64,000 nucleotides of DNA from an uncultured Alphaproteobacteria bacterium (GCA_902607475.1 CACLKH010000001.1:17094-81093); one strand, 5' to 3'. Shown: positions 1 through 64,000, numbered from the stretch's first letter. The notes: generated from the sequence alone by a model not told the origin. A program made the numbers and translations.

Positions 1-110
1 CAAGTTATGAAAGAAGTAGAATAGGTGGAAAAAAAAAAGTTAATGTTTTAAAAGACGGTTTCTTAATATTGACAGAAATTGTCAAATATTTCTTAAAAAT
101 TAAAAAATAA
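1..110 (+). CDS. 3' end of an ORF that begins upstream of the window (possible glycosyltransferase C-terminus)
   Basis: Frame 3 is open from the window edge to TAA at 108-110 (SYERSRIGGKKKVNVLKDGFLILTEIVKYFLKIKK*). The basic motif plus hydrophobic tail is reminiscent of GT2-type C-termini. Convergent with fcl, 2 nt away. Too short for a firm call. Confidence 0.3.
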   Translation, partial: SYERSRIGGKKKVNVLKDGFLILTEIVKYFLKIKK

Positions 111-112
111 AA

Positions 113-1054
113 CTATTTAGATTTATTTTTTAAATACGATTCATAAGTTAATTTAATACCATCTAAAAGATTAGTTTTTGATTTCCATCCTAAAGAATTA
201 ATTTTTTTTGAATCAATAAATTTTCTCGGAGTCCCATCAGGTTTTGATTTATCAAAGGTAAATCTCCCTTTAAATCCTATTACTCTTGCAATAGTTTTAG
301 CAAGATTTAGTATACTTACTTCATTGGCAGAGCCAACGTTGATATGTTCATTTTTATTATATTTTTTCATTAAAAAAACCAGAGCATCAGCTAAATCATC
401 AACAAATAAAAATTCTCTTTTTGGTTCTCCAGTACCCCAGATAGTTACTTTTTTTTTATTTTGTTTTACAGCGTTATGAATTTTATTTATTAAACCAGGT
501 AAGACATGCCCGGATTTAACATCAAAATTATCTCCAGGGCCATATAGATTAGTAGGCATAGCGGATATAAAATTGTTTTTGTATTGTATCCCATATGCTT
601 TACAAAGTTTTAAACCAGCAATTTTGGCTATTGCATACCATTCATTTGTTGGTTCTAGTGATCCGGTTAGTAAAGAATCTTCTTTTATTGGTTGTTTAGC
701 AAATTTTGGATATATACAGCTAGATCCCAAATACAAAACTTTTTTTACATTATTCTTATATGATAAATGAATTAAGTTTAATGCTATTGATAAATTGTCA
801 TATATAAAATCTGCCGGATAAGAACTATTTTCTAGAATTCCTCCAACACGTGCGGCTGCAATAAATATATAATCAGGTTTGTTTAATTTTAACCATCTAT
901 CTGTCTTATTAAAATCTCTTAAATCTAATGATTTTTTATTAACACAAAGAACTTTGCACTTTTCTTTCTCAAGTCTTTTGCATAACGACTTACCAACAAG
1001 CCCTGTATGACCAGCAACAAAGATTTTTTTATTTTTTAAAGATATTTGTTTCAT
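113..1054 (-). CDS. fcl: GDP-L-fucose synthase (GDP-4-keto-6-deoxy-D-mannose epimerase/reductase)
   Basis: 313 aa. N-terminal Rossmann motif GHTGLVG, SDR catalytic motifs SSCIYP and YAIAK (YxxxK). Full-length resemblance to Fcl/WcaG. Confidence 0.9.
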   Translation of the reverse strand: MKQISLKNKKIFVAGHTGLVGKSLCKRLEKEKCKVLCVNKKSLDLRDFNKTDRWLKLNKPDYIFIAAARVGGILENSSYPADFIYDNLSIALNLIHLSYKNNVKKVLYLGSSCIYPKFAKQPIKEDSLLTGSLEPTNEWYAIAKIAGLKLCKAYGIQYKNNFISAMPTNLYGPGDNFDVKSGHVLPGLINKIHNAVKQNKKKVTIWGTGEPKREFLFVDDLADALVFLMKKYNKNEHINVGSANEVSILNLAKTIARVIGFKGRFTFDKSKPDGTPRKFIDSKKINSLGWKSKTNLLDGIKLTYESYLKNKSK

Positions 1055-1062
1055 ATTTTTAA

Positions 1063-1139
1063 TGGTAGCGAGGGGGAGATTTGAACTCCCGACACACGGA
1101 TTATGATTCCGCTGCTCTAAACCACTGAGCTACCTCGCC
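1063..1139 (-). tRNA. tRNA with CAU anticodon (elongator Met; lysidine-type Ile2 not excluded)
   Basis: 77-nt cloverleaf on the minus strand: GGCGAGG-TA-GCTC-AGTGGTTTA-GAGC-A-GCGGA-ATCATAA-TCCGT-GTGTC-GGGAG-TTCAAAT-CTCCC-CCTCGCT-ACCA. Anticodon CAT; CCA is encoded. G1-U72 wobble, no C1xA72 mismatch and no GGG/CCC anticodon stem, so it is not an initiator. Confidence 0.9.
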
Positions 1140-1188
1140 TCATGGTTAGAATGTATAAAAAAATATACGATTTCAAGTAAATTATTTT

Positions 1189-1494
1189 TTACACCGCAGA
1201 AAATATTAATCCATTTAATTTATCAGTTATTTTTATTTGGCATGCAAGTCTTGAGTTATTTTTTAAATTTTTTGATAATACTAAAATTTCTTTTTCTTCT
1301 TTAGTTTTTTTTTTAAGTTTATTTAAATGATTAGATAAAATGTATACATGGCATGTTGAACATAGCATCTCGCCTCCACAAGATCCTTCTAAATTTATAT
1401 TATTATTTTTTGACACTTCTAATAAACTTAAACCTTTATTTGCATTGATTAACTTTTGGTTTCCTTTTTTATCTATATGTTTTATTTTTATCAT
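1189..1494 (-). CDS. fdx: [2Fe-2S] ferredoxin, adrenodoxin/Fdx type
   Basis: 101 aa. Cys ligand pattern EGSCGGEMLCSTCHV ... SRLACQ is typical of ISC-type Fdx. Confidence 0.85.
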   Translation of the reverse strand: MIKIKHIDKKGNQKLINANKGLSLLEVSKNNNINLEGSCGGEMLCSTCHVYILSNHLNKLKKKTKEEKEILVLSKNLKNNSRLACQIKITDKLNGLIFSAV

Positions 1495-1506
1495 TAAAAT
1501 TTTATT

Positions 1507-2646
1507 TTATTGATTTAAATTAGTTAAAATTTTTGATATTTTTAAGGCACAATATTTAATTTCTTTTTCTGTATTTTTTTTTCCAATACCTATTCTCAAA
1601 GTAGAACTAGCTTTATTTTTATCTAATCCAATTTCTTTTAAAACATAAGAAGGTTCGCCTGACCCAGAACCACATGCTGAACCAGAAGACAAAGATATAT
1701 CATTAAGTTTTGAAAATAAAAATTCATTTTTAATGTCTGTAAATGTTATATTTATATTATGGTCCACTGTATTTCTTCCATTTAAGAAATAATTTATTTT
1801 TTCTTTTTCTAAAATTTTCAGAAATATATTTCTTAAATTTCTTATTTTTTTTGTCGTTTTTAATCTTTCATTTTCTATCAATTTAACTGCGTGTCCTAAT
1901 CCAACACATAATGCAGTAGGTAAAGTTCCAGATCTTAAACCATTTTCTTGACCTCCTCCAGAAAAAAGTGGGATTAATTTAACATCTTTTCTTTTTTTTA
2001 TAAATATACACCCAACACCTTGTGGACCATGAATTTTATGAGAAGAAAAACTTGCAAAGTCTAAATTTAAATAATTAACATCAAAGCTTACTTTACCTAG
2101 TGATTGAGAAGCATCTGTGTGAAAAAAAATTCTTTTTTTTTTACAAATTTCACCAATCTTTTTTATTGGATGGATGGTTCCAATTTCATTATTAACATGC
2201 ATTATTGAAACTAAAAAAGTTTTACTATTAATTTTTTTCTTTAAATCATTTAGATTCAACTCGCCAAATTTATTAACTTTAAGGTAAGTTATTTTATAAC
2301 CTATTGATTCTAAAAAATTACAAGATTCCAAAATACATTTATGTTCTGTAACGCATGTTATAATATGATTTTTTTTTTTTTGACTAAATGCTAAACCTTT
2401 TAAAACCAAATTATTTGATTCAGTTGCTCCGGATGTAAAAAAAATTTCTTCCTTATTAGCATTAATAGCTTTTGCTATTTTTGATCTAGATAAATTAATA
2501 AATTTATTTGATATCCACCCATGAGAATGAGAATCTGAATGTGGATTACCAAAAATATTTGTTAAAAATGGGATCATCTCCTTATAAACTCTTTCATCAA
2601 TTTGTGTTGAGGCATGATTATCCAAATAAATATTTTTATTTTTCAT
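1507..2646 (-). CDS. cysteine desulfurase, class I (NifS/IscS-like), PLP-dependent
   Basis: 379 aa. PLP-lysine motif SSHKIHGPQGVG and active-site Cys loop SSGSACGSG. Confidence 0.9.
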   Translation of the reverse strand: MKNKNIYLDNHASTQIDERVYKEMIPFLTNIFGNPHSDSHSHGWISNKFINLSRSKIAKAINANKEEIFFTSGATESNNLVLKGLAFSQKKKNHIITCVTEHKCILESCNFLESIGYKITYLKVNKFGELNLNDLKKKINSKTFLVSIMHVNNEIGTIHPIKKIGEICKKKRIFFHTDASQSLGKVSFDVNYLNLDFASFSSHKIHGPQGVGCIFIKKRKDVKLIPLFSGGGQENGLRSGTLPTALCVGLGHAVKLIENERLKTTKKIRNLRNIFLKILEKEKINYFLNGRNTVDHNINITFTDIKNEFLFSKLNDISLSSGSACGSGSGEPSYVLKEIGLDKNKASSTLRIGIGKKNTEKEIKYCALKISKILTNLNQ

Positions 2647-2652
2647 AAATAT

Positions 2653-3195
2653 TTATATTCCGGAACCATCACCAGATGGGTTATCAATAACTCGTGCTGG
2701 AATACCAATAACTGTAGTATTTGATGGCACGTTTCTTGTCACTACTGAATTTGCACCAATTTTTGAGTTTTTACCTACTGAGATAGGTCCTAAGACTTTT
2801 GCCCCAGCTCCAATTATAACATTATCATTAATAGTAGGATGTCTTTTCTTTTTTTCCCATTTTGTTCCACCTAAGGTCACCCCTTGATATATACTAACAT
2901 TATCTCCAATAATAGTTGTCTCTCCTATAACAACACCCATTCCGTGATCAATAAAAATATTTTTACCAATTTTAACTGCTGGATGAATTTCAATTCCGGT
3001 TAAAAATCTTGAAATATGTGATATCATTCTTGCTATTAATTTTAAATTTAATTTCCAAAAAAAATTTGATATTTTATGAAAAAAAATTGCATGTAGGCCT
3101 GGATAGCATGTTAATATTTCTAAATAAGATCTCGATGCAGGGTCTTTTTTTTTATAATTATCTAAAAATTCTTTAAATTTTTTTAAAAACATCAA
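2653..3195 (-). CDS. cysE: serine O-acetyltransferase
   Basis: 180 aa. Left-handed beta-helix hexapeptide repeats ([39 protein letters not shown]). Confidence 0.9.
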
Positions 3196-3337
3196 TTTAA
3201 AATTAATAATTTGATAATATATTTATTTAATTGTTTTTATGGAAAAATTCTACTTAATTTATAAATTTAATAGAAATATATTTTTATTTATTAATTGCTT
3301 TTAGTAATCATTTAATTATAAGTCTAATATTTAGAAT

Positions 3338-4006
3338 ATGGAAGAAGTATTAATAAATGGACCGCAAGGAAAATTACAAGGATTTTACAAACATTCTGAA
3401 AATCCAAAAAACATTAGTTTAGTTTTACATCCAAGAAACTGTATTGAAAATTCAACTGATAATAACATTGTTTCTACTTTATTCGAAGTTTTTTCGAACA
3501 ATAATTTCTCAACCTTAAAAATCAACTTTCGAGGTGTACAAAAATCTGATGGTGAAATAGAAGAAGATGGCCTAGGTGAATTAAGTGATGCAGCAACAGC
3601 ACTTGACTGGTTACAAGGACAAAACCAAGATACAAACAGTTGTTGGATAGGAGGAATTGATTTTGGTGCTTGGATCGGTTCACAATTATTAATGAGGAGA
3701 CCTGAAATAACTGGTTTTATTAATGTTGCTACTCCAATCAAAGAATTTGATTTTTCTTTTTTATCACCTTGTCCTGCTTCTGGATTAATTATTCACCCTA
3801 ATAAACAAATTGATATTGAACAAAAAAATATTTATTCATTAGTAAAAAAACTTTCAAATCAAAAAAAGGTAAAAATTGTATATAAAAAAATTAATTCAGA
3901 TATTAATTTTAAAAATAAAGAGAATGAAATAAAAAAATACTCAGAAAAGTTTATTTCAGATATTCTTTTAGATTTAAATAAAGTTAAAAATTTGACCACC
4001 GGTTGA
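3338..4006 (+). CDS. alpha/beta-hydrolase-fold protein (COG2945-like), catalytic triad apparently substituted
   Basis: 222 aa with the layout of small alpha/beta hydrolases (HPR..., NFRGVQKSDGE). The nucleophile-elbow position reads GGIDFGAW, with Asp where the GxSxG Ser is expected. The 3' end overlaps convergent anmK by 33 nt. Confidence 0.6.
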   Translation: MEEVLINGPQGKLQGFYKHSENPKNISLVLHPRNCIENSTDNNIVSTLFEVFSNNNFSTLKINFRGVQKSDGEIEEDGLGELSDAATALDWLQGQNQDTNSCWIGGIDFGAWIGSQLLMRRPEITGFINVATPIKEFDFSFLSPCPASGLIIHPNKQIDIEQKNIYSLVKKLSNQKKVKIVYKKINSDINFKNKENEIKKYSEKFISDILLDLNKVKNLTTG

Positions 4007-5104
4007 TGGTTTTTTTATACCTGTTGTTTTAGGAAATGTAATTGGTAAATTCAGTAATTTTCTAATAGATAAATACGCAAAAGCATAAGATTCGATAGAA
4101 TCTCCATTCCAATTATAATTTTCAGTTAATACAATTTTAGATTTTTTAATTTTTTTATTAATTAATTCAACTAAAAATTTATTAAGCCTCCCTCCTCCAG
4201 ATAAGATACATAAGTCTGGATTTTTAGGAAAATAATCAAAGCTTTTTAATAATGTATCTACTACAAAATAACTTAATGTTGCAGCTCCATCCTCAATTTT
4301 TAATTTTTTTAACAATGATAGAGAGAAATAGCTCCTATCTAATGATTTAGGAGGTGGTTTAGAAAAAAAAGGTTTTTTTAAAAAATTTTGAATTATTTTT
4401 TTTTTAACATTACCTTTTCTTGCTAACAAACCAAAGTTATCAAACTTTTTATTTGAATTTTTGGAAACCCAATCATCAATTAAAGAACAGCAAGGACCTG
4501 CGTCAAATGCTAACATGTTATTTAGACTACTTTCAGATTCATGATTAAAATATGTGATATTAGAAATACCGCCTAGATTTATAAAGCAAATTTTTTTTTT
4601 TATTTCTTTTGTTAAATAGTAATGAAATATAGGAGTTAGAGGAGCACCTTGACCACCTTTTTTGATGTCATTTTCTCTAAAATTACCAACAACCTTTATA
4701 TTCAATAAATTTGCTAAATTTTGAGAATTTCCTATTTGCCAACTATAACCACTAGCAGGGTTATGAGAAATAGTTTGTCCATGAAAACCTATAACATGAA
4801 TTTTTTTTTTATTAATTTTATTTTTTTTTAGAAATTGATTTATTGCAACAAAATTAAACTGGGTAAATTCATTTTCTATTTCAATGATTCTTTTTTGTTT
4901 TTTTGATTTATTAATATTTAATTTTTTTTTAAAAATACTTTTGATTTTTGTAATAAAAGATTTAGAAAAAGGATAATATCCTGAAGGACCTAACTCTATT
5001 TTAGATTTACCATTAGTTACAAGCATCCCAACATCAACACCATCTGCTGAAGTACCGCTCATTAATCCTAGCGCAATATAATTTTTTGAATTTAACATTA
5101 ACAA
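3974..5104 (-). CDS. anmK: anhydro-N-acetylmuramic acid kinase
   Basis: 376 aa. N-terminal GLMSGTSADGVDV signature of AnmK. Divergent from tyrS, as in many proteobacteria. Confidence 0.9.
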   Translation of the reverse strand: MLMLNSKNYIALGLMSGTSADGVDVGMLVTNGKSKIELGPSGYYPFSKSFITKIKSIFKKKLNINKSKKQKRIIEIENEFTQFNFVAINQFLKKNKINKKKIHVIGFHGQTISHNPASGYSWQIGNSQNLANLLNIKVVGNFRENDIKKGGQGAPLTPIFHYYLTKEIKKKICFINLGGISNITYFNHESESSLNNMLAFDAGPCCSLIDDWVSKNSNKKFDNFGLLARKGNVKKKIIQNFLKKPFFSKPPPKSLDRSYFSLSLLKKLKIEDGAATLSYFVVDTLLKSFDYFPKNPDLCILSGGGRLNKFLVELINKKIKKSKIVLTENYNWNGDSIESYAFAYLSIRKLLNLPITFPKTTGIKKPSTGGQIFNFI

Positions 5105-5187
5105 ATCATTAAATTATAATTAATAAGTTACTAATAAAGATCGAGTATTATAATGTTAATAAAAAAATACTAAAAAGTTATAAAAAA

Positions 5188-6381
5188 ATGTTCAAACCTA
5201 AATCAAATCTTATTCAAGAGTTACAATTAAGAGGCTATATTCATCAATGTACAAATATTGAAGAGTTAGATAAATTAGCCTCTAAAAAAAAAATAACTGC
5301 ATACATTGGTTTTGATTGTACTGCCGAAAGTCTTCATGTAGGAAGTCTTATTCAATTAATGCTTATAAGAATTCTACAAAAAAATGGTCATCAGGTAATT
5401 GTTTTACTAGGTGATGGCACATCAAAAATAGGCGATCCGTCTGGTAAAGACAAATCAAGACAGTTATTGGAAGAGAAAGAAATTAAAAATAATTCGCAAA
5501 ATATAAAAAAAAATATTGAAAAATTTACAATTAAAGATACTGGAGTTAAAAAAATAAAATTTTTATATAACTCACTTTGGTTAGACAATATTAATTATAT
5601 AAATTTTTTAAGAACATACGGTAAAAATGTTTCAGTGAATAAAATGCTGGCAATGGATAGTATAAGTGAAAGATTAAAAAGAGAACAGCCGTTATCTTTC
5701 TTAGAATTTAATTATATGGTTATTCAAGCTTATGATTTTGTTCAATTGAATAATAGAGAAAATTGTGAAGTTCAATTCGGTGGCTCCGACCAATGGGGAA
5801 ATATTACTGCTGGAATAGATTTAATAAGAAGAATAAATAAAAAAGAAGTTTTCGGCATCACAACGCCATTAATTACCACATCATCGGGAGATAAAATGGG
5901 TAAGACTAATAAAGGTGCAATATGGTTAAGCGAAAAATTACTTTCATCTAATGGGTACTGGCAGTTCTGGAGAAATGTTGATGATAAAGATGTAAGAAAG
6001 TTTTTAAAAATATTCACAGATTTAAAAATTGAAGATATTAATAATTTAAAAAATAATTCAACTAGCGAAATTAATAATAATAAAAAAATATTAGCTGATG
6101 AAGTAACAAATTTGTGTCATGGAAAAAATATCGCGGATAGTTTTATTATAAAAAAAAATAAACTTATTAAAGGTATAGAGGCATTTAAAATTGTCAGTCT
6201 TAATAAAAAAATTATCCAAAGTAATAGCGAAGCTAGAAGATTAATCAGAGGTGGTGCTATAAAATTTAATGGCAAAATAATAACTGATGAAACTAAGATT
6301 TTTTTTAAAAAAGATTTTAAAGAAAATAAGATTAAAGTTTCAGCTGGTAAAAAAAATCATTTTGTAATCAAAATAATTTAA
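5188..6381 (+). CDS. tyrS: tyrosine--tRNA ligase
   Basis: 397 aa. HIGH-type motif (LHVGS), KMSKS-type motif (KMGKT), C-terminal S4-like domain (SEARRLIRGGAIKFNG). Confidence 0.95.
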   Translation: MFKPKSNLIQELQLRGYIHQCTNIEELDKLASKKKITAYIGFDCTAESLHVGSLIQLMLIRILQKNGHQVIVLLGDGTSKIGDPSGKDKSRQLLEEKEIKNNSQNIKKNIEKFTIKDTGVKKIKFLYNSLWLDNINYINFLRTYGKNVSVNKMLAMDSISERLKREQPLSFLEFNYMVIQAYDFVQLNNRENCEVQFGGSDQWGNITAGIDLIRRINKKEVFGITTPLITTSSGDKMGKTNKGAIWLSEKLLSSNGYWQFWRNVDDKDVRKFLKIFTDLKIEDINNLKNNSTSEINNNKKILADEVTNLCHGKNIADSFIIKKNKLIKGIEAFKIVSLNKKIIQSNSEARRLIRGGAIKFNGKIITDETKIFFKKDFKENKIKVSAGKKNHFVIKII

Positions 6382-8369
6382 TCTTTTTCTTCTTTTTGTT
6401 CTTTTTTAAAAACACTAAAAAATTTTTGGATAAAACCTGGTGTTATAGTCTTGAGTGGATTTACCATAACCTCTGGTTTATCTATATCGCCCTTAACAGT
6501 ATAAACAAAAGACCAAATTCCTTTTCTCTCATTAGTTAATATTTTTCCTAAAACAGGTATTGAACCAATAATCTTATTCAGAGTTACCATTGGTATAATA
6601 GCTCCTTCTAAATCTACTTCTTTTTTTCTTAAATAAACTTTTCCTTGATTTGAAAAACCAACATCCGGACCATAAGCTTCGTATTTATTCAAATTTAACA
6701 CACCGTTTTCTAAAATAAATTCAGATTTTAATTTATTGATTAAAATTCCCTCTCCTGATAAAGCTGAAACAATTCCTATTGATGCTAAGTTTAATATTTT
6801 GGCAAGAGTGGGGGCTTTTATTAATCTCATATCTCTTATAGTTACACTTGAATTTAATGGATGAGTTTCTTTTGTATCATCGTATTCTCCGTGCAATACA
6901 AATTCTCCTCCTTTTCCACTTTTATTTATATTAAAAGTTTTTAAAAATAATCCTGCATCATTAGAATTAATTACTAATTCTCTAGAATTTTCTTTGGGAC
7001 TTATTGTTAAATTAAATTCTTTTTCATTGTTTAATTTAGAATATAATTCTGCTTCTTTAAATAATTTATTTTCATATTTAAGTATGGCATTAACACTATA
7101 AATACTTTTTTCTTCCCTAACTACTATCTCTTTTGCTTCCAAATTTATTTTTACAGGTTGTAATTGAATTAAAAAACTATCTTCTTTTTGTTTTTCTATT
7201 AATGTTTCTTTTAAAGTTTTTGAAAAATCCAAATAATCTCCTTTTAAATCTAAAGTGTTTAAATCCTTGTTTCTTATAATTTTAATACTTGTTTTTTTAT
7301 CATTATTCTTTAAATCAAGTTCTAAACTCTTATAAGGTTTAAATTCTTTTGATAATTTAACTAAACCTTTTAACTCTTTGTTATCTTGTTTGTAATGCAC
7401 AATTTTAATTTCTTTTAATTTTTTATTAAAAAAATCAAAATCTATATCTGCTGTTGCTTCTGTTCCCTTATATTTTTTTATGTTTAAGGCTGGTATGTTT
7501 AATTCTAAATCTTTTAAGTTATTAGAGGTTTTTATTCTTTCTTTCTTACCCTTAAAAATAAAATACGATGCATTGAAATCTATTGGACCTTTAATATAAG
7601 GCGCGACTTCTAAATTAAATAATTTTTCTATAGTATTTTCATCGATTTTTCCTGACAAATTGTATTTACTTACAAATTTACTTAAATCTATATAGTTTTT
7701 TTTTCCTTTCAGTAAAATATCTGTTTGCCCCAAAGTTGCATTTCCCTCAATGCTAAAACTATTTTTATCTACAGAAAATTTCATGTTTTCCGAATTTAAA
7801 TCTAAGTTATAAAAGATTTTTTTTCTCAAAAGTTTAGTTAAAACTCCATCTGCTGAAGATTCCTCTAAGTTTAAATTTGCTGTTCCTTGATAAAAATCTT
7901 CTTTTATAGATGTGGAAAATTTATCGATAATTATTTCTTTATCACTAAGATCTAAATTACCTTCTAAATCAATGGAATTAATTATTAGTGGCTTTGGAAA
8001 AACTGAAGGCAATTCTATTTTACCTTCAAACACTTCTATTTTATTAGTAACTAATTTCCTTTCAGTAATTAAAGGTAAAAATTTTATGTAAACTTTTAAA
8101 TTTTTAAATTCTGAAATTTTTTTTTCATCAGTAGAGAATATGTTAAAATCTTTTCCATCAACTATAATTCTCATTTCATCTTTATCAAATTTTATTTTTG
8201 GATCTTTAATAGAGGTATAAAATTTTTCTGATTTAAATCTATTGTTTATAAATTTTTCTAAGTATTGGCTTGAGAATTCTCCCTTATTTATAATCCATGC
8301 TGAATAAATTAATGCAGATATTATAAATAAAATAATTAATGAAATAAATGTTTTAAATACTTCTTTCAT
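6378..8369 (-). CDS. AsmA/YhdP-like envelope protein (DUF3971/AsmA_2-type C-terminus)
   Basis: 663 aa. N-terminal TM anchor (FISLIILFIISALIYSAWII), long beta-rich body, and a C-terminal tail (GKGGEF...GDIDKPEVMVNPL) typical of AsmA-like proteins. Its stop codon overlaps the tyrS stop. Confidence 0.6.
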   Translation of the reverse strand: MKEVFKTFISLIILFIISALIYSAWIINKGEFSSQYLEKFINNRFKSEKFYTSIKDPKIKFDKDEMRIIVDGKDFNIFSTDEKKISEFKNLKVYIKFLPLITERKLVTNKIEVFEGKIELPSVFPKPLIINSIDLEGNLDLSDKEIIIDKFSTSIKEDFYQGTANLNLEESSADGVLTKLLRKKIFYNLDLNSENMKFSVDKNSFSIEGNATLGQTDILLKGKKNYIDLSKFVSKYNLSGKIDENTIEKLFNLEVAPYIKGPIDFNASYFIFKGKKERIKTSNNLKDLELNIPALNIKKYKGTEATADIDFDFFNKKLKEIKIVHYKQDNKELKGLVKLSKEFKPYKSLELDLKNNDKKTSIKIIRNKDLNTLDLKGDYLDFSKTLKETLIEKQKEDSFLIQLQPVKINLEAKEIVVREEKSIYSVNAILKYENKLFKEAELYSKLNNEKEFNLTISPKENSRELVINSNDAGLFLKTFNINKSGKGGEFVLHGEYDDTKETHPLNSSVTIRDMRLIKAPTLAKILNLASIGIVSALSGEGILINKLKSEFILENGVLNLNKYEAYGPDVGFSNQGKVYLRKKEVDLEGAIIPMVTLNKIIGSIPVLGKILTNERKGIWSFVYTVKGDIDKPEVMVNPLKTITPGFIQKFFSVFKKEQKEEKD

Positions 8370-8374
8370 TTTTT

Positions 8375-9467
8375 TTAATTTTTTTTAAATAAAGCAGCTT
8401 CTAAAAAAACATCAATATTTCCATCTAAAACTGAATTGCAATTTGATATTTCTGTATTATTTCTAAGATCTTTAACCATTTTATATGGATGCATAACATA
8501 AGATCTGATTTGTCTTCCCCAACCTATCTCTGACTTACTTTGATTTTTTGATTGTTGTTCAGATTCTTTTTTTTGTAATTCAATTTCATAAATCCTTGCT
8601 TTTAACATTGATAGCGCAGTAGCTTTGTTTTTATGTTGAGATCTATTATTTTGACATTGAACTACAACTTTAGTAGGTAAGTGTGTAATTCTAACAGCAC
8701 TATCAGTTTTATTAACATGTTGCCCGCCTGCTCCTGATGCTCTATATGTATCAATTCTTAAATCTTTCTCATTTAAATTGACCTCAATTTTTTCATCAAT
8801 TACAGGATAAATCCAAACTGATGCAAAACTAGTATGTCTTCGTGAATTAGAGTCAAAAGGCGATATTCTAACTAAACGATGAATTCCAGATTCTTTTTTT
8901 AACCAACCATAAGCATAATCTCCATCTATTTTTAGAGTTAAGGATTTTATTCCTGCTTCTTCCCCAGAATTTTCTTCTAAAATTTCAAAATTGAATTTTT
9001 TTTTTTCACACCACCTAGTATACATTCGTACTATCATTTCTGCCCAATCTTGTGCCTCAACACCACCAGCACCTGAATGTACTTCGAGAAAACAACCATT
9101 AGGGTCAGCTTCGCCTGATAAAAAATTTTCAAATTCTTTTTTCCTAACTTTTTCAATTAATTCTTTAGTATTTTTATTTATTTCTGAAATTAATTTTTCA
9201 TCATCATCATTAGTAATTTTAATTAATTCATTTAATTCATCGTATTCTTTTTCTAAACTTAAAAATGAATTCATTCTATTTTCTAAAATATTCTTTTCTT
9301 TGATTATTGACTGAGCCTTCTCTTGATCACTCCAAAAGTTTTCTTTTTGAATAATATCATAAAAAGACTTAATTTTTTTTGAAATATTATCTAAATCAAA
9401 GACCCCCCCTAAGTATTTTTAGTGAAGCCTTTATTTTTAACAAACAATCAAGAATATCTTTTTTCAT
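8375..9467 (-). CDS. prfB: peptide chain release factor 2, expressed via programmed +1 frameshift
   Basis: Frame 0 runs from ATG 9467-9465 and encodes MKKDILDCLLKIKASLKILRGGL, then an in-frame TGA (9398-9396). A +1 shift at CTT-TGA continues DLDNISKKIKSFYDIIQKENFWSDQEKAQS... into the track ORF 8375-9274. RF2 motifs SPF (RISPFDS) and GGQ (SGAGGQHVNK) are present. The joined product is 363 aa. The start overlaps the mrcA stop (TAATG). Confidence 0.93.
9396..9410 (-). promoter_or_regulatory. RF2 autoregulatory +1 frameshift site (internal SD-like G-run + CTT TGA)
   Basis: The minus strand reads AGGGGGGGTCTTTGAT. An SD-like AGGGGG lies 3 nt before the slippery CTT followed by TGA, the same architecture as E. 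coli prfB (AGGGGGTATCTTTGAC). Confidence 0.85.
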
Positions 9468-11890
9468 TAATATAATCCGCCAAGACCTTGTATATCATTT
9501 TTTAATCTACCAGAGGTCTTTTCATTTATATAATCTTTTATTTGAGAATTTGAATTAAATGCTTCTAAAATTACTTCTTTATCATTTTTTTTTGCCAAAT
9601 CTCCAGTTTTTAAATTTATTTTAACCAATTTAGCTTTTGATGGAATTCTAAAAGGTGTGCCTTTCTCATTTTCTAGAGCCAAATACATAAAATCTCTAAA
9701 AATCGGCGATGCAACACTTGCTCCGGTTTCTCTAGGACCTAATGATTTTGGAGTGTCAAAACCAACATAAACACCAACAACTAAATCAGGTGAAAATCCA
9801 ATAAACCATGTATCATTACTATCATTTGTAGTTCCAGTTTTACCTGCAAGAGGTTTTTTGATAACAGAAACTTTTTTACCAGTACCTCTTAAAATAGCTC
9901 CTTCTAACATAGAAACAATTTGATAAGCATTTACGGGATCAATAATTTGTTCCTGACTATTAACAATTTTTGGTTCTAAAGTAGAATCTAGTTCTTCTAT
10001 TTTACAATTTATGCATAACCTATTATCATGTTTTTCAAGGGTTTCACCATTTCTATTTTGTACTCTATCAATTAAAGATGGTGATATTTTTTTACCTCCA
10101 TTTACTAATGTTGCGTATGCTACAGTTAATCTTTCAAGAGTTGTCTCTCCTGCTCCTAGAGCCATAGATAATACCGGATCAATATCATCGCTTATATTAA
10201 GTTTTTTTGCTTTATTAACAATTGATTCAATTCCAATCATTTGCGCTAAACGTATAGTCATTAAATTTCTAGATTTTTCTAAACCTAATCTCATTGTGCT
10301 CAATCCATAAAACTTATTTGTATAATTTGTAGGACTCCATTTTCCTAAATCAGCGCCTTGATCAATTACAAAAGGAGCATCTAAAATTTTTGTATTTGGC
10401 GTTAAGCCTTTTTCAAGAGCTGTTAAATATACAAATGGTTTAAATGCAGAACCAGGTTGTCTAAATGCTTGCGTTGCTCTATTAAATTCACTTTTGCTAA
10501 AACTAATACCACCAGAGACCGCAAAAATCCTTCCAGTATGAGGGTCTAAGGTTATTAAAGCACCGTTAACATCTGGAAATTGCCTAAGATTGTAAAGCGG
10601 CAATTGGCCATATTCAATAAAATCTTCTTTCTCATTCTTGTCTTCAACGTAAATTATATCGCCAGTAACTAAAACATCGTTTGGATGCTTGACTGGCGGA
10701 CCTAAATATTGATTTCTTCTCCATTGTCTTGCCCACTTTAAATCTTTTAAATTAATTCTTCCGTAACTATCATTATCAAAAAAAATATTAGCTCCTAAAT
10801 CATCAACATGTAGAACAATTGCAACTTTCCAATTTGGAAATGCTTCAGGAATAGCGATATTTGCTATATCTCTATTTAAATTTGTTTCTTTAATATTTAC
10901 ATTTGCTAATGGACCTCTCCAACCATGTCTTCTATCATAATTAATTAACCCAGATTTCAATGTCTTATCGGCTATTTTTTGTAAAGCAGGGTCCAATGAT
11001 GTTTTTACAGTAAGCCCACCTTTATACAATTTTTCTTCACCATATTTTTCTACTAATTCTTTTCTAACGTCTTCCAAAAAATATTGTGCTTCAACGGGTT
11101 TAAGTTCTTTTCTATTTACAGTTATTAATTCAGTATTTTTTGCTTTTAAAGCTTGTTCATTTGTAATAATTTTTTCTTGAAGTAATCTTTTTATTACCCA
11201 ATTTCTCCTAGCAATTGCAGCTTTTTTTTTTCTAATTGGATGGTAATTATTAGGAGCTTTGGGTAAAGCAGCAAGAAAAGCAGCTTCTGAAATTGTTAAT
11301 TCATTTAAAGACTTATTAAAATAATTTAAACTTGCTGCCGCTACTCCATAAGATCTGAATCCAAGATAAATTTGATTTAAATAAAGTTCAAGTATTCTAT
11401 TTTTATCTAAAATCTGTTCTATTCTCATTGCTAATAAAATTTCTTTGATTTTTCTTTTATATGACACTTCACGTGATAGAAAAAAATTCTTTGCAACTTG
11501 TTGAGTAATAGTTGATGCTCCCTCTGGTCTTCCTCCAATATTATTAATATTTCTTTTTGCAGCTCTAATGATACTTGTAAAATCAATACCAATATGATTA
11601 TAAAAATTTTTATCTTCAGCTGCTAAAAAGGAATTTATTACAATTTTAGGTACAGATTCTAACGGAACAAATGATCTTTGTTCAGCAGCATATTCTGATA
11701 TTAACCTTCCATTTGAAGCGTAAACTCTCGTAACCATTGGGGGTTCGTATTTAATTAATTGTTCATGGTCAGGTAAATCCAAAACAAAATGCCATATTAT
11801 AAACAATAAAAAAATAAATAGAGCAAATAACGAAATGAATACAGATGTAAATATCGTTATCAGTCTTTTAATAGATTCAGTAGTTTTCAT
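9467..11890 (-). CDS. mrcA: penicillin-binding protein 1A (bifunctional transglycosylase/transpeptidase)
   Basis: 807 aa. N-terminal TM. GT51 motifs (EDKNFYNHIGID, RKIKEILLAMRIEQ). Transpeptidase motifs SAFKP (SxxK) and KTGTT. Confidence 0.93.
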   Translation of the reverse strand: MKTTESIKRLITIFTSVFISLFALFIFLLFIIWHFVLDLPDHEQLIKYEPPMVTRVYASNGRLISEYAAEQRSFVPLESVPKIVINSFLAAEDKNFYNHIGIDFTSIIRAAKRNINNIGGRPEGASTITQQVAKNFFLSREVSYKRKIKEILLAMRIEQILDKNRILELYLNQIYLGFRSYGVAAASLNYFNKSLNELTISEAAFLAALPKAPNNYHPIRKKKAAIARRNWVIKRLLQEKIITNEQALKAKNTELITVNRKELKPVEAQYFLEDVRKELVEKYGEEKLYKGGLTVKTSLDPALQKIADKTLKSGLINYDRRHGWRGPLANVNIKETNLNRDIANIAIPEAFPNWKVAIVLHVDDLGANIFFDNDSYGRINLKDLKWARQWRRNQYLGPPVKHPNDVLVTGDIIYVEDKNEKEDFIEYGQLPLYNLRQFPDVNGALITLDPHTGRIFAVSGGISFSKSEFNRATQAFRQPGSAFKPFVYLTALEKGLTPNTKILDAPFVIDQGADLGKWSPTNYTNKFYGLSTMRLGLEKSRNLMTIRLAQMIGIESIVNKAKKLNISDDIDPVLSMALGAGETTLERLTVAYATLVNGGKKISPSLIDRVQNRNGETLEKHDNRLCINCKIEELDSTLEPKIVNSQEQIIDPVNAYQIVSMLEGAILRGTGKKVSVIKKPLAGKTGTTNDSNDTWFIGFSPDLVVGVYVGFDTPKSLGPRETGASVASPIFRDFMYLALENEKGTPFRIPSKAKLVKINLKTGDLAKKNDKEVILEAFNSNSQIKDYINEKTSGRLKNDIQGLGGLY

Positions 11891-12125
11891 TAACTTTTAT
11901 ATTTAAAAAAATTTATTAATTTTTTTTTCTTTTATTTTTGTTAAAGTGTTATTATATCATTTTATATATGTGTTATTTTAAAAACGAACTTAAACATAAT
12001 TTATTCATGCAAAAGTTACATTTAACATATTTTAAATTATTAATAAAAAAAAAATCAAATTTATTTTTAAATAATTTGATGCAAATTTTAATATATCAAA
12101 GAATTTTTTATAGGATTTTATTACA

Positions 12126-13892
12126 ATGGACAAAAGAATTGTTGTTGATTCTTCTTTTACCGAAGAAACTAGAGTTGCATTTATTAACGGATCAGAAATC
12201 GAACATTTTGAAGTTGATACATCTTCAAACAAGAAACAGTTAAAAGGAAATGTATATTTAGCAAAAATTAGTAGAGTTGAGCCTTCTCTCCAAGCAGCAT
12301 TTATAAATTACGGCGGAAATAAACAAGGATTTCTTCCCTTTAGTGAAATTAATAATGATTATTTTAAAATACCTAAAGCAGATAAAAAAAATAAAAAAAA
12401 TGATGATGATTTTATTGTAAAAGATTTCTATAAAGATAGTTACGAAAATAGAACAAAAAAATCTCCAAGAATACCTAATTTTAAAAAATATAAAATTCAA
12501 GAAGTAATAAAAAAAAATCAAATAATGCTAGTACAAATAGTGAAAGATGAAAGAGGTAATAAAGGAGCTGCGTTAACTACTTTTATAAGTATTGCTGGTA
12601 AATATTGTGTTTTAATGCCCAATAAGCCATTAGGTATAAAAATTTCAAAAAAAATAAGTGATTTTAATGAAAGAAAAAAACTAACGCAAATTGCTAATAA
12701 ATGTAAATTAACAAAAGAAATGGGCTTAATTGTTCGAACAGCTAGTAGAGATTGTAATGAAAATAATTTAAAAAAAGACTTCGATTATGTTCTAGGAATT
12801 TGGAGATCAATAAAAGAAAAAACAATAAATTCCCTAGCCCCAACAATTATAAATGAAGATTCTAACATTGTTAATAAATTTATAAGAGATAGTTTTATCG
12901 AGGAATATAAAGAAATTCTTATTGAGGGGGAAGAAACATATGAACAAGCAAAAAAATATATGAAAACTTTGTTGCCTGAGCAAGAAAAAAAAATAAAAGA
13001 GTATAAAAATACAAAATTACCAATTATGGAATATTATGATTTAGAAAATAAGATAAATTCAATTTATGATACAAAAGTTAGGTTAAAATCTGGTGGATAT
13101 ATAATAATTAATTCTACTGAGGCTTTAACGGCAATTGATATAAATTCTGGCCAATCGACAACAGAAAGAAATGTTGAGCAAACAGCTTTAAAAACAAATA
13201 TAGAAGCAGTAGATGAAATTTGTAAACAAATAAGAATAAGAAATATTGCAGGTTTAATTGTTGTTGATTTTATAGATATGGAATATATAAGAAATAAAAT
13301 TATTATTGAAAGAAGATTAAAAGAAACACTTAGATATGATAGAGCTAAATGTCAAATATCAAGAATAAGTAAATTTGGTTTATTAGAATTATCTAGACAA
13401 AGAATAGGCCCTAGTTTAGAAGAAACAACTATGGAGGAAGGGATAATTTCTGGTATTAGATGTACTATAAGATCTACAACATCATCTGTTGCTAAAATAC
13501 TAAGAAAATTAAAATATTTAAAGTTTGAAAAAAAAATAAAAGAACTAACTATTCATCTTTATGAAACGTTGTATGAATATATAATTAATAATAATAAAAA
13601 TTTGATCAAAGATTTTGAAAAAGAATTAAAAACAAAAATAGTTTTAATTAAAGATAATAATATTGCACCTCCTTTTTTTGTTTTAAAAACAAATGAAACT
13701 AATAAAAATAAATCTTCAATTATATATGATGATATTCCAAAATTATTGAGTGAAGAAGAAATTAATGAAAATAAAAAAAATAAAAAGATAGAAAAAAAAG
13801 CAACTATAACAAATAAAAAAAAAGTAGAAACAGAAAAAAAAATAGTGAGAAAAAAAGAATCGGTTGATGAAATTAGTACTTTAGCTAAATAA
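12126..13892 (+). CDS. rne: ribonuclease E/G family endoribonuclease (compact RNase E)
   Basis: 588 aa. S1 domain (GNVYLAKISRVEPSLQAAFINYG) interrupted by a basic insertion. Catalytic-core motifs TAIDINSG and GLIVVDFIDM. Lys-rich C-terminal tail. Confidence 0.85.
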   Translation: MDKRIVVDSSFTEETRVAFINGSEIEHFEVDTSSNKKQLKGNVYLAKISRVEPSLQAAFINYGGNKQGFLPFSEINNDYFKIPKADKKNKKNDDDFIVKDFYKDSYENRTKKSPRIPNFKKYKIQEVIKKNQIMLVQIVKDERGNKGAALTTFISIAGKYCVLMPNKPLGIKISKKISDFNERKKLTQIANKCKLTKEMGLIVRTASRDCNENNLKKDFDYVLGIWRSIKEKTINSLAPTIINEDSNIVNKFIRDSFIEEYKEILIEGEETYEQAKKYMKTLLPEQEKKIKEYKNTKLPIMEYYDLENKINSIYDTKVRLKSGGYIIINSTEALTAIDINSGQSTTERNVEQTALKTNIEAVDEICKQIRIRNIAGLIVVDFIDMEYIRNKIIIERRLKETLRYDRAKCQISRISKFGLLELSRQRIGPSLEETTMEEGIISGIRCTIRSTTSSVAKILRKLKYLKFEKKIKELTIHLYETLYEYIINNNKNLIKDFEKELKTKIVLIKDNNIAPPFFVLKTNETNKNKSSIIYDDIPKLLSEEEINENKKNKKIEKKATITNKKKVETEKKIVRKKESVDEISTLAK

Positions 13893-13897
13893 AAAAA

Positions 13898-14251
13898 TTA
13901 AATTTTCATTTTTTTTCTAATTTTAGTTGCAGATATCTCTTCTATTTCTTTAGATAATTCAATTTGTTCTACTTTCCAACCTACACCTCTGCCATAACAA
14001 ACATTTGTAATATTTGGAACTTTAATAACTTCAAATTTTCCTTCATATTCTTTTAGATTGTTTTCAATATTTTTTTTAACAGTATTAAAATTAAATGGAT
14101 TAGAATCATCTGTGCCACTTGTATCTCTTATCATTATGATAACCTGCCCAGTTCTTTTAAGTATCTCCTTAAATAACGCTTTATGTCCATCATGAAAAGG
14201 TTGGTATCTTCCTAACATAGATGCAGTAGGTTTTTTCCAGTTAATAGTCAT
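13898..14251 (-). CDS. small nucleotidyltransferase of the HxGH / ISxTxxR (cytidylyltransferase/NMNAT-like) superfamily; substrate unknown
   Basis: 117 aa. Carries GRYQPFHDGH and ISATKIR, the two signature motifs of the nucleotidylyltransferase alpha/beta-phosphodiesterase fold. Overlaps the upstream kinase-like gene by 11 nt. Confidence 0.7.
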   Translation of the reverse strand: MTINWKKPTASMLGRYQPFHDGHKALFKEILKRTGQVIIMIRDTSGTDDSNPFNFNTVKKNIENNLKEYEGKFEVIKVPNITNVCYGRGVGWKVEQIELSKEIEEISATKIRKKMKI

Positions 14252-14747
14252 TATTAATCATCCTTTCTTTTATATAATTAGACCAATATTTAGCATTTTT
14301 TGTTGTAATTCTAAAATGAAATTTTTTTGGTTTTTGGAAAATTTTATTTGTATTTTCAAATCTACCTTTTTTTTCTGTATCCATCCAAATAATAATATCA
14401 GGCTTTAGTATTTTTCTTGTTTCATCTAAAGGACAAACAAAATCAGCAAGAGGACTAATTTTTTCTAAATAAATATAGTCAGAAAATCTTTTCATTCTAT
14501 CTGCTTGTCTTATTCGTCCTTCTTTAGAAAAGTCCCAGTCATTAAAATGTTTTCTTATTTCATCTGCATTAAGATGAATAATTGGTATTATTTTTTTTAA
14601 TTCAGTCGACAAACGTGTTTTTCCTGAACCCGGCAGGCCCATAACTAATATTTTTTTAGGTAAAAGGTTTATTTCTTTATTTTTGAATAAAACCCTTTTT
14701 TCAATTTTATTATTTATAAAGTTTTTTTCGTTTTCTAAAATTATCAT
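14241..14747 (-). CDS. adenylylsulfate (APS) kinase-like P-loop protein, divergent
   Basis: 168 aa. P-loop GLPGSGKT. LNADEIRKHFNDWDFSKEGRIRQADR and FVCP align with APS-kinase motifs LDGDNxRxGLxxDLGFSxxDRxENIRR and FISP, with substitutions. Confidence 0.65.
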   Translation of the reverse strand: MIILENEKNFINNKIEKRVLFKNKEINLLPKKILVMGLPGSGKTRLSTELKKIIPIIHLNADEIRKHFNDWDFSKEGRIRQADRMKRFSDYIYLEKISPLADFVCPLDETRKILKPDIIIWMDTEKKGRFENTNKIFQKPKKFHFRITTKNAKYWSNYIKERMINNDY

Positions 14748-14759
14748 ATCTTTTCTTTA

Positions 14760-15032
14760 TTATTTTTTTTTGTTTTTATTAAATATATATTTTTTTAAAT
14801 TTTTCAATTTTTTAGATTTATTCATGCGTTTTCCCCACAAAATATAATTCCATCCTCTTTCATGAAAATAATATAAAAATGTTTTAGTTAATACTTCAAA
14901 CATAGCTATTGTTCCCGCCCAAGAAGGTTTTCCTGTTACAAACCATGCAATAATAAAAGTATCTAAACTTGCAAGCACCCTCCAAGTTATAGATTTTATT
15001 AATGATCTTTTTCTAGAAACTGTATATAACAT
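14760..15032 (-). CDS. DUF2061-like small membrane protein
   Basis: 90 aa with two hydrophobic helices. Motifs KSITWRV ... YYFHERGW match my recollection of DUF2061. Lys-rich tail. Confidence 0.6.
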   Translation of the reverse strand: MLYTVSRKRSLIKSITWRVLASLDTFIIAWFVTGKPSWAGTIAMFEVLTKTFLYYFHERGWNYILWGKRMNKSKKLKNLKKYIFNKNKKK

Positions 15033-15044
15033 ATTTTTTTTTCA

Positions 15045-15764
15045 TTAAATTGTTGGAAAATATTTTTTATCTTCTTTTTCATTTACATGTATTCCGCATT
15101 CACTCTTCAATGAATCAGACCATCTTCCATCTCTAATTGAATCCTTAGTTTTGCTTGTACATGGTTGGCAACCAATTGATTTATAACCTTCAGCAACTAT
15201 GGGGTGTTCTGGTAAATTATTACTAGTCATATAATTTTTAATTTTATTCAATGGCCAATCTGATAAAGGGTTAATTTTTATTAATCCATTAATCATTTCA
15301 ATTTTTTTTAATTTTGACCTGTTAGAGCCATGGAATCTTTTCCTGCCATTTATCCATGCATCATAGTTTTTCATTGACACTCTTAAAGGTATAACTTTTC
15401 TAATATGACAACACAAATTTGGATTAGTTTTATGTAGTTTTCCATTTGGATCATATTTTTTTAAATGATCTTGATTTGGTTTAAATATTTTAATATTAGT
15501 TAAATTTAATTTTTTCCTTATAGTATTTAAATATTTCAACGTTTCAGGAAAAAGTTTTTCTGTATTTAAAAAAATAATAGGAATGTTTTTACTAACTCGA
15601 GATACTAAATGTAAAATTACAGCACTTTCTGCTCCAAACGATGATGTTACTGCTATTTTTTTATAAAAAATATCTTTTATCATAATTCTTAGAAGTTTCT
15701 CAGAATTTAAATTAGAATATTTTTTATAAAAATTTTGAAAATCAAAATTATTGTACTTTATCAT
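15045..15764 (-). CDS. cysH: adenylylsulfate (APS) reductase, thioredoxin-dependent CysH family with Fe-S cysteine signature
   Basis: 239 aa. PP-loop-like SSFGAES, C-terminal catalytic ECGIH. Also the CC (NLCCHIRKVIPL) and CxxC (SIGCQPCT) pairs that mark [4Fe-4S] APS reductases rather than PAPS reductases. Confidence 0.88.
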   Translation of the reverse strand: MIKYNNFDFQNFYKKYSNLNSEKLLRIMIKDIFYKKIAVTSSFGAESAVILHLVSRVSKNIPIIFLNTEKLFPETLKYLNTIRKKLNLTNIKIFKPNQDHLKKYDPNGKLHKTNPNLCCHIRKVIPLRVSMKNYDAWINGRKRFHGSNRSKLKKIEMINGLIKINPLSDWPLNKIKNYMTSNNLPEHPIVAEGYKSIGCQPCTSKTKDSIRDGRWSDSLKSECGIHVNEKEDKKYFPTI

Positions 15765-17448
15765 CTAATACCTCTTTTATTTTTTTAAATTGTGCTTCTG
15801 TGCCAATTCTGTTACAAAAATCACCAAGCATTTCATTATTTTTTCTTTGTTCCTTAAATAACAACAATATTTGTTCTATAGCTTTTGTTAAATCTTGGTA
15901 AGAAACTTTATCCAAAATCTTTTTATTTAATCTTGTTCCTTCAAAATCACCACCTGAAAATAAAGCATAAAGATTTGGAGCCCTTCCAACAATACCTATA
16001 TCTCCAGCGTATGGCCTAGCGCAACCATTTGGGCAACCTGTAATTCTAATACTGAATTTTTCATCTTGTAAATTATGTTTTAATAAAATTTCATCAACTT
16101 TTCTTATTATTTCATCCCTTACCCTTTCTGCTTCAGATAATGCAAGTCCACATGTTGGTAGCGCTGGACAAGCTAGAAACCAACGGTCTACTTTAGATAT
16201 CTTTTTTTTGACAATTGAATATTGTTCTAATAACTGATCTATAATATTTTTATCTTTTTCATTTATATTCCCAAGAATAATATTTTGATCAGTTGATAAT
16301 GTTATTGAAGGATTAAATTTTTTTATTATATCTCTTAAGCCAGTTTTAATTTTTTTATTTTTATTATCTATAATACGACCTGAAGAAATAAATATTCCGG
16401 TGTACCATTTTCCATCACCTTGTTCGTGCCAACCAAGATGGTCTACAACTTTTAAATTATTTAATTTTAAAGGATTATCAAAATTTTTATTTAATTTATA
16501 TTCTATTAATCTTTTAAACCATTTGGTTCCTTCTTCTGCAACTAGATACTTTAAACGGGCATGTTTTCTATTTTTTCTATCACCATAATCTCTTTGAATT
16601 TTTACTATTTGCTCAAGAACTTGAATTAAATCTGATGGGTTACAAAATAATAAGGGCTTCGCTAAGTACGGAAAGGTTTCCGGCTTATTGTGAGTCATAC
16701 CCAACCCACCACCAATTGCAATGTTATAACCTAATAATTTATTATTTTTAAAAATTAAAAAAATAGCAATATCATTTGTCAAAACATCTACTGAATTATC
16801 CCCAGGTATAGTTATCCCAATTTTAAACTTCCTTGGTAAATAAAGTTTACCGTAAATAGGTTCTTTTTTTTCTTTATCTGAATATTCGTACTTATCTCCA
16901 TTTATCCAAATTTGCCCGTAGCTTGTACTAGAAGGAAGAAAATGTGATGAAATTTTTAATGCATCTTGTCTAAGTTGTTTATGGATTTGGTCATTAATAG
17001 GCGCGGCAATTGTTGTAACATTTCTAACAACATCTCCGCATGCTCCATAAGTTGATAAAAGTATTGTTGAAACAGTGTTTATAATTTTTTTTAAATTTCC
17101 TTTTAATACTCCATGAAATTGAATAGTTTGTCTGGTTGTAATTCTTAAAGAAGGATCTGAAAACTTATTTGTTAAATCATCCAACTCAATATATTGTTTA
17201 GAAGTTAACAATCCAGCAGGAATTTTTGTTCTAATCATAAAATAAAATTCTTTTTCTAGTCCTTTTTGTTTCAATTCTGTTGCGGTATCTCTATTATACT
17301 GTTGGTATGTCCCATGAAATTTAAGCAACTGAACTTCATTTTCTTCAAAATAAGGATTTGAATTTTGTAATTGTGACCCTATTTTCCCAGCTAAATAGTC
17401 ACTATCATTTTTAGTTTGTTCAACTTTAGATAAAATTGTGCTGTTCAT
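15748..17448 (-). CDS. cysI: assimilatory sulfite reductase haemoprotein (sirohaem/[4Fe-4S])
   Basis: 566 aa. Two nitrite/sulfite-reductase repeats. Cluster/sirohaem cysteines ACPALPTCGLA and TGCPNGCARP. Overlaps cobA (23 nt) and cysH (17 nt). Confidence 0.9.
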   Translation of the reverse strand: MNSTILSKVEQTKNDSDYLAGKIGSQLQNSNPYFEENEVQLLKFHGTYQQYNRDTATELKQKGLEKEFYFMIRTKIPAGLLTSKQYIELDDLTNKFSDPSLRITTRQTIQFHGVLKGNLKKIINTVSTILLSTYGACGDVVRNVTTIAAPINDQIHKQLRQDALKISSHFLPSSTSYGQIWINGDKYEYSDKEKKEPIYGKLYLPRKFKIGITIPGDNSVDVLTNDIAIFLIFKNNKLLGYNIAIGGGLGMTHNKPETFPYLAKPLLFCNPSDLIQVLEQIVKIQRDYGDRKNRKHARLKYLVAEEGTKWFKRLIEYKLNKNFDNPLKLNNLKVVDHLGWHEQGDGKWYTGIFISSGRIIDNKNKKIKTGLRDIIKKFNPSITLSTDQNIILGNINEKDKNIIDQLLEQYSIVKKKISKVDRWFLACPALPTCGLALSEAERVRDEIIRKVDEILLKHNLQDEKFSIRITGCPNGCARPYAGDIGIVGRAPNLYALFSGGDFEGTRLNKKILDKVSYQDLTKAIEQILLLFKEQRKNNEMLGDFCNRIGTEAQFKKIKEVLDDKVQ

Positions 17449-18259
17449 ATTTTTTTTTATTTTGTTTTAAAAAATTTATATCTTCTTTATTTGTTACATA
17501 CCAATTTAATATTGGACTCAACAAAACATTTTTACCAATCACAAGTAAAGCAGGGCTATCAATTATATTTTTATCAAAATTTTTAGAATAGTTTTCCAAT
17601 GTACTAATTAAAATTTTTTGATCTTTTCTTGTTGCATTTGAAATAATGGCAATATTTTCATACCTGTCTCTACCTCTTTTGATAAGTTCAGAACATACCC
17701 AATTTATTCTCTCTAATCCCATATAAATTACTATTAACTGAGACGTTTTGGTAAAACTAGTCCAATCAACAGTTTCGGGTTTTTCGCCACCTGCTCCGTA
17801 AGCAGAAATAAATGTAATTGAAGTATTGAAATCTCTATGTGTTGCTGGAATACCTGCATAAGCTAAGCCGGCTATTCCAGCTGTTGTTCCTGGAACAACT
17901 TTATAAGGAATTTTGTTTAATTTCAAAGATAATGCTTCTTCGCCTCCTCTACCAAATATAAAAGGATCACCCCCTTTGAGCCTAAGAACTCTTTTATTTT
18001 TTTTTGCTTCATTAATTAATAATTTATTAATTTCTAATTGGTTTATTGATTTTTTATTACCTCTTTTACCTACATAAACTAATTGAACGTTAGGTTTTGC
18101 CAAAGATAAAATTTGTTCATTTAATAAAGCATCGTAAAAAATTATATCGGCCTTTTTTATTGATTTATATGCTAATAATGTAAGTAAGCCTGGATCGCCA
18201 GGACCAGCTCCAACTAACCAAACACTTCCTCTATCAAACCTAGAATCAAAAAGTTGCAT
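17426..18259 (-). CDS. cobA: uroporphyrinogen-III C-methyltransferase (SUMT)
   Basis: 277 aa. VWLVGAGPGDPGLLT, RLKGGDPFIFGRGGEE and VVPGTTAG motifs of CobA / the CysG C-terminal domain. Confidence 0.9.
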   Translation of the reverse strand: MQLFDSRFDRGSVWLVGAGPGDPGLLTLLAYKSIKKADIIFYDALLNEQILSLAKPNVQLVYVGKRGNKKSINQLEINKLLINEAKKNKRVLRLKGGDPFIFGRGGEEALSLKLNKIPYKVVPGTTAGIAGLAYAGIPATHRDFNTSITFISAYGAGGEKPETVDWTSFTKTSQLIVIYMGLERINWVCSELIKRGRDRYENIAIISNATRKDQKILISTLENYSKNFDKNIIDSPALLVIGKNVLLSPILNWYVTNKEDINFLKQNKKKYEQHNFI

Positions 18260-18330
18260 ATATAATAAATTATCAACAAAACTTGGTAAATCAACTTTTT
18301 TTTTGTGAATTATTTTATTTTACATATTTT

Positions 18331-19071
18331 TTATGTAATATTAGATTTTATTAGATTTTGCATTAAATTTTGTATATTTTTATAATTATTTAAGTGATTA
18401 CATAAAATAAATTTCTTTTGATTTTTTTTATTTTTTTCTTTAACAACTGATATTAAATTTTCTAATAGTTTTCCTCTAAATAAAAAAATAGGCAAAATAA
18501 TATATTTATAATTTAAATTTAAGTCTAACAATTCTTGTTTTAAATCTTCTTTATTTAAAGTAATGAGTATTTTTTTATAAAAATTAAATTTATTTTTTTT
18601 TGCAATTTTCTTTGCTAAGAAATTAATTTCAGATATTGCTTTAAAATTTATTGTATAGCTAGCTACAATAATTAAACCATAATCTTTTTTTTTATTTAAT
18701 AATCTTAAAATTTTAAATATATTATTTTGAATCATATTAAAAAAATTTTTTGCTTTTGACAAAGGAGGTATAAATTTTATTTTTGGAATATTTTTATACC
18801 TTTTTTTAAAATTTTTTACAATTTTAGGAATATCTTTAGTAACATGATTTCCTGAAAAAATCATAGCTGGGATTATCAATAAATTGTCAAATTTTCTTTT
18901 AAAAAAAAAATCTAACTGCTTTTTAATTGTTGGTTTTCTAATCTCTAGATATCCAATTTTAATTGTGTATTTTTTATTTTCTTTTTTAAAAGTTTTTAGT
19001 AATTTATTTGTATCTTTTACTCCTTCATTACTTTTTGTTCCATGAAAACAAAGTAAAATTCCTTCTTTCAT
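18331..19071 (-). CDS. CbiX/SirB-like sirohydrochlorin chelatase
   Basis: 246 aa, two-lobe CbiX architecture. The N-lobe keeps the His motifs (LLCFHGTKS; IIPAMIFSGNHVTKDIP). The C-lobe is degenerate, as in SirB. The start overlaps the MAPEG stop (ATGA). Confidence 0.7.
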   Translation of the reverse strand: MKEGILLCFHGTKSNEGVKDTNKLLKTFKKENKKYTIKIGYLEIRKPTIKKQLDFFFKRKFDNLLIIPAMIFSGNHVTKDIPKIVKNFKKRYKNIPKIKFIPPLSKAKNFFNMIQNNIFKILRLLNKKKDYGLIIVASYTINFKAISEINFLAKKIAKKNKFNFYKKILITLNKEDLKQELLDLNLNYKYIILPIFLFRGKLLENLISVVKEKNKKNQKKFILCNHLNNYKNIQNLMQNLIKSNIT

Positions 19072-19478
19072 ACAAAAAATATTTTATAAAGAACTAAAAC
19101 TAAAAGTAAAATACCATTTAGTTGAAGAGAGACAAAAGTTATTATCATCCCAGTTTTACGGTGCATAATTTTTTTTTCATACAAACTTAATGCATGTAAA
19201 ATTCTTCCAATAATAAATAATGAACCCACTATATTGATATATAAAAAATAATATGGGATATTTTCAAAGGCAAGCCACTCAATGCCAATTAATGATAACA
19301 AAAAAATCGGAGTATATTCTATAAAATTGGCTTGAGCTCTTATTCTTCTCATTAATGTTCTGTCACCATCATCTCCTAATGATACTTTACTTTGTCTTCT
19401 TAATTTTATGACGTTAATTGATAATTTACTTAAAATTAGACAAGATAAAGCAATATATATGAATGAATAATAAATCAT
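19068..19478 (-). CDS. MAPEG-family membrane protein
   Basis: 136 aa with about four TM helices. The RRIRAQANFIEYTPIF motif (RxxRAxxNxxE) is characteristic of MAPEG. Confidence 0.65.
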   Translation of the reverse strand: MIYYSFIYIALSCLILSKLSINVIKLRRQSKVSLGDDGDRTLMRRIRAQANFIEYTPIFLLSLIGIEWLAFENIPYYFLYINIVGSLFIIGRILHALSLYEKKIMHRKTGMIITFVSLQLNGILLLVLVLYKIFFV

Positions 19479-19496
19479 GATTTAGACCACCATCTT

Positions 19497-20225
19497 TTAA
19501 AGTTTAGTATTTTTTTTTGCAATATTTTGTAATTCAGGATTTAATCCTGGTAATATCTTTTTTATAACTTTAGATCTAAAATGTTCTCCATGAAAACCAA
19601 ACACAGAATTGATATTCTGTCCATATAAATTTCCAGGATCTTCCATAGAAAAACTTGCAGCAATTGTTGGTGGTGCAAAATTAATTCCTTTTTTTATCAT
19701 CTCTTTATATAAATAATGACAAATAACTATATCTTCAGCTTGCACAGGAAATGTAAGTTTATCAAAATCAATTTCAGAAGTTACTTTTACTAACTTATTA
19801 CTCCTTAAAGAAAAGCCTCCATTACCAACCCTATTTTCATTTAATGATAAAGAATAATTTTCAGGACTAACTATAACCCTATCAGGCCAAGGAGCACCTA
19901 TATAATCATAATTTAAGAACTCATTTTTCCAAAAATTTGGATCAATAACAAATCCATCTGCTTGAATTATTAAACAAAACTTTGTTGTAAAATATTTGTA
20001 TAAATCTTTAATCATGAATCTGCTATATCCTAAATAATCAATTTTAGGAATTGTCACATATTCAATATTAGAAATTTTGTGATTTGGAGGAGTAGGAGAT
20101 AAAAGTTTAATTGAAGAAAATTCAATATTTTCTGATGATATTGACAATGCAAGTTGAGTTTGATCTATATTTACAGAAGTTATAGCTATAAGTGTTATAT
20201 CTGGAAGCGCTACTTTTTTATTCAT
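19497..20225 (-). CDS. DUF5672-like protein (putative glycosyltransferase-related)
   Basis: 242 aa. IIQADGF ... YDYIGAPW ... GNGGFSLRS pattern recalled from DUF5672. Overlaps the upstream GT41 gene by 8 nt. Confidence 0.55.
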   Translation of the reverse strand: MNKKVALPDITLIAITSVNIDQTQLALSISSENIEFSSIKLLSPTPPNHKISNIEYVTIPKIDYLGYSRFMIKDLYKYFTTKFCLIIQADGFVIDPNFWKNEFLNYDYIGAPWPDRVIVSPENYSLSLNENRVGNGGFSLRSNKLVKVTSEIDFDKLTFPVQAEDIVICHYLYKEMIKKGINFAPPTIAASFSMEDPGNLYGQNINSVFGFHGEHFRSKVIKKILPGLNPELQNIAKKNTKL

Positions 20226-22191
20226 TTATTATTTGTTCTATTGAGGACTCAAAATTTTTATAAAAATCCATATCGTTATTAATATAAGAGTTTTTAATTT
20301 GCTCTCTTAAATTATTTCTTAGTTTAGATATAATTTTTAAATTTGCTAATTTTTTTAAAGTTTGAATATATTTATTCTTATCCTTAGCAATCCATTCTGA
20401 TAAACCCACAGATTCTAAAACAGATGCACTTTGTCTGCTAATATAGTTTTTTCCAGTTAATGTAAAAACCGGTACTCCCATACAAATTGCTCCATATGTA
20501 GTTGTTGCACCAGAATAAGGAAAAGTATCCAAAGCTATGTCTATATTATTATAGCATTGAAGGAAATGTTCTTCGTTATCTTGTTTAATGAAAATTATTC
20601 TTTTATGATTAATTTTTTTTTTTTCAAAAAAATCGCAGATTCTGTTTTGAATTTTTTGATTATTTAAAAAATTAAAATATTTAAGATAAAGTTTAGAATC
20701 TTTAAAATTATTTAAAACTTTCTGCCATAAATTTAAAGACTCTAATGAAATTTTTGCCGGGTTATTAAAGCTACTAAAAGATATAAAATTATTCTTTTTC
20801 ATAGGAGATTCTTTTATTCTTGGTAAAAGTTTATTTTCAACTTTAGAAAAATTAAAAAGACTTTTAATTCTAATCAATTTTTCTGATGTTTTCTCTTTTA
20901 TATCTGGAGGATTTAGATAACTATCTGTTATCCAATAATCTAATTCTTTAATATTTGAGCTAGTAATCGGATGAAGGCTTATCTGCTTTGATGCAGATCT
21001 ATAACTTGCAAGCAAAAAACGATTTTTTTCTGTATAACCTCCTAAAAATATTAAAATATCAATATTATTTGAAATAATTAAATTCGAGGCTTCTATATCA
21101 GTTAATTTGTAAATATTTTTCCAAGAGTTAGAATTATTTTTGTACCATTTTGTAATATTATCTTCAAAATTGTTTGAATAATAACAATAAAATTCAAATT
21201 TTTTTTTGTTTTTATTAATAAACAATGAATGGATAACATTGTTTATAGAATGTGTTCTAAAATCAGCGGATACAAAACCTATCCTTATTTTTTTATTATT
21301 TCGAAATTCTATTTTTGTATTTTTTTTTTCTTTATTTCCAAATTTATTTATGTACTGATCAATTATTTTTGATAATGAGTTTTGATCGTAATCGTTTTTA
21401 TATACTTTTGTTATTAATAAATTTCTATAACTTAAACTTTCTTCTTTATTTTTTAAATTAAAACTTATAATTTTTTTAAAAATATCTTCAGCTTCATCTA
21501 ATCTGGATTGCTTTAAATAACATGATCCAAGTAAATTCATTATTTTTTCATTGTCTTTACTTAATTCCATTGCTTTTATTAGACTTTTTTCCGCCATATC
21601 TACTAATCCAGTTGAAAGTTGCATGTCTGCAAGTTGGGTGAAATTTTTATAATTTTCAGGAAATTTTTTTATAATATTAATAAAAGTATTTATAGCTTCT
21701 TCATAATGATTAAGATCTTTTTGTAAATTACCAACTGCGCTCCAAATATCATTGTTATTTTGATTATTTTCTAGTGCTTTTTGAAAGTATTTAAGGGCTT
21801 TGTTTTTATTTTTTAAATGTATCTTATACAAACGTCCTAAATTATAGCTTGCTTTCCAATTATTTGGATTTTTCTCAATTAATGTTTCTAAAATTTTTTT
21901 TGAAATATCGTATCTTTTTAAATCTTCATTTATATTTGAAGATAAATGATGTGCTTCAGTAAAATCAGGTTTCTTTTTTGTTAATAAATTAAGTATTTCT
22001 AATGCTTTTTCTTTTTCGTTTAATCTATTTTTAATAAAAGCTAAATAATATAACAATATTGGATTATTATTATACGGGTAAGAACTATCAGAGTAATTTT
22101 CGATTTCTATCAACGCACTCTTATAATCTTTTCTTTTTATTAAATTAATTATTTTATTTACAAAATCTTTAATCATTAATTTATTTACCAC
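20218..22191 (-). CDS. TPR-repeat protein fused to an O-GlcNAc-transferase-like (GT41, SPINDLY/COG3914) domain
   Basis: 657 aa. The N-terminal half is TPR repeats. The C-terminal half has RIGFVSADFRTHS and DTFPYSGATTTYGAICMGVPVFTLTG. The track start is GTG at 22191; an ATG (MIKDF) at 22176 is an alternative. Confidence 0.75.
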   Translation of the reverse strand: MVNKLMIKDFVNKIINLIKRKDYKSALIEIENYSDSSYPYNNNPILLYYLAFIKNRLNEKEKALEILNLLTKKKPDFTEAHHLSSNINEDLKRYDISKKILETLIEKNPNNWKASYNLGRLYKIHLKNKNKALKYFQKALENNQNNNDIWSAVGNLQKDLNHYEEAINTFINIIKKFPENYKNFTQLADMQLSTGLVDMAEKSLIKAMELSKDNEKIMNLLGSCYLKQSRLDEAEDIFKKIISFNLKNKEESLSYRNLLITKVYKNDYDQNSLSKIIDQYINKFGNKEKKNTKIEFRNNKKIRIGFVSADFRTHSINNVIHSLFINKNKKKFEFYCYYSNNFEDNITKWYKNNSNSWKNIYKLTDIEASNLIISNNIDILIFLGGYTEKNRFLLASYRSASKQISLHPITSSNIKELDYWITDSYLNPPDIKEKTSEKLIRIKSLFNFSKVENKLLPRIKESPMKKNNFISFSSFNNPAKISLESLNLWQKVLNNFKDSKLYLKYFNFLNNQKIQNRICDFFEKKKINHKRIIFIKQDNEEHFLQCYNNIDIALDTFPYSGATTTYGAICMGVPVFTLTGKNYISRQSASVLESVGLSEWIAKDKNKYIQTLKKLANLKIISKLRNNLREQIKNSYINNDMDFYKNFESSIEQIINE

Positions 22192-22299
22192 CTCTAAATG
22201 ATAAAATTAAAATAAGCAAAAGTATCAGGTAAACTAAATTAACATATTCATATTGCGTTAATTCATAGTTCATTTTTTTTAATTAGACCCATATCATTG

Positions 22300-22392
22300 T
22301 GGCGGTGAGAGAGGGATTCGAACCCTCGATACGACACAAGGACGTATAACGAGTTAGCAACCCGCCGCTTTCAGCCACTCAGCCATCTCACC
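22300..22392 (-). tRNA. tRNA-Ser (anticodon GCU)
   Basis: 93-nt class II cloverleaf on the minus strand: GGTGAGA ... GCGGG-TTGCTAA-CTCGT, long variable arm (ATACGTCCTTGTGTCGTAT), GAGGG-TTCGAAT-CCCTC, TCTCACC-G-CCA. The acceptor stem is perfect and CCA is encoded. Confidence 0.93.
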
Positions 22393-22425
22393 TTTTTTAT
22401 ATAGTTTAATTAAGATATTATTGAT

Positions 22426-23874
22426 TTAATTTGCAAGTTTTTTTTTTAAAATCTCATTAACAATACCAGGATTAGCGGTTCCTTTTGTTTCTTGCATTAC
22501 TTGTCCAACAAAATAACCAAATAATTTTTCTTTTCCTGATTTATACTCTTCAACCTTATCTTTATTATTATTTAAAACTTTATCAATAATATTCTCAATC
22601 TCATCAGTACTTGTTATTTGTTTTAAACCTTTTTTCTCAATTATATCTTTTGCTTTCTTTTTTGTTTTAAACATTTCTTCAAAAACATTTTTTGCAATTT
22701 TTCCAGATATAGTTGAATCTTCAATTAAATCTATAAGTCCTCCTAAATCTTCGGCTTTAACTGGAGAATTTTTAATTTCTAAGTTGTTTTTATTTAATAA
22801 TGAAAACAAATCTCCAATTATCCAGTTGGCAATATTTTTTGGATTTCGCTTTTTATTTTCATTAATAATTTTATCAAAAAATTCTACATTATTTTTATCA
22901 GAAACAAGTATTGCGGCTTCATAAGATGAAATTTTATGCTCTTTAATTAATTTTTCTTTTTTTACATCAGGTAATTCTGGTAATTTTTTTTTAATTTGAT
23001 TAATCCAATCATCTTTAATTTCTAGCGGAGGTAAGTCGGGATCTGGAAAATATCTATAATCATGAGCTTCTTCTTTTGTCCTCATAGCCCTTGTTTCACC
23101 TTTTTTTTCATCAAATAATCTTGTTTCTTGATCAATTTTTCCACCTGAATTAATAATTTCTGTTTGTCTTTTAAACTCATAATCTACAGCTTGTCCTATG
23201 GATTTTATAGAATTAACATTTTTAATTTCAGAACGTGTGCCTAGTTCTTCTCCCTTTTTTCTAACAGAAATATTTACATCACAACGCAATGATCCCTCTT
23301 CCATGTTTCCATCACATGTCCCAATATATCGTAGAATTGATCTTAATTTTTTTACATATTCTTGCGCTTCTTCAGCAGATCTAATATCAGGTTCTGAAAC
23401 TATTTCCATTAAAGCAACGCCGGATCTATTAAGATCAATATAACTTTTATTTGGTTCGAGATCGTGAATACTTTTTCCAGCATCTTGTTCTAAATGTAAT
23501 CTGGTAATCCCAATTTTTTTTGAACTTCCATCTTTTAAATCAATTTCAATTGATCCTTCGCCAATAATTGGTTGGGTGAATTGTGAAATTTGATATCCTT
23601 GTGGCAAATCGGGATAAAAATAATTTTTTCTATCAAAAACAGATCGTTTATTTATTTGTGCATTTAAACCTAATCCAGTTTTAATTGCTTGTTCAACACA
23701 ATCTTTATTAATAACTGGTAACATTCCAGGCATAGCTGCATCTACTAAAGAAACTTGTGTATTTGGTTCAGAACCAAAATTAGTTGATGCTCCTGAAAAA
23801 AGTTTTGATTTAGAAATAATTTGAGCATGAATTTCTAAACCAATTACTGTCTCCCAATCTTTTAAATTTTGCAT
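22426..23874 (-). CDS. gatB: Asp-tRNA(Asn)/Glu-tRNA(Gln) amidotransferase subunit B
   Basis: 482 aa. Full-length GatB pattern ([28 protein letters not shown]-terminal YqeY-like tail). Confidence 0.95.
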
Positions 23875-23876
23875 TA

Positions 23877-25328
23877 TTAACCAACCTCCTTTTTAAAATT
23901 AGCATTTTCTTCAATAATTTTCGCTGCTGAAAGAACACTATCTTCATCAAAACTTTTCCCAATTATTTGAAAACCCAAAGGTAAATCGTTGCTTGATAAA
24001 CCCATTGGGATAGATATTGCAGGAAGACCAGCTAAACTTACCGGTACTGTAAAAACATCATTTAAATACATTTGAATTGGATCATCTATTTTTGATCCTT
24101 CTTCAAAAGCATCTGATGGTGCAGTTGGGGTAAAAATTATATCAACTTTTTCAAATGCTTTTTTAAAATCATTTATAATTTTCGATCTTACTTTTTGAGC
24201 TTTTAAATAATAAGCATCATAATAACCAGCTGAAAGAACGTAAGTGCCAATCATAATTCTTCTTTTTACTTCTTCTCCAAAACCATCAGAACGTGTTTGT
24301 TCATAGAGATCGTTAATATTTTCTGAATTATTTCTTAGCCCATATCTTATACCGTCGTATCTGGCTAAATTACTTGATGCTTCAGCAGATGAAATAATAT
24401 AGTAAGTTGCTAATGCGTATTCTGTATGTGGTAAATCAATTTCTACTATTTCACAATTATTTTTCTTAAAATATTCTATTCCTAAATCCCACAATTTAAT
24501 AATTTCATCATTTAATTGATCATTTTTATATTGTTTCGGAATTCCAATTCTTAATTTTTTGTTATTTTTTAAATTTTTATAAAAATTTGTTTTCTCTAAA
24601 TTTGCTGATGTCGAATCTTTTTTGTCATATCCGGCCATGACATCTAACATCAACGCTGCATCATTAACAGTTTTAGTCATTGGTCCTGCTTGATCTAATG
24701 ATGAAGCAAAAGAAACTATTCCCCATCTAGAGCATCTACCATATGTGGGTTTTAACCCAACAATTCCACAGTAAGATGCTGGTTGTCTAATTGAACCGCC
24801 AGTATCGGTACCTGTGGCAGCAATTGCAATATTTCCTGACACTGCAGCAGCTGATCCTCCTGATGAGCCGCCTGGCACATATTTTTTATTGTCTTTTGAC
24901 CAAGGATTAATTGATGCACCAAAAAAACTTGTTTCATTTGAAGAGCCCATAGCAAATTCATCTAGATTTGTTTTTCCTAAAAGAATTGCTCCAGCATCCC
25001 AAAGATTTTGTGTAACAGTTGACTCGTAGGTAGGTTTAAAATCGTTTAACATCTTAGAAGCAGCTGTGGTTGAAATATCTTTAGTGCAGAATAAATCTTT
25101 TATTGCAATTGGTATACCTTCTAATGGCCTTGAAGTATTAGTTGAAATTCTTTTATCAGATTCTTCTGCTGATTTAATGGCGTTATCAGAATTTAGTGAA
25201 ATATATGCGTTTAGATCTTTATTTGCTTCAGCTTCTTTAAGATAAAAAGCGGTTAATTCTTTCGAGCTTATTTTTTTTTTCTTAAGAAGTTTTAAACATT
25301 CTTCTAAACTTATATTTTTTAAATCCAT
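23877..25328 (-). CDS. gatA: Asp-tRNA(Asn)/Glu-tRNA(Gln) amidotransferase subunit A
   Basis: 483 aa. Amidase signature [11 protein letters not shown] ... [12 protein letters not shown]. Confidence 0.95.
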
Positions 25329-25334
25329 AAACTT

Positions 25335-25622
25335 TTATTCCACAACTTTAGGTACAACAAAATAACCAGCTTTTTTTTCTGGTGCATTTTTTAAAATTTT
25401 ATCCTCTATTTTTCCATCATTAATTTCATCTTCACGAAATGGGATTTTTATATCACTAGGGTTTGCAACTGGTGTAACATCTTTAGTATCCACTTCATTT
25501 AGTTTCTCAACCCAAGTAATTATTTTTGAGAGATCTTTTGAAATTCTTTCAACCTCTGTTTCTTCAATCTTTACTTTTGACAAAGTTGCTATTTTTTTTA
25601 CTAATTTTTTATCTATATCCAT
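25335..25622 (-). CDS. gatC: Asp-tRNA(Asn)/Glu-tRNA(Gln) amidotransferase subunit C
   Basis: 95 aa, placed directly upstream of gatA-gatB. Typical GatC length and pattern. Confidence 0.9.
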   Translation of the reverse strand: MDIDKKLVKKIATLSKVKIEETEVERISKDLSKIITWVEKLNEVDTKDVTPVANPSDIKIPFREDEINDGKIEDKILKNAPEKKAGYFVVPKVVE

Positions 25623-25656
25623 AGATTATAATTATATTAGTTATTTTATATTTCAA

Positions 25657-26118
25657 ATGACAATAATAAACAAAGAAGATTTTAAAATAAAAAAAAAGTT
25701 AAATAGGCCAATTTTATCTCTTGATTACGGAGAAAAAAGAATTGGAATTGCAATTTCTGATAATGAATGCTCCATTGCTCTTCCTAGTGAAGTATTAAAA
25801 AAAAATAAAACTGATAAAGATTTCTTATACATTAAAGAATTTATTGAAAAAAATAATATCCAAGCTGTTTTAATAGGAATGCCTTATAACATGGATGGTT
25901 CCGAAGGTGAAAAATGTAAAATAGTTAAAAGCTTTAGTAAAAAATTATTAGAATTCATTAATATTAGTATAATTTATTGGGACGAAAGATTGTCAACATT
26001 AGCTCAAGAAAAGATTCTTATTAGTAAAGACCTTAGTAGAAAAAAGAGAAAAAAAGTAATTGATAAGCTTGCAGCTGCCTATTTCTTACAGTCCTTTCTA
26101 GATTTTCTAAAAAATTAA
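25657..26118 (+). CDS. ruvX: Holliday-junction-resolvase-like nuclease YqgF/RuvX
   Basis: 153 aa. N-terminal LSLDYGEKRIGIA and WDERLST motifs. Confidence 0.85.
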   Translation: MTIINKEDFKIKKKLNRPILSLDYGEKRIGIAISDNECSIALPSEVLKKNKTDKDFLYIKEFIEKNNIQAVLIGMPYNMDGSEGEKCKIVKSFSKKLLEFINISIIYWDERLSTLAQEKILISKDLSRKKRKKVIDKLAAAYFLQSFLDFLKN

Positions 26119-26175
26119 AAAAAAATGAAAAACTTACTTGAACATTTCCAAAATTAGGTCCATATTAAACTTTTA

Positions 26176-27129
26176 ATGAAGCCATTAAAAGATAGTAAGC
26201 GTACCTTACTAAAACCTCACCTACTTAGTGTTGAAGAATTATCTATTCCTGAAATTGATATTTTATTAAATAAAGCTAATTTTTATGCAGACGCAAATAG
26301 GCAAAAAGGTAAAATAGAAAAAACATTAAAAGGATCAACTGTAATTACATTATTCTTTGAAACCTCTACAAGAACAAAAACATCGTTTGAACTAGCTGCA
26401 AAAAGATTAGGTGCAGATAGCATAGGTATTAATGCATCTACAAGTGCAATAAAAAAAGGTGAGACATTAATTGATACTGCAATGACATTGAATGCGATGC
26501 ATGCAGATATTCTTATAGTAAGACATCCAGATAGTGGTGCAGTAAAATTATTATCTGAAAAAGTTAATTGTGCAGTAATAAATGCTGGGGATGGTACACA
26601 TGAACATCCAACTCAAGCTTTACTTGATGCATTAACTATAAAAAGAAATAAAAAAAATATTAAAGGACTTAACATTGCGATATGTGGAGATGTTTTGCAC
26701 AGCAGAGTAGCAAGATCTAATATTTTACTTCTCTCAAAATTAGGTGCCAGAATAAGAATTATTGCCCCACCAACTTTAATCCCAAAAGGTATAGAAAATT
26801 TAGGCGTTGAAATATTTAATAACATGGAAAAAGGTTTAATAAATTGCGATATCGTAATGATGCTAAGGCTTCAAACAGAAAGAATGAAGGGGTTGTATGT
26901 ACCATCAACAAGAGAATATTTTAAATTCTACGGTTTAGATCATAAAAAATTAAAAAATGCAAAAAAAGATGCGTTAATTATGCATCCAGGACCTATGAAT
27001 AGAGGGATAGAAATTGACAGTTCTCTAGCTGATAATTTAGATAGAAGTGTAATACACCAACAAGTAGAAATTGGTGTTGCTGTAAGAATGGCATGTTTAG
27101 AAATGTTAACTGTGGGTATAGATAAATGA
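26176..27129 (+). CDS. pyrB: aspartate carbamoyltransferase catalytic subunit
   Basis: 317 aa. [13 protein letters not shown] and HPGP motifs. Confidence 0.95.
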
Positions 27130-28412
27130 AAGATGCATATATAAATGCAAAAATATTAGATCCAGAAAAAAATAAAGAATTTATTGGTGATATTATTGTA
27201 GAAAAAGACAAGATTATTGATGTTGGTCCTAATGTTTATAAAAAAGATAAACCGAAAAGTTATACAAATGTTCACGATTGTAAGAATTTGTTTATAAGCC
27301 CAGGACTCTTAGACATGAGAGTTTCGTTAAGAGAGCCTGGATCAGAACATAAAGAAAGTATTAAAAGCGGTTGTAAAGCTGCGTTCGCTGGCGGCATTAC
27401 AACTGTTGTTTGTCTCCCAAATACGGATCCTGTAATAGATAATGTATCAGTAGCAGAGTATATCCAAAAAAGAGCAAAGGAAGTGTCAAAAATAAATCTT
27501 TATACTTATGGGTCGCTAACAAAAAATTTTGATGGAGAAAATTTATGCGAAATGGGTTTGTTATCAAAAGCTGGAGTTAAAGGGTTTACAGATGCAACAA
27601 AGTCGATTGAGAATTCTGCTGTTTTAAAAAGAGCTTTAGAATATTCAAAAGCATTTGACTCTTTAGTAATTCAATTTCCTGAAGATAAAAATCTTGCAAA
27701 TGATGGTGTGATGAATGAAGGTGAAATATCAACAAGACTTGGCCTTACTGGGATACCTTCTATTGCTGAAGTAATTACCATAGAAAGAGATTTAAGATTG
27801 GTTGAAGCAACAAGTGCAAGATACCATGTGTCTTGTGTTTCTACATCTGAATCAGTTGATGTAATAAGAAATGCAAAGAAAAAAGGATTAAAAGTTACCT
27901 GTGATACATCCCCTCAATATTTTACATTAAATGAAATGGCAATAGAAGATTATAGAACTTTTGTAAAAGTATCCCCTCCTCTTAGATCAGAAAAAGATAG
28001 GTTGGCAATAGTTAATGGTTTAAAAGATGGGACGATCGATGCTATACAAAGTGATCATTCTCCACAAGATGAAGATAATAAAAGATTGCCATTCAACCAT
28101 GCAGAAAAAGGAATTATAGGGTTAGAAACTTTACTTCCTTTAAGTTTGGAGCTTTATCATAACAAATCTTTAAGTTTGATAGATGTAATTAAAAAACTTA
28201 CAAAAAATCCTGCGGATATTTTAAATTTAGAACATGGTACTTTAACAAAAGGATCCAAAGCTGATCTTTTAATTTTTGATCCAAACAAGCCTTTCGTGGT
28301 TGATGTAAAAAAATTCAAAAGCAAATCCAAAAATTCACCATTTGATAAAAAACCTTCTCAAGGAAAAGTCATAAAAACAATTTGTAGCGGTGAAGTTTCC
28401 TATGCTGCCTGA
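27126..28412 (+). CDS. pyrC: dihydroorotase-like protein, probably non-catalytic (PyrC'-type)
   Basis: 428 aa type-I DHOase fold. The metal-ligand positions are substituted: [10 protein letters not shown] instead of DxHVHLREPG, VIQFPED instead of ..HxED, and YHVSCVST instead of .H..HVST. Only SDHSP keeps the Asp-His. Confidence 0.85.
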
Positions 28413-29007
28413 ACTGAACATAGTTCCATTAATATTAGCTTTTTTGATAGGCTCTATTCCAACCGGTTATCTTCTAAATAAATATTTTGGACATGGCGAT
28501 ATAAGAAAGGTTGGCTCTGGAAATATTGGCGCAACTAATGTATTGAGACATAGTGGTAAATTACTGGGTTTACTAACTCTTTTAATTGATATTGGTAAAG
28601 GTTTTCTAGCACTTGAATTACTTCTAAAGCTTATGGTGGGCTCGTCTGTCTGGAACGATATATCTATAATTGGTTCTTCAGTTATTTTAGGACATATATT
28701 TTCACCATGGTTAAAATTTAAAGGCGGCAAGGGTGTCGCTACAATGTTTGGGGTAATTCTTTTTCTAGGGACTGATTATATCAATATTTTTCTTATAACA
28801 ATTTTTTCTTGGTTGGTGATTATTTTTTTTACAAAGTATGTTGCTTTAGGATCAGTAATTTCATTGACAATAGCAACTATTTATTCCTATTTTTACGTTC
28901 CATCTTTATTTCCTTTTTTCATTCTAATGACTCTTTTAATTACTTATAAACACAAAGATAATTTTGAAAGAATTAAAAATAATAAAGAACATAAAATCAC
29001 TTTTTAA
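28390..29007 (+). CDS. plsY: glycerol-3-phosphate acyltransferase PlsY
   Basis: 205 aa, multi-TM. GSGNIGATNVLR and FKGGKGVAT motifs. An alternative start at 28402 (MLPELN...) is equally plausible. Confidence 0.9.
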   Translation: MKFPMLPELNIVPLILAFLIGSIPTGYLLNKYFGHGDIRKVGSGNIGATNVLRHSGKLLGLLTLLIDIGKGFLALELLLKLMVGSSVWNDISIIGSSVILGHIFSPWLKFKGGKGVATMFGVILFLGTDYINIFLITIFSWLVIIFFTKYVALGSVISLTIATIYSYFYVPSLFPFFILMTLLITYKHKDNFERIKNNKEHKITF

Positions 29008-29074
29008 TAGTTTTTTGTTGACAAATTAAAAAAAAAGTTCCATTTATCTCAAAAATACAGCTTATAAAAAAATA

Positions 29075-31576
29075 ATGAGTAATATTGTTATTGTAGAATC
29101 CCCGGCGAAAGCCAAGACCATCGAAAAATATCTTGGCCCTGACTATAAAGTCATGGCTAGTATTGGGCATGTTAGAGACTTGCTACCAAAGAATGGGTCA
29201 GTAAATACTGATGAACAATACAAAATGATATGGGAAATTTCTACACAAGGAAAAAAAGTCATCAAAGAAATAGCAGGCGCAATTCAAACCGGAGACAATT
29301 TATATTTAGCAACGGATCCTGATAGAGAAGGAGAGGCTATTTCATGGCACGTTGAAGAAGTGTTAAAAGAAAAAAAAAAATTAGAAAATGTAAATGTTAA
29401 AAGAATTACATTTAATGAAATTACCAAAGAAGCAGTTAATAATGCTATTAACCAACCTAGAGAATTAGATAATGATTTAATTAATGCTTATTTAGCAAGA
29501 AGAGCTCTTGATTTTCTTGTTGGATTTAATTTATCCCCTATTTTATGGCGAAAACTTCCTGGAAGTAAATCAGCTGGAAGAGTTCAGTCGGTTGCTCTTA
29601 GAATTATATGTGACAGAGAAAATGAAATTGAACTTTTTAAACCGGAAGAATATTGGTCTATTGATGTTTTGTTAAAATCTAAAGACAATCAAATATTTAA
29701 ATCCACTTTAAAACAAATAAACGATAAAAAATTAAAAAAACTAGATATTGGCACTGAAACAATAACAAAAGAATATGTGGATATAATTAATTCTAAAAAT
29801 TACAAAGTAGATGAATTAAAATCTAAGGAAGTAAAAAGGAATCCGTATGCTCCCTTTACTACTTCAACGCTACAACAAGATGCAGGTAATAAATTTGGAT
29901 ATTCTGCTGCATCTACAATGGGCAAAGCTCAAAAATTATACCAAAGTGGTTTTATAACTTATATGCGAACAGATAGTATAGTTTTATCAAATGATGCAAT
30001 AAACCAATCTAGAGAATATATAAAAAGTAATTTTGGTGATAATTATTTACCAAGTGAGCCAAGAGTTTATAAATCCAAAGCAAAAAACACACAAGAAGCT
30101 CACGAGGCAATTAGGCCTACTAACATTAGCAATTCTCCTGAAAAAATGAAAAATGAAATTAGCCCAGATGAATTTAAATTATATAAGCTTATATGGAATA
30201 GAACCGTTGCATCTCAAATGAGTAGCGCAATTTTTAAACAAATCACTCTTACTATAAAAGCAAATGATGGCACGGTTCTTTTACAATCTACAGGTTCTTC
30301 TCCTGTATTTGATGGAATGTTAAAAGTCTATAATTACGAAAAAAAATCAAATGGAAAAGAAGATGAAACAAATATTATACCAAATATTAATCCTGGCGAT
30401 GACGTCGAGATTGAAAAAATAATTGATGAACAACATTTTACCCAACCCCCTCCTCGTTATACAGAAGCAAGTTTAGTTAAAAAATTAGAAGAGTTAGGAA
30501 TTGGAAGACCTTCAACTTATGCACCTATTATTCAAGTTTTAAAAACAAGGGGTTATGTAAATATTGAATCAAGAAGAATGTTTCCACAAGATAGAGGTAG
30601 AATAGTTATTGTTTTTTTATCAAACTTTTTTGAAAAATATGTAGATTATGATTTTACTGCAAATCTGGAAGGTAAATTAGATGATATATCAGGTGGAAGA
30701 TTGGATTACATTAATGTATTAGATGATTTTTGGAAAAGTTTTTATAGTTTAATTGAACAAACTAAAGAAATTAGAATTACCGAAGTAATAGATAAGTTAG
30801 ATCATCAATTAGAAGATCATTTCTTTCAACCAAATGAAAAAAATGCGAATCCAAGAAAGTGTCCGACATGTGATAATGGGAGATTAGGTTTAAAACTTGC
30901 AAAAACTGGTCCTTTTGTAGGTTGTTCAAATTATCCAGATTGTAAATACGCAACCCAACTAACTTCTAATATTAATGGAGATAATCAAAATGGTAATGGT
31001 ATTTCACTTCCAAAAGAAATAGGTGTCGATCCAAAAACAAACAAACCAATTATAATAAAACAAGGCCCTTACGGAATTTATATTGAAATGGAAGATAAAG
31101 AAGGAGAAAAACCTCGTAGAGCATCTGTCCCAAAAAATTTACCATTAGAACAATTAAATTTGGAAAAAGCTTCGCAATTATTATCGCTTCCAAGAGAGAT
31201 TGGTACATATCCAAAAAGTAATGAAACAATTATTGCAAATAATGGCAGATTTGGACCTTATTTAAAAGTTGGAGATTATTTTATTTCATTAAAAGAAGAT
31301 GATGTCTATACAGTTGGGGAAAATAGAGCAATTGATTTAATCGAAAAACATTTTCAAAAAATAGAAAAACAAACAATAGGTACACATGATAATAAAGAAC
31401 TTAGTGTAAGTAAGCGCGGTAGAATTGGTTATTTTTTGAAAAATGGCACAACAAGCATAAGAGTTCCAAATGAAATAGACGCAAAAACAATAAGTTTAGA
31501 AAAAGCAATTGAATTAATCGAAATTAAAAAAGAAAAAGATAAAGCAAAGAAAAAAAAACCTAAAAAGAAGAAGTAA
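29075..31576 (+). CDS. topA: DNA topoisomerase I
   Basis: 833 aa. Toprim domain (IVESPAKAKTI, DPDREGE), active-site Tyr context ITYMRTDS, one Zn ribbon (CPTCDNG...CSNYPDCKY), Lys-rich C-terminus. Confidence 0.95.
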   Translation: MSNIVIVESPAKAKTIEKYLGPDYKVMASIGHVRDLLPKNGSVNTDEQYKMIWEISTQGKKVIKEIAGAIQTGDNLYLATDPDREGEAISWHVEEVLKEKKKLENVNVKRITFNEITKEAVNNAINQPRELDNDLINAYLARRALDFLVGFNLSPILWRKLPGSKSAGRVQSVALRIICDRENEIELFKPEEYWSIDVLLKSKDNQIFKSTLKQINDKKLKKLDIGTETITKEYVDIINSKNYKVDELKSKEVKRNPYAPFTTSTLQQDAGNKFGYSAASTMGKAQKLYQSGFITYMRTDSIVLSNDAINQSREYIKSNFGDNYLPSEPRVYKSKAKNTQEAHEAIRPTNISNSPEKMKNEISPDEFKLYKLIWNRTVASQMSSAIFKQITLTIKANDGTVLLQSTGSSPVFDGMLKVYNYEKKSNGKEDETNIIPNINPGDDVEIEKIIDEQHFTQPPPRYTEASLVKKLEELGIGRPSTYAPIIQVLKTRGYVNIESRRMFPQDRGRIVIVFLSNFFEKYVDYDFTANLEGKLDDISGGRLDYINVLDDFWKSFYSLIEQTKEIRITEVIDKLDHQLEDHFFQPNEKNANPRKCPTCDNGRLGLKLAKTGPFVGCSNYPDCKYATQLTSNINGDNQNGNGISLPKEIGVDPKTNKPIIIKQGPYGIYIEMEDKEGEKPRRASVPKNLPLEQLNLEKASQLLSLPREIGTYPKSNETIIANNGRFGPYLKVGDYFISLKEDDVYTVGENRAIDLIEKHFQKIEKQTIGTHDNKELSVSKRGRIGYFLKNGTTSIRVPNEIDAKTISLEKAIELIEIKKEKDKAKKKKPKKKK

Positions 31577-31579
31577 CAA

Positions 31580-33361
31580 CTAATCCTTTTTTTTTAAATC
31601 TGAAATCTTTAAAGATAATTCTTTTAATCTTCCTTCATCTACTTCTGCTGGAGCATTCATCATTAAATCTTCAGCTTTTTGATTAAATGGGAAAGGAATT
31701 ATTTCTCTGATATTTGGTTCGCCTGCAACTAACATAACAATTCTATCAATTCCAGGTGCACATCCTCCATGAGGAGGCGCTCCAAAATTAAAAGCTTGTA
31801 AAAGGCCACTGAATTGTTTTTCCAAATCTTTTTTTGTGTAACCAGCTATTTCAAATGCTTTAACCATAATTTCTGGTTTATGATTTCTAATTGCTCCACT
31901 TGACAATTCTACTCCATTACAAACAATGTCATATTGGAAAGCTTTTATGTCTAGAGGATTTTTTTTTTTTAATTCATCTAATCCTCCTTGGGGCATGGAA
32001 AATGGATTATGACTAAATTCTATTTTATTTGTTTCAACATTTTTTTGATACATTGGGTAGTCAATCACCCAACAAAATTGAAATTCATTTTCTTTAATTA
32101 ATTTTAATTCATTTGCAATTTTCATTCTAGCAATTGCAGCAAATTCCATTATTTCATCTGCTTTTCCACATAAAAAAAAGATCGAACTATTTCCATTCAT
32201 GCCATCAATTTCCAGAAATTTTTTCAATCTATCTTTGTCTAAGTTATTTGCTATAGGACCCTTACCTTCGTTATTTATAAACTGAACATATCCCATTCCA
32301 CCTTGGTCCTCACTTTTTGCCCAAGAGTTAAGCTTGTCAAAAAATGTTCTGGGTTGGTCTTTGGTATCTGGCGCTGGAATTGCAATAACGATTGATCCTT
32401 TATTAATACTGTCAGCAAAAAGTTTAAATGATGAATTTTTAAAAACATCTGTAACATTAGATAGAATTAACGGATTACGTAAATCTGGCTTATCGTTTCC
32501 ATACTTTGTAACACATTCATCAAATGAAATTCTTTTAAAAGGTGGTTTTGAAATATGAAAATTTTTAGTTAGTTTTGTAAAAACATCAAATAAAACAGGT
32601 TCTAATGCATTAAAAACATCTTCTTGCGTTGCAAATGACATTTCATAATCTAATTGGTAAAATTCTCCTGGAGACCGATCAGCTCTACTATCTTCATCTC
32701 TAAAACAAGGAGCTATTTGAAAATATTTATCAAAACCAGCTATCATTAAAAGTTGCTTAAATTGCTGTGGGGCCTGTGGTAATGCATAAAATTTACCAGG
32801 ATTAATTCTACTAGGAACTAAATAATCTCGAGCACCTTCTGGAGAACTTGCTGTTAAAATAGGTGTTTGTATTTCTATAAAATTTTGCTTATTCATTCCT
32901 TCTCTGATTAATGAAATTACTTTATTACGTAATAAAATATTTTTTTGCATCTTAAATCTTCTAAGATCTAAATACCTATATTTTAAACGAGTGTCCTCAC
33001 CATAATCTTTATCAGAATTAACTTCTAATGGTAATGGTTTAGAACTTGATTCAGTTATATATTCATCAACTGATATTTCAATTTCTCCTGTCGGGATTTT
33101 TTTATTTAATGTTTCATCAGATCTTGGTACCACATTACCAGTCACGGTTATCACACTTTCTGAAGAAGTTTTTTCAGCTGTAGAAAAATATTTATTTTTT
33201 TTATCTAACACAACTTGTGTAATTCCATAATGATCTCTTAAGTCAATAAAAAGTAAATTCCCGTGATCTCTTTTTCTATGAACCCAGCCAGATAATTTAA
33301 CGGATTTATTCTTATCTGTTAACCTTAATTCACTACAATTATGCGTTCTATATAAATGCAT
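31580..33361 (-). CDS. aspS: aspartate--tRNA ligase (probably non-discriminating, given gatCAB)
   Basis: 593 aa. Class II motifs FRDEDSRADRSPGEFYQLD and GGCAPGIDRIVM. Confidence 0.95.
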   Translation of the reverse strand: MHLYRTHNCSELRLTDKNKSVKLSGWVHRKRDHGNLLFIDLRDHYGITQVVLDKKNKYFSTAEKTSSESVITVTGNVVPRSDETLNKKIPTGEIEISVDEYITESSSKPLPLEVNSDKDYGEDTRLKYRYLDLRRFKMQKNILLRNKVISLIREGMNKQNFIEIQTPILTASSPEGARDYLVPSRINPGKFYALPQAPQQFKQLLMIAGFDKYFQIAPCFRDEDSRADRSPGEFYQLDYEMSFATQEDVFNALEPVLFDVFTKLTKNFHISKPPFKRISFDECVTKYGNDKPDLRNPLILSNVTDVFKNSSFKLFADSINKGSIVIAIPAPDTKDQPRTFFDKLNSWAKSEDQGGMGYVQFINNEGKGPIANNLDKDRLKKFLEIDGMNGNSSIFFLCGKADEIMEFAAIARMKIANELKLIKENEFQFCWVIDYPMYQKNVETNKIEFSHNPFSMPQGGLDELKKKNPLDIKAFQYDIVCNGVELSSGAIRNHKPEIMVKAFEIAGYTKKDLEKQFSGLLQAFNFGAPPHGGCAPGIDRIVMLVAGEPNIREIIPFPFNQKAEDLMMNAPAEVDEGRLKELSLKISDLKKKD

Positions 33362-33370
33362 TTAATAATT

Positions 33371-34072
33371 TTAAATTAATTTTTTTACAAAACTTATATT
33401 TATTTTTTTTTTTGTTATTAAAGATTGTTTATCTATTTTATTAACTATATTTTGTAAATTAGTAAATGATCGTTCAGATCTATAAACAATAAATTTAATT
33501 ATCTTTTTGTCTATTAAAATTTGTTTATCTAAAAATAATTTAACCAAAACAGATGACAGTAATTCATCGTTTGGCTTGTTAATTTTAACTATTATAGAAG
33601 ATAAAATACGTGATTTTAAGTCAGGTAGATTAATTTTCCAAAATTTTGGAGAGTTTAATGCAGTCAATATTAAATATCCTTTTTTTTCTTCTATTAAATT
33701 ATAAAAATGTAATAAGTTTTTTTCTAAGTTATCTTTATCCTTTTTTTTAATTTTATCAAAAAAATTTGAAATATTTTCAATTATAAAAATATTTTTTTTT
33801 AAAAAAAAATTATCAAATCTTGTTTTTTTAAATTTATTTAGGTTTAAAAAAATAGCAGAAGTTTTTTTTTGCCAGATTCTTGACAAATGAGTTTTGCCTG
33901 TTCCAGAGTCACCAAAGATTATTATTTTTCTACTTGACCAATTTGGCCATCTATTTATCAGTTTATACGCTTCTTTATTTGAGTCTGAAACTAAAAAATC
34001 ATCTTTTTCATATATTTTTTTTTTTTTAAGATCAAATAATAATTGAACATTTTTAATATTATTTTGTATCAT
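33371..34072 (-). CDS. hda: DnaA-related regulatory inactivator (Hda/HdaA-like AAA+ protein)
   Basis: 233 aa. Walker A GDSGTGKTHL. Size and position next to purMN match alphaproteobacterial hdaA. Confidence 0.75.
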   Translation of the reverse strand: MIQNNIKNVQLLFDLKKKKIYEKDDFLVSDSNKEAYKLINRWPNWSSRKIIIFGDSGTGKTHLSRIWQKKTSAIFLNLNKFKKTRFDNFFLKKNIFIIENISNFFDKIKKKDKDNLEKNLLHFYNLIEEKKGYLILTALNSPKFWKINLPDLKSRILSSIIVKINKPNDELLSSVLVKLFLDKQILIDKKIIKFIVYRSERSFTNLQNIVNKIDKQSLITKKKINISFVKKLI

Positions 34073-34614
34073 AAATTTACTACTAAATCTTTAAGCCACC
34101 TAATTAAATAAAAAATTCCGGATATAAAGGTTAAATAAATTATAAAAAGACCAAAGTATTTAATTAAAATTTCAATATCAAAAAAATTTGCATAATTGCA
34201 CAGTAACATTCCTATAAAAATAGTTTGAAAAAAAAAAGTTATTTTTCCAATTTTTAATGGAGAATAATTAATTCTTTTTTTTAATAAAATTGAAAAAACT
34301 GCTCCTAAAAGAATAATAAAATCTCTTAAAACAATTATTACAACAATAGGCCATTCTATAAAATTTTTATAGCTTAATGTGATCAGTACTGAAAATATTA
34401 GTATTTTATCTGAAATAGGATCTAATATTTTCCCAAATTCAGTAACTATTTTTAATTTTCTTGCAAGTAGTCCATCAAATATATCAGTAAAACAAGCAAA
34501 TAAAAAAACCCAGAAAGCTATTTCCAATCTATCATCTAATATCATCAATAAAATTATAGGTACAGAAAAAAGTCTGAAAAAAGATATTGTATTTGCAATA
34601 TTTATTATTTTCAC
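34069..34614 (-). CDS. CDP-alcohol phosphatidyltransferase (PgsA-like)
   Basis: 181 aa, multi-TM. DIFDGLLARKLKIVTEFGKILDPISDK matches D(x)2DG(x)2AR...G(x)3D(x)3D. Confidence 0.8.
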   Translation of the reverse strand: MKIINIANTISFFRLFSVPIILLMILDDRLEIAFWVFLFACFTDIFDGLLARKLKIVTEFGKILDPISDKILIFSVLITLSYKNFIEWPIVVIIVLRDFIILLGAVFSILLKKRINYSPLKIGKITFFFQTIFIGMLLCNYANFFDIEILIKYFGLFIIYLTFISGIFYLIRWLKDLVVNL

Positions 34615-35708
34615 TTTGCTAAATTCAGCTTTTTGCTATTCAAATTAAAATCTAAATCAGATTGTTTGAAGGCAACTTTTAATTGGTTTAAATTTCCTGA
34701 AAAGGATAAAAAAATAATTGCTTTATTACGAGAAAAATTTTTAACATTAAATTTATCAATTATTGGCATATTACTAATTATTTTTTTTATATTAATCCAA
34801 TCATTTAAATCATTAAATAAAACTGTTACTTTCTCAAATTTCTTTTGAGAAGTTATCACATTAGCTGCCTTCCACTGTTGATTAACAAATAGTTCAACTT
34901 TATTTTTTGCATCATTTAAAATAGTATCTGAATACTCATTACTATATATTTCAATTGTATCTTCAAAAGTATTTGTTTCTTCACCATCAAATCTATAAAT
35001 TGACAGATTTAAGTTAAATGACATTTTTGATTTATCACGATTATATTTTTTTTTTAAAATTGCTATAAGAACCCCAGTAGTATTATGTGATTTTGCTAAA
35101 AGTTCGAGATTTTTTAAATTTTTTTTAACTGCTTGATCCTGATTAAAATAAATAAAGTCGCTAAATTTTCCTTCTGATGATTTAATAGGTATTAAACCAT
35201 CATTATTTGAATTCTTTACCCATATGTTTCTCCAAATATTTTTTTCTTCCCATAAATATGTCACTCCAGCAAATTTATAAATAGGTAAAATTAAAAGTGG
35301 CTTACTTTTAAGACTAGTATATTTAATATTATTATTATTTAAGTATCTTAATATTTTATCTTCGCTAAAAATTATTGTTAGATCTCCTATGTATTTTCTA
35401 GATGTTGTTTTTTCGCTTTGAATTTCTATTGCATTAACAAATTCTAAAATTTTCTCAATGCCAATACTTTCAATCTTTTCATATTCTGATTCTAAAAGCA
35501 TTGTATTCATTAAATTTCTAAATCCTTTTTCTTGAGCTTCTAATAAAGCAATTTCTTTAGCTTTAGATGATGAAGTTGATTCAATATTTACTGAAATATT
35601 TTTAACTTCAAATATTTTATCTTGTAAAGTTTCTGAAATTGAGCCCTTTAAGTTTAGTAAAATAATAAAAAAAAAGATAATGAAGAATTTTATAAAATTA
35701 TATTTCAT
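34611..35708 (-). CDS. hypothetical secreted/periplasmic protein
   Basis: 365 aa with an N-terminal signal-like segment (FIIFFFIILLNLKGSIS). I recognise no catalytic motif. Linked to the downstream gene by a 4-nt overlap. Confidence 0.5.
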   Translation of the reverse strand: MKYNFIKFFIIFFFIILLNLKGSISETLQDKIFEVKNISVNIESTSSSKAKEIALLEAQEKGFRNLMNTMLLESEYEKIESIGIEKILEFVNAIEIQSEKTTSRKYIGDLTIIFSEDKILRYLNNNNIKYTSLKSKPLLILPIYKFAGVTYLWEEKNIWRNIWVKNSNNDGLIPIKSSEGKFSDFIYFNQDQAVKKNLKNLELLAKSHNTTGVLIAILKKKYNRDKSKMSFNLNLSIYRFDGEETNTFEDTIEIYSNEYSDTILNDAKNKVELFVNQQWKAANVITSQKKFEKVTVLFNDLNDWINIKKIISNMPIIDKFNVKNFSRNKAIIFLSFSGNLNQLKVAFKQSDLDFNLNSKKLNLAK

Positions 35709-35759
35709 AATAGTATCTTATCTTTTTAAAAAAAATTATTACATAAAAATAATAAATTA

Positions 35760-36818
35760 ATGAAACAAAAAGTAAATAAATACAAAAAAGCTGGCGTAAA
35801 TATAGATAAAGGCAACAATTTTATTAAATCAATAAAGAAAAAGGTTTTTTCTACACATATAAAAGGAACGATAAAAGATCTAAATTCATTTGCAGGATTT
35901 TTTGATCTGTCATTATTAAAATATAAAAATCCCTTACTTATAAGTTCAACAGATGGTGTTGGAACCAAAATAAAAATAGCACAAGATTTAAAAAAATATA
36001 ACACTTTAGGAATTGATTTAGTTGCTATGTGTGTAAATGATATTTTAGTTCATGGTGGAAAACCGCTATTCTTTCTAGATTATATTGCTGTTGAAAAATT
36101 AAATAAGAAAATAGCATTAGAAATTATTGATGGTATATCCAAAGGGTGTAAAGACGCAAATTGTTCAATTCTTGGAGGAGAAACAGCAGAAATGCCGGGT
36201 TTATATAAAAAAAACGATTTTGATCTTGCTGGTTTCTCAGTAGGAATTATAGAAAAAAAAGATTTAATTACAGGAAGAAATATAAAGGAAGGAGATGTTG
36301 TAATAGGATTAAAATCCTCAGGATTCCATTCAAATGGTTTTTCTCTTATTAGATATATTTTAAAAAAAAAAAAAATAAGTTATAAAACTAAAATATCAAA
36401 TCAAATAACAAATCTTGGAAACTTTTTATTAAAACCAACTAAAATTTATTCAAAAATAATTCAAGAGTTAAAAAAAAATAAACTAATTGAGGGGGCTTGT
36501 CATATAACTGGCGGAGGTATTGTAGATAATTTGCCAAGAATTTTGCCAAAAAATCATGGATTAAATTTTGATAATCATAATTGGGATTTACCATATATTT
36601 ACAGATGGTTCAAAGAACAAGGAGGTATTTCTTTTGATGAAATGTTAAAAGTTTTTAATTGTGGAGTAGGAATGATAATTATATGTAAACCCAAGAAAAA
36701 AGAACTAGTAATTAAAAAATTAAGAAATAAAAAAGAACCTTTCTTTATTCTAGGTAAAGTTGTTAGAAATAATGGGAAAATTGATATCAATCGTTTAAAA
36801 GAAAAATGGGAATGTTAA
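35760..36818 (+). CDS. purM: phosphoribosylformylglycinamidine cyclo-ligase (AIR synthetase)
   Basis: 352 aa. SSTDGVGTK, DYIA and GGETAEMPG motifs. Confidence 0.95.
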   Translation: MKQKVNKYKKAGVNIDKGNNFIKSIKKKVFSTHIKGTIKDLNSFAGFFDLSLLKYKNPLLISSTDGVGTKIKIAQDLKKYNTLGIDLVAMCVNDILVHGGKPLFFLDYIAVEKLNKKIALEIIDGISKGCKDANCSILGGETAEMPGLYKKNDFDLAGFSVGIIEKKDLITGRNIKEGDVVIGLKSSGFHSNGFSLIRYILKKKKISYKTKISNQITNLGNFLLKPTKIYSKIIQELKKNKLIEGACHITGGGIVDNLPRILPKNHGLNFDNHNWDLPYIYRWFKEQGGISFDEMLKVFNCGVGMIIICKPKKKELVIKKLRNKKEPFFILGKVVRNNGKIDINRLKEKWEC

Positions 36819-37438
36819 AAGTTGTAGTTTTGATATCTGGAAGAGGTAGCAATTTAAAAGCTATAATTGACAAATGTTCAAAAAAAGATGTTCCGGCTAA
36901 AATTATTGGTGTAATTTCAAATAACTCAAATGCATCAGGTTTAAAATCCAATGGAAAATTTAAAAAAATAATAATAAATAATGAACTGCATAAAAAAGAA
37001 TTTGAAATTAAATTACAAAATCATTTAAAGGTATTAAAACCAGATTTAATTTGTTTAGCAGGATTTATGAAAATTTTAAGTCCATTTATAATTAAAAGGT
37101 GGAAAAATAAAATAATAAATGTTCATCCTTCTCTTCTACCTGCTTTTAAAGGTTTAAATACTCATGAAAGAGCTTTAAATGCTGGTGTAAAAAAAAGCGG
37201 TTGTACAATTCATTTTGTTGATGAAAGTTTAGATGGTGGTTCGATAATAGCCCAAGTAGCAACTGCTATAAATAAAAAAATGACAAGCAACGAACTATCA
37301 AAAAAAATTTTAAAAATGGAACATAAAATATATCCTGAAATTGTAAAACTTTTTGCAAAAAAAGAAATTAGTGTAAAAAAAAATAAAGTTTTTATAAAAG
37401 ATGAAAAAAAATTAAATTTTTTTATTAAAAATATATAA
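36806..37438 (+). CDS. purN: phosphoribosylglycinamide formyltransferase
   Basis: 210 aa. VLISGRGSNL, NVHPSLLPAFKG and DGG motifs. Confidence 0.93.
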   Translation: MGMLKVVVLISGRGSNLKAIIDKCSKKDVPAKIIGVISNNSNASGLKSNGKFKKIIINNELHKKEFEIKLQNHLKVLKPDLICLAGFMKILSPFIIKRWKNKIINVHPSLLPAFKGLNTHERALNAGVKKSGCTIHFVDESLDGGSIIAQVATAINKKMTSNELSKKILKMEHKIYPEIVKLFAKKEISVKKNKVFIKDEKKLNFFIKNI

Positions 37439-37478
37439 ATAAATTGAAAAAAAGTTTTTTTTTTTGTAAATTTAGAAA

Positions 37479-37595
37479 ATGGACGATAAATTAAAAAGAT
37501 CATATAACAACTGGATAATATTTTTAAAAGGAACTGTGCTTTTAGTTGCAGGTGTTATTGTTATTCTTGCTTTTATGGCTTTATTTTTACTTTAA
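37479..37595 (+). CDS. candidate 38-aa single-TM small protein (not in ORF track)
   Basis: ATG...TAA ORF encoding MDDKLKRSYNNWIIFLKGTVLLVAGVIVILAFMALFLL. It fills most of an otherwise empty 161-nt gap between purN and ndk in a genome with almost no spacers. No clear SD. Confidence 0.3.
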   Translation: MDDKLKRSYNNWIIFLKGTVLLVAGVIVILAFMALFLL

Positions 37596-37599
37596 GATT

Positions 37600-38010
37600 T
37601 TAAATATCTTTAAAAAAAAAATTAAGTTCTTTTAAAGCATTATCTTCACTGTCAGATCCGTGTACAGCGTTTTCTTGAATAGAAGTAGCAAATTTTTTTC
37701 TTATTGTATTTTCATCTGCTTCAGCTGGATTAGTGGCACCCATTACTTTTCTATATAATTCTATAGCATTTTCCCCTTCTATCATTTGTACAATTATAGG
37801 GCCAGAAGTCATAAATTCACATAATTCATTATAAAAAGGTTTGTCAGAATGAACTGCGTAAAATTGTTGTGCTTCTTCTTTACTTAATTTTATTTCCTTT
37901 TTTTCTAAAATTTTTAAACCTGAATTTTCAATCATTAAATTTATTGAATCAACATGTCCTGCTTTGACTGCATCTGGTTTAATAATTGATAAAGTTTTTT
38001 GGTTAGACAT
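37600..38010 (-). CDS. ndk: nucleoside diphosphate kinase
   Basis: 136 aa. NAVHGSDS active-site His motif. Confidence 0.95.
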   Translation of the reverse strand: MSNQKTLSIIKPDAVKAGHVDSINLMIENSGLKILEKKEIKLSKEEAQQFYAVHSDKPFYNELCEFMTSGPIIVQMIEGENAIELYRKVMGATNPAEADENTIRKKFATSIQENAVHGSDSEDNALKELNFFFKDI

Positions 38011-39516
38011 TTATTTTTTTTCGTGATTATTGTAAATATAGTTATCTATCAATCTTACGCCGAAAGCTGTACCACCTTTTTTAGATAAAGGTTGGTCTTT
38101 ATCAAGCCAAGTTACACCTGCTATATCTAAATGTGCCCATTCAACATCTTTTTTCACAAAACGTTTTAAAAATTGAGCTGCAGTAATACTACCTGCCCCA
38201 CCTGTTCCTGTTATATTTTTAACATCTGCAATATCACAATTAAGTAATTCATCGTATTCTTTACCCAAAGGAAATCTCCAAACTTTTTCATCAGTTTTTC
38301 TTCCTGATTTTGTTAAATCATCTGATAATTTATCAGAATTAGAAAACAGTCCTGCGTAAAAATTTCCTAGAGCAGCAATTATTGCTCCTGTTAAAGTTGC
38401 AAAATTTATCATTTTTTTTACATTATATTTTTCTTGGCAATACCAAAGCGCGTCTGCTAAAACAAGTCTTCCTTCTGCATCAGTGTTTAAAACTTCAATT
38501 GTTTGCCCAGACATAGATTTTACTATATCACTTGGTCTTTGAGCATTAGCGCTAACCATATTCTCAACAGAACCAATTACACCAACTACATTAGACTTTG
38601 ACTTTCTTAAAGCTAAAGCTTTTATTACTCCTAAAACTACTGCAGAACCACCCATATCCATTTTCATTTCTTCCATTCCAGAAGTTTTTAAAGAATATCC
38701 ACCTGTATCAAATGTAACTCCTTTTCCTACAAGACCAATTGCTGGAGATTTTGAACTTGGATTACCATTCCATTCTAAAGTAATAAGTCTTGATGGGTTT
38801 GCGCTTCCCATTCCAACTCCTAAAAGAGCACCCATACCAAGTTTTTTCATCTTTTTCTCATCCAAGATGCCTACTTTAACATTTAATTTTGTTAATTCTT
38901 TTGCTCTTGAAGCAAGACTTACTGGATTTAATATGTTTGGTGGTTCATGTAAAAGATCACGTGAAAAAAATACACCTTCTGCTATAGCTTGAAAATTTAC
39001 AAAAAGTTTTCTAAATTTACCTGGATTAGAAACAACAAAACTTACACTTGATACTTTTTTATTATTTTCTTCGTCTTTTTTTTTATATTTTTTAAAAGAA
39101 TACGATTTAAGATAAATACCAGAAGCCAAATGCAAAATTATATTTTCATTACTAATCTTTACTTTTTTTAGTCCACCTACTTGAAATGATATTTCCTTGT
39201 ACTGTAGTGTTTCTAAATAAGGTTGTAGAAGACCCCCGAAATACTCAAAATTAAAACTCTCAAGTTTATTTTCATCACCAATACCAATAAAAATAAAATT
39301 TTGCGGTTCGTTATTCGTTATAGTATCTATGTGGCAAATTTGGCCTAATTTACCGTTAAAATTTCTTTTTGATAAACTATTTAAGATGTTTTTTTTTATT
39401 TCTGAATTAGAAGAAATGTTATGATATTTTAAATTTTTTTTATCCTTATTGATAAAAAAAATTTTAAAATTAGGTAAAACTTTTTTATTGATGAAATTTA
39501 CAATCATAAAATACAA
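38011..39516 (-). CDS. pepA: leucyl aminopeptidase (M17)
   Basis: 501 aa. VGKGVTFDTGG and NTDAEGRLVLADAL motifs. Confidence 0.92.
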   Translation of the reverse strand: MYFMIVNFINKKVLPNFKIFFINKDKKNLKYHNISSNSEIKKNILNSLSKRNFNGKLGQICHIDTITNNEPQNFIFIGIGDENKLESFNFEYFGGLLQPYLETLQYKEISFQVGGLKKVKISNENIILHLASGIYLKSYSFKKYKKKDEENNKKVSSVSFVVSNPGKFRKLFVNFQAIAEGVFFSRDLLHEPPNILNPVSLASRAKELTKLNVKVGILDEKKMKKLGMGALLGVGMGSANPSRLITLEWNGNPSSKSPAIGLVGKGVTFDTGGYSLKTSGMEEMKMDMGGSAVVLGVIKALALRKSKSNVVGVIGSVENMVSANAQRPSDIVKSMSGQTIEVLNTDAEGRLVLADALWYCQEKYNVKKMINFATLTGAIIAALGNFYAGLFSNSDKLSDDLTKSGRKTDEKVWRFPLGKEYDELLNCDIADVKNITGTGGAGSITAAQFLKRFVKKDVEWAHLDIAGVTWLDKDQPLSKKGGTAFGVRLIDNYIYNNHEKK

Positions 39517-39531
39517 ATTAATATAGGTCTT

Positions 39532-40641
39532 ATGTCAATAATATCCAATTATATTTTTAAACAAATAGGGTCGTACTTTATATATATAACAATTTTTTTT
39601 ATAAGTTTAATATGGCTTATCCTATCTTTAAAGTTTATAGAATATGTAACTACAAATGGTTTAGATTTCAAAGATTTTATAAAAATGACTTCTTTGTTAC
39701 TACCAACTGTTATACCGGCTTTAACTCCTTTAACTTTAAGTTTAGCTTGCATTTTTGTTTACAACAGACTCTCAAATGATAATGAATTAATAATAATTAA
39801 ATCATCTGGATTTAGCACATTTGATATATTAAAACCTGCATTATTACTTTCAATTATTATCACTTTAATTAATTTAGTTTTAAATTTATATTTCAGTCCT
39901 TTAAGCAAATCTATATTCAAAGAGAATCAAAAAAATCTCAGAGAAGATATAGCACGTATTGCTTTTAAAGAAGGAAGATTCTCAAATCTCTTTCAAGGTA
40001 TAACTATATATATTGAAAAAATAATAGACAAAAATAATTATGAATATGTTTTCGTCTATGATGACAGAAATAAAGAAGACCCAGCAACATACATAGCTAA
40101 ACAAGCAGAATTAGTTCAAAATGATATTTTTAATAAAGTAATTTTAAAAAATGGTAATAGACAAATTATTGATAAAAAAAATTCACAATTAAGCATTATT
40201 AAATTTGAAGAGTATGAAGTCAATTTAGATCTCCTACAAAAAAATAAAAACGAAGAAAGAATTAAAGAACCAGAAGAAATGTTTCTAACAGAATTATGGG
40301 ATGATAAGCACAAAGTAGGAGGGCGATATGATCCAAGACAAATTTCTAGTATGATTGTTGAGGGACATAAAAGAATAATAGACCCTATTTATTGTATAAT
40401 ATTTACATTAATAAGTTTAACTTTTTTATTATCTGACAAGCTAGTTCTGAAATCAGCATTAAAAAAAATATCTATTATTATATTTATAATTTTTTTAATT
40501 GAAGTTATTTATTTATCTTTACCTAATTTTATTGTAAAAAAATTTTCATTACTACCAATCATGTACTTTTTTCCATTATCATTATTTTTTCTTTTAATAA
40601 TTTATAATTTAAAAAAAACTTATAGAAAATTTAAAAAATGA
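39532..40641 (+). CDS. lptF: LPS export ABC permease LptF (YjgP/YjgQ family)
   Basis: 369 aa with a 6-TM YjgP/YjgQ layout. Divergent from pepA and followed by a paralog, the conserved pepA<>lptFG arrangement. Confidence 0.85.
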   Translation: MSIISNYIFKQIGSYFIYITIFFISLIWLILSLKFIEYVTTNGLDFKDFIKMTSLLLPTVIPALTPLTLSLACIFVYNRLSNDNELIIIKSSGFSTFDILKPALLLSIIITLINLVLNLYFSPLSKSIFKENQKNLREDIARIAFKEGRFSNLFQGITIYIEKIIDKNNYEYVFVYDDRNKEDPATYIAKQAELVQNDIFNKVILKNGNRQIIDKKNSQLSIIKFEEYEVNLDLLQKNKNEERIKEPEEMFLTELWDDKHKVGGRYDPRQISSMIVEGHKRIIDPIYCIIFTLISLTFLLSDKLVLKSALKKISIIIFIIFLIEVIYLSLPNFIVKKFSLLPIMYFFPLSLFFLLIIYNLKKTYRKFKK

Positions 40642-41759
40642 AACTTTCATCATTTAATATCTTTGGTAGAGAATTAGAAAAATATTTTTTTAAAAAATTT
40701 ATAAAAAATTTTATTTATTTTATATTTATTTCATTGCTAATAGTTTTTTTAGTTGAATTTGTAGAATTACTTAGAAGAACATCAGAAAATCCTAATATTA
40801 CATCAATTTTTTATGTACTTTATTTAGCTTTTTTAAAAATAACAGAAAGTATAGCTTTTATAATACCAATTAGTATTTTTGTAACAACAATGATAACTTG
40901 TCGTTCTTTTAACAAATATAGAGAAATGGTTATAATCCAAAATGCTGGCTTACATTCTTTTAGAATTCTATATCCATTCATTGTTTTTACAATATTTTTC
41001 TGTGTAATTTATTTTATTTTTTTAAATCCTTTTTTTTCACACGCAACTAATACATATCAAAAAATTGAACAAGAAGTATTTAGAGGCAAGTTAAGTAAAG
41101 CTTCAATTAGTAAATCTGGTATTTGGTTAAGACAAGGGTCTGAAAATAATAAAATTGTAATAAGAGCAGCAAATTTTTTACCAAAAAAAAGTTTATTTAA
41201 AGATACAACTTTCTATATTTATACAAAAAAAAATAATTTTATAGAAAGAATAGATGGGGAAAATGCTAAACTTGAAGAAGATTTTTGGATTATAAAAAAT
41301 GCTACAATCAATAAACCAAATAAACAAGTAGTAAAAATAGATCAATATACTCTAAAAACGAATTTATCAATTAAAAAAATTGAGAATAGTTTTTTAGATC
41401 CTCAAAGTCTATCCATTTGGAAAATTCCAGATTTTATATCTTTACTTAAAGAGTCGGGTTTTTCAGCCACCAAGCATCGGATGTATCTTTATAAAACAAC
41501 TTTTTTACCTTTATATTTAATTGGTTTGATACTTATTGCTGGCTCTTTTACAATTAAATTTACAAAAACTAAAGCAAGAACCTTCTTTTTAATATTAACT
41601 GGGGCTGTAACTGGTTTCTTGATTCATGTACTATCAGAAACCATATATTCACTTGGGATTGCTAATAAGCTACCTACGTGGCTTGCATCTTTATCGCCAT
41701 CTATTATAACTATTATGATAGGGGGTTATTTTATAATCCATTTTGAAAAAACAAATTAA
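40638..41759 (+). CDS. lptG: LPS export ABC permease LptG (YjgP/YjgQ family)
   Basis: 373 aa paralog of the preceding gene, with a 4-nt overlap. Confidence 0.85.
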   Translation: MKLSSFNIFGRELEKYFFKKFIKNFIYFIFISLLIVFLVEFVELLRRTSENPNITSIFYVLYLAFLKITESIAFIIPISIFVTTMITCRSFNKYREMVIIQNAGLHSFRILYPFIVFTIFFCVIYFIFLNPFFSHATNTYQKIEQEVFRGKLSKASISKSGIWLRQGSENNKIVIRAANFLPKKSLFKDTTFYIYTKKNNFIERIDGENAKLEEDFWIIKNATINKPNKQVVKIDQYTLKTNLSIKKIENSFLDPQSLSIWKIPDFISLLKESGFSATKHRMYLYKTTFLPLYLIGLILIAGSFTIKFTKTKARTFFLILTGAVTGFLIHVLSETIYSLGIANKLPTWLASLSPSIITIMIGGYFIIHFEKTN

Positions 41760-41761
41760 AA

Positions 41762-43909
41762 ATGAAAAAAATAATTTTATTACTATTTTCTATAATTTTT
41801 TTATTTAATAAAAATCTTTTGTCAAAAGATAATGCGCCTTTTATTCTAAATGCACAAAAAATAGTAAATAATCATAATGAATCAAAAGTAATAGCTACAG
41901 GTGATGTTGAAGTTATTCAAGGAAAAGAGGTACTTAGAGCTGACTATTTAGAATTTGATAAAATAAAAAATAAAGCATACGTAAAAGGAAATGTTAGTAT
42001 TTTAGATGAAGATGGTGTTGTTTATTTTGCAGATTATGCTGAAGTTGATAAAGGCTTTAAAAATGGTCTTACAAAAAATATCTCTATACTTTTTCCTGAT
42101 AATTCTAAAGTGGCCGCAGCATCAGGTAAAAGATTTAAAGGGACAATTTCTAGGTTAAAAAAAGCTTTGTACACGGCATGTAATTGTGATGATCCAAATA
42201 AAAAACCAACTTGGCAAATTAAAGCATCTGAAGTTGTTCATGATTCAAAAAGAAAAAAAATAAGCTATAAAAATGCTTTTCTTGAATTCCTTGGGTTTCC
42301 TGTAGCATATACACCGTATTACTCACATCCAGATCCAAGTGTGAAAAGACAAAGTGGTTTTTTATTTCCAAGTTATACATCAAATTCAGAATTAGGTACA
42401 ATTATTAGCACTCCTTATTACTATGCTCTTTCTCCCTATAAAGATCTTACAATAGAACCAAAGTATATCAGTAATCAAAGACCTTTGATGTATGCTGAAT
42501 ACAGACAAAGGTTTCGTAATGGAGAATTAAATATAGAAAGCAGTTTTACTAATGCAGATAGAAGAACAAGAGTTAAAACATATTCTAATAAAAATAGAGG
42601 GCATCTTTTTATTGATGGAAAATTTGATCATAATGATTTTTGGAGATACGGGTTTAATATAAAACGTACTACAGATGATACTTATTTGGCAAGATATATG
42701 TTTGAAGGAGCTAGCGATAGGCTTCAATCAGACTTTTTTATAGAAGGATTTGATGATGAAAATTATTTCTATGCTACTGGAATAGCAACACAAGTTCAAT
42801 CAAGTACTTATCAAAGTAATAAAACACCACTTATTTTGCCATCAATTAATTATAATTATCAAGGTAGCAAAAAAACTAAAATAGGTTTTGTCGATTTTAA
42901 TGCAAACTTTTTATCTTTAACACGTCGTCAAGGTTCTGATTTAAGAAAAATTACTTTACAACCAATTATTACATATCCATTCCAAGACAATCTTGGAAAT
43001 AGATTTAAATTTCAAGCTAAAACAACTGTATCTTCATACATGTTAAGCCATGTGCAAAGGACTAATAAAAATGATTTTAAAGGAATGAAAAATAGAATAC
43101 ATCCTGAATTGCTTTTTGGATGGGATCTTCCTTTACAAAAAAAACAAAATAACTCAATATTTTTTTTAAAACCACAAGCTGCATTAATTTTAGCACCAAA
43201 TAGAGGAGGAGATGAAGATATACCTAATGAAGATAGTGATAGTTTTGAATTTGGTGAAACCCATTTATTTAATTCAAGTTTATATCCAGGAGATGATAAG
43301 TTAGAAAAATCAAACCAAAGAATAGATTATGGTTTAAATTTTTCTATTAAATCCCAGGAAAAAAATCTTAGTTCTGATTTTTTTATAGGGCAAAGCTTTA
43401 GATTTAGAAAAAATCATAATTTTGGTTCTAAATCAGGATTAGATGATCAATTATCTGATTTGATAGGAAGAATAGGATTTGGATTCGGAAAAAATCTTAA
43501 TTTATCATACAGGTTTTTAATTAACAAAGACTCATTGTTTACAAGTAGAAGAGATCAATTTACTGTTTCAACAAAAATTTATAATACTGATGTAGCTATA
43601 AATTATATCTATTTGGAACCTACTACAGGAATTTCAGATGAAAGAGAGGAATTTAACATTTCACTCAACCATACTTTTAATGATAATTATTCTTTAAGAT
43701 ATTCAATAAAAGAAGATTTAACGAGTACAGGAGGAATGCTAGGACAAAAATTAGCATTAACATTTAATAACGAGTGTCTTACTACTGTAATAGGTTTAAA
43801 TAGATCATATTATTTGGATAGAGAAATTAAACCAAACGATACATTTATGATCACTTTTATTTTTAAAACACTTGGATCTATTGCCACTGGAAGAAATATT
43901 TCTAATTAA
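41762..43909 (+). CDS. lptD: LPS-assembly outer-membrane protein LptD
   Basis: 715 aa. Signal peptide, OstA-like N-domain (GDVEVIQGKEVLRADYLEFD), large C-terminal beta-barrel region. Upstream of surA-pdxA-rsmA. Confidence 0.85.
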   Translation: MKKIILLLFSIIFLFNKNLLSKDNAPFILNAQKIVNNHNESKVIATGDVEVIQGKEVLRADYLEFDKIKNKAYVKGNVSILDEDGVVYFADYAEVDKGFKNGLTKNISILFPDNSKVAAASGKRFKGTISRLKKALYTACNCDDPNKKPTWQIKASEVVHDSKRKKISYKNAFLEFLGFPVAYTPYYSHPDPSVKRQSGFLFPSYTSNSELGTIISTPYYYALSPYKDLTIEPKYISNQRPLMYAEYRQRFRNGELNIESSFTNADRRTRVKTYSNKNRGHLFIDGKFDHNDFWRYGFNIKRTTDDTYLARYMFEGASDRLQSDFFIEGFDDENYFYATGIATQVQSSTYQSNKTPLILPSINYNYQGSKKTKIGFVDFNANFLSLTRRQGSDLRKITLQPIITYPFQDNLGNRFKFQAKTTVSSYMLSHVQRTNKNDFKGMKNRIHPELLFGWDLPLQKKQNNSIFFLKPQAALILAPNRGGDEDIPNEDSDSFEFGETHLFNSSLYPGDDKLEKSNQRIDYGLNFSIKSQEKNLSSDFFIGQSFRFRKNHNFGSKSGLDDQLSDLIGRIGFGFGKNLNLSYRFLINKDSLFTSRRDQFTVSTKIYNTDVAINYIYLEPTTGISDEREEFNISLNHTFNDNYSLRYSIKEDLTSTGGMLGQKLALTFNNECLTTVIGLNRSYYLDREIKPNDTFMITFIFKTLGSIATGRNISN

Positions 43910-43934
43910 TAAATTTAGTAAATAAAAAAATTAA

Positions 43935-45206
43935 ATGAATCTGATAAAAAAAATATTTAATAAATTTTTTTTATTAAAATTTTTTTTTACCATTATTGTT
44001 TTTACTAAATTAGTTTTAGCAAATAATACAAATGAAACTAATGTGTCAATTTTAGAAAGACTCCCTACTAGTATTTTTGCAACAGTAAATAATGATCCAA
44101 TATCTATATATGATTTAATACAAAGATCTAATTTATTTAGTATTTCAGCTAAAATTCCTATTAATGAAGAATTTGAAACTAAGATTTTACCAGATTTAAT
44201 ATCAGGCTACATAGATCAAATGATACAAATGCAAGAACTGACAAAAGAAAATGTATTAGTTAATGATAAACAAGTGGAAGATATTGTTTCTAAAATTGAA
44301 CAAGATAATGGTTTTAAAAAAGGAGAATTTAAAAATTTTTTAAAAGAAAATAAAACTGAAATATCTATTTTAGAAAAACAAGTATACGTTTCTATTGGAT
44401 GGAAACAATTAGTAGCAAACAAATACAGAAATCAAGTAATGATTCAAGATTCAGAGATTGATACAATACATAATAAATTAAAATCTAATATTGGAAAAGA
44501 AGAATTCTTTATTGAACAAATATTTATTTCATTTGAAAATAAGAATGAAAATGAAGTATTAAATAAAATTAATAATCTTTATAAACAAATACTTGGTGGA
44601 GGTGATTTTGTATCAATAGCAACACAATTTTCAGATAAGTTTGGTGGAAAAACTGGAAATATGGGATGGATGCCAGAAGTTGATTTAGATTCAAAAATTT
44701 TAAATGAAATAAAAAAATTAGAAATTAATAAAACATCAAAACCATTAAAAGGAGAAAATGGATATTTTATAATAAGAGTTCTTAGTAAAAGAACAATTGG
44801 AGAAGAAATAATCAGTCAAGTATCATTGTTTAGATTTAAACTTATCGAAACTAATGAAGAAACAAATTCATTAATAAATAAAATTAAAAATTGTAATGAA
44901 TTAAAAAACTTTTCTAAAAAGTATGCTACTGAGGATTCTGGGTCTTTAGGAAATGTAAATTATGCTGAATTATCTAATAATTTAAAAGCTACAATAAAAA
45001 AAATGGAAAAAAATCAAATTAGTCCTCCTTTAAAATTTGGTTCAGAAGAATTTCAAATAATGACATGTGATATAAAAAAAATAAAACCTATTATACCTAG
45101 TAAATTTAAAATTAGAGATCTATTAACAAATAAAAAACTTGATACAATTGCCAGGCAATATATGTCAGAATTACGATCAAAAGCAGTAATAGATATTAGA
45201 ATTTAA
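43935..45206 (+). CDS. surA: periplasmic chaperone / peptidyl-prolyl isomerase SurA
   Basis: 423 aa. Signal peptide, SurA N-domain, parvulin domain (GGDFVSIATQFSD...GNMGWM...GYFIIRV). Confidence 0.8.
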   Translation: MNLIKKIFNKFFLLKFFFTIIVFTKLVLANNTNETNVSILERLPTSIFATVNNDPISIYDLIQRSNLFSISAKIPINEEFETKILPDLISGYIDQMIQMQELTKENVLVNDKQVEDIVSKIEQDNGFKKGEFKNFLKENKTEISILEKQVYVSIGWKQLVANKYRNQVMIQDSEIDTIHNKLKSNIGKEEFFIEQIFISFENKNENEVLNKINNLYKQILGGGDFVSIATQFSDKFGGKTGNMGWMPEVDLDSKILNEIKKLEINKTSKPLKGENGYFIIRVLSKRTIGEEIISQVSLFRFKLIETNEETNSLINKIKNCNELKNFSKKYATEDSGSLGNVNYAELSNNLKATIKKMEKNQISPPLKFGSEEFQIMTCDIKKIKPIIPSKFKIRDLLTNKKLDTIARQYMSELRSKAVIDIRI

Positions 45207-45209
45207 AAA

Positions 45210-46217
45210 ATGAAAAAAAAAATTATTACAGGAATAACGATGGGTGAACCTGCAAGTATTTCATCAGAGATTACATTAAAAACTTGGATAAATCATAGAA
45301 AGAAGTTAGATCCTTTTATTTTTTTTGGTGATCCTACTCATTTATTACAAACTTGTACAAAACTTAAATTTAAAGTCCCTATAAAAATAATTAACGAAAT
45401 TAATGAATGTTTTAAAATTTTTAATAATTATTTACCAGTTTATAAAGTAAAACTAAATCAGAATATAAAATTTGGTTCTCCATCAATAAAAAATGCAGAC
45501 AAAATATTAAATTCAATTAAACAAGTTGTTAAATTTGCTTTTAGAAAAAAAATATCTTCTATTGTAACAAATCCTATAGAAAAAAATGTCATAAAAAAAA
45601 AAGAAAGAAATTTTACTGGTCACACTTTCTATATTGCAAAATTATTAGATGTAAAAAAACCAATTATGCTGTTAACGTCACCTAAAATAAGCGTTGTTCC
45701 AATAACACAACATTTATCTTTGAAAAAAGCATTAAAATCTATAAATAAAAATATAATAGTATCCACAACTAAAATAACTGATAAATATTTTAAGATTTTT
45801 TTTGGAAAAAAAGTTCCAAAAATTGCTATTGCTAGTTTAAACCCACATGCTGGTGAAGGAGGAATTTTTGGAAACGAAGAAAAAAAAATCATTATACCCG
45901 CAATTAAAACAATTAGAAAAAAAAATATTAATGTTTTTGGTCCTTACCCTGCAGATACTATTTTTATTAAAGAATTTTCGAGAAGATTTGATGTAATTAT
46001 TTGTATGTATCACGATCAAGCAACTATACCATTAAAAACTATAGATTTTGAAAATGGTGTTAATGTAACACTAGGCTTGCCAATTATAAGAACTTCCCCC
46101 GACCATGGAACAGCTCTAGATATAGCTGGTAAAGGAATAGCATCTGAGAAAAGTTTGTATGCTTCAATTAAAATGTCTCAAAACATTGCAAAAAAAAGAA
46201 AATTGTGGATACAGTAA
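45210..46217 (+). CDS. pdxA: 4-hydroxythreonine-4-phosphate dehydrogenase
   Basis: 335 aa. ASLNPHAGEGG, MYHDQ and TSPDHGTA motifs. Confidence 0.9.
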   Translation: MKKKIITGITMGEPASISSEITLKTWINHRKKLDPFIFFGDPTHLLQTCTKLKFKVPIKIINEINECFKIFNNYLPVYKVKLNQNIKFGSPSIKNADKILNSIKQVVKFAFRKKISSIVTNPIEKNVIKKKERNFTGHTFYIAKLLDVKKPIMLLTSPKISVVPITQHLSLKKALKSINKNIIVSTTKITDKYFKIFFGKKVPKIAIASLNPHAGEGGIFGNEEKKIIIPAIKTIRKKNINVFGPYPADTIFIKEFSRRFDVIICMYHDQATIPLKTIDFENGVNVTLGLPIIRTSPDHGTALDIAGKGIASEKSLYASIKMSQNIAKKRKLWIQ

Positions 46218-47050
46218 AACAAATTATAGATAAATTTAATTTAATTTCAAAAAAATCTCTTGGTCAAAATTTTATACTAGATGAGAATATAACTGACAAA
46301 ATTGTAAGAACATCCGATGTTAAAAATCATATTGTGCTTGAAATAGGTCCTGGTCCAGGTTGTTTGACTAGATCATTAATAAAAGCTGGAGTAAAAAATA
46401 TTATTGCTGTAGAGAAAGACTTAAAATGTGTAAAAATTATAAATTATCAAAAAAAACTATTTTTGAATAAAGTAATTTTAATAGAAGGTGATTTTTTAAA
46501 AGATCATATTTTCAAAAAAATAGTAAGAGAATTCAAAAAAAATAAAAAAAAAGTTGTAGTTTTTTCAAATCTACCTTATAAAACCGCAATACCTATATTG
46601 GCAAAAATTTTTAGAAATAGAAATTACTTTCAAAAATTAATTTTAATGTTTCAAAAAGAACAAGCAGAAAGAATAATGGCAAAAAATAATACAAAAAGTT
46701 ATGGTAGGATTTCTGTAACATCCCAGTGGTTATGTAATATTAAAAAAAAAATGCATCTATCACCAAACTATTTTTTTCCTAAACCAAAAATAGATTCTTC
46801 GATTTTAGAATTTAAATTTAAAAAAAAAATTAAAAAAGTAGATAATGAAAACTTACTATCAGACTTAATAAAAAAATGTTTTAGTCAAAGAAGAAAAACT
46901 ATTAAAAATAATTTAAAAAAAACAATAAATTTTTCAGACGAAGTATTTCTAAACTGTGGAATTAATTCAAAAAAAAGACCTGAGGAGCTAGATTTTATAG
47001 ATTTTATTAATTTATCAAATTTTTTAAGTAAACATAAAAAAAAATTATAA
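46205..47050 (+). CDS. rsmA: 16S rRNA (adenine1518/1519-N6)-dimethyltransferase
   Basis: 281 aa. SLGQNFILD, EIGPGPG and NLPY motifs. GTG start. Confidence 0.9.
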   Translation: MDTVKQIIDKFNLISKKSLGQNFILDENITDKIVRTSDVKNHIVLEIGPGPGCLTRSLIKAGVKNIIAVEKDLKCVKIINYQKKLFLNKVILIEGDFLKDHIFKKIVREFKKNKKKVVVFSNLPYKTAIPILAKIFRNRNYFQKLILMFQKEQAERIMAKNNTKSYGRISVTSQWLCNIKKKMHLSPNYFFPKPKIDSSILEFKFKKKIKKVDNENLLSDLIKKCFSQRRKTIKNNLKKTINFSDEVFLNCGINSKKRPEELDFIDFINLSNFLSKHKKKL

Positions 47051-47767
47051 AGATCTTATTTTTTTAAGAATTAAATTTTTTTTTTGAATGGCAATTCTTT
47101 TAGCCTCATAAATAGCTTTAATTTTTTGTTTAGTTAAACTTTTTACTGGAACAAAATTTTCATATCTTTCTGCTTCAATAATATTTTTAATTTTTTTTAC
47201 AGTATCTGATAAATTTTTATTTATTAAAACATATTTATAATCTTTCCAATGACTTAACTCCATTTTATAAAATGATAGTCGTTGCTTAACTATATGATCA
47301 GGGTCCTGAGCTCTTTTTTTTAATCTTTTAATTAATTCTTTTTTTGATGGAGGTAATATAAAAATACTAACAACATTTTTACCTAGTTTTTTTTTTATTT
47401 TTCTAGATCCTTGCCAATCAATATCAAATAAAACATCTTTTCCTTTATTATTAATTTTTTCTACTTTTATTAAAGATGTACCGTAATAATTATTAAATAC
47501 TTTTGCCCATTCTATAAAATATTTTTTTTTCTTTAATTTCTCAAATTCTTCTTCTGAAACAAAATTATAATCTTTATTATTCTTTTCTAATGGTCTTTTT
47601 TTTCTAGTTGTATAAGAAATAGATAACTCAATATTTTTATTATTTTTTAGAAGTTTTTTTGCCAAAGTTGTTTTACCAGCGCCAGAAGGAGAGGATAAAA
47701 TAATAAATAAACCTTGTTTTTTAGTTTTCATATTTTTCCATACTAAATTCTTTAAACTTCTTAACAT
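47045..47767 (-). CDS. gmk: guanylate kinase
   Basis: P-loop SSPSGAGKTT, YTTRKKRPLE. The true start is probably the ATG at 47731 (MKTKKQGLF...), which reduces the overlap with mltG to 11 nt. Confidence 0.9.
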   Translation of the reverse strand: MLRSLKNLVWKNMKTKKQGLFIILSSPSGAGKTTLAKKLLKNNKNIELSISYTTRKKRPLEKNNKDYNFVSEEEFEKLKKKKYFIEWAKVFNNYYGTSLIKVEKINNKGKDVLFDIDWQGSRKIKKKLGKNVVSIFILPPSKKELIKRLKKRAQDPDHIVKQRLSFYKMELSHWKDYKYVLINKNLSDTVKKIKNIIEAERYENFVPVKSLTKQKIKAIYEAKRIAIQKKNLILKKIRSL

Positions 47768-48704
47768 TTTCTATATGTTTCTGGTAATTTGATGAAAAAT
47801 TATGACCTCCTTCACCATCCGCAACAAAATATAATAAATCTCCTTTACTAGGATTTGTTGCTGCAATAATAGACTCTTTTCCTGGATTACATATTGGCCC
47901 CTTTGGAAGACCATGAATTAAATAAGTATTAAAGCTTGATTTATGATTAAGATCATTTTTTGTTAATTCTTTTTTTTTTATTCCTGATTCATTTTCTATA
48001 CCATAAATCACAGTTGGATCTGATTGTAATTTCATGCGAAGTCTTAATCTATTTAAAAAAACTTGCGCTATTCTTGATTTTTCATAATTTAACGATGTCT
48101 CTTTCTCTATTATTGATGCAAGAACTAATACATCATTATAGTTATTAAGTTCTAAATCTTTATCTCTACTTTGCCAAGCTTCTATAAGTGTTGATTTCAT
48201 TCTTTTTTTCATATTATTTATGATTATATTTGAATTTGTTCCGTAAACATAAAAATAAGTGCTCGGAAACAACGCGCCCTCTTCAACTATTTGTTTAGAT
48301 TCCTCTTGGTTTAAAAAAATACCATCTGTTTTTTTTATAATATCAATAATTTGATTTGAAGTTAACCCTTCAGGAATTGTTATTTTTCTTTGAAATGCAT
48401 CGCCTATTTTAATTTTTTTTATTATTTGAAAAATATTATTATTATAAAATTTGTATTCACCTGCTTTCAATACTTTTTCAGCTAAAATTAAACGAACTGT
48501 TAATTTAAAAAAAAATTTATTATTAATTATTTTTTCTTTATATAAATTTTCTGTTATATCACTTAAGGTTTGGTTGCGTTTAATAAAAAAAGTATGCGTA
48601 TATTGATATTTTGTAAATACTAAATCAAAGAGTAATAAAAAAATTAAAAAAAAATATAAAAAAAAAATATATATATTTTTTTTTATTGAATACATGTTTT
48701 TCAT
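47721..48704 (-). CDS. mltG: endolytic murein transglycosylase MltG (YceG-like)
   Basis: 327 aa. N-terminal TM. ASIIEKETS...FLNRLRLRMKLQSDPTVIYG motif with the catalytic Glu. Confidence 0.88.
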   Translation of the reverse strand: MKNMYSIKKNIYIFFLYFFLIFLLLFDLVFTKYQYTHTFFIKRNQTLSDITENLYKEKIINNKFFFKLTVRLILAEKVLKAGEYKFYNNNIFQIIKKIKIGDAFQRKITIPEGLTSNQIIDIIKKTDGIFLNQEESKQIVEEGALFPSTYFYVYGTNSNIIINNMKKRMKSTLIEAWQSRDKDLELNNYNDVLVLASIIEKETSLNYEKSRIAQVFLNRLRLRMKLQSDPTVIYGIENESGIKKKELTKNDLNHKSSFNTYLIHGLPKGPICNPGKESIIAATNPSKGDLLYFVADGEGGHNFSSNYQKHIENVKKFKEFSMEKYEN

Positions 48705-48709
48705 TTTTT

Positions 48710-49951
48710 TTAAATTGATTTAAAGATTAAAGATGCATTTGTTCCACCAAACCCAAAAGAATTTGTTAATACACAATTTACTTTTTGATCTACAGAATTT
48801 AAAGGTATTAAGTCCAAACCTTCAGCCTCAGGCATAGGTGATATTAAATTTAAAGTCGGAGGTAGTTTCCCGTCCTTTATTGAAAGTATGGAATATATTG
48901 ATTCAACGCTTCCAGATGCACCGAGCAAATGTCCTATAGAAGATTTTGTAGATGACATTTTTATTTTATTTAAATTTTTAGAAAAAACTTTTTTTATACT
49001 TTTTATTTCAATTTTATCACCTACCGGTGTTGAAGTGCCATGAGCATTAATATAATTTATATCTTCGGGATTTTTTTTTGCGTCATTTAATGCTGATATT
49101 ACACATCTTTCCGCTCCATTACCATCTTCAGGAGGTGAGGTTATATGATGCGCGTCTCCACTTGACCCATAACCTATTATTTCACATAAAATATTAGCAT
49201 TTCTTTTTTTTGCATGTTCATATTCTTCTAGAATTAAGATACCTGCTCCATCACCCATAACAAATCCATCTCTATCTTTATCAAAAGGTCTGGAGGCATC
49301 TTTTGGATCATTATTAAATTTTGTAGATAAAGCTCTTAGAGCACAAAAACCAGCAATACCAATTCTACAAATTGCTGCCTCTGCACCTCCAGCAACCATT
49401 ACATCTGCTTTGTTTAATTGAATTATTCTAAATGAATCGCCAATAGCGTGTGCCCCGGAGGCACATGCTGTAACTGTAGAGTGATTAGGTCCTTTAAAAT
49501 TATATTTAATTGAAACTTGCCCAGAAGCTAAATTTATTAGACTAGAAGGAATAAAAAAAGGACTTATTTTTCTTGCACCACTTTTTTCTAATAAAATAGA
49601 ATTATCATATATAGTTGAAAGACCTCCAATACCAGATCCTATAATTACTCCCGATCTAGATGCTTTATTATCATCATTTGTAACCCAACCTGAGTTTTTG
49701 ATTGCTTCTCCAGCTGCTATTAATGAATAAAGTATAAATCTATCCATTTTTCTTTTTTCTTTATCACTGAAATTATTATCAATTAACTCATCTGAAATTG
49801 TTCCACCAACTTTAGATGGTAAATCGTCTATTTTGAAAGAATCAATTAATTTGATGCCTGACGTGCTAGAAATTAAATTTTTCCAATTGTCATTAACTCC
49901 ACAACCAATTGCGGTTATCATCCCCATTCCGGTTACGACAACTCTTCTCAT
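48710..49951 (-). CDS. fabF: 3-oxoacyl-ACP synthase II
   Basis: 413 aa. Active-site Cys (TACASG) and the His-His pair (AHGTSTP, GHLLGASG). Confidence 0.95.
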   Translation of the reverse strand: MRRVVVTGMGMITAIGCGVNDNWKNLISSTSGIKLIDSFKIDDLPSKVGGTISDELIDNNFSDKEKRKMDRFILYSLIAAGEAIKNSGWVTNDDNKASRSGVIIGSGIGGLSTIYDNSILLEKSGARKISPFFIPSSLINLASGQVSIKYNFKGPNHSTVTACASGAHAIGDSFRIIQLNKADVMVAGGAEAAICRIGIAGFCALRALSTKFNNDPKDASRPFDKDRDGFVMGDGAGILILEEYEHAKKRNANILCEIIGYGSSGDAHHITSPPEDGNGAERCVISALNDAKKNPEDINYINAHGTSTPVGDKIEIKSIKKVFSKNLNKIKMSSTKSSIGHLLGASGSVESIYSILSIKDGKLPPTLNLISPMPEAEGLDLIPLNSVDQKVNCVLTNSFGFGGTNASLIFKSI

Positions 49952-49959
49952 ATTATTAA

Positions 49960-50196
49960 TTAGGTTTTACTTTTAATAAGTTCTATAGCGTCTTTAACTG
50001 TAACAATTTTTTCAGCAGCCTCGTCTGGTATCTCACATTTAAACTCTTCTTCAAAAGCCATAACAAGTTCAACTTGATCGAGGCTATCAGCTCCTAAATC
50101 TTCAATAAACTTTGCATTTTCTGTAACTTTCTCATCCTTTACTCCAAGATGATTAGTAATAACTTTTTTTATTCTATCAACAACTTCATCAGACAT
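49960..50196 (-). CDS. acpP: acyl carrier protein
   Basis: 78 aa. LGADSLD phosphopantetheine attachment site. Confidence 0.95.
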
Positions 50197-50236
50197 TCTA
50201 TAACCCCTTAAAAAAAATATTTATAAACTATAATAA

Positions 50237-50980
50237 TTAAACCATTAACATTCCACCATTAATATTAACAGTAGAACCTGTTATAAAAGATGCTTTTTCA
50301 TCTGTCAAAAATGCAACGCAATTGGCAATATCATTTGGTTTACCAATGTTACCTACAGGTATTTTTTTTAACATAATTTCTTTTTGCTCATTAGATAAAA
50401 CTTCTGTCATTGGGCTTTCAATAAAACCGGGTGCAATACAATTAACTGTTATTCCTCTTGAAGCAAATTCTAATGCTAAAGATTTATGTAGTGCAATCAT
50501 TCCTGCTTTTGAAGCAGCATAATTGGCTTGTCCAGCATTACCACCTATTCCAATAATAGAACTTATGCCTATAATTCTTCCCCATTTTTGTTTCATCATA
50601 GATTTTATTACTAATTGAGATAATTTAAAAGTTGCTGAGAGATTTATATTTATCACTTCGTCCCATTGTTCTTTAGTCATCCTTATGCTTAAAGCGTCTT
50701 TATTGGTTCCTGCGTTATTAATTAAAATATCAATTGACTTAAATTTTTTAATTGATTGATCATATAGATCTTCAATTTCTTTATCTTTTGAAAGATCAGC
50801 AATCAAATTTAAACTTTTTGGTCCTAATTCTTTTCTTAAATCATCAATTTTTTTTTTATTTGTGCCAGTTATTATTACGTTAGCACCTAATAACAAAAGT
50901 TTTTTTGCAATAGACCCCCCAATTGCACCGGAGGCACCTGTTACTAAAGCAGTTTTATTTTTTAAACTTAAATCAGCCAT
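50237..50980 (-). CDS. fabG: 3-oxoacyl-ACP reductase
   Basis: 247 aa SDR. TGASGAIG, NNAG and YAASKAG (YxxxK) motifs. Confidence 0.93.
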   Translation of the reverse strand: MADLSLKNKTALVTGASGAIGGSIAKKLLLLGANVIITGTNKKKIDDLRKELGPKSLNLIADLSKDKEIEDLYDQSIKKFKSIDILINNAGTNKDALSIRMTKEQWDEVININLSATFKLSQLVIKSMMKQKWGRIIGISSIIGIGGNAGQANYAASKAGMIALHKSLALEFASRGITVNCIAPGFIESPMTEVLSNEQKEIMLKKIPVGNIGKPNDIANCVAFLTDEKASFITGSTVNINGGMLMV

Positions 50981-50986
50981 AAATTA

Positions 50987-51916
50987 TTATTTTAGATTAT
51001 CCATATCCTCTGGATTTTGTATAGAAAAACATTCAATATTTTTTGTTATTCTTTTAATTAACCCAGACAAAACATTGCCTGGTCCAACCTCAAAAATTCT
51101 TTTTACACCTTTATTTTCCATAAATAAAATTGTTTCTCTCCATTTTACAGTCATAGTAATTTGTTGCGACAATAATGACTTAAATTCTAAACCATTAATA
51201 CAGGGAATAGCTTTAACATTAGAAACTATTGGTACTTTAAATTGATTAAATGATATTTTGTTTATCTCTGTATTCATTTTTGTAGCCGCATCACTCATTA
51301 GCTTGCAGTGAAATGGTGCACTTACTTTTAAATCAATTGTTAATTTGGCTCCACATTTTTTTGCAATAGATTTAAATGAATCAACTGCTTCTTTATGGCC
51401 GCTAATAACAACTTGTCCTTCTGAATTGTCATTTGCTATCTCACATACTCCTTCTTCTTTAATATCTTTAAGTATTTTTTCAACTTCACTTATTTTCAAT
51501 CCTATAATTGCAGCCATTTTACCTCTTCCAGTTTTGTCAGACTTACTCATCAAAATTCCTCTATGTTTAACTAATTTTAATACAGACTGAAAATCTAAAG
51601 CCTCTGAGGCATAAAGAGCAGTATACTCACCTAAAGAATGTCCTGCTAAAAATTTGCAAAAATTATTTAAATCAATTTTTTTCTGAGATTTTATTACCTC
51701 TAATAATGCAATACTTGATACCAATATTGCTGGTTGCGCATTGTTTGTTTTTGTTAAATCTTCCTCTGGTCCCTGAAAAATTATATTTGATAAAGGTTCA
51801 TTTAATATTTTATCTGCTTCATTAAAAACTCTTTTTGCTTCATCAAAATTTTCATACCAATTTTTACACATTCCTACATACTGTGAACCTTGGCCTGGAA
51901 AAACTATTGAATTCAT
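50987..51916 (-). CDS. fabD: malonyl-CoA:ACP transacylase
   Basis: 309 aa. FPGQGSQ and GHSLGEY motifs. Confidence 0.93.
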   Translation of the reverse strand: MNSIVFPGQGSQYVGMCKNWYENFDEAKRVFNEADKILNEPLSNIIFQGPEEDLTKTNNAQPAILVSSIALLEVIKSQKKIDLNNFCKFLAGHSLGEYTALYASEALDFQSVLKLVKHRGILMSKSDKTGRGKMAAIIGLKISEVEKILKDIKEEGVCEIANDNSEGQVVISGHKEAVDSFKSIAKKCGAKLTIDLKVSAPFHCKLMSDAATKMNTEINKISFNQFKVPIVSNVKAIPCINGLEFKSLLSQQITMTVKWRETILFMENKGVKRIFEVGPGNVLSGLIKRITKNIECFSIQNPEDMDNLK

Positions 51917-52009
51917 AAATATAAAAAAAAAAAAAATAGTTTATGTTGATGTTTAAACTATTTTGGAGTAAAAAAACCTTATTTTTAAAATATATATTAT
52001 AAAAAAATT

Positions 52010-52354
52010 ATGTCATTATATGAATTAGTTTTTATTGCCAGGCAAGAAGTTTCGCCTGTTCGTGCTAAAGAATTGGCAAAAAAAGTAAATGATTTTATAA
52101 CATCCAAAGGTGGTAAAATACAAAAAGAGGAATATTGGGGTTTTAAAAATCTTGCTTATGAAATAAAAAAAAGTAGAAAGGGGCATTATATTTTTTTTAT
52201 ACTAAGTGCTTCAGAAACAATAATTCATGAATTAGGTTCACAAATTAAATTAACACAAGACATAATAAGACATTTGTTTATAAAAATTAAAAAAAAAGAT
52301 TTTGATAAAAACCCTACAGAAATGCTTAAAGAAAATCAATATGGAGATAAATAG
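52010..52354 (+). CDS. rpsF: 30S ribosomal protein S6
   Basis: 114 aa. [16 protein letters not shown]-terminus. First gene of rpsF-rpsR-rplI. Confidence 0.9.
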
Positions 52355-52605
52355 TGAGTGAACTAATAAAAAAAGATCTAAAAACAGATAAAAGACCATA
52401 TAATTTTAAAAAAAGATCTTGTCCATTGTCTGGTGCTGGGGCACCTAAGGTTGATTATAAAAATATAAATCTTTTAAAAAAATTTATATCTGAAAAAGGA
52501 AAAATGCTACCTAGTAGAATAACTTCTGTTTCCACAAAAAAACAACGTGAACTATCTAAGGCTGTTAAAAGAGCAAGATTTTTGGCCCTTATACCTTATA
52601 AATAA
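52354..52605 (+). CDS. rpsR: 30S ribosomal protein S18
   Basis: 83 aa. The GTG start overlaps the rpsF stop (TAGTG). [25 protein letters not shown]...[21 protein letters not shown]. Confidence 0.9.
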
Positions 52606-52610
52606 TTAAT

Positions 52611-53351
52611 ATGGAAGTAATTTTAATTGAAAATATAGAAAAATTAGGAAAAGTAGGTGATGTTGTTAAAGTTAAAGATGGATACGCCAGAAACTACCTT
52701 ATTCCCAAAAAGAAAGTTCTCCGCGCCAGTAAAGAAAATTTAAAAGTTTTTGAAGAAAAAAAATCTGTTATTGAATCTGAAGAAAAAAAAAGAAAAATAA
52801 AGTCAGAAGAAATTGCAAAAAAAATTAAAGATCTAGAAGTAATAATTATAAGAAATGCTGCAGAAAATGGTCAATTGTATGGTTCAGTTACATCTAAAGA
52901 CATTGTTAAAGAAATTGTATTACTTAATAAAATTGAGTTTCTAAATGAACAAATTAATTTAAAAAAAACTTTAAAATCTATAGGAGTATATGATGTTGAA
53001 ATTTCTGTTTATACTGATTTAAAAATAAAAATTTTAGTAAGTGTTGCAAAAACAAAAGAATTAGGATTAGAACAGATAAAAGAATTTAAAAATCCAAAAA
53101 AAATAAAAAAAATTCAGAAAAAAGAAGGTACGGCTAATAAAAAAAATGAAACTGAAGATAATACTGAACTTAATACAAAAGATTTAATTAGTGAAATAGA
53201 AAAAAAAGAAGAAATTAAACCTAAAAAAGAAATAAATAAAATACCAACTAAAAAAAAAGAGAAAACTAAATTAAAAAAGAAAGAAACTGTTACGAAACCA
53301 GCGAAAACTAAGAAGAAAAAAACAAAAAAAGTGAAAAAAAAAGATAAATAG
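52611..53351 (+). CDS. rplI: 50S ribosomal protein L9 with a Lys/Glu-rich C-terminal extension
   Basis: 246 aa. The N-terminus MEVILIENIEKLGKVGDVVKVKDGYARNYLIPKK is canonical L9. The last ~95 aa form a low-complexity K/E-rich tail. Confidence 0.9.
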   Translation: MEVILIENIEKLGKVGDVVKVKDGYARNYLIPKKKVLRASKENLKVFEEKKSVIESEEKKRKIKSEEIAKKIKDLEVIIIRNAAENGQLYGSVTSKDIVKEIVLLNKIEFLNEQINLKKTLKSIGVYDVEISVYTDLKIKILVSVAKTKELGLEQIKEFKNPKKIKKIQKKEGTANKKNETEDNTELNTKDLISEIEKKEEIKPKKEINKIPTKKKEKTKLKKKETVTKPAKTKKKKTKKVKKKDK

Positions 53352-53355
53352 TAAT

Positions 53356-53364
53356 TTATCCACA
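53356..53364 (+). promoter_or_regulatory. consensus DnaA-box 9-mer (TTATCCACA) in the rplI-dnaB spacer
   Basis: Exact TTATCCACA lies 5 nt after the rplI stop and about 97 nt before the likely dnaB start. A half-match TTATCCCTG follows at 53376-53384. A single box may occur by chance in AT-rich DNA. Confidence 0.3.
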
Positions 53365-53379
53365 GATTTCTCATTTTAT

Positions 53380-53396
53380 CCCTGTCTTTCACAGGG
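53380..53396. other. GC-containing hairpin (CCCTGT-ctttc-ACAGGG) after rplI
   Basis: A perfect 6-bp stem with a 5-nt loop, the only GC-rich inverted repeat I saw in an intergenic spacer. It is followed by an A-run rather than a T-run on the + strand, so it is not a canonical intrinsic terminator. Confidence 0.3.
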
Positions 53397-53460
53397 CTAG
53401 CTAAAGAAAAAAAAAAAATTTATGCTATTATTAGTTTTCTCGAGATTAATAAAGGTGTGT

Positions 53461-54921
53461 ATGACTTCAGAAATTAAAAAATTTAAAGAAAATGAAAAAG
53501 ATTTAAGAATTCTGCCAATGAATATAGAGGCGGAACAAGCTCTTCTTGCTGCTCTTTTAACCAGCAATTCAGTCTACGAAAGAATATCTGACTTTTTAAG
53601 ACCAGAGCACTTTTACGATGATATAAATGGTAAAATATTTGAGGCAATAGCTAAATTACTTGAAAATAATCAATTAGCTGATCCTTTAACTCTAAAAAAT
53701 TATTTTTTACAAAAAGATCAAATGGAATTAATTGGTGGAGATAGATATTTGATAGAACTTGCTAAAAACTCAACAATTTTATCTAACACTACAACATATG
53801 GAAAATTAATTTATGATTTATATCAAAGAAGAGAAATTCTAAAAATTTCAGATGAAATAACAAATGAAGCAAATTCTTTTGATTTGGAAACTCACGCATC
53901 TGATATTATTGAAAAAGCTGAAGTTAAATTATATAATTTATCTTCAACAGGTGAAGTAAATCAAGATTTTAAAAAATTTGATAAATCATTAACTGATGCT
54001 ATCAATAGCGCTGAAGCTGCATTTAAAAGAGATGGACAACTCTCAGGAATTCCAACAGGATTTACAGATTTAGATCAATTGCTCGGAGGTTTTCATAAAA
54101 CTGATTTACTTATACTTGCTGGAAGACCTTCAATGGGTAAAACAGCTTTAGCAACAAACATTGCTTTTAAAATGGTAAATGCAAGATCTATGGATGATGA
54201 AAATAAAAAAAATGTTGTTGGTTTTTTTTCTTTAGAAATGTCGGCAGAGCAACTTGCAACTAGAATACTTGCAGAAGATTCTTCTATTTCATCAGAAAAA
54301 ATAAGAAGAGGACAATTAAATTCTAATGATTTACAAAAAATTGTTAAATCAAGCCAAACTTTAGGTGATTTATCTTTATACATTGATGATAGCCCAAATT
54401 TATCTATTTCTGCTTTAAGAACAAGGGCAAGAAGATTGAAAAGAAAACACGGTTTAGATGCAATCATAATAGATTACCTTCAACTTATTAAACCATCTTT
54501 AACAAGGCCTGATAATCGAGTTTTAGAAATTGCAGAAATGACTAGAAATTTAAAAGCTCTAGCAAAAGAATTAGATATGCCTGTGTTATGTTTATCACAG
54601 TTATCTAGACAAGTTGAGCAAAGAGATGATAAAAGACCACAATTATCGGATTTAAGAGAATCTGGAGCTATTGAACAAGACGCTGATGTGGTTATGTTCA
54701 TTTATAGAGAAGAATATTACACTGAAAGAAAAGAACCATCTCCAGGCACTGAAGACTATCAAAAATGGCAAGAAAAAATGGGCAAAATTCATAATGTTTC
54801 AGAAGTCTTGGTTGCTAAACAAAGACATGGACCAATTGGAAAGGTTAATCTTCATTTTGAAGGTGCAACCACAAAATTTAGCAATCTATCTAAAAATCAA
54901 TCTATAGCTAATAAAGAATAA
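53461..54921 (+). CDS. dnaB: replicative DNA helicase DnaB
   Basis: Walker A GRPSMGKTALATNIA, IIDYLQL and LSQLSRQVEQR motifs. I prefer the ATG at 53461 (MTSEIKK...), which is preceded by AAGGTG at 53452-53457, over the track start at 53422. Confidence 0.93.
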   Translation: MTSEIKKFKENEKDLRILPMNIEAEQALLAALLTSNSVYERISDFLRPEHFYDDINGKIFEAIAKLLENNQLADPLTLKNYFLQKDQMELIGGDRYLIELAKNSTILSNTTTYGKLIYDLYQRREILKISDEITNEANSFDLETHASDIIEKAEVKLYNLSSTGEVNQDFKKFDKSLTDAINSAEAAFKRDGQLSGIPTGFTDLDQLLGGFHKTDLLILAGRPSMGKTALATNIAFKMVNARSMDDENKKNVVGFFSLEMSAEQLATRILAEDSSISSEKIRRGQLNSNDLQKIVKSSQTLGDLSLYIDDSPNLSISALRTRARRLKRKHGLDAIIIDYLQLIKPSLTRPDNRVLEIAEMTRNLKALAKELDMPVLCLSQLSRQVEQRDDKRPQLSDLRESGAIEQDADVVMFIYREEYYTERKEPSPGTEDYQKWQEKMGKIHNVSEVLVAKQRHGPIGKVNLHFEGATTKFSNLSKNQSIANKE

Positions 54922-54969
54922 AAAATTCTATATTGTTTAAATATTAAATTCCTTTAATTTAAAAAAAGA

Positions 54970-57459
54970 ATGTCATCAATAATAAATAAGGTTTATCGAA
55001 ATTTAGTTATTCGTTACCCAATAGGAATTATTGTTATTTTAGTTTTAATTCTTGGTTTTTTTTCAATACACGCAAAAAACTTTGAACTAGATGCATCAGC
55101 AGACTCTTTAATCTTAGAAGATGATAAAGATCTTAAAATTTTTCGTAAAATTACAAATCGATATGATACAAAAGATTTTGTAATTATTACCTACAAACCA
55201 AATGAAGATTTATTCTCAGAAAATTCATTTAAAAATATTAAAAATTTAAAAACTAGTCTTGAAAATTTAGAAAATGTTCATGAAGTAATTACTTTGATTG
55301 ATTTACCCTTATTAAAAGCTGCAAATGTTCCATTAAAAAAACTAAATAAAGATAAAATAAAAAGAATTACTGACGTAGGAGTTGATATTAATCTTGCAAA
55401 AAAAGAAATTGTAGAAAGTCCGATATTTAAGAATCTAATTGTAAGTGAAGATGGACAGTTAACTTCATTAATTGTGAATCTTAAAAGAGATGAACAATTT
55501 ATTGAATTGCTTAGAAAAAGAAATGATTTACGAGCTAAAGAAAAATTAAAAGCTGAAGAAGAAGAAGAGCTTAAAGAAATTCTTTTAGATTATGACAAAA
55601 AAAAATCAAACCTAAAAAAAATTAATCACGAAAATATAGATGCAATAAGAAAAGTTATTAAAGAATTTTCTAGTACTGGAGAAATTCACTTAGGCGGCGT
55701 GCCAATGATTGCTAATGATATGATTGAATTTATAAAAAGTGACTTAATCAATTTTGGTATAGGTGTATTTTTATTTATTGTTATCACCCTTGTAATAGTT
55801 TTTAGGGAAATTAGATGGGTCACTATTCCTTTATTAAATTGTTTTTACGCTGTATTTATTATGGTAGGAGTTCTTGGTTTTGTAAATTGGGACGTGACTG
55901 TAATATCGTCTAATTTTATTTCTTTAATGTTAATTTTAACAATAGCCATGAATGTTCACCTGGCTGTCCGATATAAACAACTTTGTAGTGAAATGAAAAA
56001 CAGCGATCAAAAAGAAATTGTTTTTTTAACAACACAAAAGATGGTTTGGCCATGCTTATATACAGCGCTAACAACAATTTGTGCTTTTACATCTCTAGTA
56101 TTCAGCGGAATAAAACCTGTAATTGATTTTGGCTGGATGATGACCATTGGTTTAAGTGTAACTTTTTTAACTTCTTTTATATTATTTCCATCTATACTTT
56201 TATTATTAGAAAAAAAAGAAGGTTCATTTAATGATGAAGGGCAATCTCGCTTTACTGAAGCATTAGCTTATTTAGCTAAAAATCACGGTAATAAGATTTT
56301 ATTACTCTCAGGATTATTAATAGTAATTACTGTTATTGGAATTACAAAACTAAAAGTTGAAAATAGTTTTATAAATTATTTTAAAGAAAAAACAGAAATC
56401 TACCAAGGAATGAAGCTTATAGATGAAAAACTTGGTGGCACTACTCCAATGGATGTAGTTATAAATTTTAAAAAAGAAAAAGTTGAGATTGATGAGGATA
56501 TTGGATTATCTGATGACTCTGAGTTGGGTTTAGAAGATGACTTTTTTGATTTAGGATCTGAAACTGAAATAAATGTGGAAGATTATTGGTTTACATCAAC
56601 TAAAATTAAACAAATTGAAAAAGTTCATGATTATTTGGAAAGTCTTCCGGAAGTTGGAAAAGTTTTATCTTTAACTTCTTTAATCAGAGTAGCTGAAGAT
56701 TTAAATGAAGGGAAAGAATTTGATCCTTTCGAGCTGAATGTCATTTATAAAAAACTTCCTGAAAAATTAAAAACAAATGTTGTTGATCCATACATTTCAA
56801 TAGAAAATGATGAAGCTAGAATTAATTTAAGGATTTTAGACTCATCAAAAGATTTAAGAAGAAAAGAATTGATTGAAAGAATAAATAATGATTTCAAAAA
56901 TAAGTTAGATTTAAAAGAAGATCAATTCCAAATTGCAGGTGTCTTAGTTTTGTACAATAATATGTTACAAAGCTTGTTTGACTCCCAAATTAAAACACTA
57001 GTATTTGTCATGTTAGGTATAGCAATTATGTTTATCATTTTATTTAGATCGATAACATTATCTGTAATTGGTATTATTCCAAATTTCATAGCTGCGGTAT
57101 CTATTTTAGGAATTATGGGTTTATTAAAGCTTCCGCTTGATATGATGACTATTACAATTGCTTCTATTACAATTGGGATTGCAGTGGATAACAGTATTCA
57201 TTATATTTATCGTTTTAGAGAAGAATTTAAAAAAATTAATGACTACGAAAAAACAATTGATTTATGTCACATGAGTGTTGGTAGAGCAATTTTTAATACT
57301 TCAGTTACAATTATTTTTGGATTTTCTATCTTGGTATTATCTAATTTTATTCCAACAATTTATTTCGGATTGTTCACTGGCTTAGCAATGTTGATTGCAA
57401 TGCTAGCTGTTTTAACTCTTTTACCAAAATTAATATTAATAATTAAACCATTTAAATAA
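54970..57459 (+). CDS. RND-superfamily exporter (COG1033 / MMPL/HpnN-like), substrate unknown
   Basis: 829 aa. Two repeats, each an N-terminal TM, a large soluble loop and a 5-TM bundle (SSD-like), typical of MMPL/COG1033 exporters. Confidence 0.75.
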   Translation: MSSIINKVYRNLVIRYPIGIIVILVLILGFFSIHAKNFELDASADSLILEDDKDLKIFRKITNRYDTKDFVIITYKPNEDLFSENSFKNIKNLKTSLENLENVHEVITLIDLPLLKAANVPLKKLNKDKIKRITDVGVDINLAKKEIVESPIFKNLIVSEDGQLTSLIVNLKRDEQFIELLRKRNDLRAKEKLKAEEEEELKEILLDYDKKKSNLKKINHENIDAIRKVIKEFSSTGEIHLGGVPMIANDMIEFIKSDLINFGIGVFLFIVITLVIVFREIRWVTIPLLNCFYAVFIMVGVLGFVNWDVTVISSNFISLMLILTIAMNVHLAVRYKQLCSEMKNSDQKEIVFLTTQKMVWPCLYTALTTICAFTSLVFSGIKPVIDFGWMMTIGLSVTFLTSFILFPSILLLLEKKEGSFNDEGQSRFTEALAYLAKNHGNKILLLSGLLIVITVIGITKLKVENSFINYFKEKTEIYQGMKLIDEKLGGTTPMDVVINFKKEKVEIDEDIGLSDDSELGLEDDFFDLGSETEINVEDYWFTSTKIKQIEKVHDYLESLPEVGKVLSLTSLIRVAEDLNEGKEFDPFELNVIYKKLPEKLKTNVVDPYISIENDEARINLRILDSSKDLRRKELIERINNDFKNKLDLKEDQFQIAGVLVLYNNMLQSLFDSQIKTLVFVMLGIAIMFIILFRSITLSVIGIIPNFIAAVSILGIMGLLKLPLDMMTITIASITIGIAVDNSIHYIYRFREEFKKINDYEKTIDLCHMSVGRAIFNTSVTIIFGFSILVLSNFIPTIYFGLFTGLAMLIAMLAVLTLLPKLILIIKPFK

Positions 57460-57464
57460 TTTTA

Positions 57465-57962
57465 ATGGCTATTTTTGATTTTATTTTTTTTACTTTAACA
57501 ATTTTTTCATCTTTTTTAGGTTTATCAAGAGGATTTATAAAAGAGTTTTTATCTTTAATTAAATGGCTATCATCCTTGTATATTGCTTTTATATCTTTTG
57601 AAAAAACAAAGATTATATTATCTAATTTTTTAAAAGATTCTGAAATTCTTGATTTAATAGCTGCTACAAGCGCTTTTTTAATAACTTTTTTAATCCTAAC
57701 TTTCATATTTAATTTTTTATCTAAATTTTTATCTTTAAAAAGTATTGGTTTTATTGATAAATTTTTAGGTTTTTTATTTGGTTTCCTTAGAATGATATTA
57801 ATATTTTCTTTATTATTTATTATCTACACAGATATCTTTTACAATCAGGGAAAACCTGGATGGTTTAATGATTCTTATTCAATTAAATACATTGAAAAAA
57901 TATCAATTTACTTTAAAAAAAAAATTTTAGAATTTAATTTAAACAATGATATGATTACTTGA
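57465..57962 (+). CDS. cvpA: CvpA-family membrane protein
   Basis: 165 aa with 4 TM helices. Directly upstream of purF, the conserved cvpA-purF pair. Confidence 0.8.
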   Translation: MAIFDFIFFTLTIFSSFLGLSRGFIKEFLSLIKWLSSLYIAFISFEKTKIILSNFLKDSEILDLIAATSAFLITFLILTFIFNFLSKFLSLKSIGFIDKFLGFLFGFLRMILIFSLLFIIYTDIFYNQGKPGWFNDSYSIKYIEKISIYFKKKILEFNLNNDMIT

Positions 57963-58012
57963 AACTTGTGAAATATCATACAAATTATAGTATAGCTCTA
58001 TAAAATAAATTT

Positions 58013-59434
58013 ATGTGCGGAATCTTTGGTATATTCGATCATAACGATGCAGCTACAATAACTGCCCTTGGACTACACTCACTTCAACATAGAGGTCAAG
58101 AAGCGTGTGGAATAGTAACGCATAATGAAAATAATTTTTACTCTGAAAAAAGATTAGGTTTGGTAGGAGATAATTTTACAAAGAAAGATGTTATAAATAA
58201 ATTACCCGGTAAATATGCTATTGGCCATAATAGATATGCAACTTCTGGAAAAACTTTTTTAAGAAATGTACAACCTTTTTTTGCTGATCTAGCAGGTGGA
58301 GGGTTGTCTATTGCGCATAATGGAAATTTAACTAACAGTTTATCGTTAAGACATAAGTTGGTAGATAAAGGTGCAATTTTTCAAAGCACTTCTGATACAG
58401 AAATAATAATTCAACTTATTGCTAGATCAAGAAGAACAAATTTTGTAGATAAGCTTATTGATGCATTATTTCAAATCCAAGGAGGTTATTCTTTAGTTGT
58501 AATGACTGGAAAAAAATTAATAGGAGTTCGCGATCCATTTGGAATAAGGCCGTTAGTTTTAGGTGATTTAGATGGTTCTCCAATACTAACATCTGAAACA
58601 TGCTCTTTAGACATAATTGGTGCAAAATTTATAAGAGAAATAGAAAATGGTGAAATAGTAATAATTACAGATAATAAAATTAAAAGTATAAAACCTTTTC
58701 CTGAAATAAAATGTAGACCAGATATATTTGAGTATATTTATTTTTCTAGACCTGACAGTGAACTAGGAGGAAAAAGCATATATCAATGTAGAAAGAATTT
58801 CGGTATTGAGCTTGCAACAGAGTCTAAAACTAAAGCTGATATTGTTACTGCTGTACCAGATTCTGGAATGCCAGCTGCTATAGGATTTGCTGAACAATCT
58901 AAAATACCATTTGAATTAGGATTAATAAGAAATCATTATGTTGGAAGAACTTTTATTGAACCAGCACAACAAGTTAGGCAATTTGGAGTTAGATTAAAGC
59001 ATAATGCAAATCATAATTGTATAAGAGGTAAAAAAATTATTCTTATAGATGATTCAATAGTAAGAGGAACGACTTGTTTAAAAATAGTACAAATGCTTAA
59101 TAATGCAGGAGCAAAAGAAATACATATGAAAATTGGAAGTCCTCCGATTATTCATCCTGATTGCTATGGTGTAGATACTCCAAAACAAGATGAGCTATTA
59201 GCTGCAGTAAAAAAAAATATTAAAGATATGGCAAAATTTATCGGAGTTAAATCGTTAAGTTTTTTATCTGTTGAAGGACTGTATAGAGCTATGGGATGTA
59301 AAAAAAGAAATGAAGATACACCTCAATTCACTGATCATTGTTTTACTGGAGATTACCCTGTTGTCCCAATTGATAAAGCTTTAGATAAATCAAAATTTGA
59401 TCAACTATCATTCTTAAGTAACGTAAATATTTAG
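58013..59434 (+). CDS. purF: amidophosphoribosyltransferase
   Basis: 473 aa. Ntn-Cys start MCGIFGI and PRTase motif ILIDDSIVRGTT. Confidence 0.95.
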   Translation: MCGIFGIFDHNDAATITALGLHSLQHRGQEACGIVTHNENNFYSEKRLGLVGDNFTKKDVINKLPGKYAIGHNRYATSGKTFLRNVQPFFADLAGGGLSIAHNGNLTNSLSLRHKLVDKGAIFQSTSDTEIIIQLIARSRRTNFVDKLIDALFQIQGGYSLVVMTGKKLIGVRDPFGIRPLVLGDLDGSPILTSETCSLDIIGAKFIREIENGEIVIITDNKIKSIKPFPEIKCRPDIFEYIYFSRPDSELGGKSIYQCRKNFGIELATESKTKADIVTAVPDSGMPAAIGFAEQSKIPFELGLIRNHYVGRTFIEPAQQVRQFGVRLKHNANHNCIRGKKIILIDDSIVRGTTCLKIVQMLNNAGAKEIHMKIGSPPIIHPDCYGVDTPKQDELLAAVKKNIKDMAKFIGVKSLSFLSVEGLYRAMGCKKRNEDTPQFTDHCFTGDYPVVPIDKALDKSKFDQLSFLSNVNI

Positions 59435-59446
59435 AAAAAAAAGGAA

Positions 59447-60256
59447 TTATTTTTTTTTTTCTTGAAAAGGATTGTTGCTAGCCAAAAATTTCAAAAAAAT
59501 CGGTATGTTATCTATTTTATAGCTTGATTTAAGTTTCTTTTCTAAAAAACGTTTATAAGAAGTTTTTATTTTATTTGGATGATTTGAAAAAATTTTAAAT
59601 GTTGGTGGGTTTGTATCTGTTTGTACTATATATTTAAATTTTATTTCTTTTCCTCTTATTTTTATTGGTGGATTATATTTTATAACTTCTCTAAGCCATT
59701 TGTTTAAATTTGAAGTTGACATAGTACTTTTAAGTAATTTTTTTATTTCAACAGAATATTTAAATATTTTTGTAAAATTTTCATCTCTAAGTGCTGAAAT
59801 AAATAAAAGATTCTCTTTTTTAAATTGAGGTAGGGAATTCTTAAAAAATTCTTCTATTTCTTTTTTCTTATTTTTTTTATTTTTAATTAAATCCCATTTA
59901 TTAATAATAATTATTAATCCTTTACCAACTTTAAGAGTGTGTGATGCTAATTTTTTATGTATTTTATCTAATTTATCAATCGTAGAATCTAAAATTAAAA
60001 TAATTATTTTTGAAAATCTAGTAGCTTTTATTAAAAGATTAAAATTAAAATTTTTTTTTCTATATACTCCAGCTGTATCCAAAAAAACAAATTCTTTTTC
60101 ATTCCAAATTATTTTTTTTTCAATAATTTCTTTTGTTGTGCCAGGATGTTTACTAGTTTGTAATTGATTAGAGTTTAATAACCTGTTAATTAATGTAGAT
60201 TTACCAACATTTGGATTTCCTATAAAACAAAGTTTAATTTTTTTTTCTTCTAACAT
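59447..60256 (-). CDS. der: Der/EngA-like ribosome-assembly GTPase with a single G domain plus KH-like domain
   Basis: 269 aa. One set of G motifs (GNPNVGKS, GTT, DTAG, NKWD, SAL). A Der-type C-terminal KH-like domain follows (TSNLNKWL...NPP...KFKYIVQTDTNPPTFKIF...SYKRFLEKKL). It sits in the yfgM-bamB-der position, and bamB's stop abuts its ATG. Confidence 0.8.
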   Translation of the reverse strand: MLEEKKIKLCFIGNPNVGKSTLINRLLNSNQLQTSKHPGTTKEIIEKKIIWNEKEFVFLDTAGVYRKKNFNFNLLIKATRFSKIIILILDSTIDKLDKIHKKLASHTLKVGKGLIIIINKWDLIKNKKNKKKEIEEFFKNSLPQFKKENLLFISALRDENFTKIFKYSVEIKKLLKSTMSTSNLNKWLREVIKYNPPIKIRGKEIKFKYIVQTDTNPPTFKIFSNHPNKIKTSYKRFLEKKLKSSYKIDNIPIFLKFLASNNPFQEKKK

Positions 60257-61573
60257 TTATTTGTATGCTAACAAAACTCCTTTTGAAGTTAAAAAATAAA
60301 CAATCTTATTTGAAACTATTGCTTGATTTTCAACAGAAGATTTAACATTGATTGCACCAAGGAATTTTCCAGTATACGGAGATATAGATGCAATTAGTCC
60401 ATGAGAACCTGAAACAATTAACATATGTCCTGCTAATAAAGGGCCAGACCATGTGATTAACTTACCTTTTTTTGTAAAATCAATATAATCTTTTAATTTA
60501 CTAACCCAAACAATTTTTCCTTGATCAGATGTAAGACAAATTAATTCGTTATCTTTTGATAAAACATATATAAATTTAGAAACAACCCATGGTGTTTGTA
60601 TTCCTCCTATGTTTGACTCCCATAATCTTTTACCATTATTTAAATTCATTGCCACCATTTTTCCATTGTGACTTATTACATAAACAATATCATTCTGAAC
60701 TACGGCATTTCCTCTTATATCAGAAATGTTTTCTAAAGATTTTTTTTGAACTAATGAGCTTAAATTGTCATTCCAAATAACTACACCATTAGATAAGTTA
60801 ATAGCATAAATTTCACCTGATGAATAAGTAACTATAACTATTCCTTTCGATACTACTGGTGTAGAAGATCCCATAAAAGTAGATATTTCCTCCAGACCCT
60901 CATGTGTCCATGATAATTCACCATTCGTTAAATCATATGCATATAATCTATTATCTTTAGCAAGAACTAAAAAAAAATTTCCTGAAATTATAGGTGCTGC
61001 TCTTATTGGTGCAGTGATTTTATTACTCCAAATAATTTTGCCATTGATTTTATCAAGTGCAAAAATATATCCAGATCCTGTAGTTACTGCTAATAAATCC
61101 TTATTTACAGCTAAACCTCCGCTTATTATACCCTTATTATCATTAACTTTTTTTTTTAGTTTTTTTACCCATTTTTTTTTTCCATTATTTTTATTGATTG
61201 CAGTAATAGTAAGAGCGGTATCAAGTGCATATATTTTTTCTTGATCAATTACTGGCTGTGAAGAAATAGGTTTTTTTTTATCTTGTCCTTTTCCTATAGA
61301 AGTTTTCCAGAATAATTCAATTTTTTTACCTACAAAAGGATGTGGTGCTTTATGTGCGTCATTATTTGTTAATTGATTCCATGTGTTATTTACTACTGGT
61401 TTAGGCAAAGAAACTTTCAAACCTCTTAAACTTGGATCTGGTTTAGCGACAGTTTCAAAAAAAAAACTACCGCGATCTTTATTTTCTTTATTATCATCTT
61501 TAAAGAATGTACAACTGTTCAACAAGAAAATAAAAAAATATAAAGATATATAAAAATAATTATTTTTTTTCAT
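60257..61573 (-). CDS. bamB: outer-membrane assembly lipoprotein BamB (PQQ-like beta-propeller)
   Basis: 438 aa. Lipobox-like LLNSC. Repeated propeller blades (..G.I.W...). Context yfgM-bamB-der. Confidence 0.8.
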   Translation of the reverse strand: MKKNNYFYISLYFFIFLLNSCTFFKDDNKENKDRGSFFFETVAKPDPSLRGLKVSLPKPVVNNTWNQLTNNDAHKAPHPFVGKKIELFWKTSIGKGQDKKKPISSQPVIDQEKIYALDTALTITAINKNNGKKKWVKKLKKKVNDNKGIISGGLAVNKDLLAVTTGSGYIFALDKINGKIIWSNKITAPIRAAPIISGNFFLVLAKDNRLYAYDLTNGELSWTHEGLEEISTFMGSSTPVVSKGIVIVTYSSGEIYAINLSNGVVIWNDNLSSLVQKKSLENISDIRGNAVVQNDIVYVISHNGKMVAMNLNNGKRLWESNIGGIQTPWVVSKFIYVLSKDNELICLTSDQGKIVWVSKLKDYIDFTKKGKLITWSGPLLAGHMLIVSGSHGLIASISPYTGKFLGAINVKSSVENQAIVSNKIVYFLTSKGVLLAYK

Positions 61574-62214
61574 TTGTTTTTTTTTATCATTTCAATTATT
61601 GTTTTAGCTCTTTCTTGAATATATTCACTTGAATCCTCGCTATTGACTATCGCATTAAGTGATTGTAAAGCGTTTTCGGAATCATTTTTTTTTAGGTAAT
61701 ATGAAGATAATAATTCATGCGCAAAATACTTCCAGTTTGAAGAGGGTTTTGAAAGATTAATAATTTCATTAATATTATCTATATTTTCAATATTTAAATC
61801 AATTTCATTATTAAACTTTTGCAATTTAATTAGACCGTAAAATAGGCTATTTTTTTTTACCTTTAAATCTTTTAAGTCTAAAGATATTTTTTTTTTATTA
61901 ACTAAATCAATTAAATATAAAAATGATAAATCGCTATAGCCAGTTGTTTGCGAATAATTAATTTTTTTTAAAATTTTTTCTGCATTTTGATAATCGTCTT
62001 GATCAATATATTGTGTAGCTTGATAAAATAACTCGCTTTGTTCTTCTATTTTTTTTTCTTTGTTATATTTAAAAAAATTAATTGATGCAACAAGAATTAA
62101 TAAAATCGTTACTAATATAAAAAAATATTTTTTATATTTACTCCATGTTCTTTTATAATTATCTTGTCTAACCTCTTCATCGATTTCTTTTATAAGGTTT
62201 TGATCATCACTCAT
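61570..62214 (-). CDS. YfgM-like TPR membrane protein
   Basis: 214 aa. Acidic/basic N-terminus, single TM (YFFILVTILLILVASINFF), TPR-like periplasmic part. Located upstream of bamB. Confidence 0.6.
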   Translation of the reverse strand: MSDDQNLIKEIDEEVRQDNYKRTWSKYKKYFFILVTILLILVASINFFKYNKEKKIEEQSELFYQATQYIDQDDYQNAEKILKKINYSQTTGYSDLSFLYLIDLVNKKKISLDLKDLKVKKNSLFYGLIKLQKFNNEIDLNIENIDNINEIINLSKPSSNWKYFAHELLSSYYLKKNDSENALQSLNAIVNSEDSSEYIQERAKTIIEMIKKNK

Positions 62215-62215
62215 T

Positions 62216-62761
62216 TTATTTCCATTTAATAGAACATCCCATACTAGATTTTTGTTCTTCAGGACCCTTCCCTGTTTTAATTATTTGATGGAATGCATTC
62301 AATAATTCTTTATCTTTCAAAATTTCACCAGAAATTCCAGAATTATCTAGTCTACCCCTATATTGAAGCTCTAAATTTTTATTATATCCAAAAAAATCAG
62401 GCGTGCATACTGCGCCATATGCTTTTGCAATTTCTTGTGTTTCATCATATAAGTATGGAAATGTAAAATTATTTTCTTTGGAAAATTTTTTCATATTTTC
62501 AAAAGAGTCCTCTGGATAATTCTCTACATCATTTGACATAATTGCTACGCAACCTATTCCTTTTTTTTGCAAGCTTATTGTATCAAGAACTAATCTATCT
62601 ATAACTCCCTTAACATAAGGACAATGATTACAAATAAACATTATCAAAGTACCATTTTTTCCTTTAATTTGATCTAAATTATATGTATTTTCATCAACTC
62701 CATTCAAACTAAATGAAATTGCTTTAGTACCAAATTGACATATTGGAGTAACTTCTGGCAT
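62216..62761 (-). CDS. thioredoxin-fold protein (AhpC/TSA / redoxin family)
   Basis: 181 aa. FICNHCPYV redox-motif context and AVCTPDFF, typical of redoxin-family proteins. Confidence 0.7.
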   Translation of the reverse strand: MPEVTPICQFGTKAISFSLNGVDENTYNLDQIKGKNGTLIMFICNHCPYVKGVIDRLVLDTISLQKKGIGCVAIMSNDVENYPEDSFENMKKFSKENNFTFPYLYDETQEIAKAYGAVCTPDFFGYNKNLELQYRGRLDNSGISGEILKDKELLNAFHQIIKTGKGPEEQKSSMGCSIKWK

Positions 62762-62801
62762 AATTATAATATAATAATAAAAAAAATTATTTATTTAATA
62801 T

Positions 62802-63134
62802 ATGTCAAAAATTTATCATTTTTCTAAATATATTAAAGAAAAAGAAAAAGTAACATTTTCTAAAGAAGACCTCAATTCAATAATTAGCATCTATAGTCAA
62901 AAAGTTTCAAATGGTATTTGGAAAGATTATTCAATAAATTTTGAGAAAAACTATGCTGAATTTTCAATTTATAAACACACATATGCATCACCTGAATTTT
63001 CAATCGTTAAAAATAAAAAAAAAATTTTTTCCATTTATTCAAGAACACAAGAATTAAAAAAATCAAAGTATATTAAAGATGTGTTAGATATATTAAAAAA
63101 AGTTGAGAGTAAAAAAATTTTTCAAATCATTTAA
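62802..63134 (+). CDS. conserved hypothetical protein (DUF2794-like by recollection)
   Basis: 110 aa soluble protein. The pattern IYSQKVSNGIWKDYSI...FSIYKH resembles an alphaproteobacterial DUF family. No functional motif. Confidence 0.45.
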   Translation: MSKIYHFSKYIKEKEKVTFSKEDLNSIISIYSQKVSNGIWKDYSINFEKNYAEFSIYKHTYASPEFSIVKNKKKIFSIYSRTQELKKSKYIKDVLDILKKVESKKIFQII

Positions 63135-63432
63135 TATTTTTAAATTCTTTCTCAAATTTAAGAAGTTGTTTTTTTTTATTAATTCCTCCAGAGGCAGAAT
63201 AGCCACCTAAGCTTCCATCTGATTTTGTTACGCGATGACAAGGAATATTTATTGGATAAGGGTTTCTTTTACATGCGTTTCCTACTGCTCTAGCTGCTTT
63301 TGGATGTCCTATTATGGTTGCAATTTCTTTATATGTTTTAGTTTTTCCAGCAGGGATTTTTTTTAATTCACTCCAAACTTTGATTTGAAACTCTGTTCCT
63401 TGTAATTTTATATTATTTATTTTTATTCCCAT
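63127..63432 (-). CDS. ogt: methylated-DNA--protein-cysteine methyltransferase, single (C-terminal) domain form
   Basis: 101 aa. [18 protein letters not shown] (PCHR active-site Cys present). Confidence 0.85.
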
Positions 63433-64000
63433 TCTATAGTACCGGGTGGCTTACTAGTATTATCATAAACTACACGATTAACTCCTTTAACTTCATTTAT
63501 AATCTTAGTGCTTATTTGAGCTAAATTATCTGGATCGAAATAATATGGCTCAGCTGTCATACCGTCTACTGATGTAACAGCTCTTAAAACACATGTATAT
63601 TCATAAGATCTCTGATCACCCATAACTCCAATTGTTTTTACAGGAAGCAAAACAGCAAATGCTTGCCAAATTTTATCATATAGCTTTCTTTCTTTTAACT
63701 GTTTAATAAAAATAAAGTCAGCTTCTTGTAAGATCTTAATTTTTTCTTTTGTAATATTACCTGGTATTCTTACAGCCAGTCCTGGCCCCGGGAACGGATG
63801 TCTATTTAAAATATAATCTGGAACATTAAGTTTTTTCCCAAGAATTCTCACTTCATCTTTAAAAAGTTCTTTTAAAGGCTCAATTAATTTAAAGTTTAAT
63901 TTTTTTGGCAAACCTCCTACATTATGATGGGATTTTATTTTTACAGATGGCGCTCCTCTTACAGATTTTGATTCAATTACATCTGGATATAATGTTCCTT
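63423..64000 (-). CDS. guaA: GMP synthase (glutamine-hydrolysing), C-terminal part; 5' end lies beyond the window
   Basis: The frame stays open to the window edge (..[34 protein letters not shown]..; the track 'M' at 63911 is an internal TTG). It ends with the canonical ...KPPGTIEWE. Confidence 0.93.

Follow-up and report, generated by a model that had tools for sequence, protein, structure and literature searches.

A candidate miniature sulfate-activation route in a probable APS- and sulfite-reduction operon of a MarineAlpha6-type marine alphaproteobacterium

Textbooks describe auxotrophy for reduced sulfur as typical of ocean bacteria with streamlined genomes, and Tripp et al. in 2008 are said to have described cultured Pelagibacter as being without assimilatory sulfate reduction genes and as needing exogenous reduced sulfur. 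In cultured SAR11, cysC has been reported with neither sat nor cysDN (PMC5069961), and HIMB59 has been reported to carry cysD and cysN. Another described system is the APS-reductase route of Alphaproteobacteria and mycobacteria (M. tuberculosis, P. aeruginosa CysH), which the operon described here resembles in having a CysH with CC...CxxC and ECG(I/L)H motifs, a CysI/Sir with NIR_SIR repeats and cluster cysteines, and sirohaem enzymes encoded alongside. It departs from that route in that CysDN, CysNC or Sat is not encoded within the operon, there is no CysJ or DUF934 partner, and cysH is followed by three small unusual genes.

The operon lies in a 64,000-nt stretch of DNA (the window), where eight intact ORFs, all on the minus strand, are tightly packed at 13898-19478, with overlaps of 4, 23, 17 and 11 nt and gaps of 12, 12 and 71 nt. 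An earlier note on this DNA had named eight genes in a co-directional, overlapping minus-strand run, and both the ORFs and the family assignments bear this out; the 807-aa neighbour that it had taken for topA is PBP1A, and topA itself lies at 29075-31576. Dense gene packing is seen throughout the window and not in the block alone. A tRNA-Ser gene is located ~2.8 kb upstream of the block. An Rfam scan returned two tRNAs only, with no riboswitch before the operon, and a promoter/terminator scan stayed at chance level (69 sites, with 64.5 expected). We judge it fairly probable that cbiX-cobA-cysI-cysH-DUF2061-kinase-nucleotidyltransferase forms an operon for sulfur assimilation that has been inherited vertically in an AT-rich marine clade of the MarineAlpha6 type, in which the nucleotidyltransferase would make APS.

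APS and sulfite reduction and sirohaem supply

The product of cysH (15045..15764, minus strand, 239 aa) is predicted to be an APS reductase of the thioredoxin type that bears a [4Fe-4S] signature (PF01507, 145 bits; NF002537, 252 bits), and it scores 161 bits against TIGR02055, under the cut-off of 235. It carries the motifs CCHIRK and GCQPCT, which hold the four cluster cysteines (CC...CxxC), and ECGIH, which holds the C-terminal catalytic cysteine. They align with the APS reductase of M. tuberculosis (7lhr), and the PAPS reductase 6vpu lacks the two cluster motifs. All three are retained in 32 of 34 clade homologues. These features strongly support a predicted Fe-S type enzyme that uses APS rather than PAPS and gives sulfite.

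Upstream of cysH lies the gene for CysI/Sir, the assimilatory sulfite reductase haemoprotein (15748..17448, minus strand, 566 aa), which scores 708 bits against NF010029 (cut-off 457). PF01077 (177 bits) and PF03460 (94 bits) each match two stretches, corresponding to two NIR_SIR/ferredoxin-like repeats, and the cluster ligands C-x5-C and C-x3-C can be read in the sequence as ACPALPTC and GCPNGC. Among solved structures, it matches the maize ferredoxin-SiR 5h8v at 399 bits and E. coli CysI at 364 bits; a look-up of its exact sequence returned no record. A role for CysI in reducing sulfite to sulfide is strongly supported as a prediction, and the function proposed earlier for the block, from APS to sulfite to sulfide, holds. 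The electron donor is probably ferredoxin, since no CysJ gene adjoins cysI. Annotation of the window as far as 57459 showed no CysJ-like gene either; a 2Fe-2S ferredoxin gene is present at 1189-1494. The genes are intact, and contigs from marine metatranscriptome assemblies match parts of cysI at 95-100% identity. Spikes in RNA-assembly depth at 17330-17609 and 18310-18449 were rejected as a sign of expression, the pieces at 18310-18449 being 31-33 nt long with 3 mismatches each. The block may alternatively serve to assimilate or detoxify sulfite derived from organosulfonates instead of reducing sulfate.

Two further genes of the operon are assigned to the sirohaem branch. CobA (17426..18259, minus strand, 277 aa; TIGR01469, 276 bits) is a uroporphyrinogen-III C-methyltransferase (SUMT) whose PF00590 methylase domain covers residues 13-222, with no dehydrogenase or chelatase domain, and its identity to the relatives' proteins is 69-86%. 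CbiX (18331..19071, minus strand, 246 aa; PF01903, 93 bits) is a CbiX-long, SirB-type sirohydrochlorin ferrochelatase, which keeps the HG(T/S) and ..H..DIP motifs, has B. subtilis SirB 5zt7 as its best solved relative in a full-length alignment (1-242), and is syntenic in L003, L004 and L006 among the relatives' loci described below. It is strongly supported by these family assignments that CobA and CbiX would supply sirohaem for CysI. This arrangement is like the Bacillus SirA/SirB/SirC pathway and alphaproteobacterial CbiX in that a separate SUMT (CobA/SirA) stands with a CbiX/SirB-type chelatase and there is no multifunctional CysG; unlike the Bacillus pathway, the block has no SirC or Met8-type precorrin-2 dehydrogenase. 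The sirohaem branch described earlier as the block's own therefore stands for the methyltransferase and the chelatase and not for the dehydrogenase, of which no domain was found in the block; the enzyme for this step may be encoded elsewhere, or an aerobe may carry out the oxidation without an enzyme. The alphaproteobacterial comparison is the Paracoccus CbiX ferrochelatase that was reportedly described by Bali et al. in 2014.

The first gene of the run, which encodes a MAPEG-family membrane protein (19068..19478, minus strand, 136 aa; PF01124, 63 bits), overlaps the start of cbiX by 4 nt. It has no tblastn match in the relatives' loci L001-L007, which also lack the DUF5672 and TPR-GT41 genes found upstream here. 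None of the three belongs to the conserved unit, and because of its absence from relatives MAPEG is probably outside the functional unit.

Chromosomal position and host lineage

Loci of relatives (L001-L007), on contigs from seven species' genomes, were retrieved through CysI, so that relatives without the block are invisible to this sample. In all seven loci the block occupies the same chromosomal position, with the same gene order and flanks (rne, PBP1A, RF2) in L003-L007, and the cbiX-to-nucleotidyltransferase stretch adjoins rne and PBP1A in the relatives' contigs. Parts of the block are also found in MarineAlpha6 bins 2, 4, 5 and 6. Identity to the relatives is 60-94% for block proteins and 70-91% for flank proteins, and the two co-vary locus by locus; the nucleotidyltransferase and the kinase are conserved as well as or better than CysH. 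CysH itself is at least 58% identical within the clade and then at most 49% identical to homologues in named Alphaproteobacteria (43-49%), the nearest outside hosts being Oceanicaulis, Rhodobacteraceae, Rhizobiales, Micavibrio and Paracoccus.

The earlier note had singled out the block as the only accessory-looking stretch of the window, a description that does not fit its synteny in relatives or its GC content of 0.24-0.29, which is like that of the rest of the window. It had also suggested acquisition, or a lineage-specific retention, in a SAR11-type genome, which is weakened by the fixed position in relatives and by the separate listing of MarineAlpha6, and it had raised the possibility of non-vertical ancestry of cysH, whose nearest outside homologues prove to be alphaproteobacterial. 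Synteny, GC and the nearest CysH relatives gave no indication of recent horizontal transfer. The idea that a SAR11 cell owes a new sulfur physiology to this block, as a genomic island of recent acquisition, draws on the absence of cysH and cysI from cultured SAR11, on the tRNA-Ser gene ~2.8 kb upstream and on the variation among relatives of the MAPEG, DUF5672 and TPR-GT41 genes just upstream. It is very improbable and largely refuted by the fixed position and co-divergence with the flanks across several species' loci, the lack of a compositional break and of any integrase or repeat among the annotated neighbours, the low identity of the alphaproteobacterial outside CysH proteins, and the labelling of relatives as MarineAlpha6. 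On synteny and composition, a recent genomic island was rejected.

The titles of the nearest relatives read MarineAlpha6 or "Pelagibacteraceae bacterium". In published phylogenies, MarineAlpha6 is listed as an AT-rich lineage apart from Pelagibacterales and HIMB59, with no more explicit placement given, and some MAGs named 'Pelagibacteraceae' are really relatives of HIMB59. The GC content of the window, ~26%, is under the published SAR11 range of 27.6-35.9%. The host is probably an abundant, very AT-rich marine alphaproteobacterium of the MarineAlpha6 type and not a true SAR11. The clash with Tripp et al. (2008) that the earlier note had pointed to thus largely dissolves, because the relatives are titled MarineAlpha6 or "Pelagibacteraceae bacterium" and MarineAlpha6 is listed apart from Pelagibacterales; a lineage in which cysH and cysI are regularly present, which the note had weighed against its own reading, is what the same block at the same site in 7/7 of the CysI-retrieved relatives points to.

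The kinase-nucleotidyltransferase pair

Downstream of cysH, the operon ends in three small genes. The first encodes a two-helix DUF2061 membrane protein (14760..15032, minus strand, 90 aa; PF09834, 78 bits), which stands between cysH and the kinase gene in all six relatives' loci that reach past cysH (L001, L003-L007) and also occurs as a fusion with the nucleotidyltransferase (P0251). Literature on DUF2061 was found only for iron/Fur regulation in Caulobacter and Shewanella, with no sulfur link; in the present operon it could tether the kinase-nucleotidyltransferase pair at the membrane or act as a partner of the activation enzymes.

The second gene (14241..14747, minus strand, 168 aa) encodes a divergent, lid-shortened APS-kinase-like protein, whose PF01583 match is partial (profile positions 5-93 of 152, 24.5 bits). 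When its family profile is compared with the PDB, the first matches are APS kinases (2yvu, 3e-9; PAPSS1, 8e-8), and each of the top 46 Foldseek matches of its AF2 model (pLDDT 91) is an APS kinase or an APS-kinase-like domain (TMq ~0.6-0.75 for most). DFS..GR.RQ..RM and FVCP, which correspond to the APS-kinase substrate motifs FS..R..R and F(I/V)xP, are invariant across the family. The protein departs from canonical enzymes in having LNAD for the LDGD magnesium motif and a lid region ~30 residues shorter, and it does not qualify as a full-length CysC. By profile and fold it is an APS kinase, whose activity is predicted.

The last gene (13898..14251, minus strand, 117 aa) encodes a minimal HxGH/ISxTxxR nucleotidyltransferase, in which the motifs FHDGH and ISATKIR place it in the HxGH superfamily PF01467. 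Invariant residues of the family are G14, H23, G87, R88, G91 and R112; R42 and R88 are family-specific invariant arginines, which may bind a small anion. The AF2 model (pLDDT 93.5) has an NMNAT/PPAT-like, Rossmann-like core, and its best fold matches, to NMNAT and PPAT, have weak E-values of 0.001 or worse. ATP sulfurylase is not among the top 50 fold matches, and the protein belongs to neither the ATP-sulfurylase family (PF01747) nor CysDN, only PF01467 and NMNAT/PPAT-type models matching it. We infer a functional analogue of ATP sulfurylase, with no claim of family membership. The nucleotidyltransferase family is also carried by viruses.

Fusions and neighbourhoods suggest what this pair may do. 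The nucleotidyltransferase is fused to an APS-kinase-like domain in 57 of the 150 top cluster representatives of its family, with further truncated fusions; P0285 is a single case of fusion to a full canonical CysC (212 bits), and one other fusion is to a DHHA1 phosphoesterase-like domain. In metagenome loci, the pair is fused or adjacent in 60/73, and we infer that the two proteins act together. Of the Pfam families represented in 100 neighbour proteins, those of sulfotransferases are the most frequent, and AprB appears twice; seven sulfotransferase-kinase-nucleotidyltransferase cassettes were found, and kinase relatives at 53-59% identity directly precede or neighbour sulfotransferase genes. 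The nucleotidyltransferase without the kinase occurs just upstream of aprB-aprA, and L068 has the order nucleotidyltransferase, 264-aa protein, AprB, AprA, TauE. In most SAR11-type loci the pair is flanked by Rieske/peptidase and enoyl-CoA hydratase genes and has no sulfur gene close by, and cysH or cysI stands beside the pair in 0/80 metagenome loci, which makes that linkage specific to the present clade.

The pairing of an HxGH transferase with a P-loop kinase is also seen in NadR (NMN adenylyltransferase and ribosylnicotinamide kinase) and CoA synthase (PPAT and dephospho-CoA kinase), and the nearest sequence and fold relatives of the nucleotidyltransferase are archaeal NMNAT, NadM and PPAT, so that the pair might be a split cofactor-salvage enzyme with no sulfur role. 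This is improbable, as the kinase is APS-kinase-like and not NadR- or CoaE-like in its folds and best profile matches, a canonical CysC fusion exists, the neighbours are enriched in sulfotransferases and AprB, and the transferase, at 117 aa as opposed to 150-170 aa, lacks the C-terminal NMN/pantetheine-binding part.

A second alternative, which we consider unlikely, is an ordinary APS/sulfite operon whose APS is made by a canonical Sat or CysDN with genes elsewhere in the genome, or by AprBA from organosulfonate sulfite, the tail genes being mere neighbours that serve PAPS-dependent sulfation or are unrelated to CysH. Streamlined genomes pack unrelated genes tightly, as is the case window-wide here, and the non-sulfur surroundings of most SAR11-type pairs, the 0/80 count and the cysD and cysN of HIMB59 fit this alternative as well. 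However, in each of the relatives' loci that is long enough the three tail genes come after cysH, at 12-nt gaps and with an overlap of 11 nt, the nucleotidyltransferase and kinase match or exceed CysH in conservation, and the other contexts of the pair also involve APS/PAPS chemistry.

In the favoured reading, that of a sulfur-assimilation operon with its own APS supply, the nucleotidyltransferase would move AMP from ATP to sulfate, giving APS as ATP sulfurylase does; the adjacent truncated APS kinase would turn part of this APS into PAPS for sulfation, while CysH would reduce APS to sulfite and CysI would reduce sulfite to sulfide. If the nucleotidyltransferase makes APS, the operon would thus be a complete, self-contained sulfate-to-sulfide route, and the three tail genes may themselves supply the APS, a point that the earlier note had missed. 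For the family as a whole, it is tentatively proposed that these HxGH proteins (115-135 aa) could constitute a third, unrecognised class of sulfate adenylyltransferase and, whether fused to the lid-less APS kinase or separate from it, could form a miniature PAPS synthase with that kinase. In the present clade they would feed an APS reductase, and in SAR11-type genomes they would provide AprBA and sulfotransferases with their 'missing' partner.

Comparison with SAR11 and with PAPS synthases

Cultured SAR11 (Tripp et al., 2008; Smith et al., 2016, PMC5069961) is like the present lineage in its AT-rich, tightly packed marine genome, and the same short 'cysC' kinase and mini-nucleotidyltransferase family occur in SAR11-type contigs; unlike SAR11 strains, which are reported without cysH, cysI and cysJ, the present clade, which is probably a different lineage, has both cysH and cysI, in a constant position. 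An equally AT-rich, widespread marine alphaproteobacterial clade has thus retained the reduction of APS and sulfite, encoded at one constant place in the chromosome, and therefore auxotrophy for reduced sulfur is a property of particular lineages and not a cost that streamlining brings in general. The operon is the third independent context that ties the tiny nucleotidyltransferase to APS chemistry, after the sulfotransferase cassettes and the aprMBA loci, and the three small genes at its end appear to encode a miniature sulfate-activation route that had not been described before. If the nucleotidyltransferase is an ATP sulfurylase, it would be a third evolutionary solution for sulfate activation, surveys that use sat/cysDN as markers would undercount sulfate assimilation, and there would be an explanation for why SAR11, as has long been noted, has no sat beside its aprBA and cysC.

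The metazoan PAPSS1/2 and bacterial Sat-CysC fusions differ from the present pair in their transferase, a ~390-aa module of PUA and ATP-sulfurylase domains (PF01747) as opposed to a 115-135-aa NMNAT/PPAT-like protein, and in that the kinase lid is shortened here and the activity of the pair only predicted. They are alike in that an adenylyl-transferring HxxH-type domain is joined or coupled to an APS-kinase domain, and PAPSS shares with the present pair both the position of the kinase, which comes first in the fused relatives, and the association with sulfotransferases.

Gene order and enzymes of the reduction block

The block is an eight-gene run between 19478 and 13898 on the minus strand, in which all open reading frames are intact and follow one another with overlaps or very short gaps, as the earlier note had described. 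Transcription order, with families assigned by Pfam and NCBIfam, runs from MAPEG (19068-19478, 136 aa) through CbiX (18331-19071, 246 aa), CobA/SUMT (17426-18259, 277 aa), CysI (15748-17448, 566 aa) and CysH (15045-15764, 239 aa) to a tail of three genes, encoding DUF2061 (14760-15032, 90 aa), a P-loop protein that partly matches APS kinase (14241-14747, 168 aa) and an HxGH nucleotidyltransferase (13898-14251, 117 aa). The RNase E/G gene (rne) is convergent with the block and lies 5 nt from its end. The 807-aa ORF adjoining rne (9467-11890) was considered as topA and rejected, being a class A penicillin-binding protein with transglycosylase and transpeptidase domains; topA is the 833-aa ORF at 29075-31576. 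In the RF2-like gene at 8375-9274 (PCRF and RF-1 domains), the match begins at position 41 of the PCRF profile, and in a relative's locus (L004) it is split over two frames, consistent with the programmed frameshift that prfB usually has.

CysH carries the motifs CCHIRK, GCQPCT and ECGIH, retained in 32 of 34 full-length homologues from the clade formed by this organism and its MarineAlpha6-type relatives. Both of its cysteine pairs align with those of the Mycobacterium tuberculosis APS reductase (7lhr) and are absent from the Vibrio PAPS reductase (6vpu); given these pairs and the retention of the motifs, CysH should take APS, as judged from its sequence. CysI scores 708 bits against the NF010029 cut-off of 457, contains the ligand motifs C-x5-C and C-x3-C, and aligns slightly better with maize ferredoxin-dependent sulfite reductase (399 bits) than with Escherichia coli CysI (364 bits). 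No CysJ-like gene was found in the window up to 57459, a 2Fe-2S ferredoxin gene is located at 1189-1494, and we infer that ferredoxin is the electron donor of CysI. The gene for this ferredoxin, a possible donor, is one of three consecutive genes at 1189-3195, the others encoding a CysE-like hexapeptide acetyltransferase and a class-V aminotransferase of the cysteine desulfurase type. For the sirohaem branch, CbiX aligns with Bacillus subtilis SirB over its full length and CobA is a stand-alone SUMT, while no precorrin-2 dehydrogenase was found within the block. Contigs of marine RNA-library assemblies cover cysI with few or no mismatches, including 151-nt pieces without differences (16321-16471 and 16383-16533) and cDNA contigs (16247-16401 and 16803-17112), which is modest evidence of expression, DNA carry-over being possible.

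Inheritance of the block and placement of the lineage

A CysI scan of species-representative genomes, which would miss relatives lacking CysI, returned seven loci (L001-L007) at 74-84% identity, and their gene order was read by tblastn of the window proteins. In two of these loci (L003 and L004), the series CbiX-CobA-CysI-CysH-DUF2061-kinase-nucleotidyltransferase precedes rne, PBP1A, RF2 and a YhdP-like gene; this order recurs in L006 with gatB upstream, L005 and L007 keep it to the ends of their contigs, and L001 and L002 are short contigs holding parts of the block. Identity to the window is 60-94% for block proteins and 70-91% for flank proteins, varying in step across loci, and the GC content of the block (0.24-0.29) is that of the window. 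CysH homologues are at least 58% identical within the clade and then drop to at most 49%, and the named matches below this gap are all from Alphaproteobacteria apart from one titled only Pseudomonadota. This synteny, together with the co-varying identities, matching GC and the CysH gap, leads us to conclude from sequence comparison that the unit is probably inherited vertically within the clade, its relatives being sampled through CysI. The accessory character attributed to the block in the earlier note is thus not upheld.

The variable stretch is limited to the interval between gatB/tRNA-Ser and cbiX. In the window, a small variable spot beside the operon (19068-22191, between tRNA-Ser(GCT)/gatB and cbiX) holds MAPEG, DUF5672 and a TPR-GT41 glycosyltransferase, none of which has a tblastn counterpart in the relatives' loci, and in L006 the interval from gatB to cbiX holds different ORFs of 425, 465, 83 and 332 aa. 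When the window is set against L001 and L003-L007, CysH falls into two groups within the clade, one of the window/L002 type (74-95% identical to the window) and another at 58-66%; CysI, by contrast, is 74-84% identical across relatives, a difference that may reflect either quicker evolution of CysH or its exchange inside the clade.

The relatives are on record as "Alphaproteobacteria bacterium MarineAlpha6_Bin2" and "Pelagibacteraceae bacterium SP38/SP2998", and homologues of the kinase and DUF2061 are named from MarineAlpha6 bins 4, 5 and 6, with adjacent locus tags in Bin4. In one preprint, the separate AT-rich lineages include Pelagibacterales, HIMB59 and MarineAlpha6 to 9; another groups the fast-evolving marine MAG groups of Martijn et al. 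with HIMB59 and lineages of the Rickettsiales type, away from Pelagibacterales, and a third assigns several MAGs named Pelagibacteraceae to relatives of HIMB59. Sulfite reductase and cysH have been reported absent from SAR11 proper, and the GC content of the window (about 26%) is lower than the ranges given in the literature for SAR11 and AEGEAN-169. The lineage is probably not SAR11, and its reduction block encodes an ordinary APS-reductase pathway of alphaproteobacterial type that was inherited, so that the conflict with SAR11 physiology proposed earlier is weak. What stands is the ecological point that a streamlined, abundant clade retains sulfur reduction; the population is common in seawater, with 36-51% of sampled words of 14000-19000 present in metagenomes from at least 10 studies. 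Interest centres instead on the putative non-canonical activation module that closes the block.

The tail kinase and the mini-nucleotidyltransferase

A protein search with the tail kinase gave 5270 relatives, and proteins of 258-261 aa proved to be fusions of kinase and nucleotidyltransferase. APS kinases are the first matches of the family profile in the PDB, and the top 46 fold matches of the AF2 model (pLDDT 91) are all APS kinases or APS-kinase-like domains. The motifs DFS..GR.RQ..RM and FVCP parallel CysC, although the tail kinase differs from canonical CysC in having LNAD for LDGD and a shorter lid. Shorter relatives (53-59% identity) are found in surface-glycan islands, directly before or near sulfotransferase genes in three independent settings. 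Because of its fold, motifs and sulfotransferase partners, we infer that the kinase family probably makes PAPS.

An exhaustive search with the nucleotidyltransferase family yielded 1446 clusters, and a literature search found no published description of it. Among the 150 best representatives of these clusters, 57 are fused to the kinase and about 10 more are truncated fusions; one protein (P0285) joins the nucleotidyltransferase to a full canonical CysC, and fusions to DUF2061, to DUF4118 plus kinase, and to a DHHA1 domain were seen once each. Invariant, family-specific residues beyond HxGH and ISxTxxR include R42 and Y86-G87-R88. The AF2 model (pLDDT 93.5) has an NMNAT/PPAT-like core without the usual substrate-binding end, and ATP sulfurylase was absent from its top 50 structure matches.

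A metagenome scan gave 80 loci, of which 73 had a callable nucleotidyltransferase ORF, fused to the kinase in 27 and adjacent to it in 33. Most SAR11-type copies lie between Rieske/peptidase and enoyl-CoA hydratase genes, a setting uninformative on function, and with this common site left out, 100 co-directional neighbours at 43 loci were counted by Pfam family. The commonest were Sulfotransfer_3 (n=9), 2OG-FeII_Oxy_5 (n=8) and Sulfotransfer_1 (n=8), and others included APS-reductase_C (n=2) and Sulfotransfer_2 (n=2). Co-directional sulfotransferase-kinase-nucleotidyltransferase cassettes occur at seven of the 80 loci; in four of these (L034, L039, L064, L080), and at one locus with a fusion (L098), a gene for a small 2OG-Fe(II) oxygenase (PF13759) lies alongside. 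Neither cysH nor cysI was found at any of the 80 loci.

One metagenome contig, L088 (Ga0222713_10000592, 40961 bp), carries the same trio as the tail of the block, in the order kinase, mini-nucleotidyltransferase, an unnamed 256-aa gene and DUF2061, at 5597-7342; a family-B DNA polymerase directly downstream indicates that the contig is probably viral. The presence of the trio there suggests that the module may travel as an auxiliary gene set. On two T4-like phage contigs with gp13 and neck-protein genes (L027:4001-6961 and L028), a DUF2061 gene is followed two genes later by a sulfotransferase.

A proposed route to APS

In a SAR11-type apr locus (L068), a single gene separates the nucleotidyltransferase from aprB-aprA and TauE downstream, and two further loci (L069, L077) share this order up to aprB, where both end. 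The complete row (L068:831-5985) comprises a TENA/haem-oxygenase-like gene, the mini-nucleotidyltransferase, an unnamed 264-aa protein in the AprM position, AprB, AprA, a 116-aa gene and TauE. Given its habitual fusion to APS kinase and its position beside both kinds of APS reductase, the nucleotidyltransferase domain would most simply make or use APS.

From this context, we propose that the 117-aa protein may provide APS for CysH and for the kinase, and that DUF2061 may anchor it at the membrane. The proposal draws on the associations with APS kinase and APS reductases, on the absent substrate-binding end of the model, which would fit a very small substrate, and on what is shared with a known enzyme: ATP sulfurylase is a member of the same nucleotidyltransferase superfamily and uses the same chemistry, in which an oxyanion attacks the alpha-phosphate of ATP. 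In many sulfur oxidisers, it is sat that occupies the place held by the mini-nucleotidyltransferase in the L068 apr locus.
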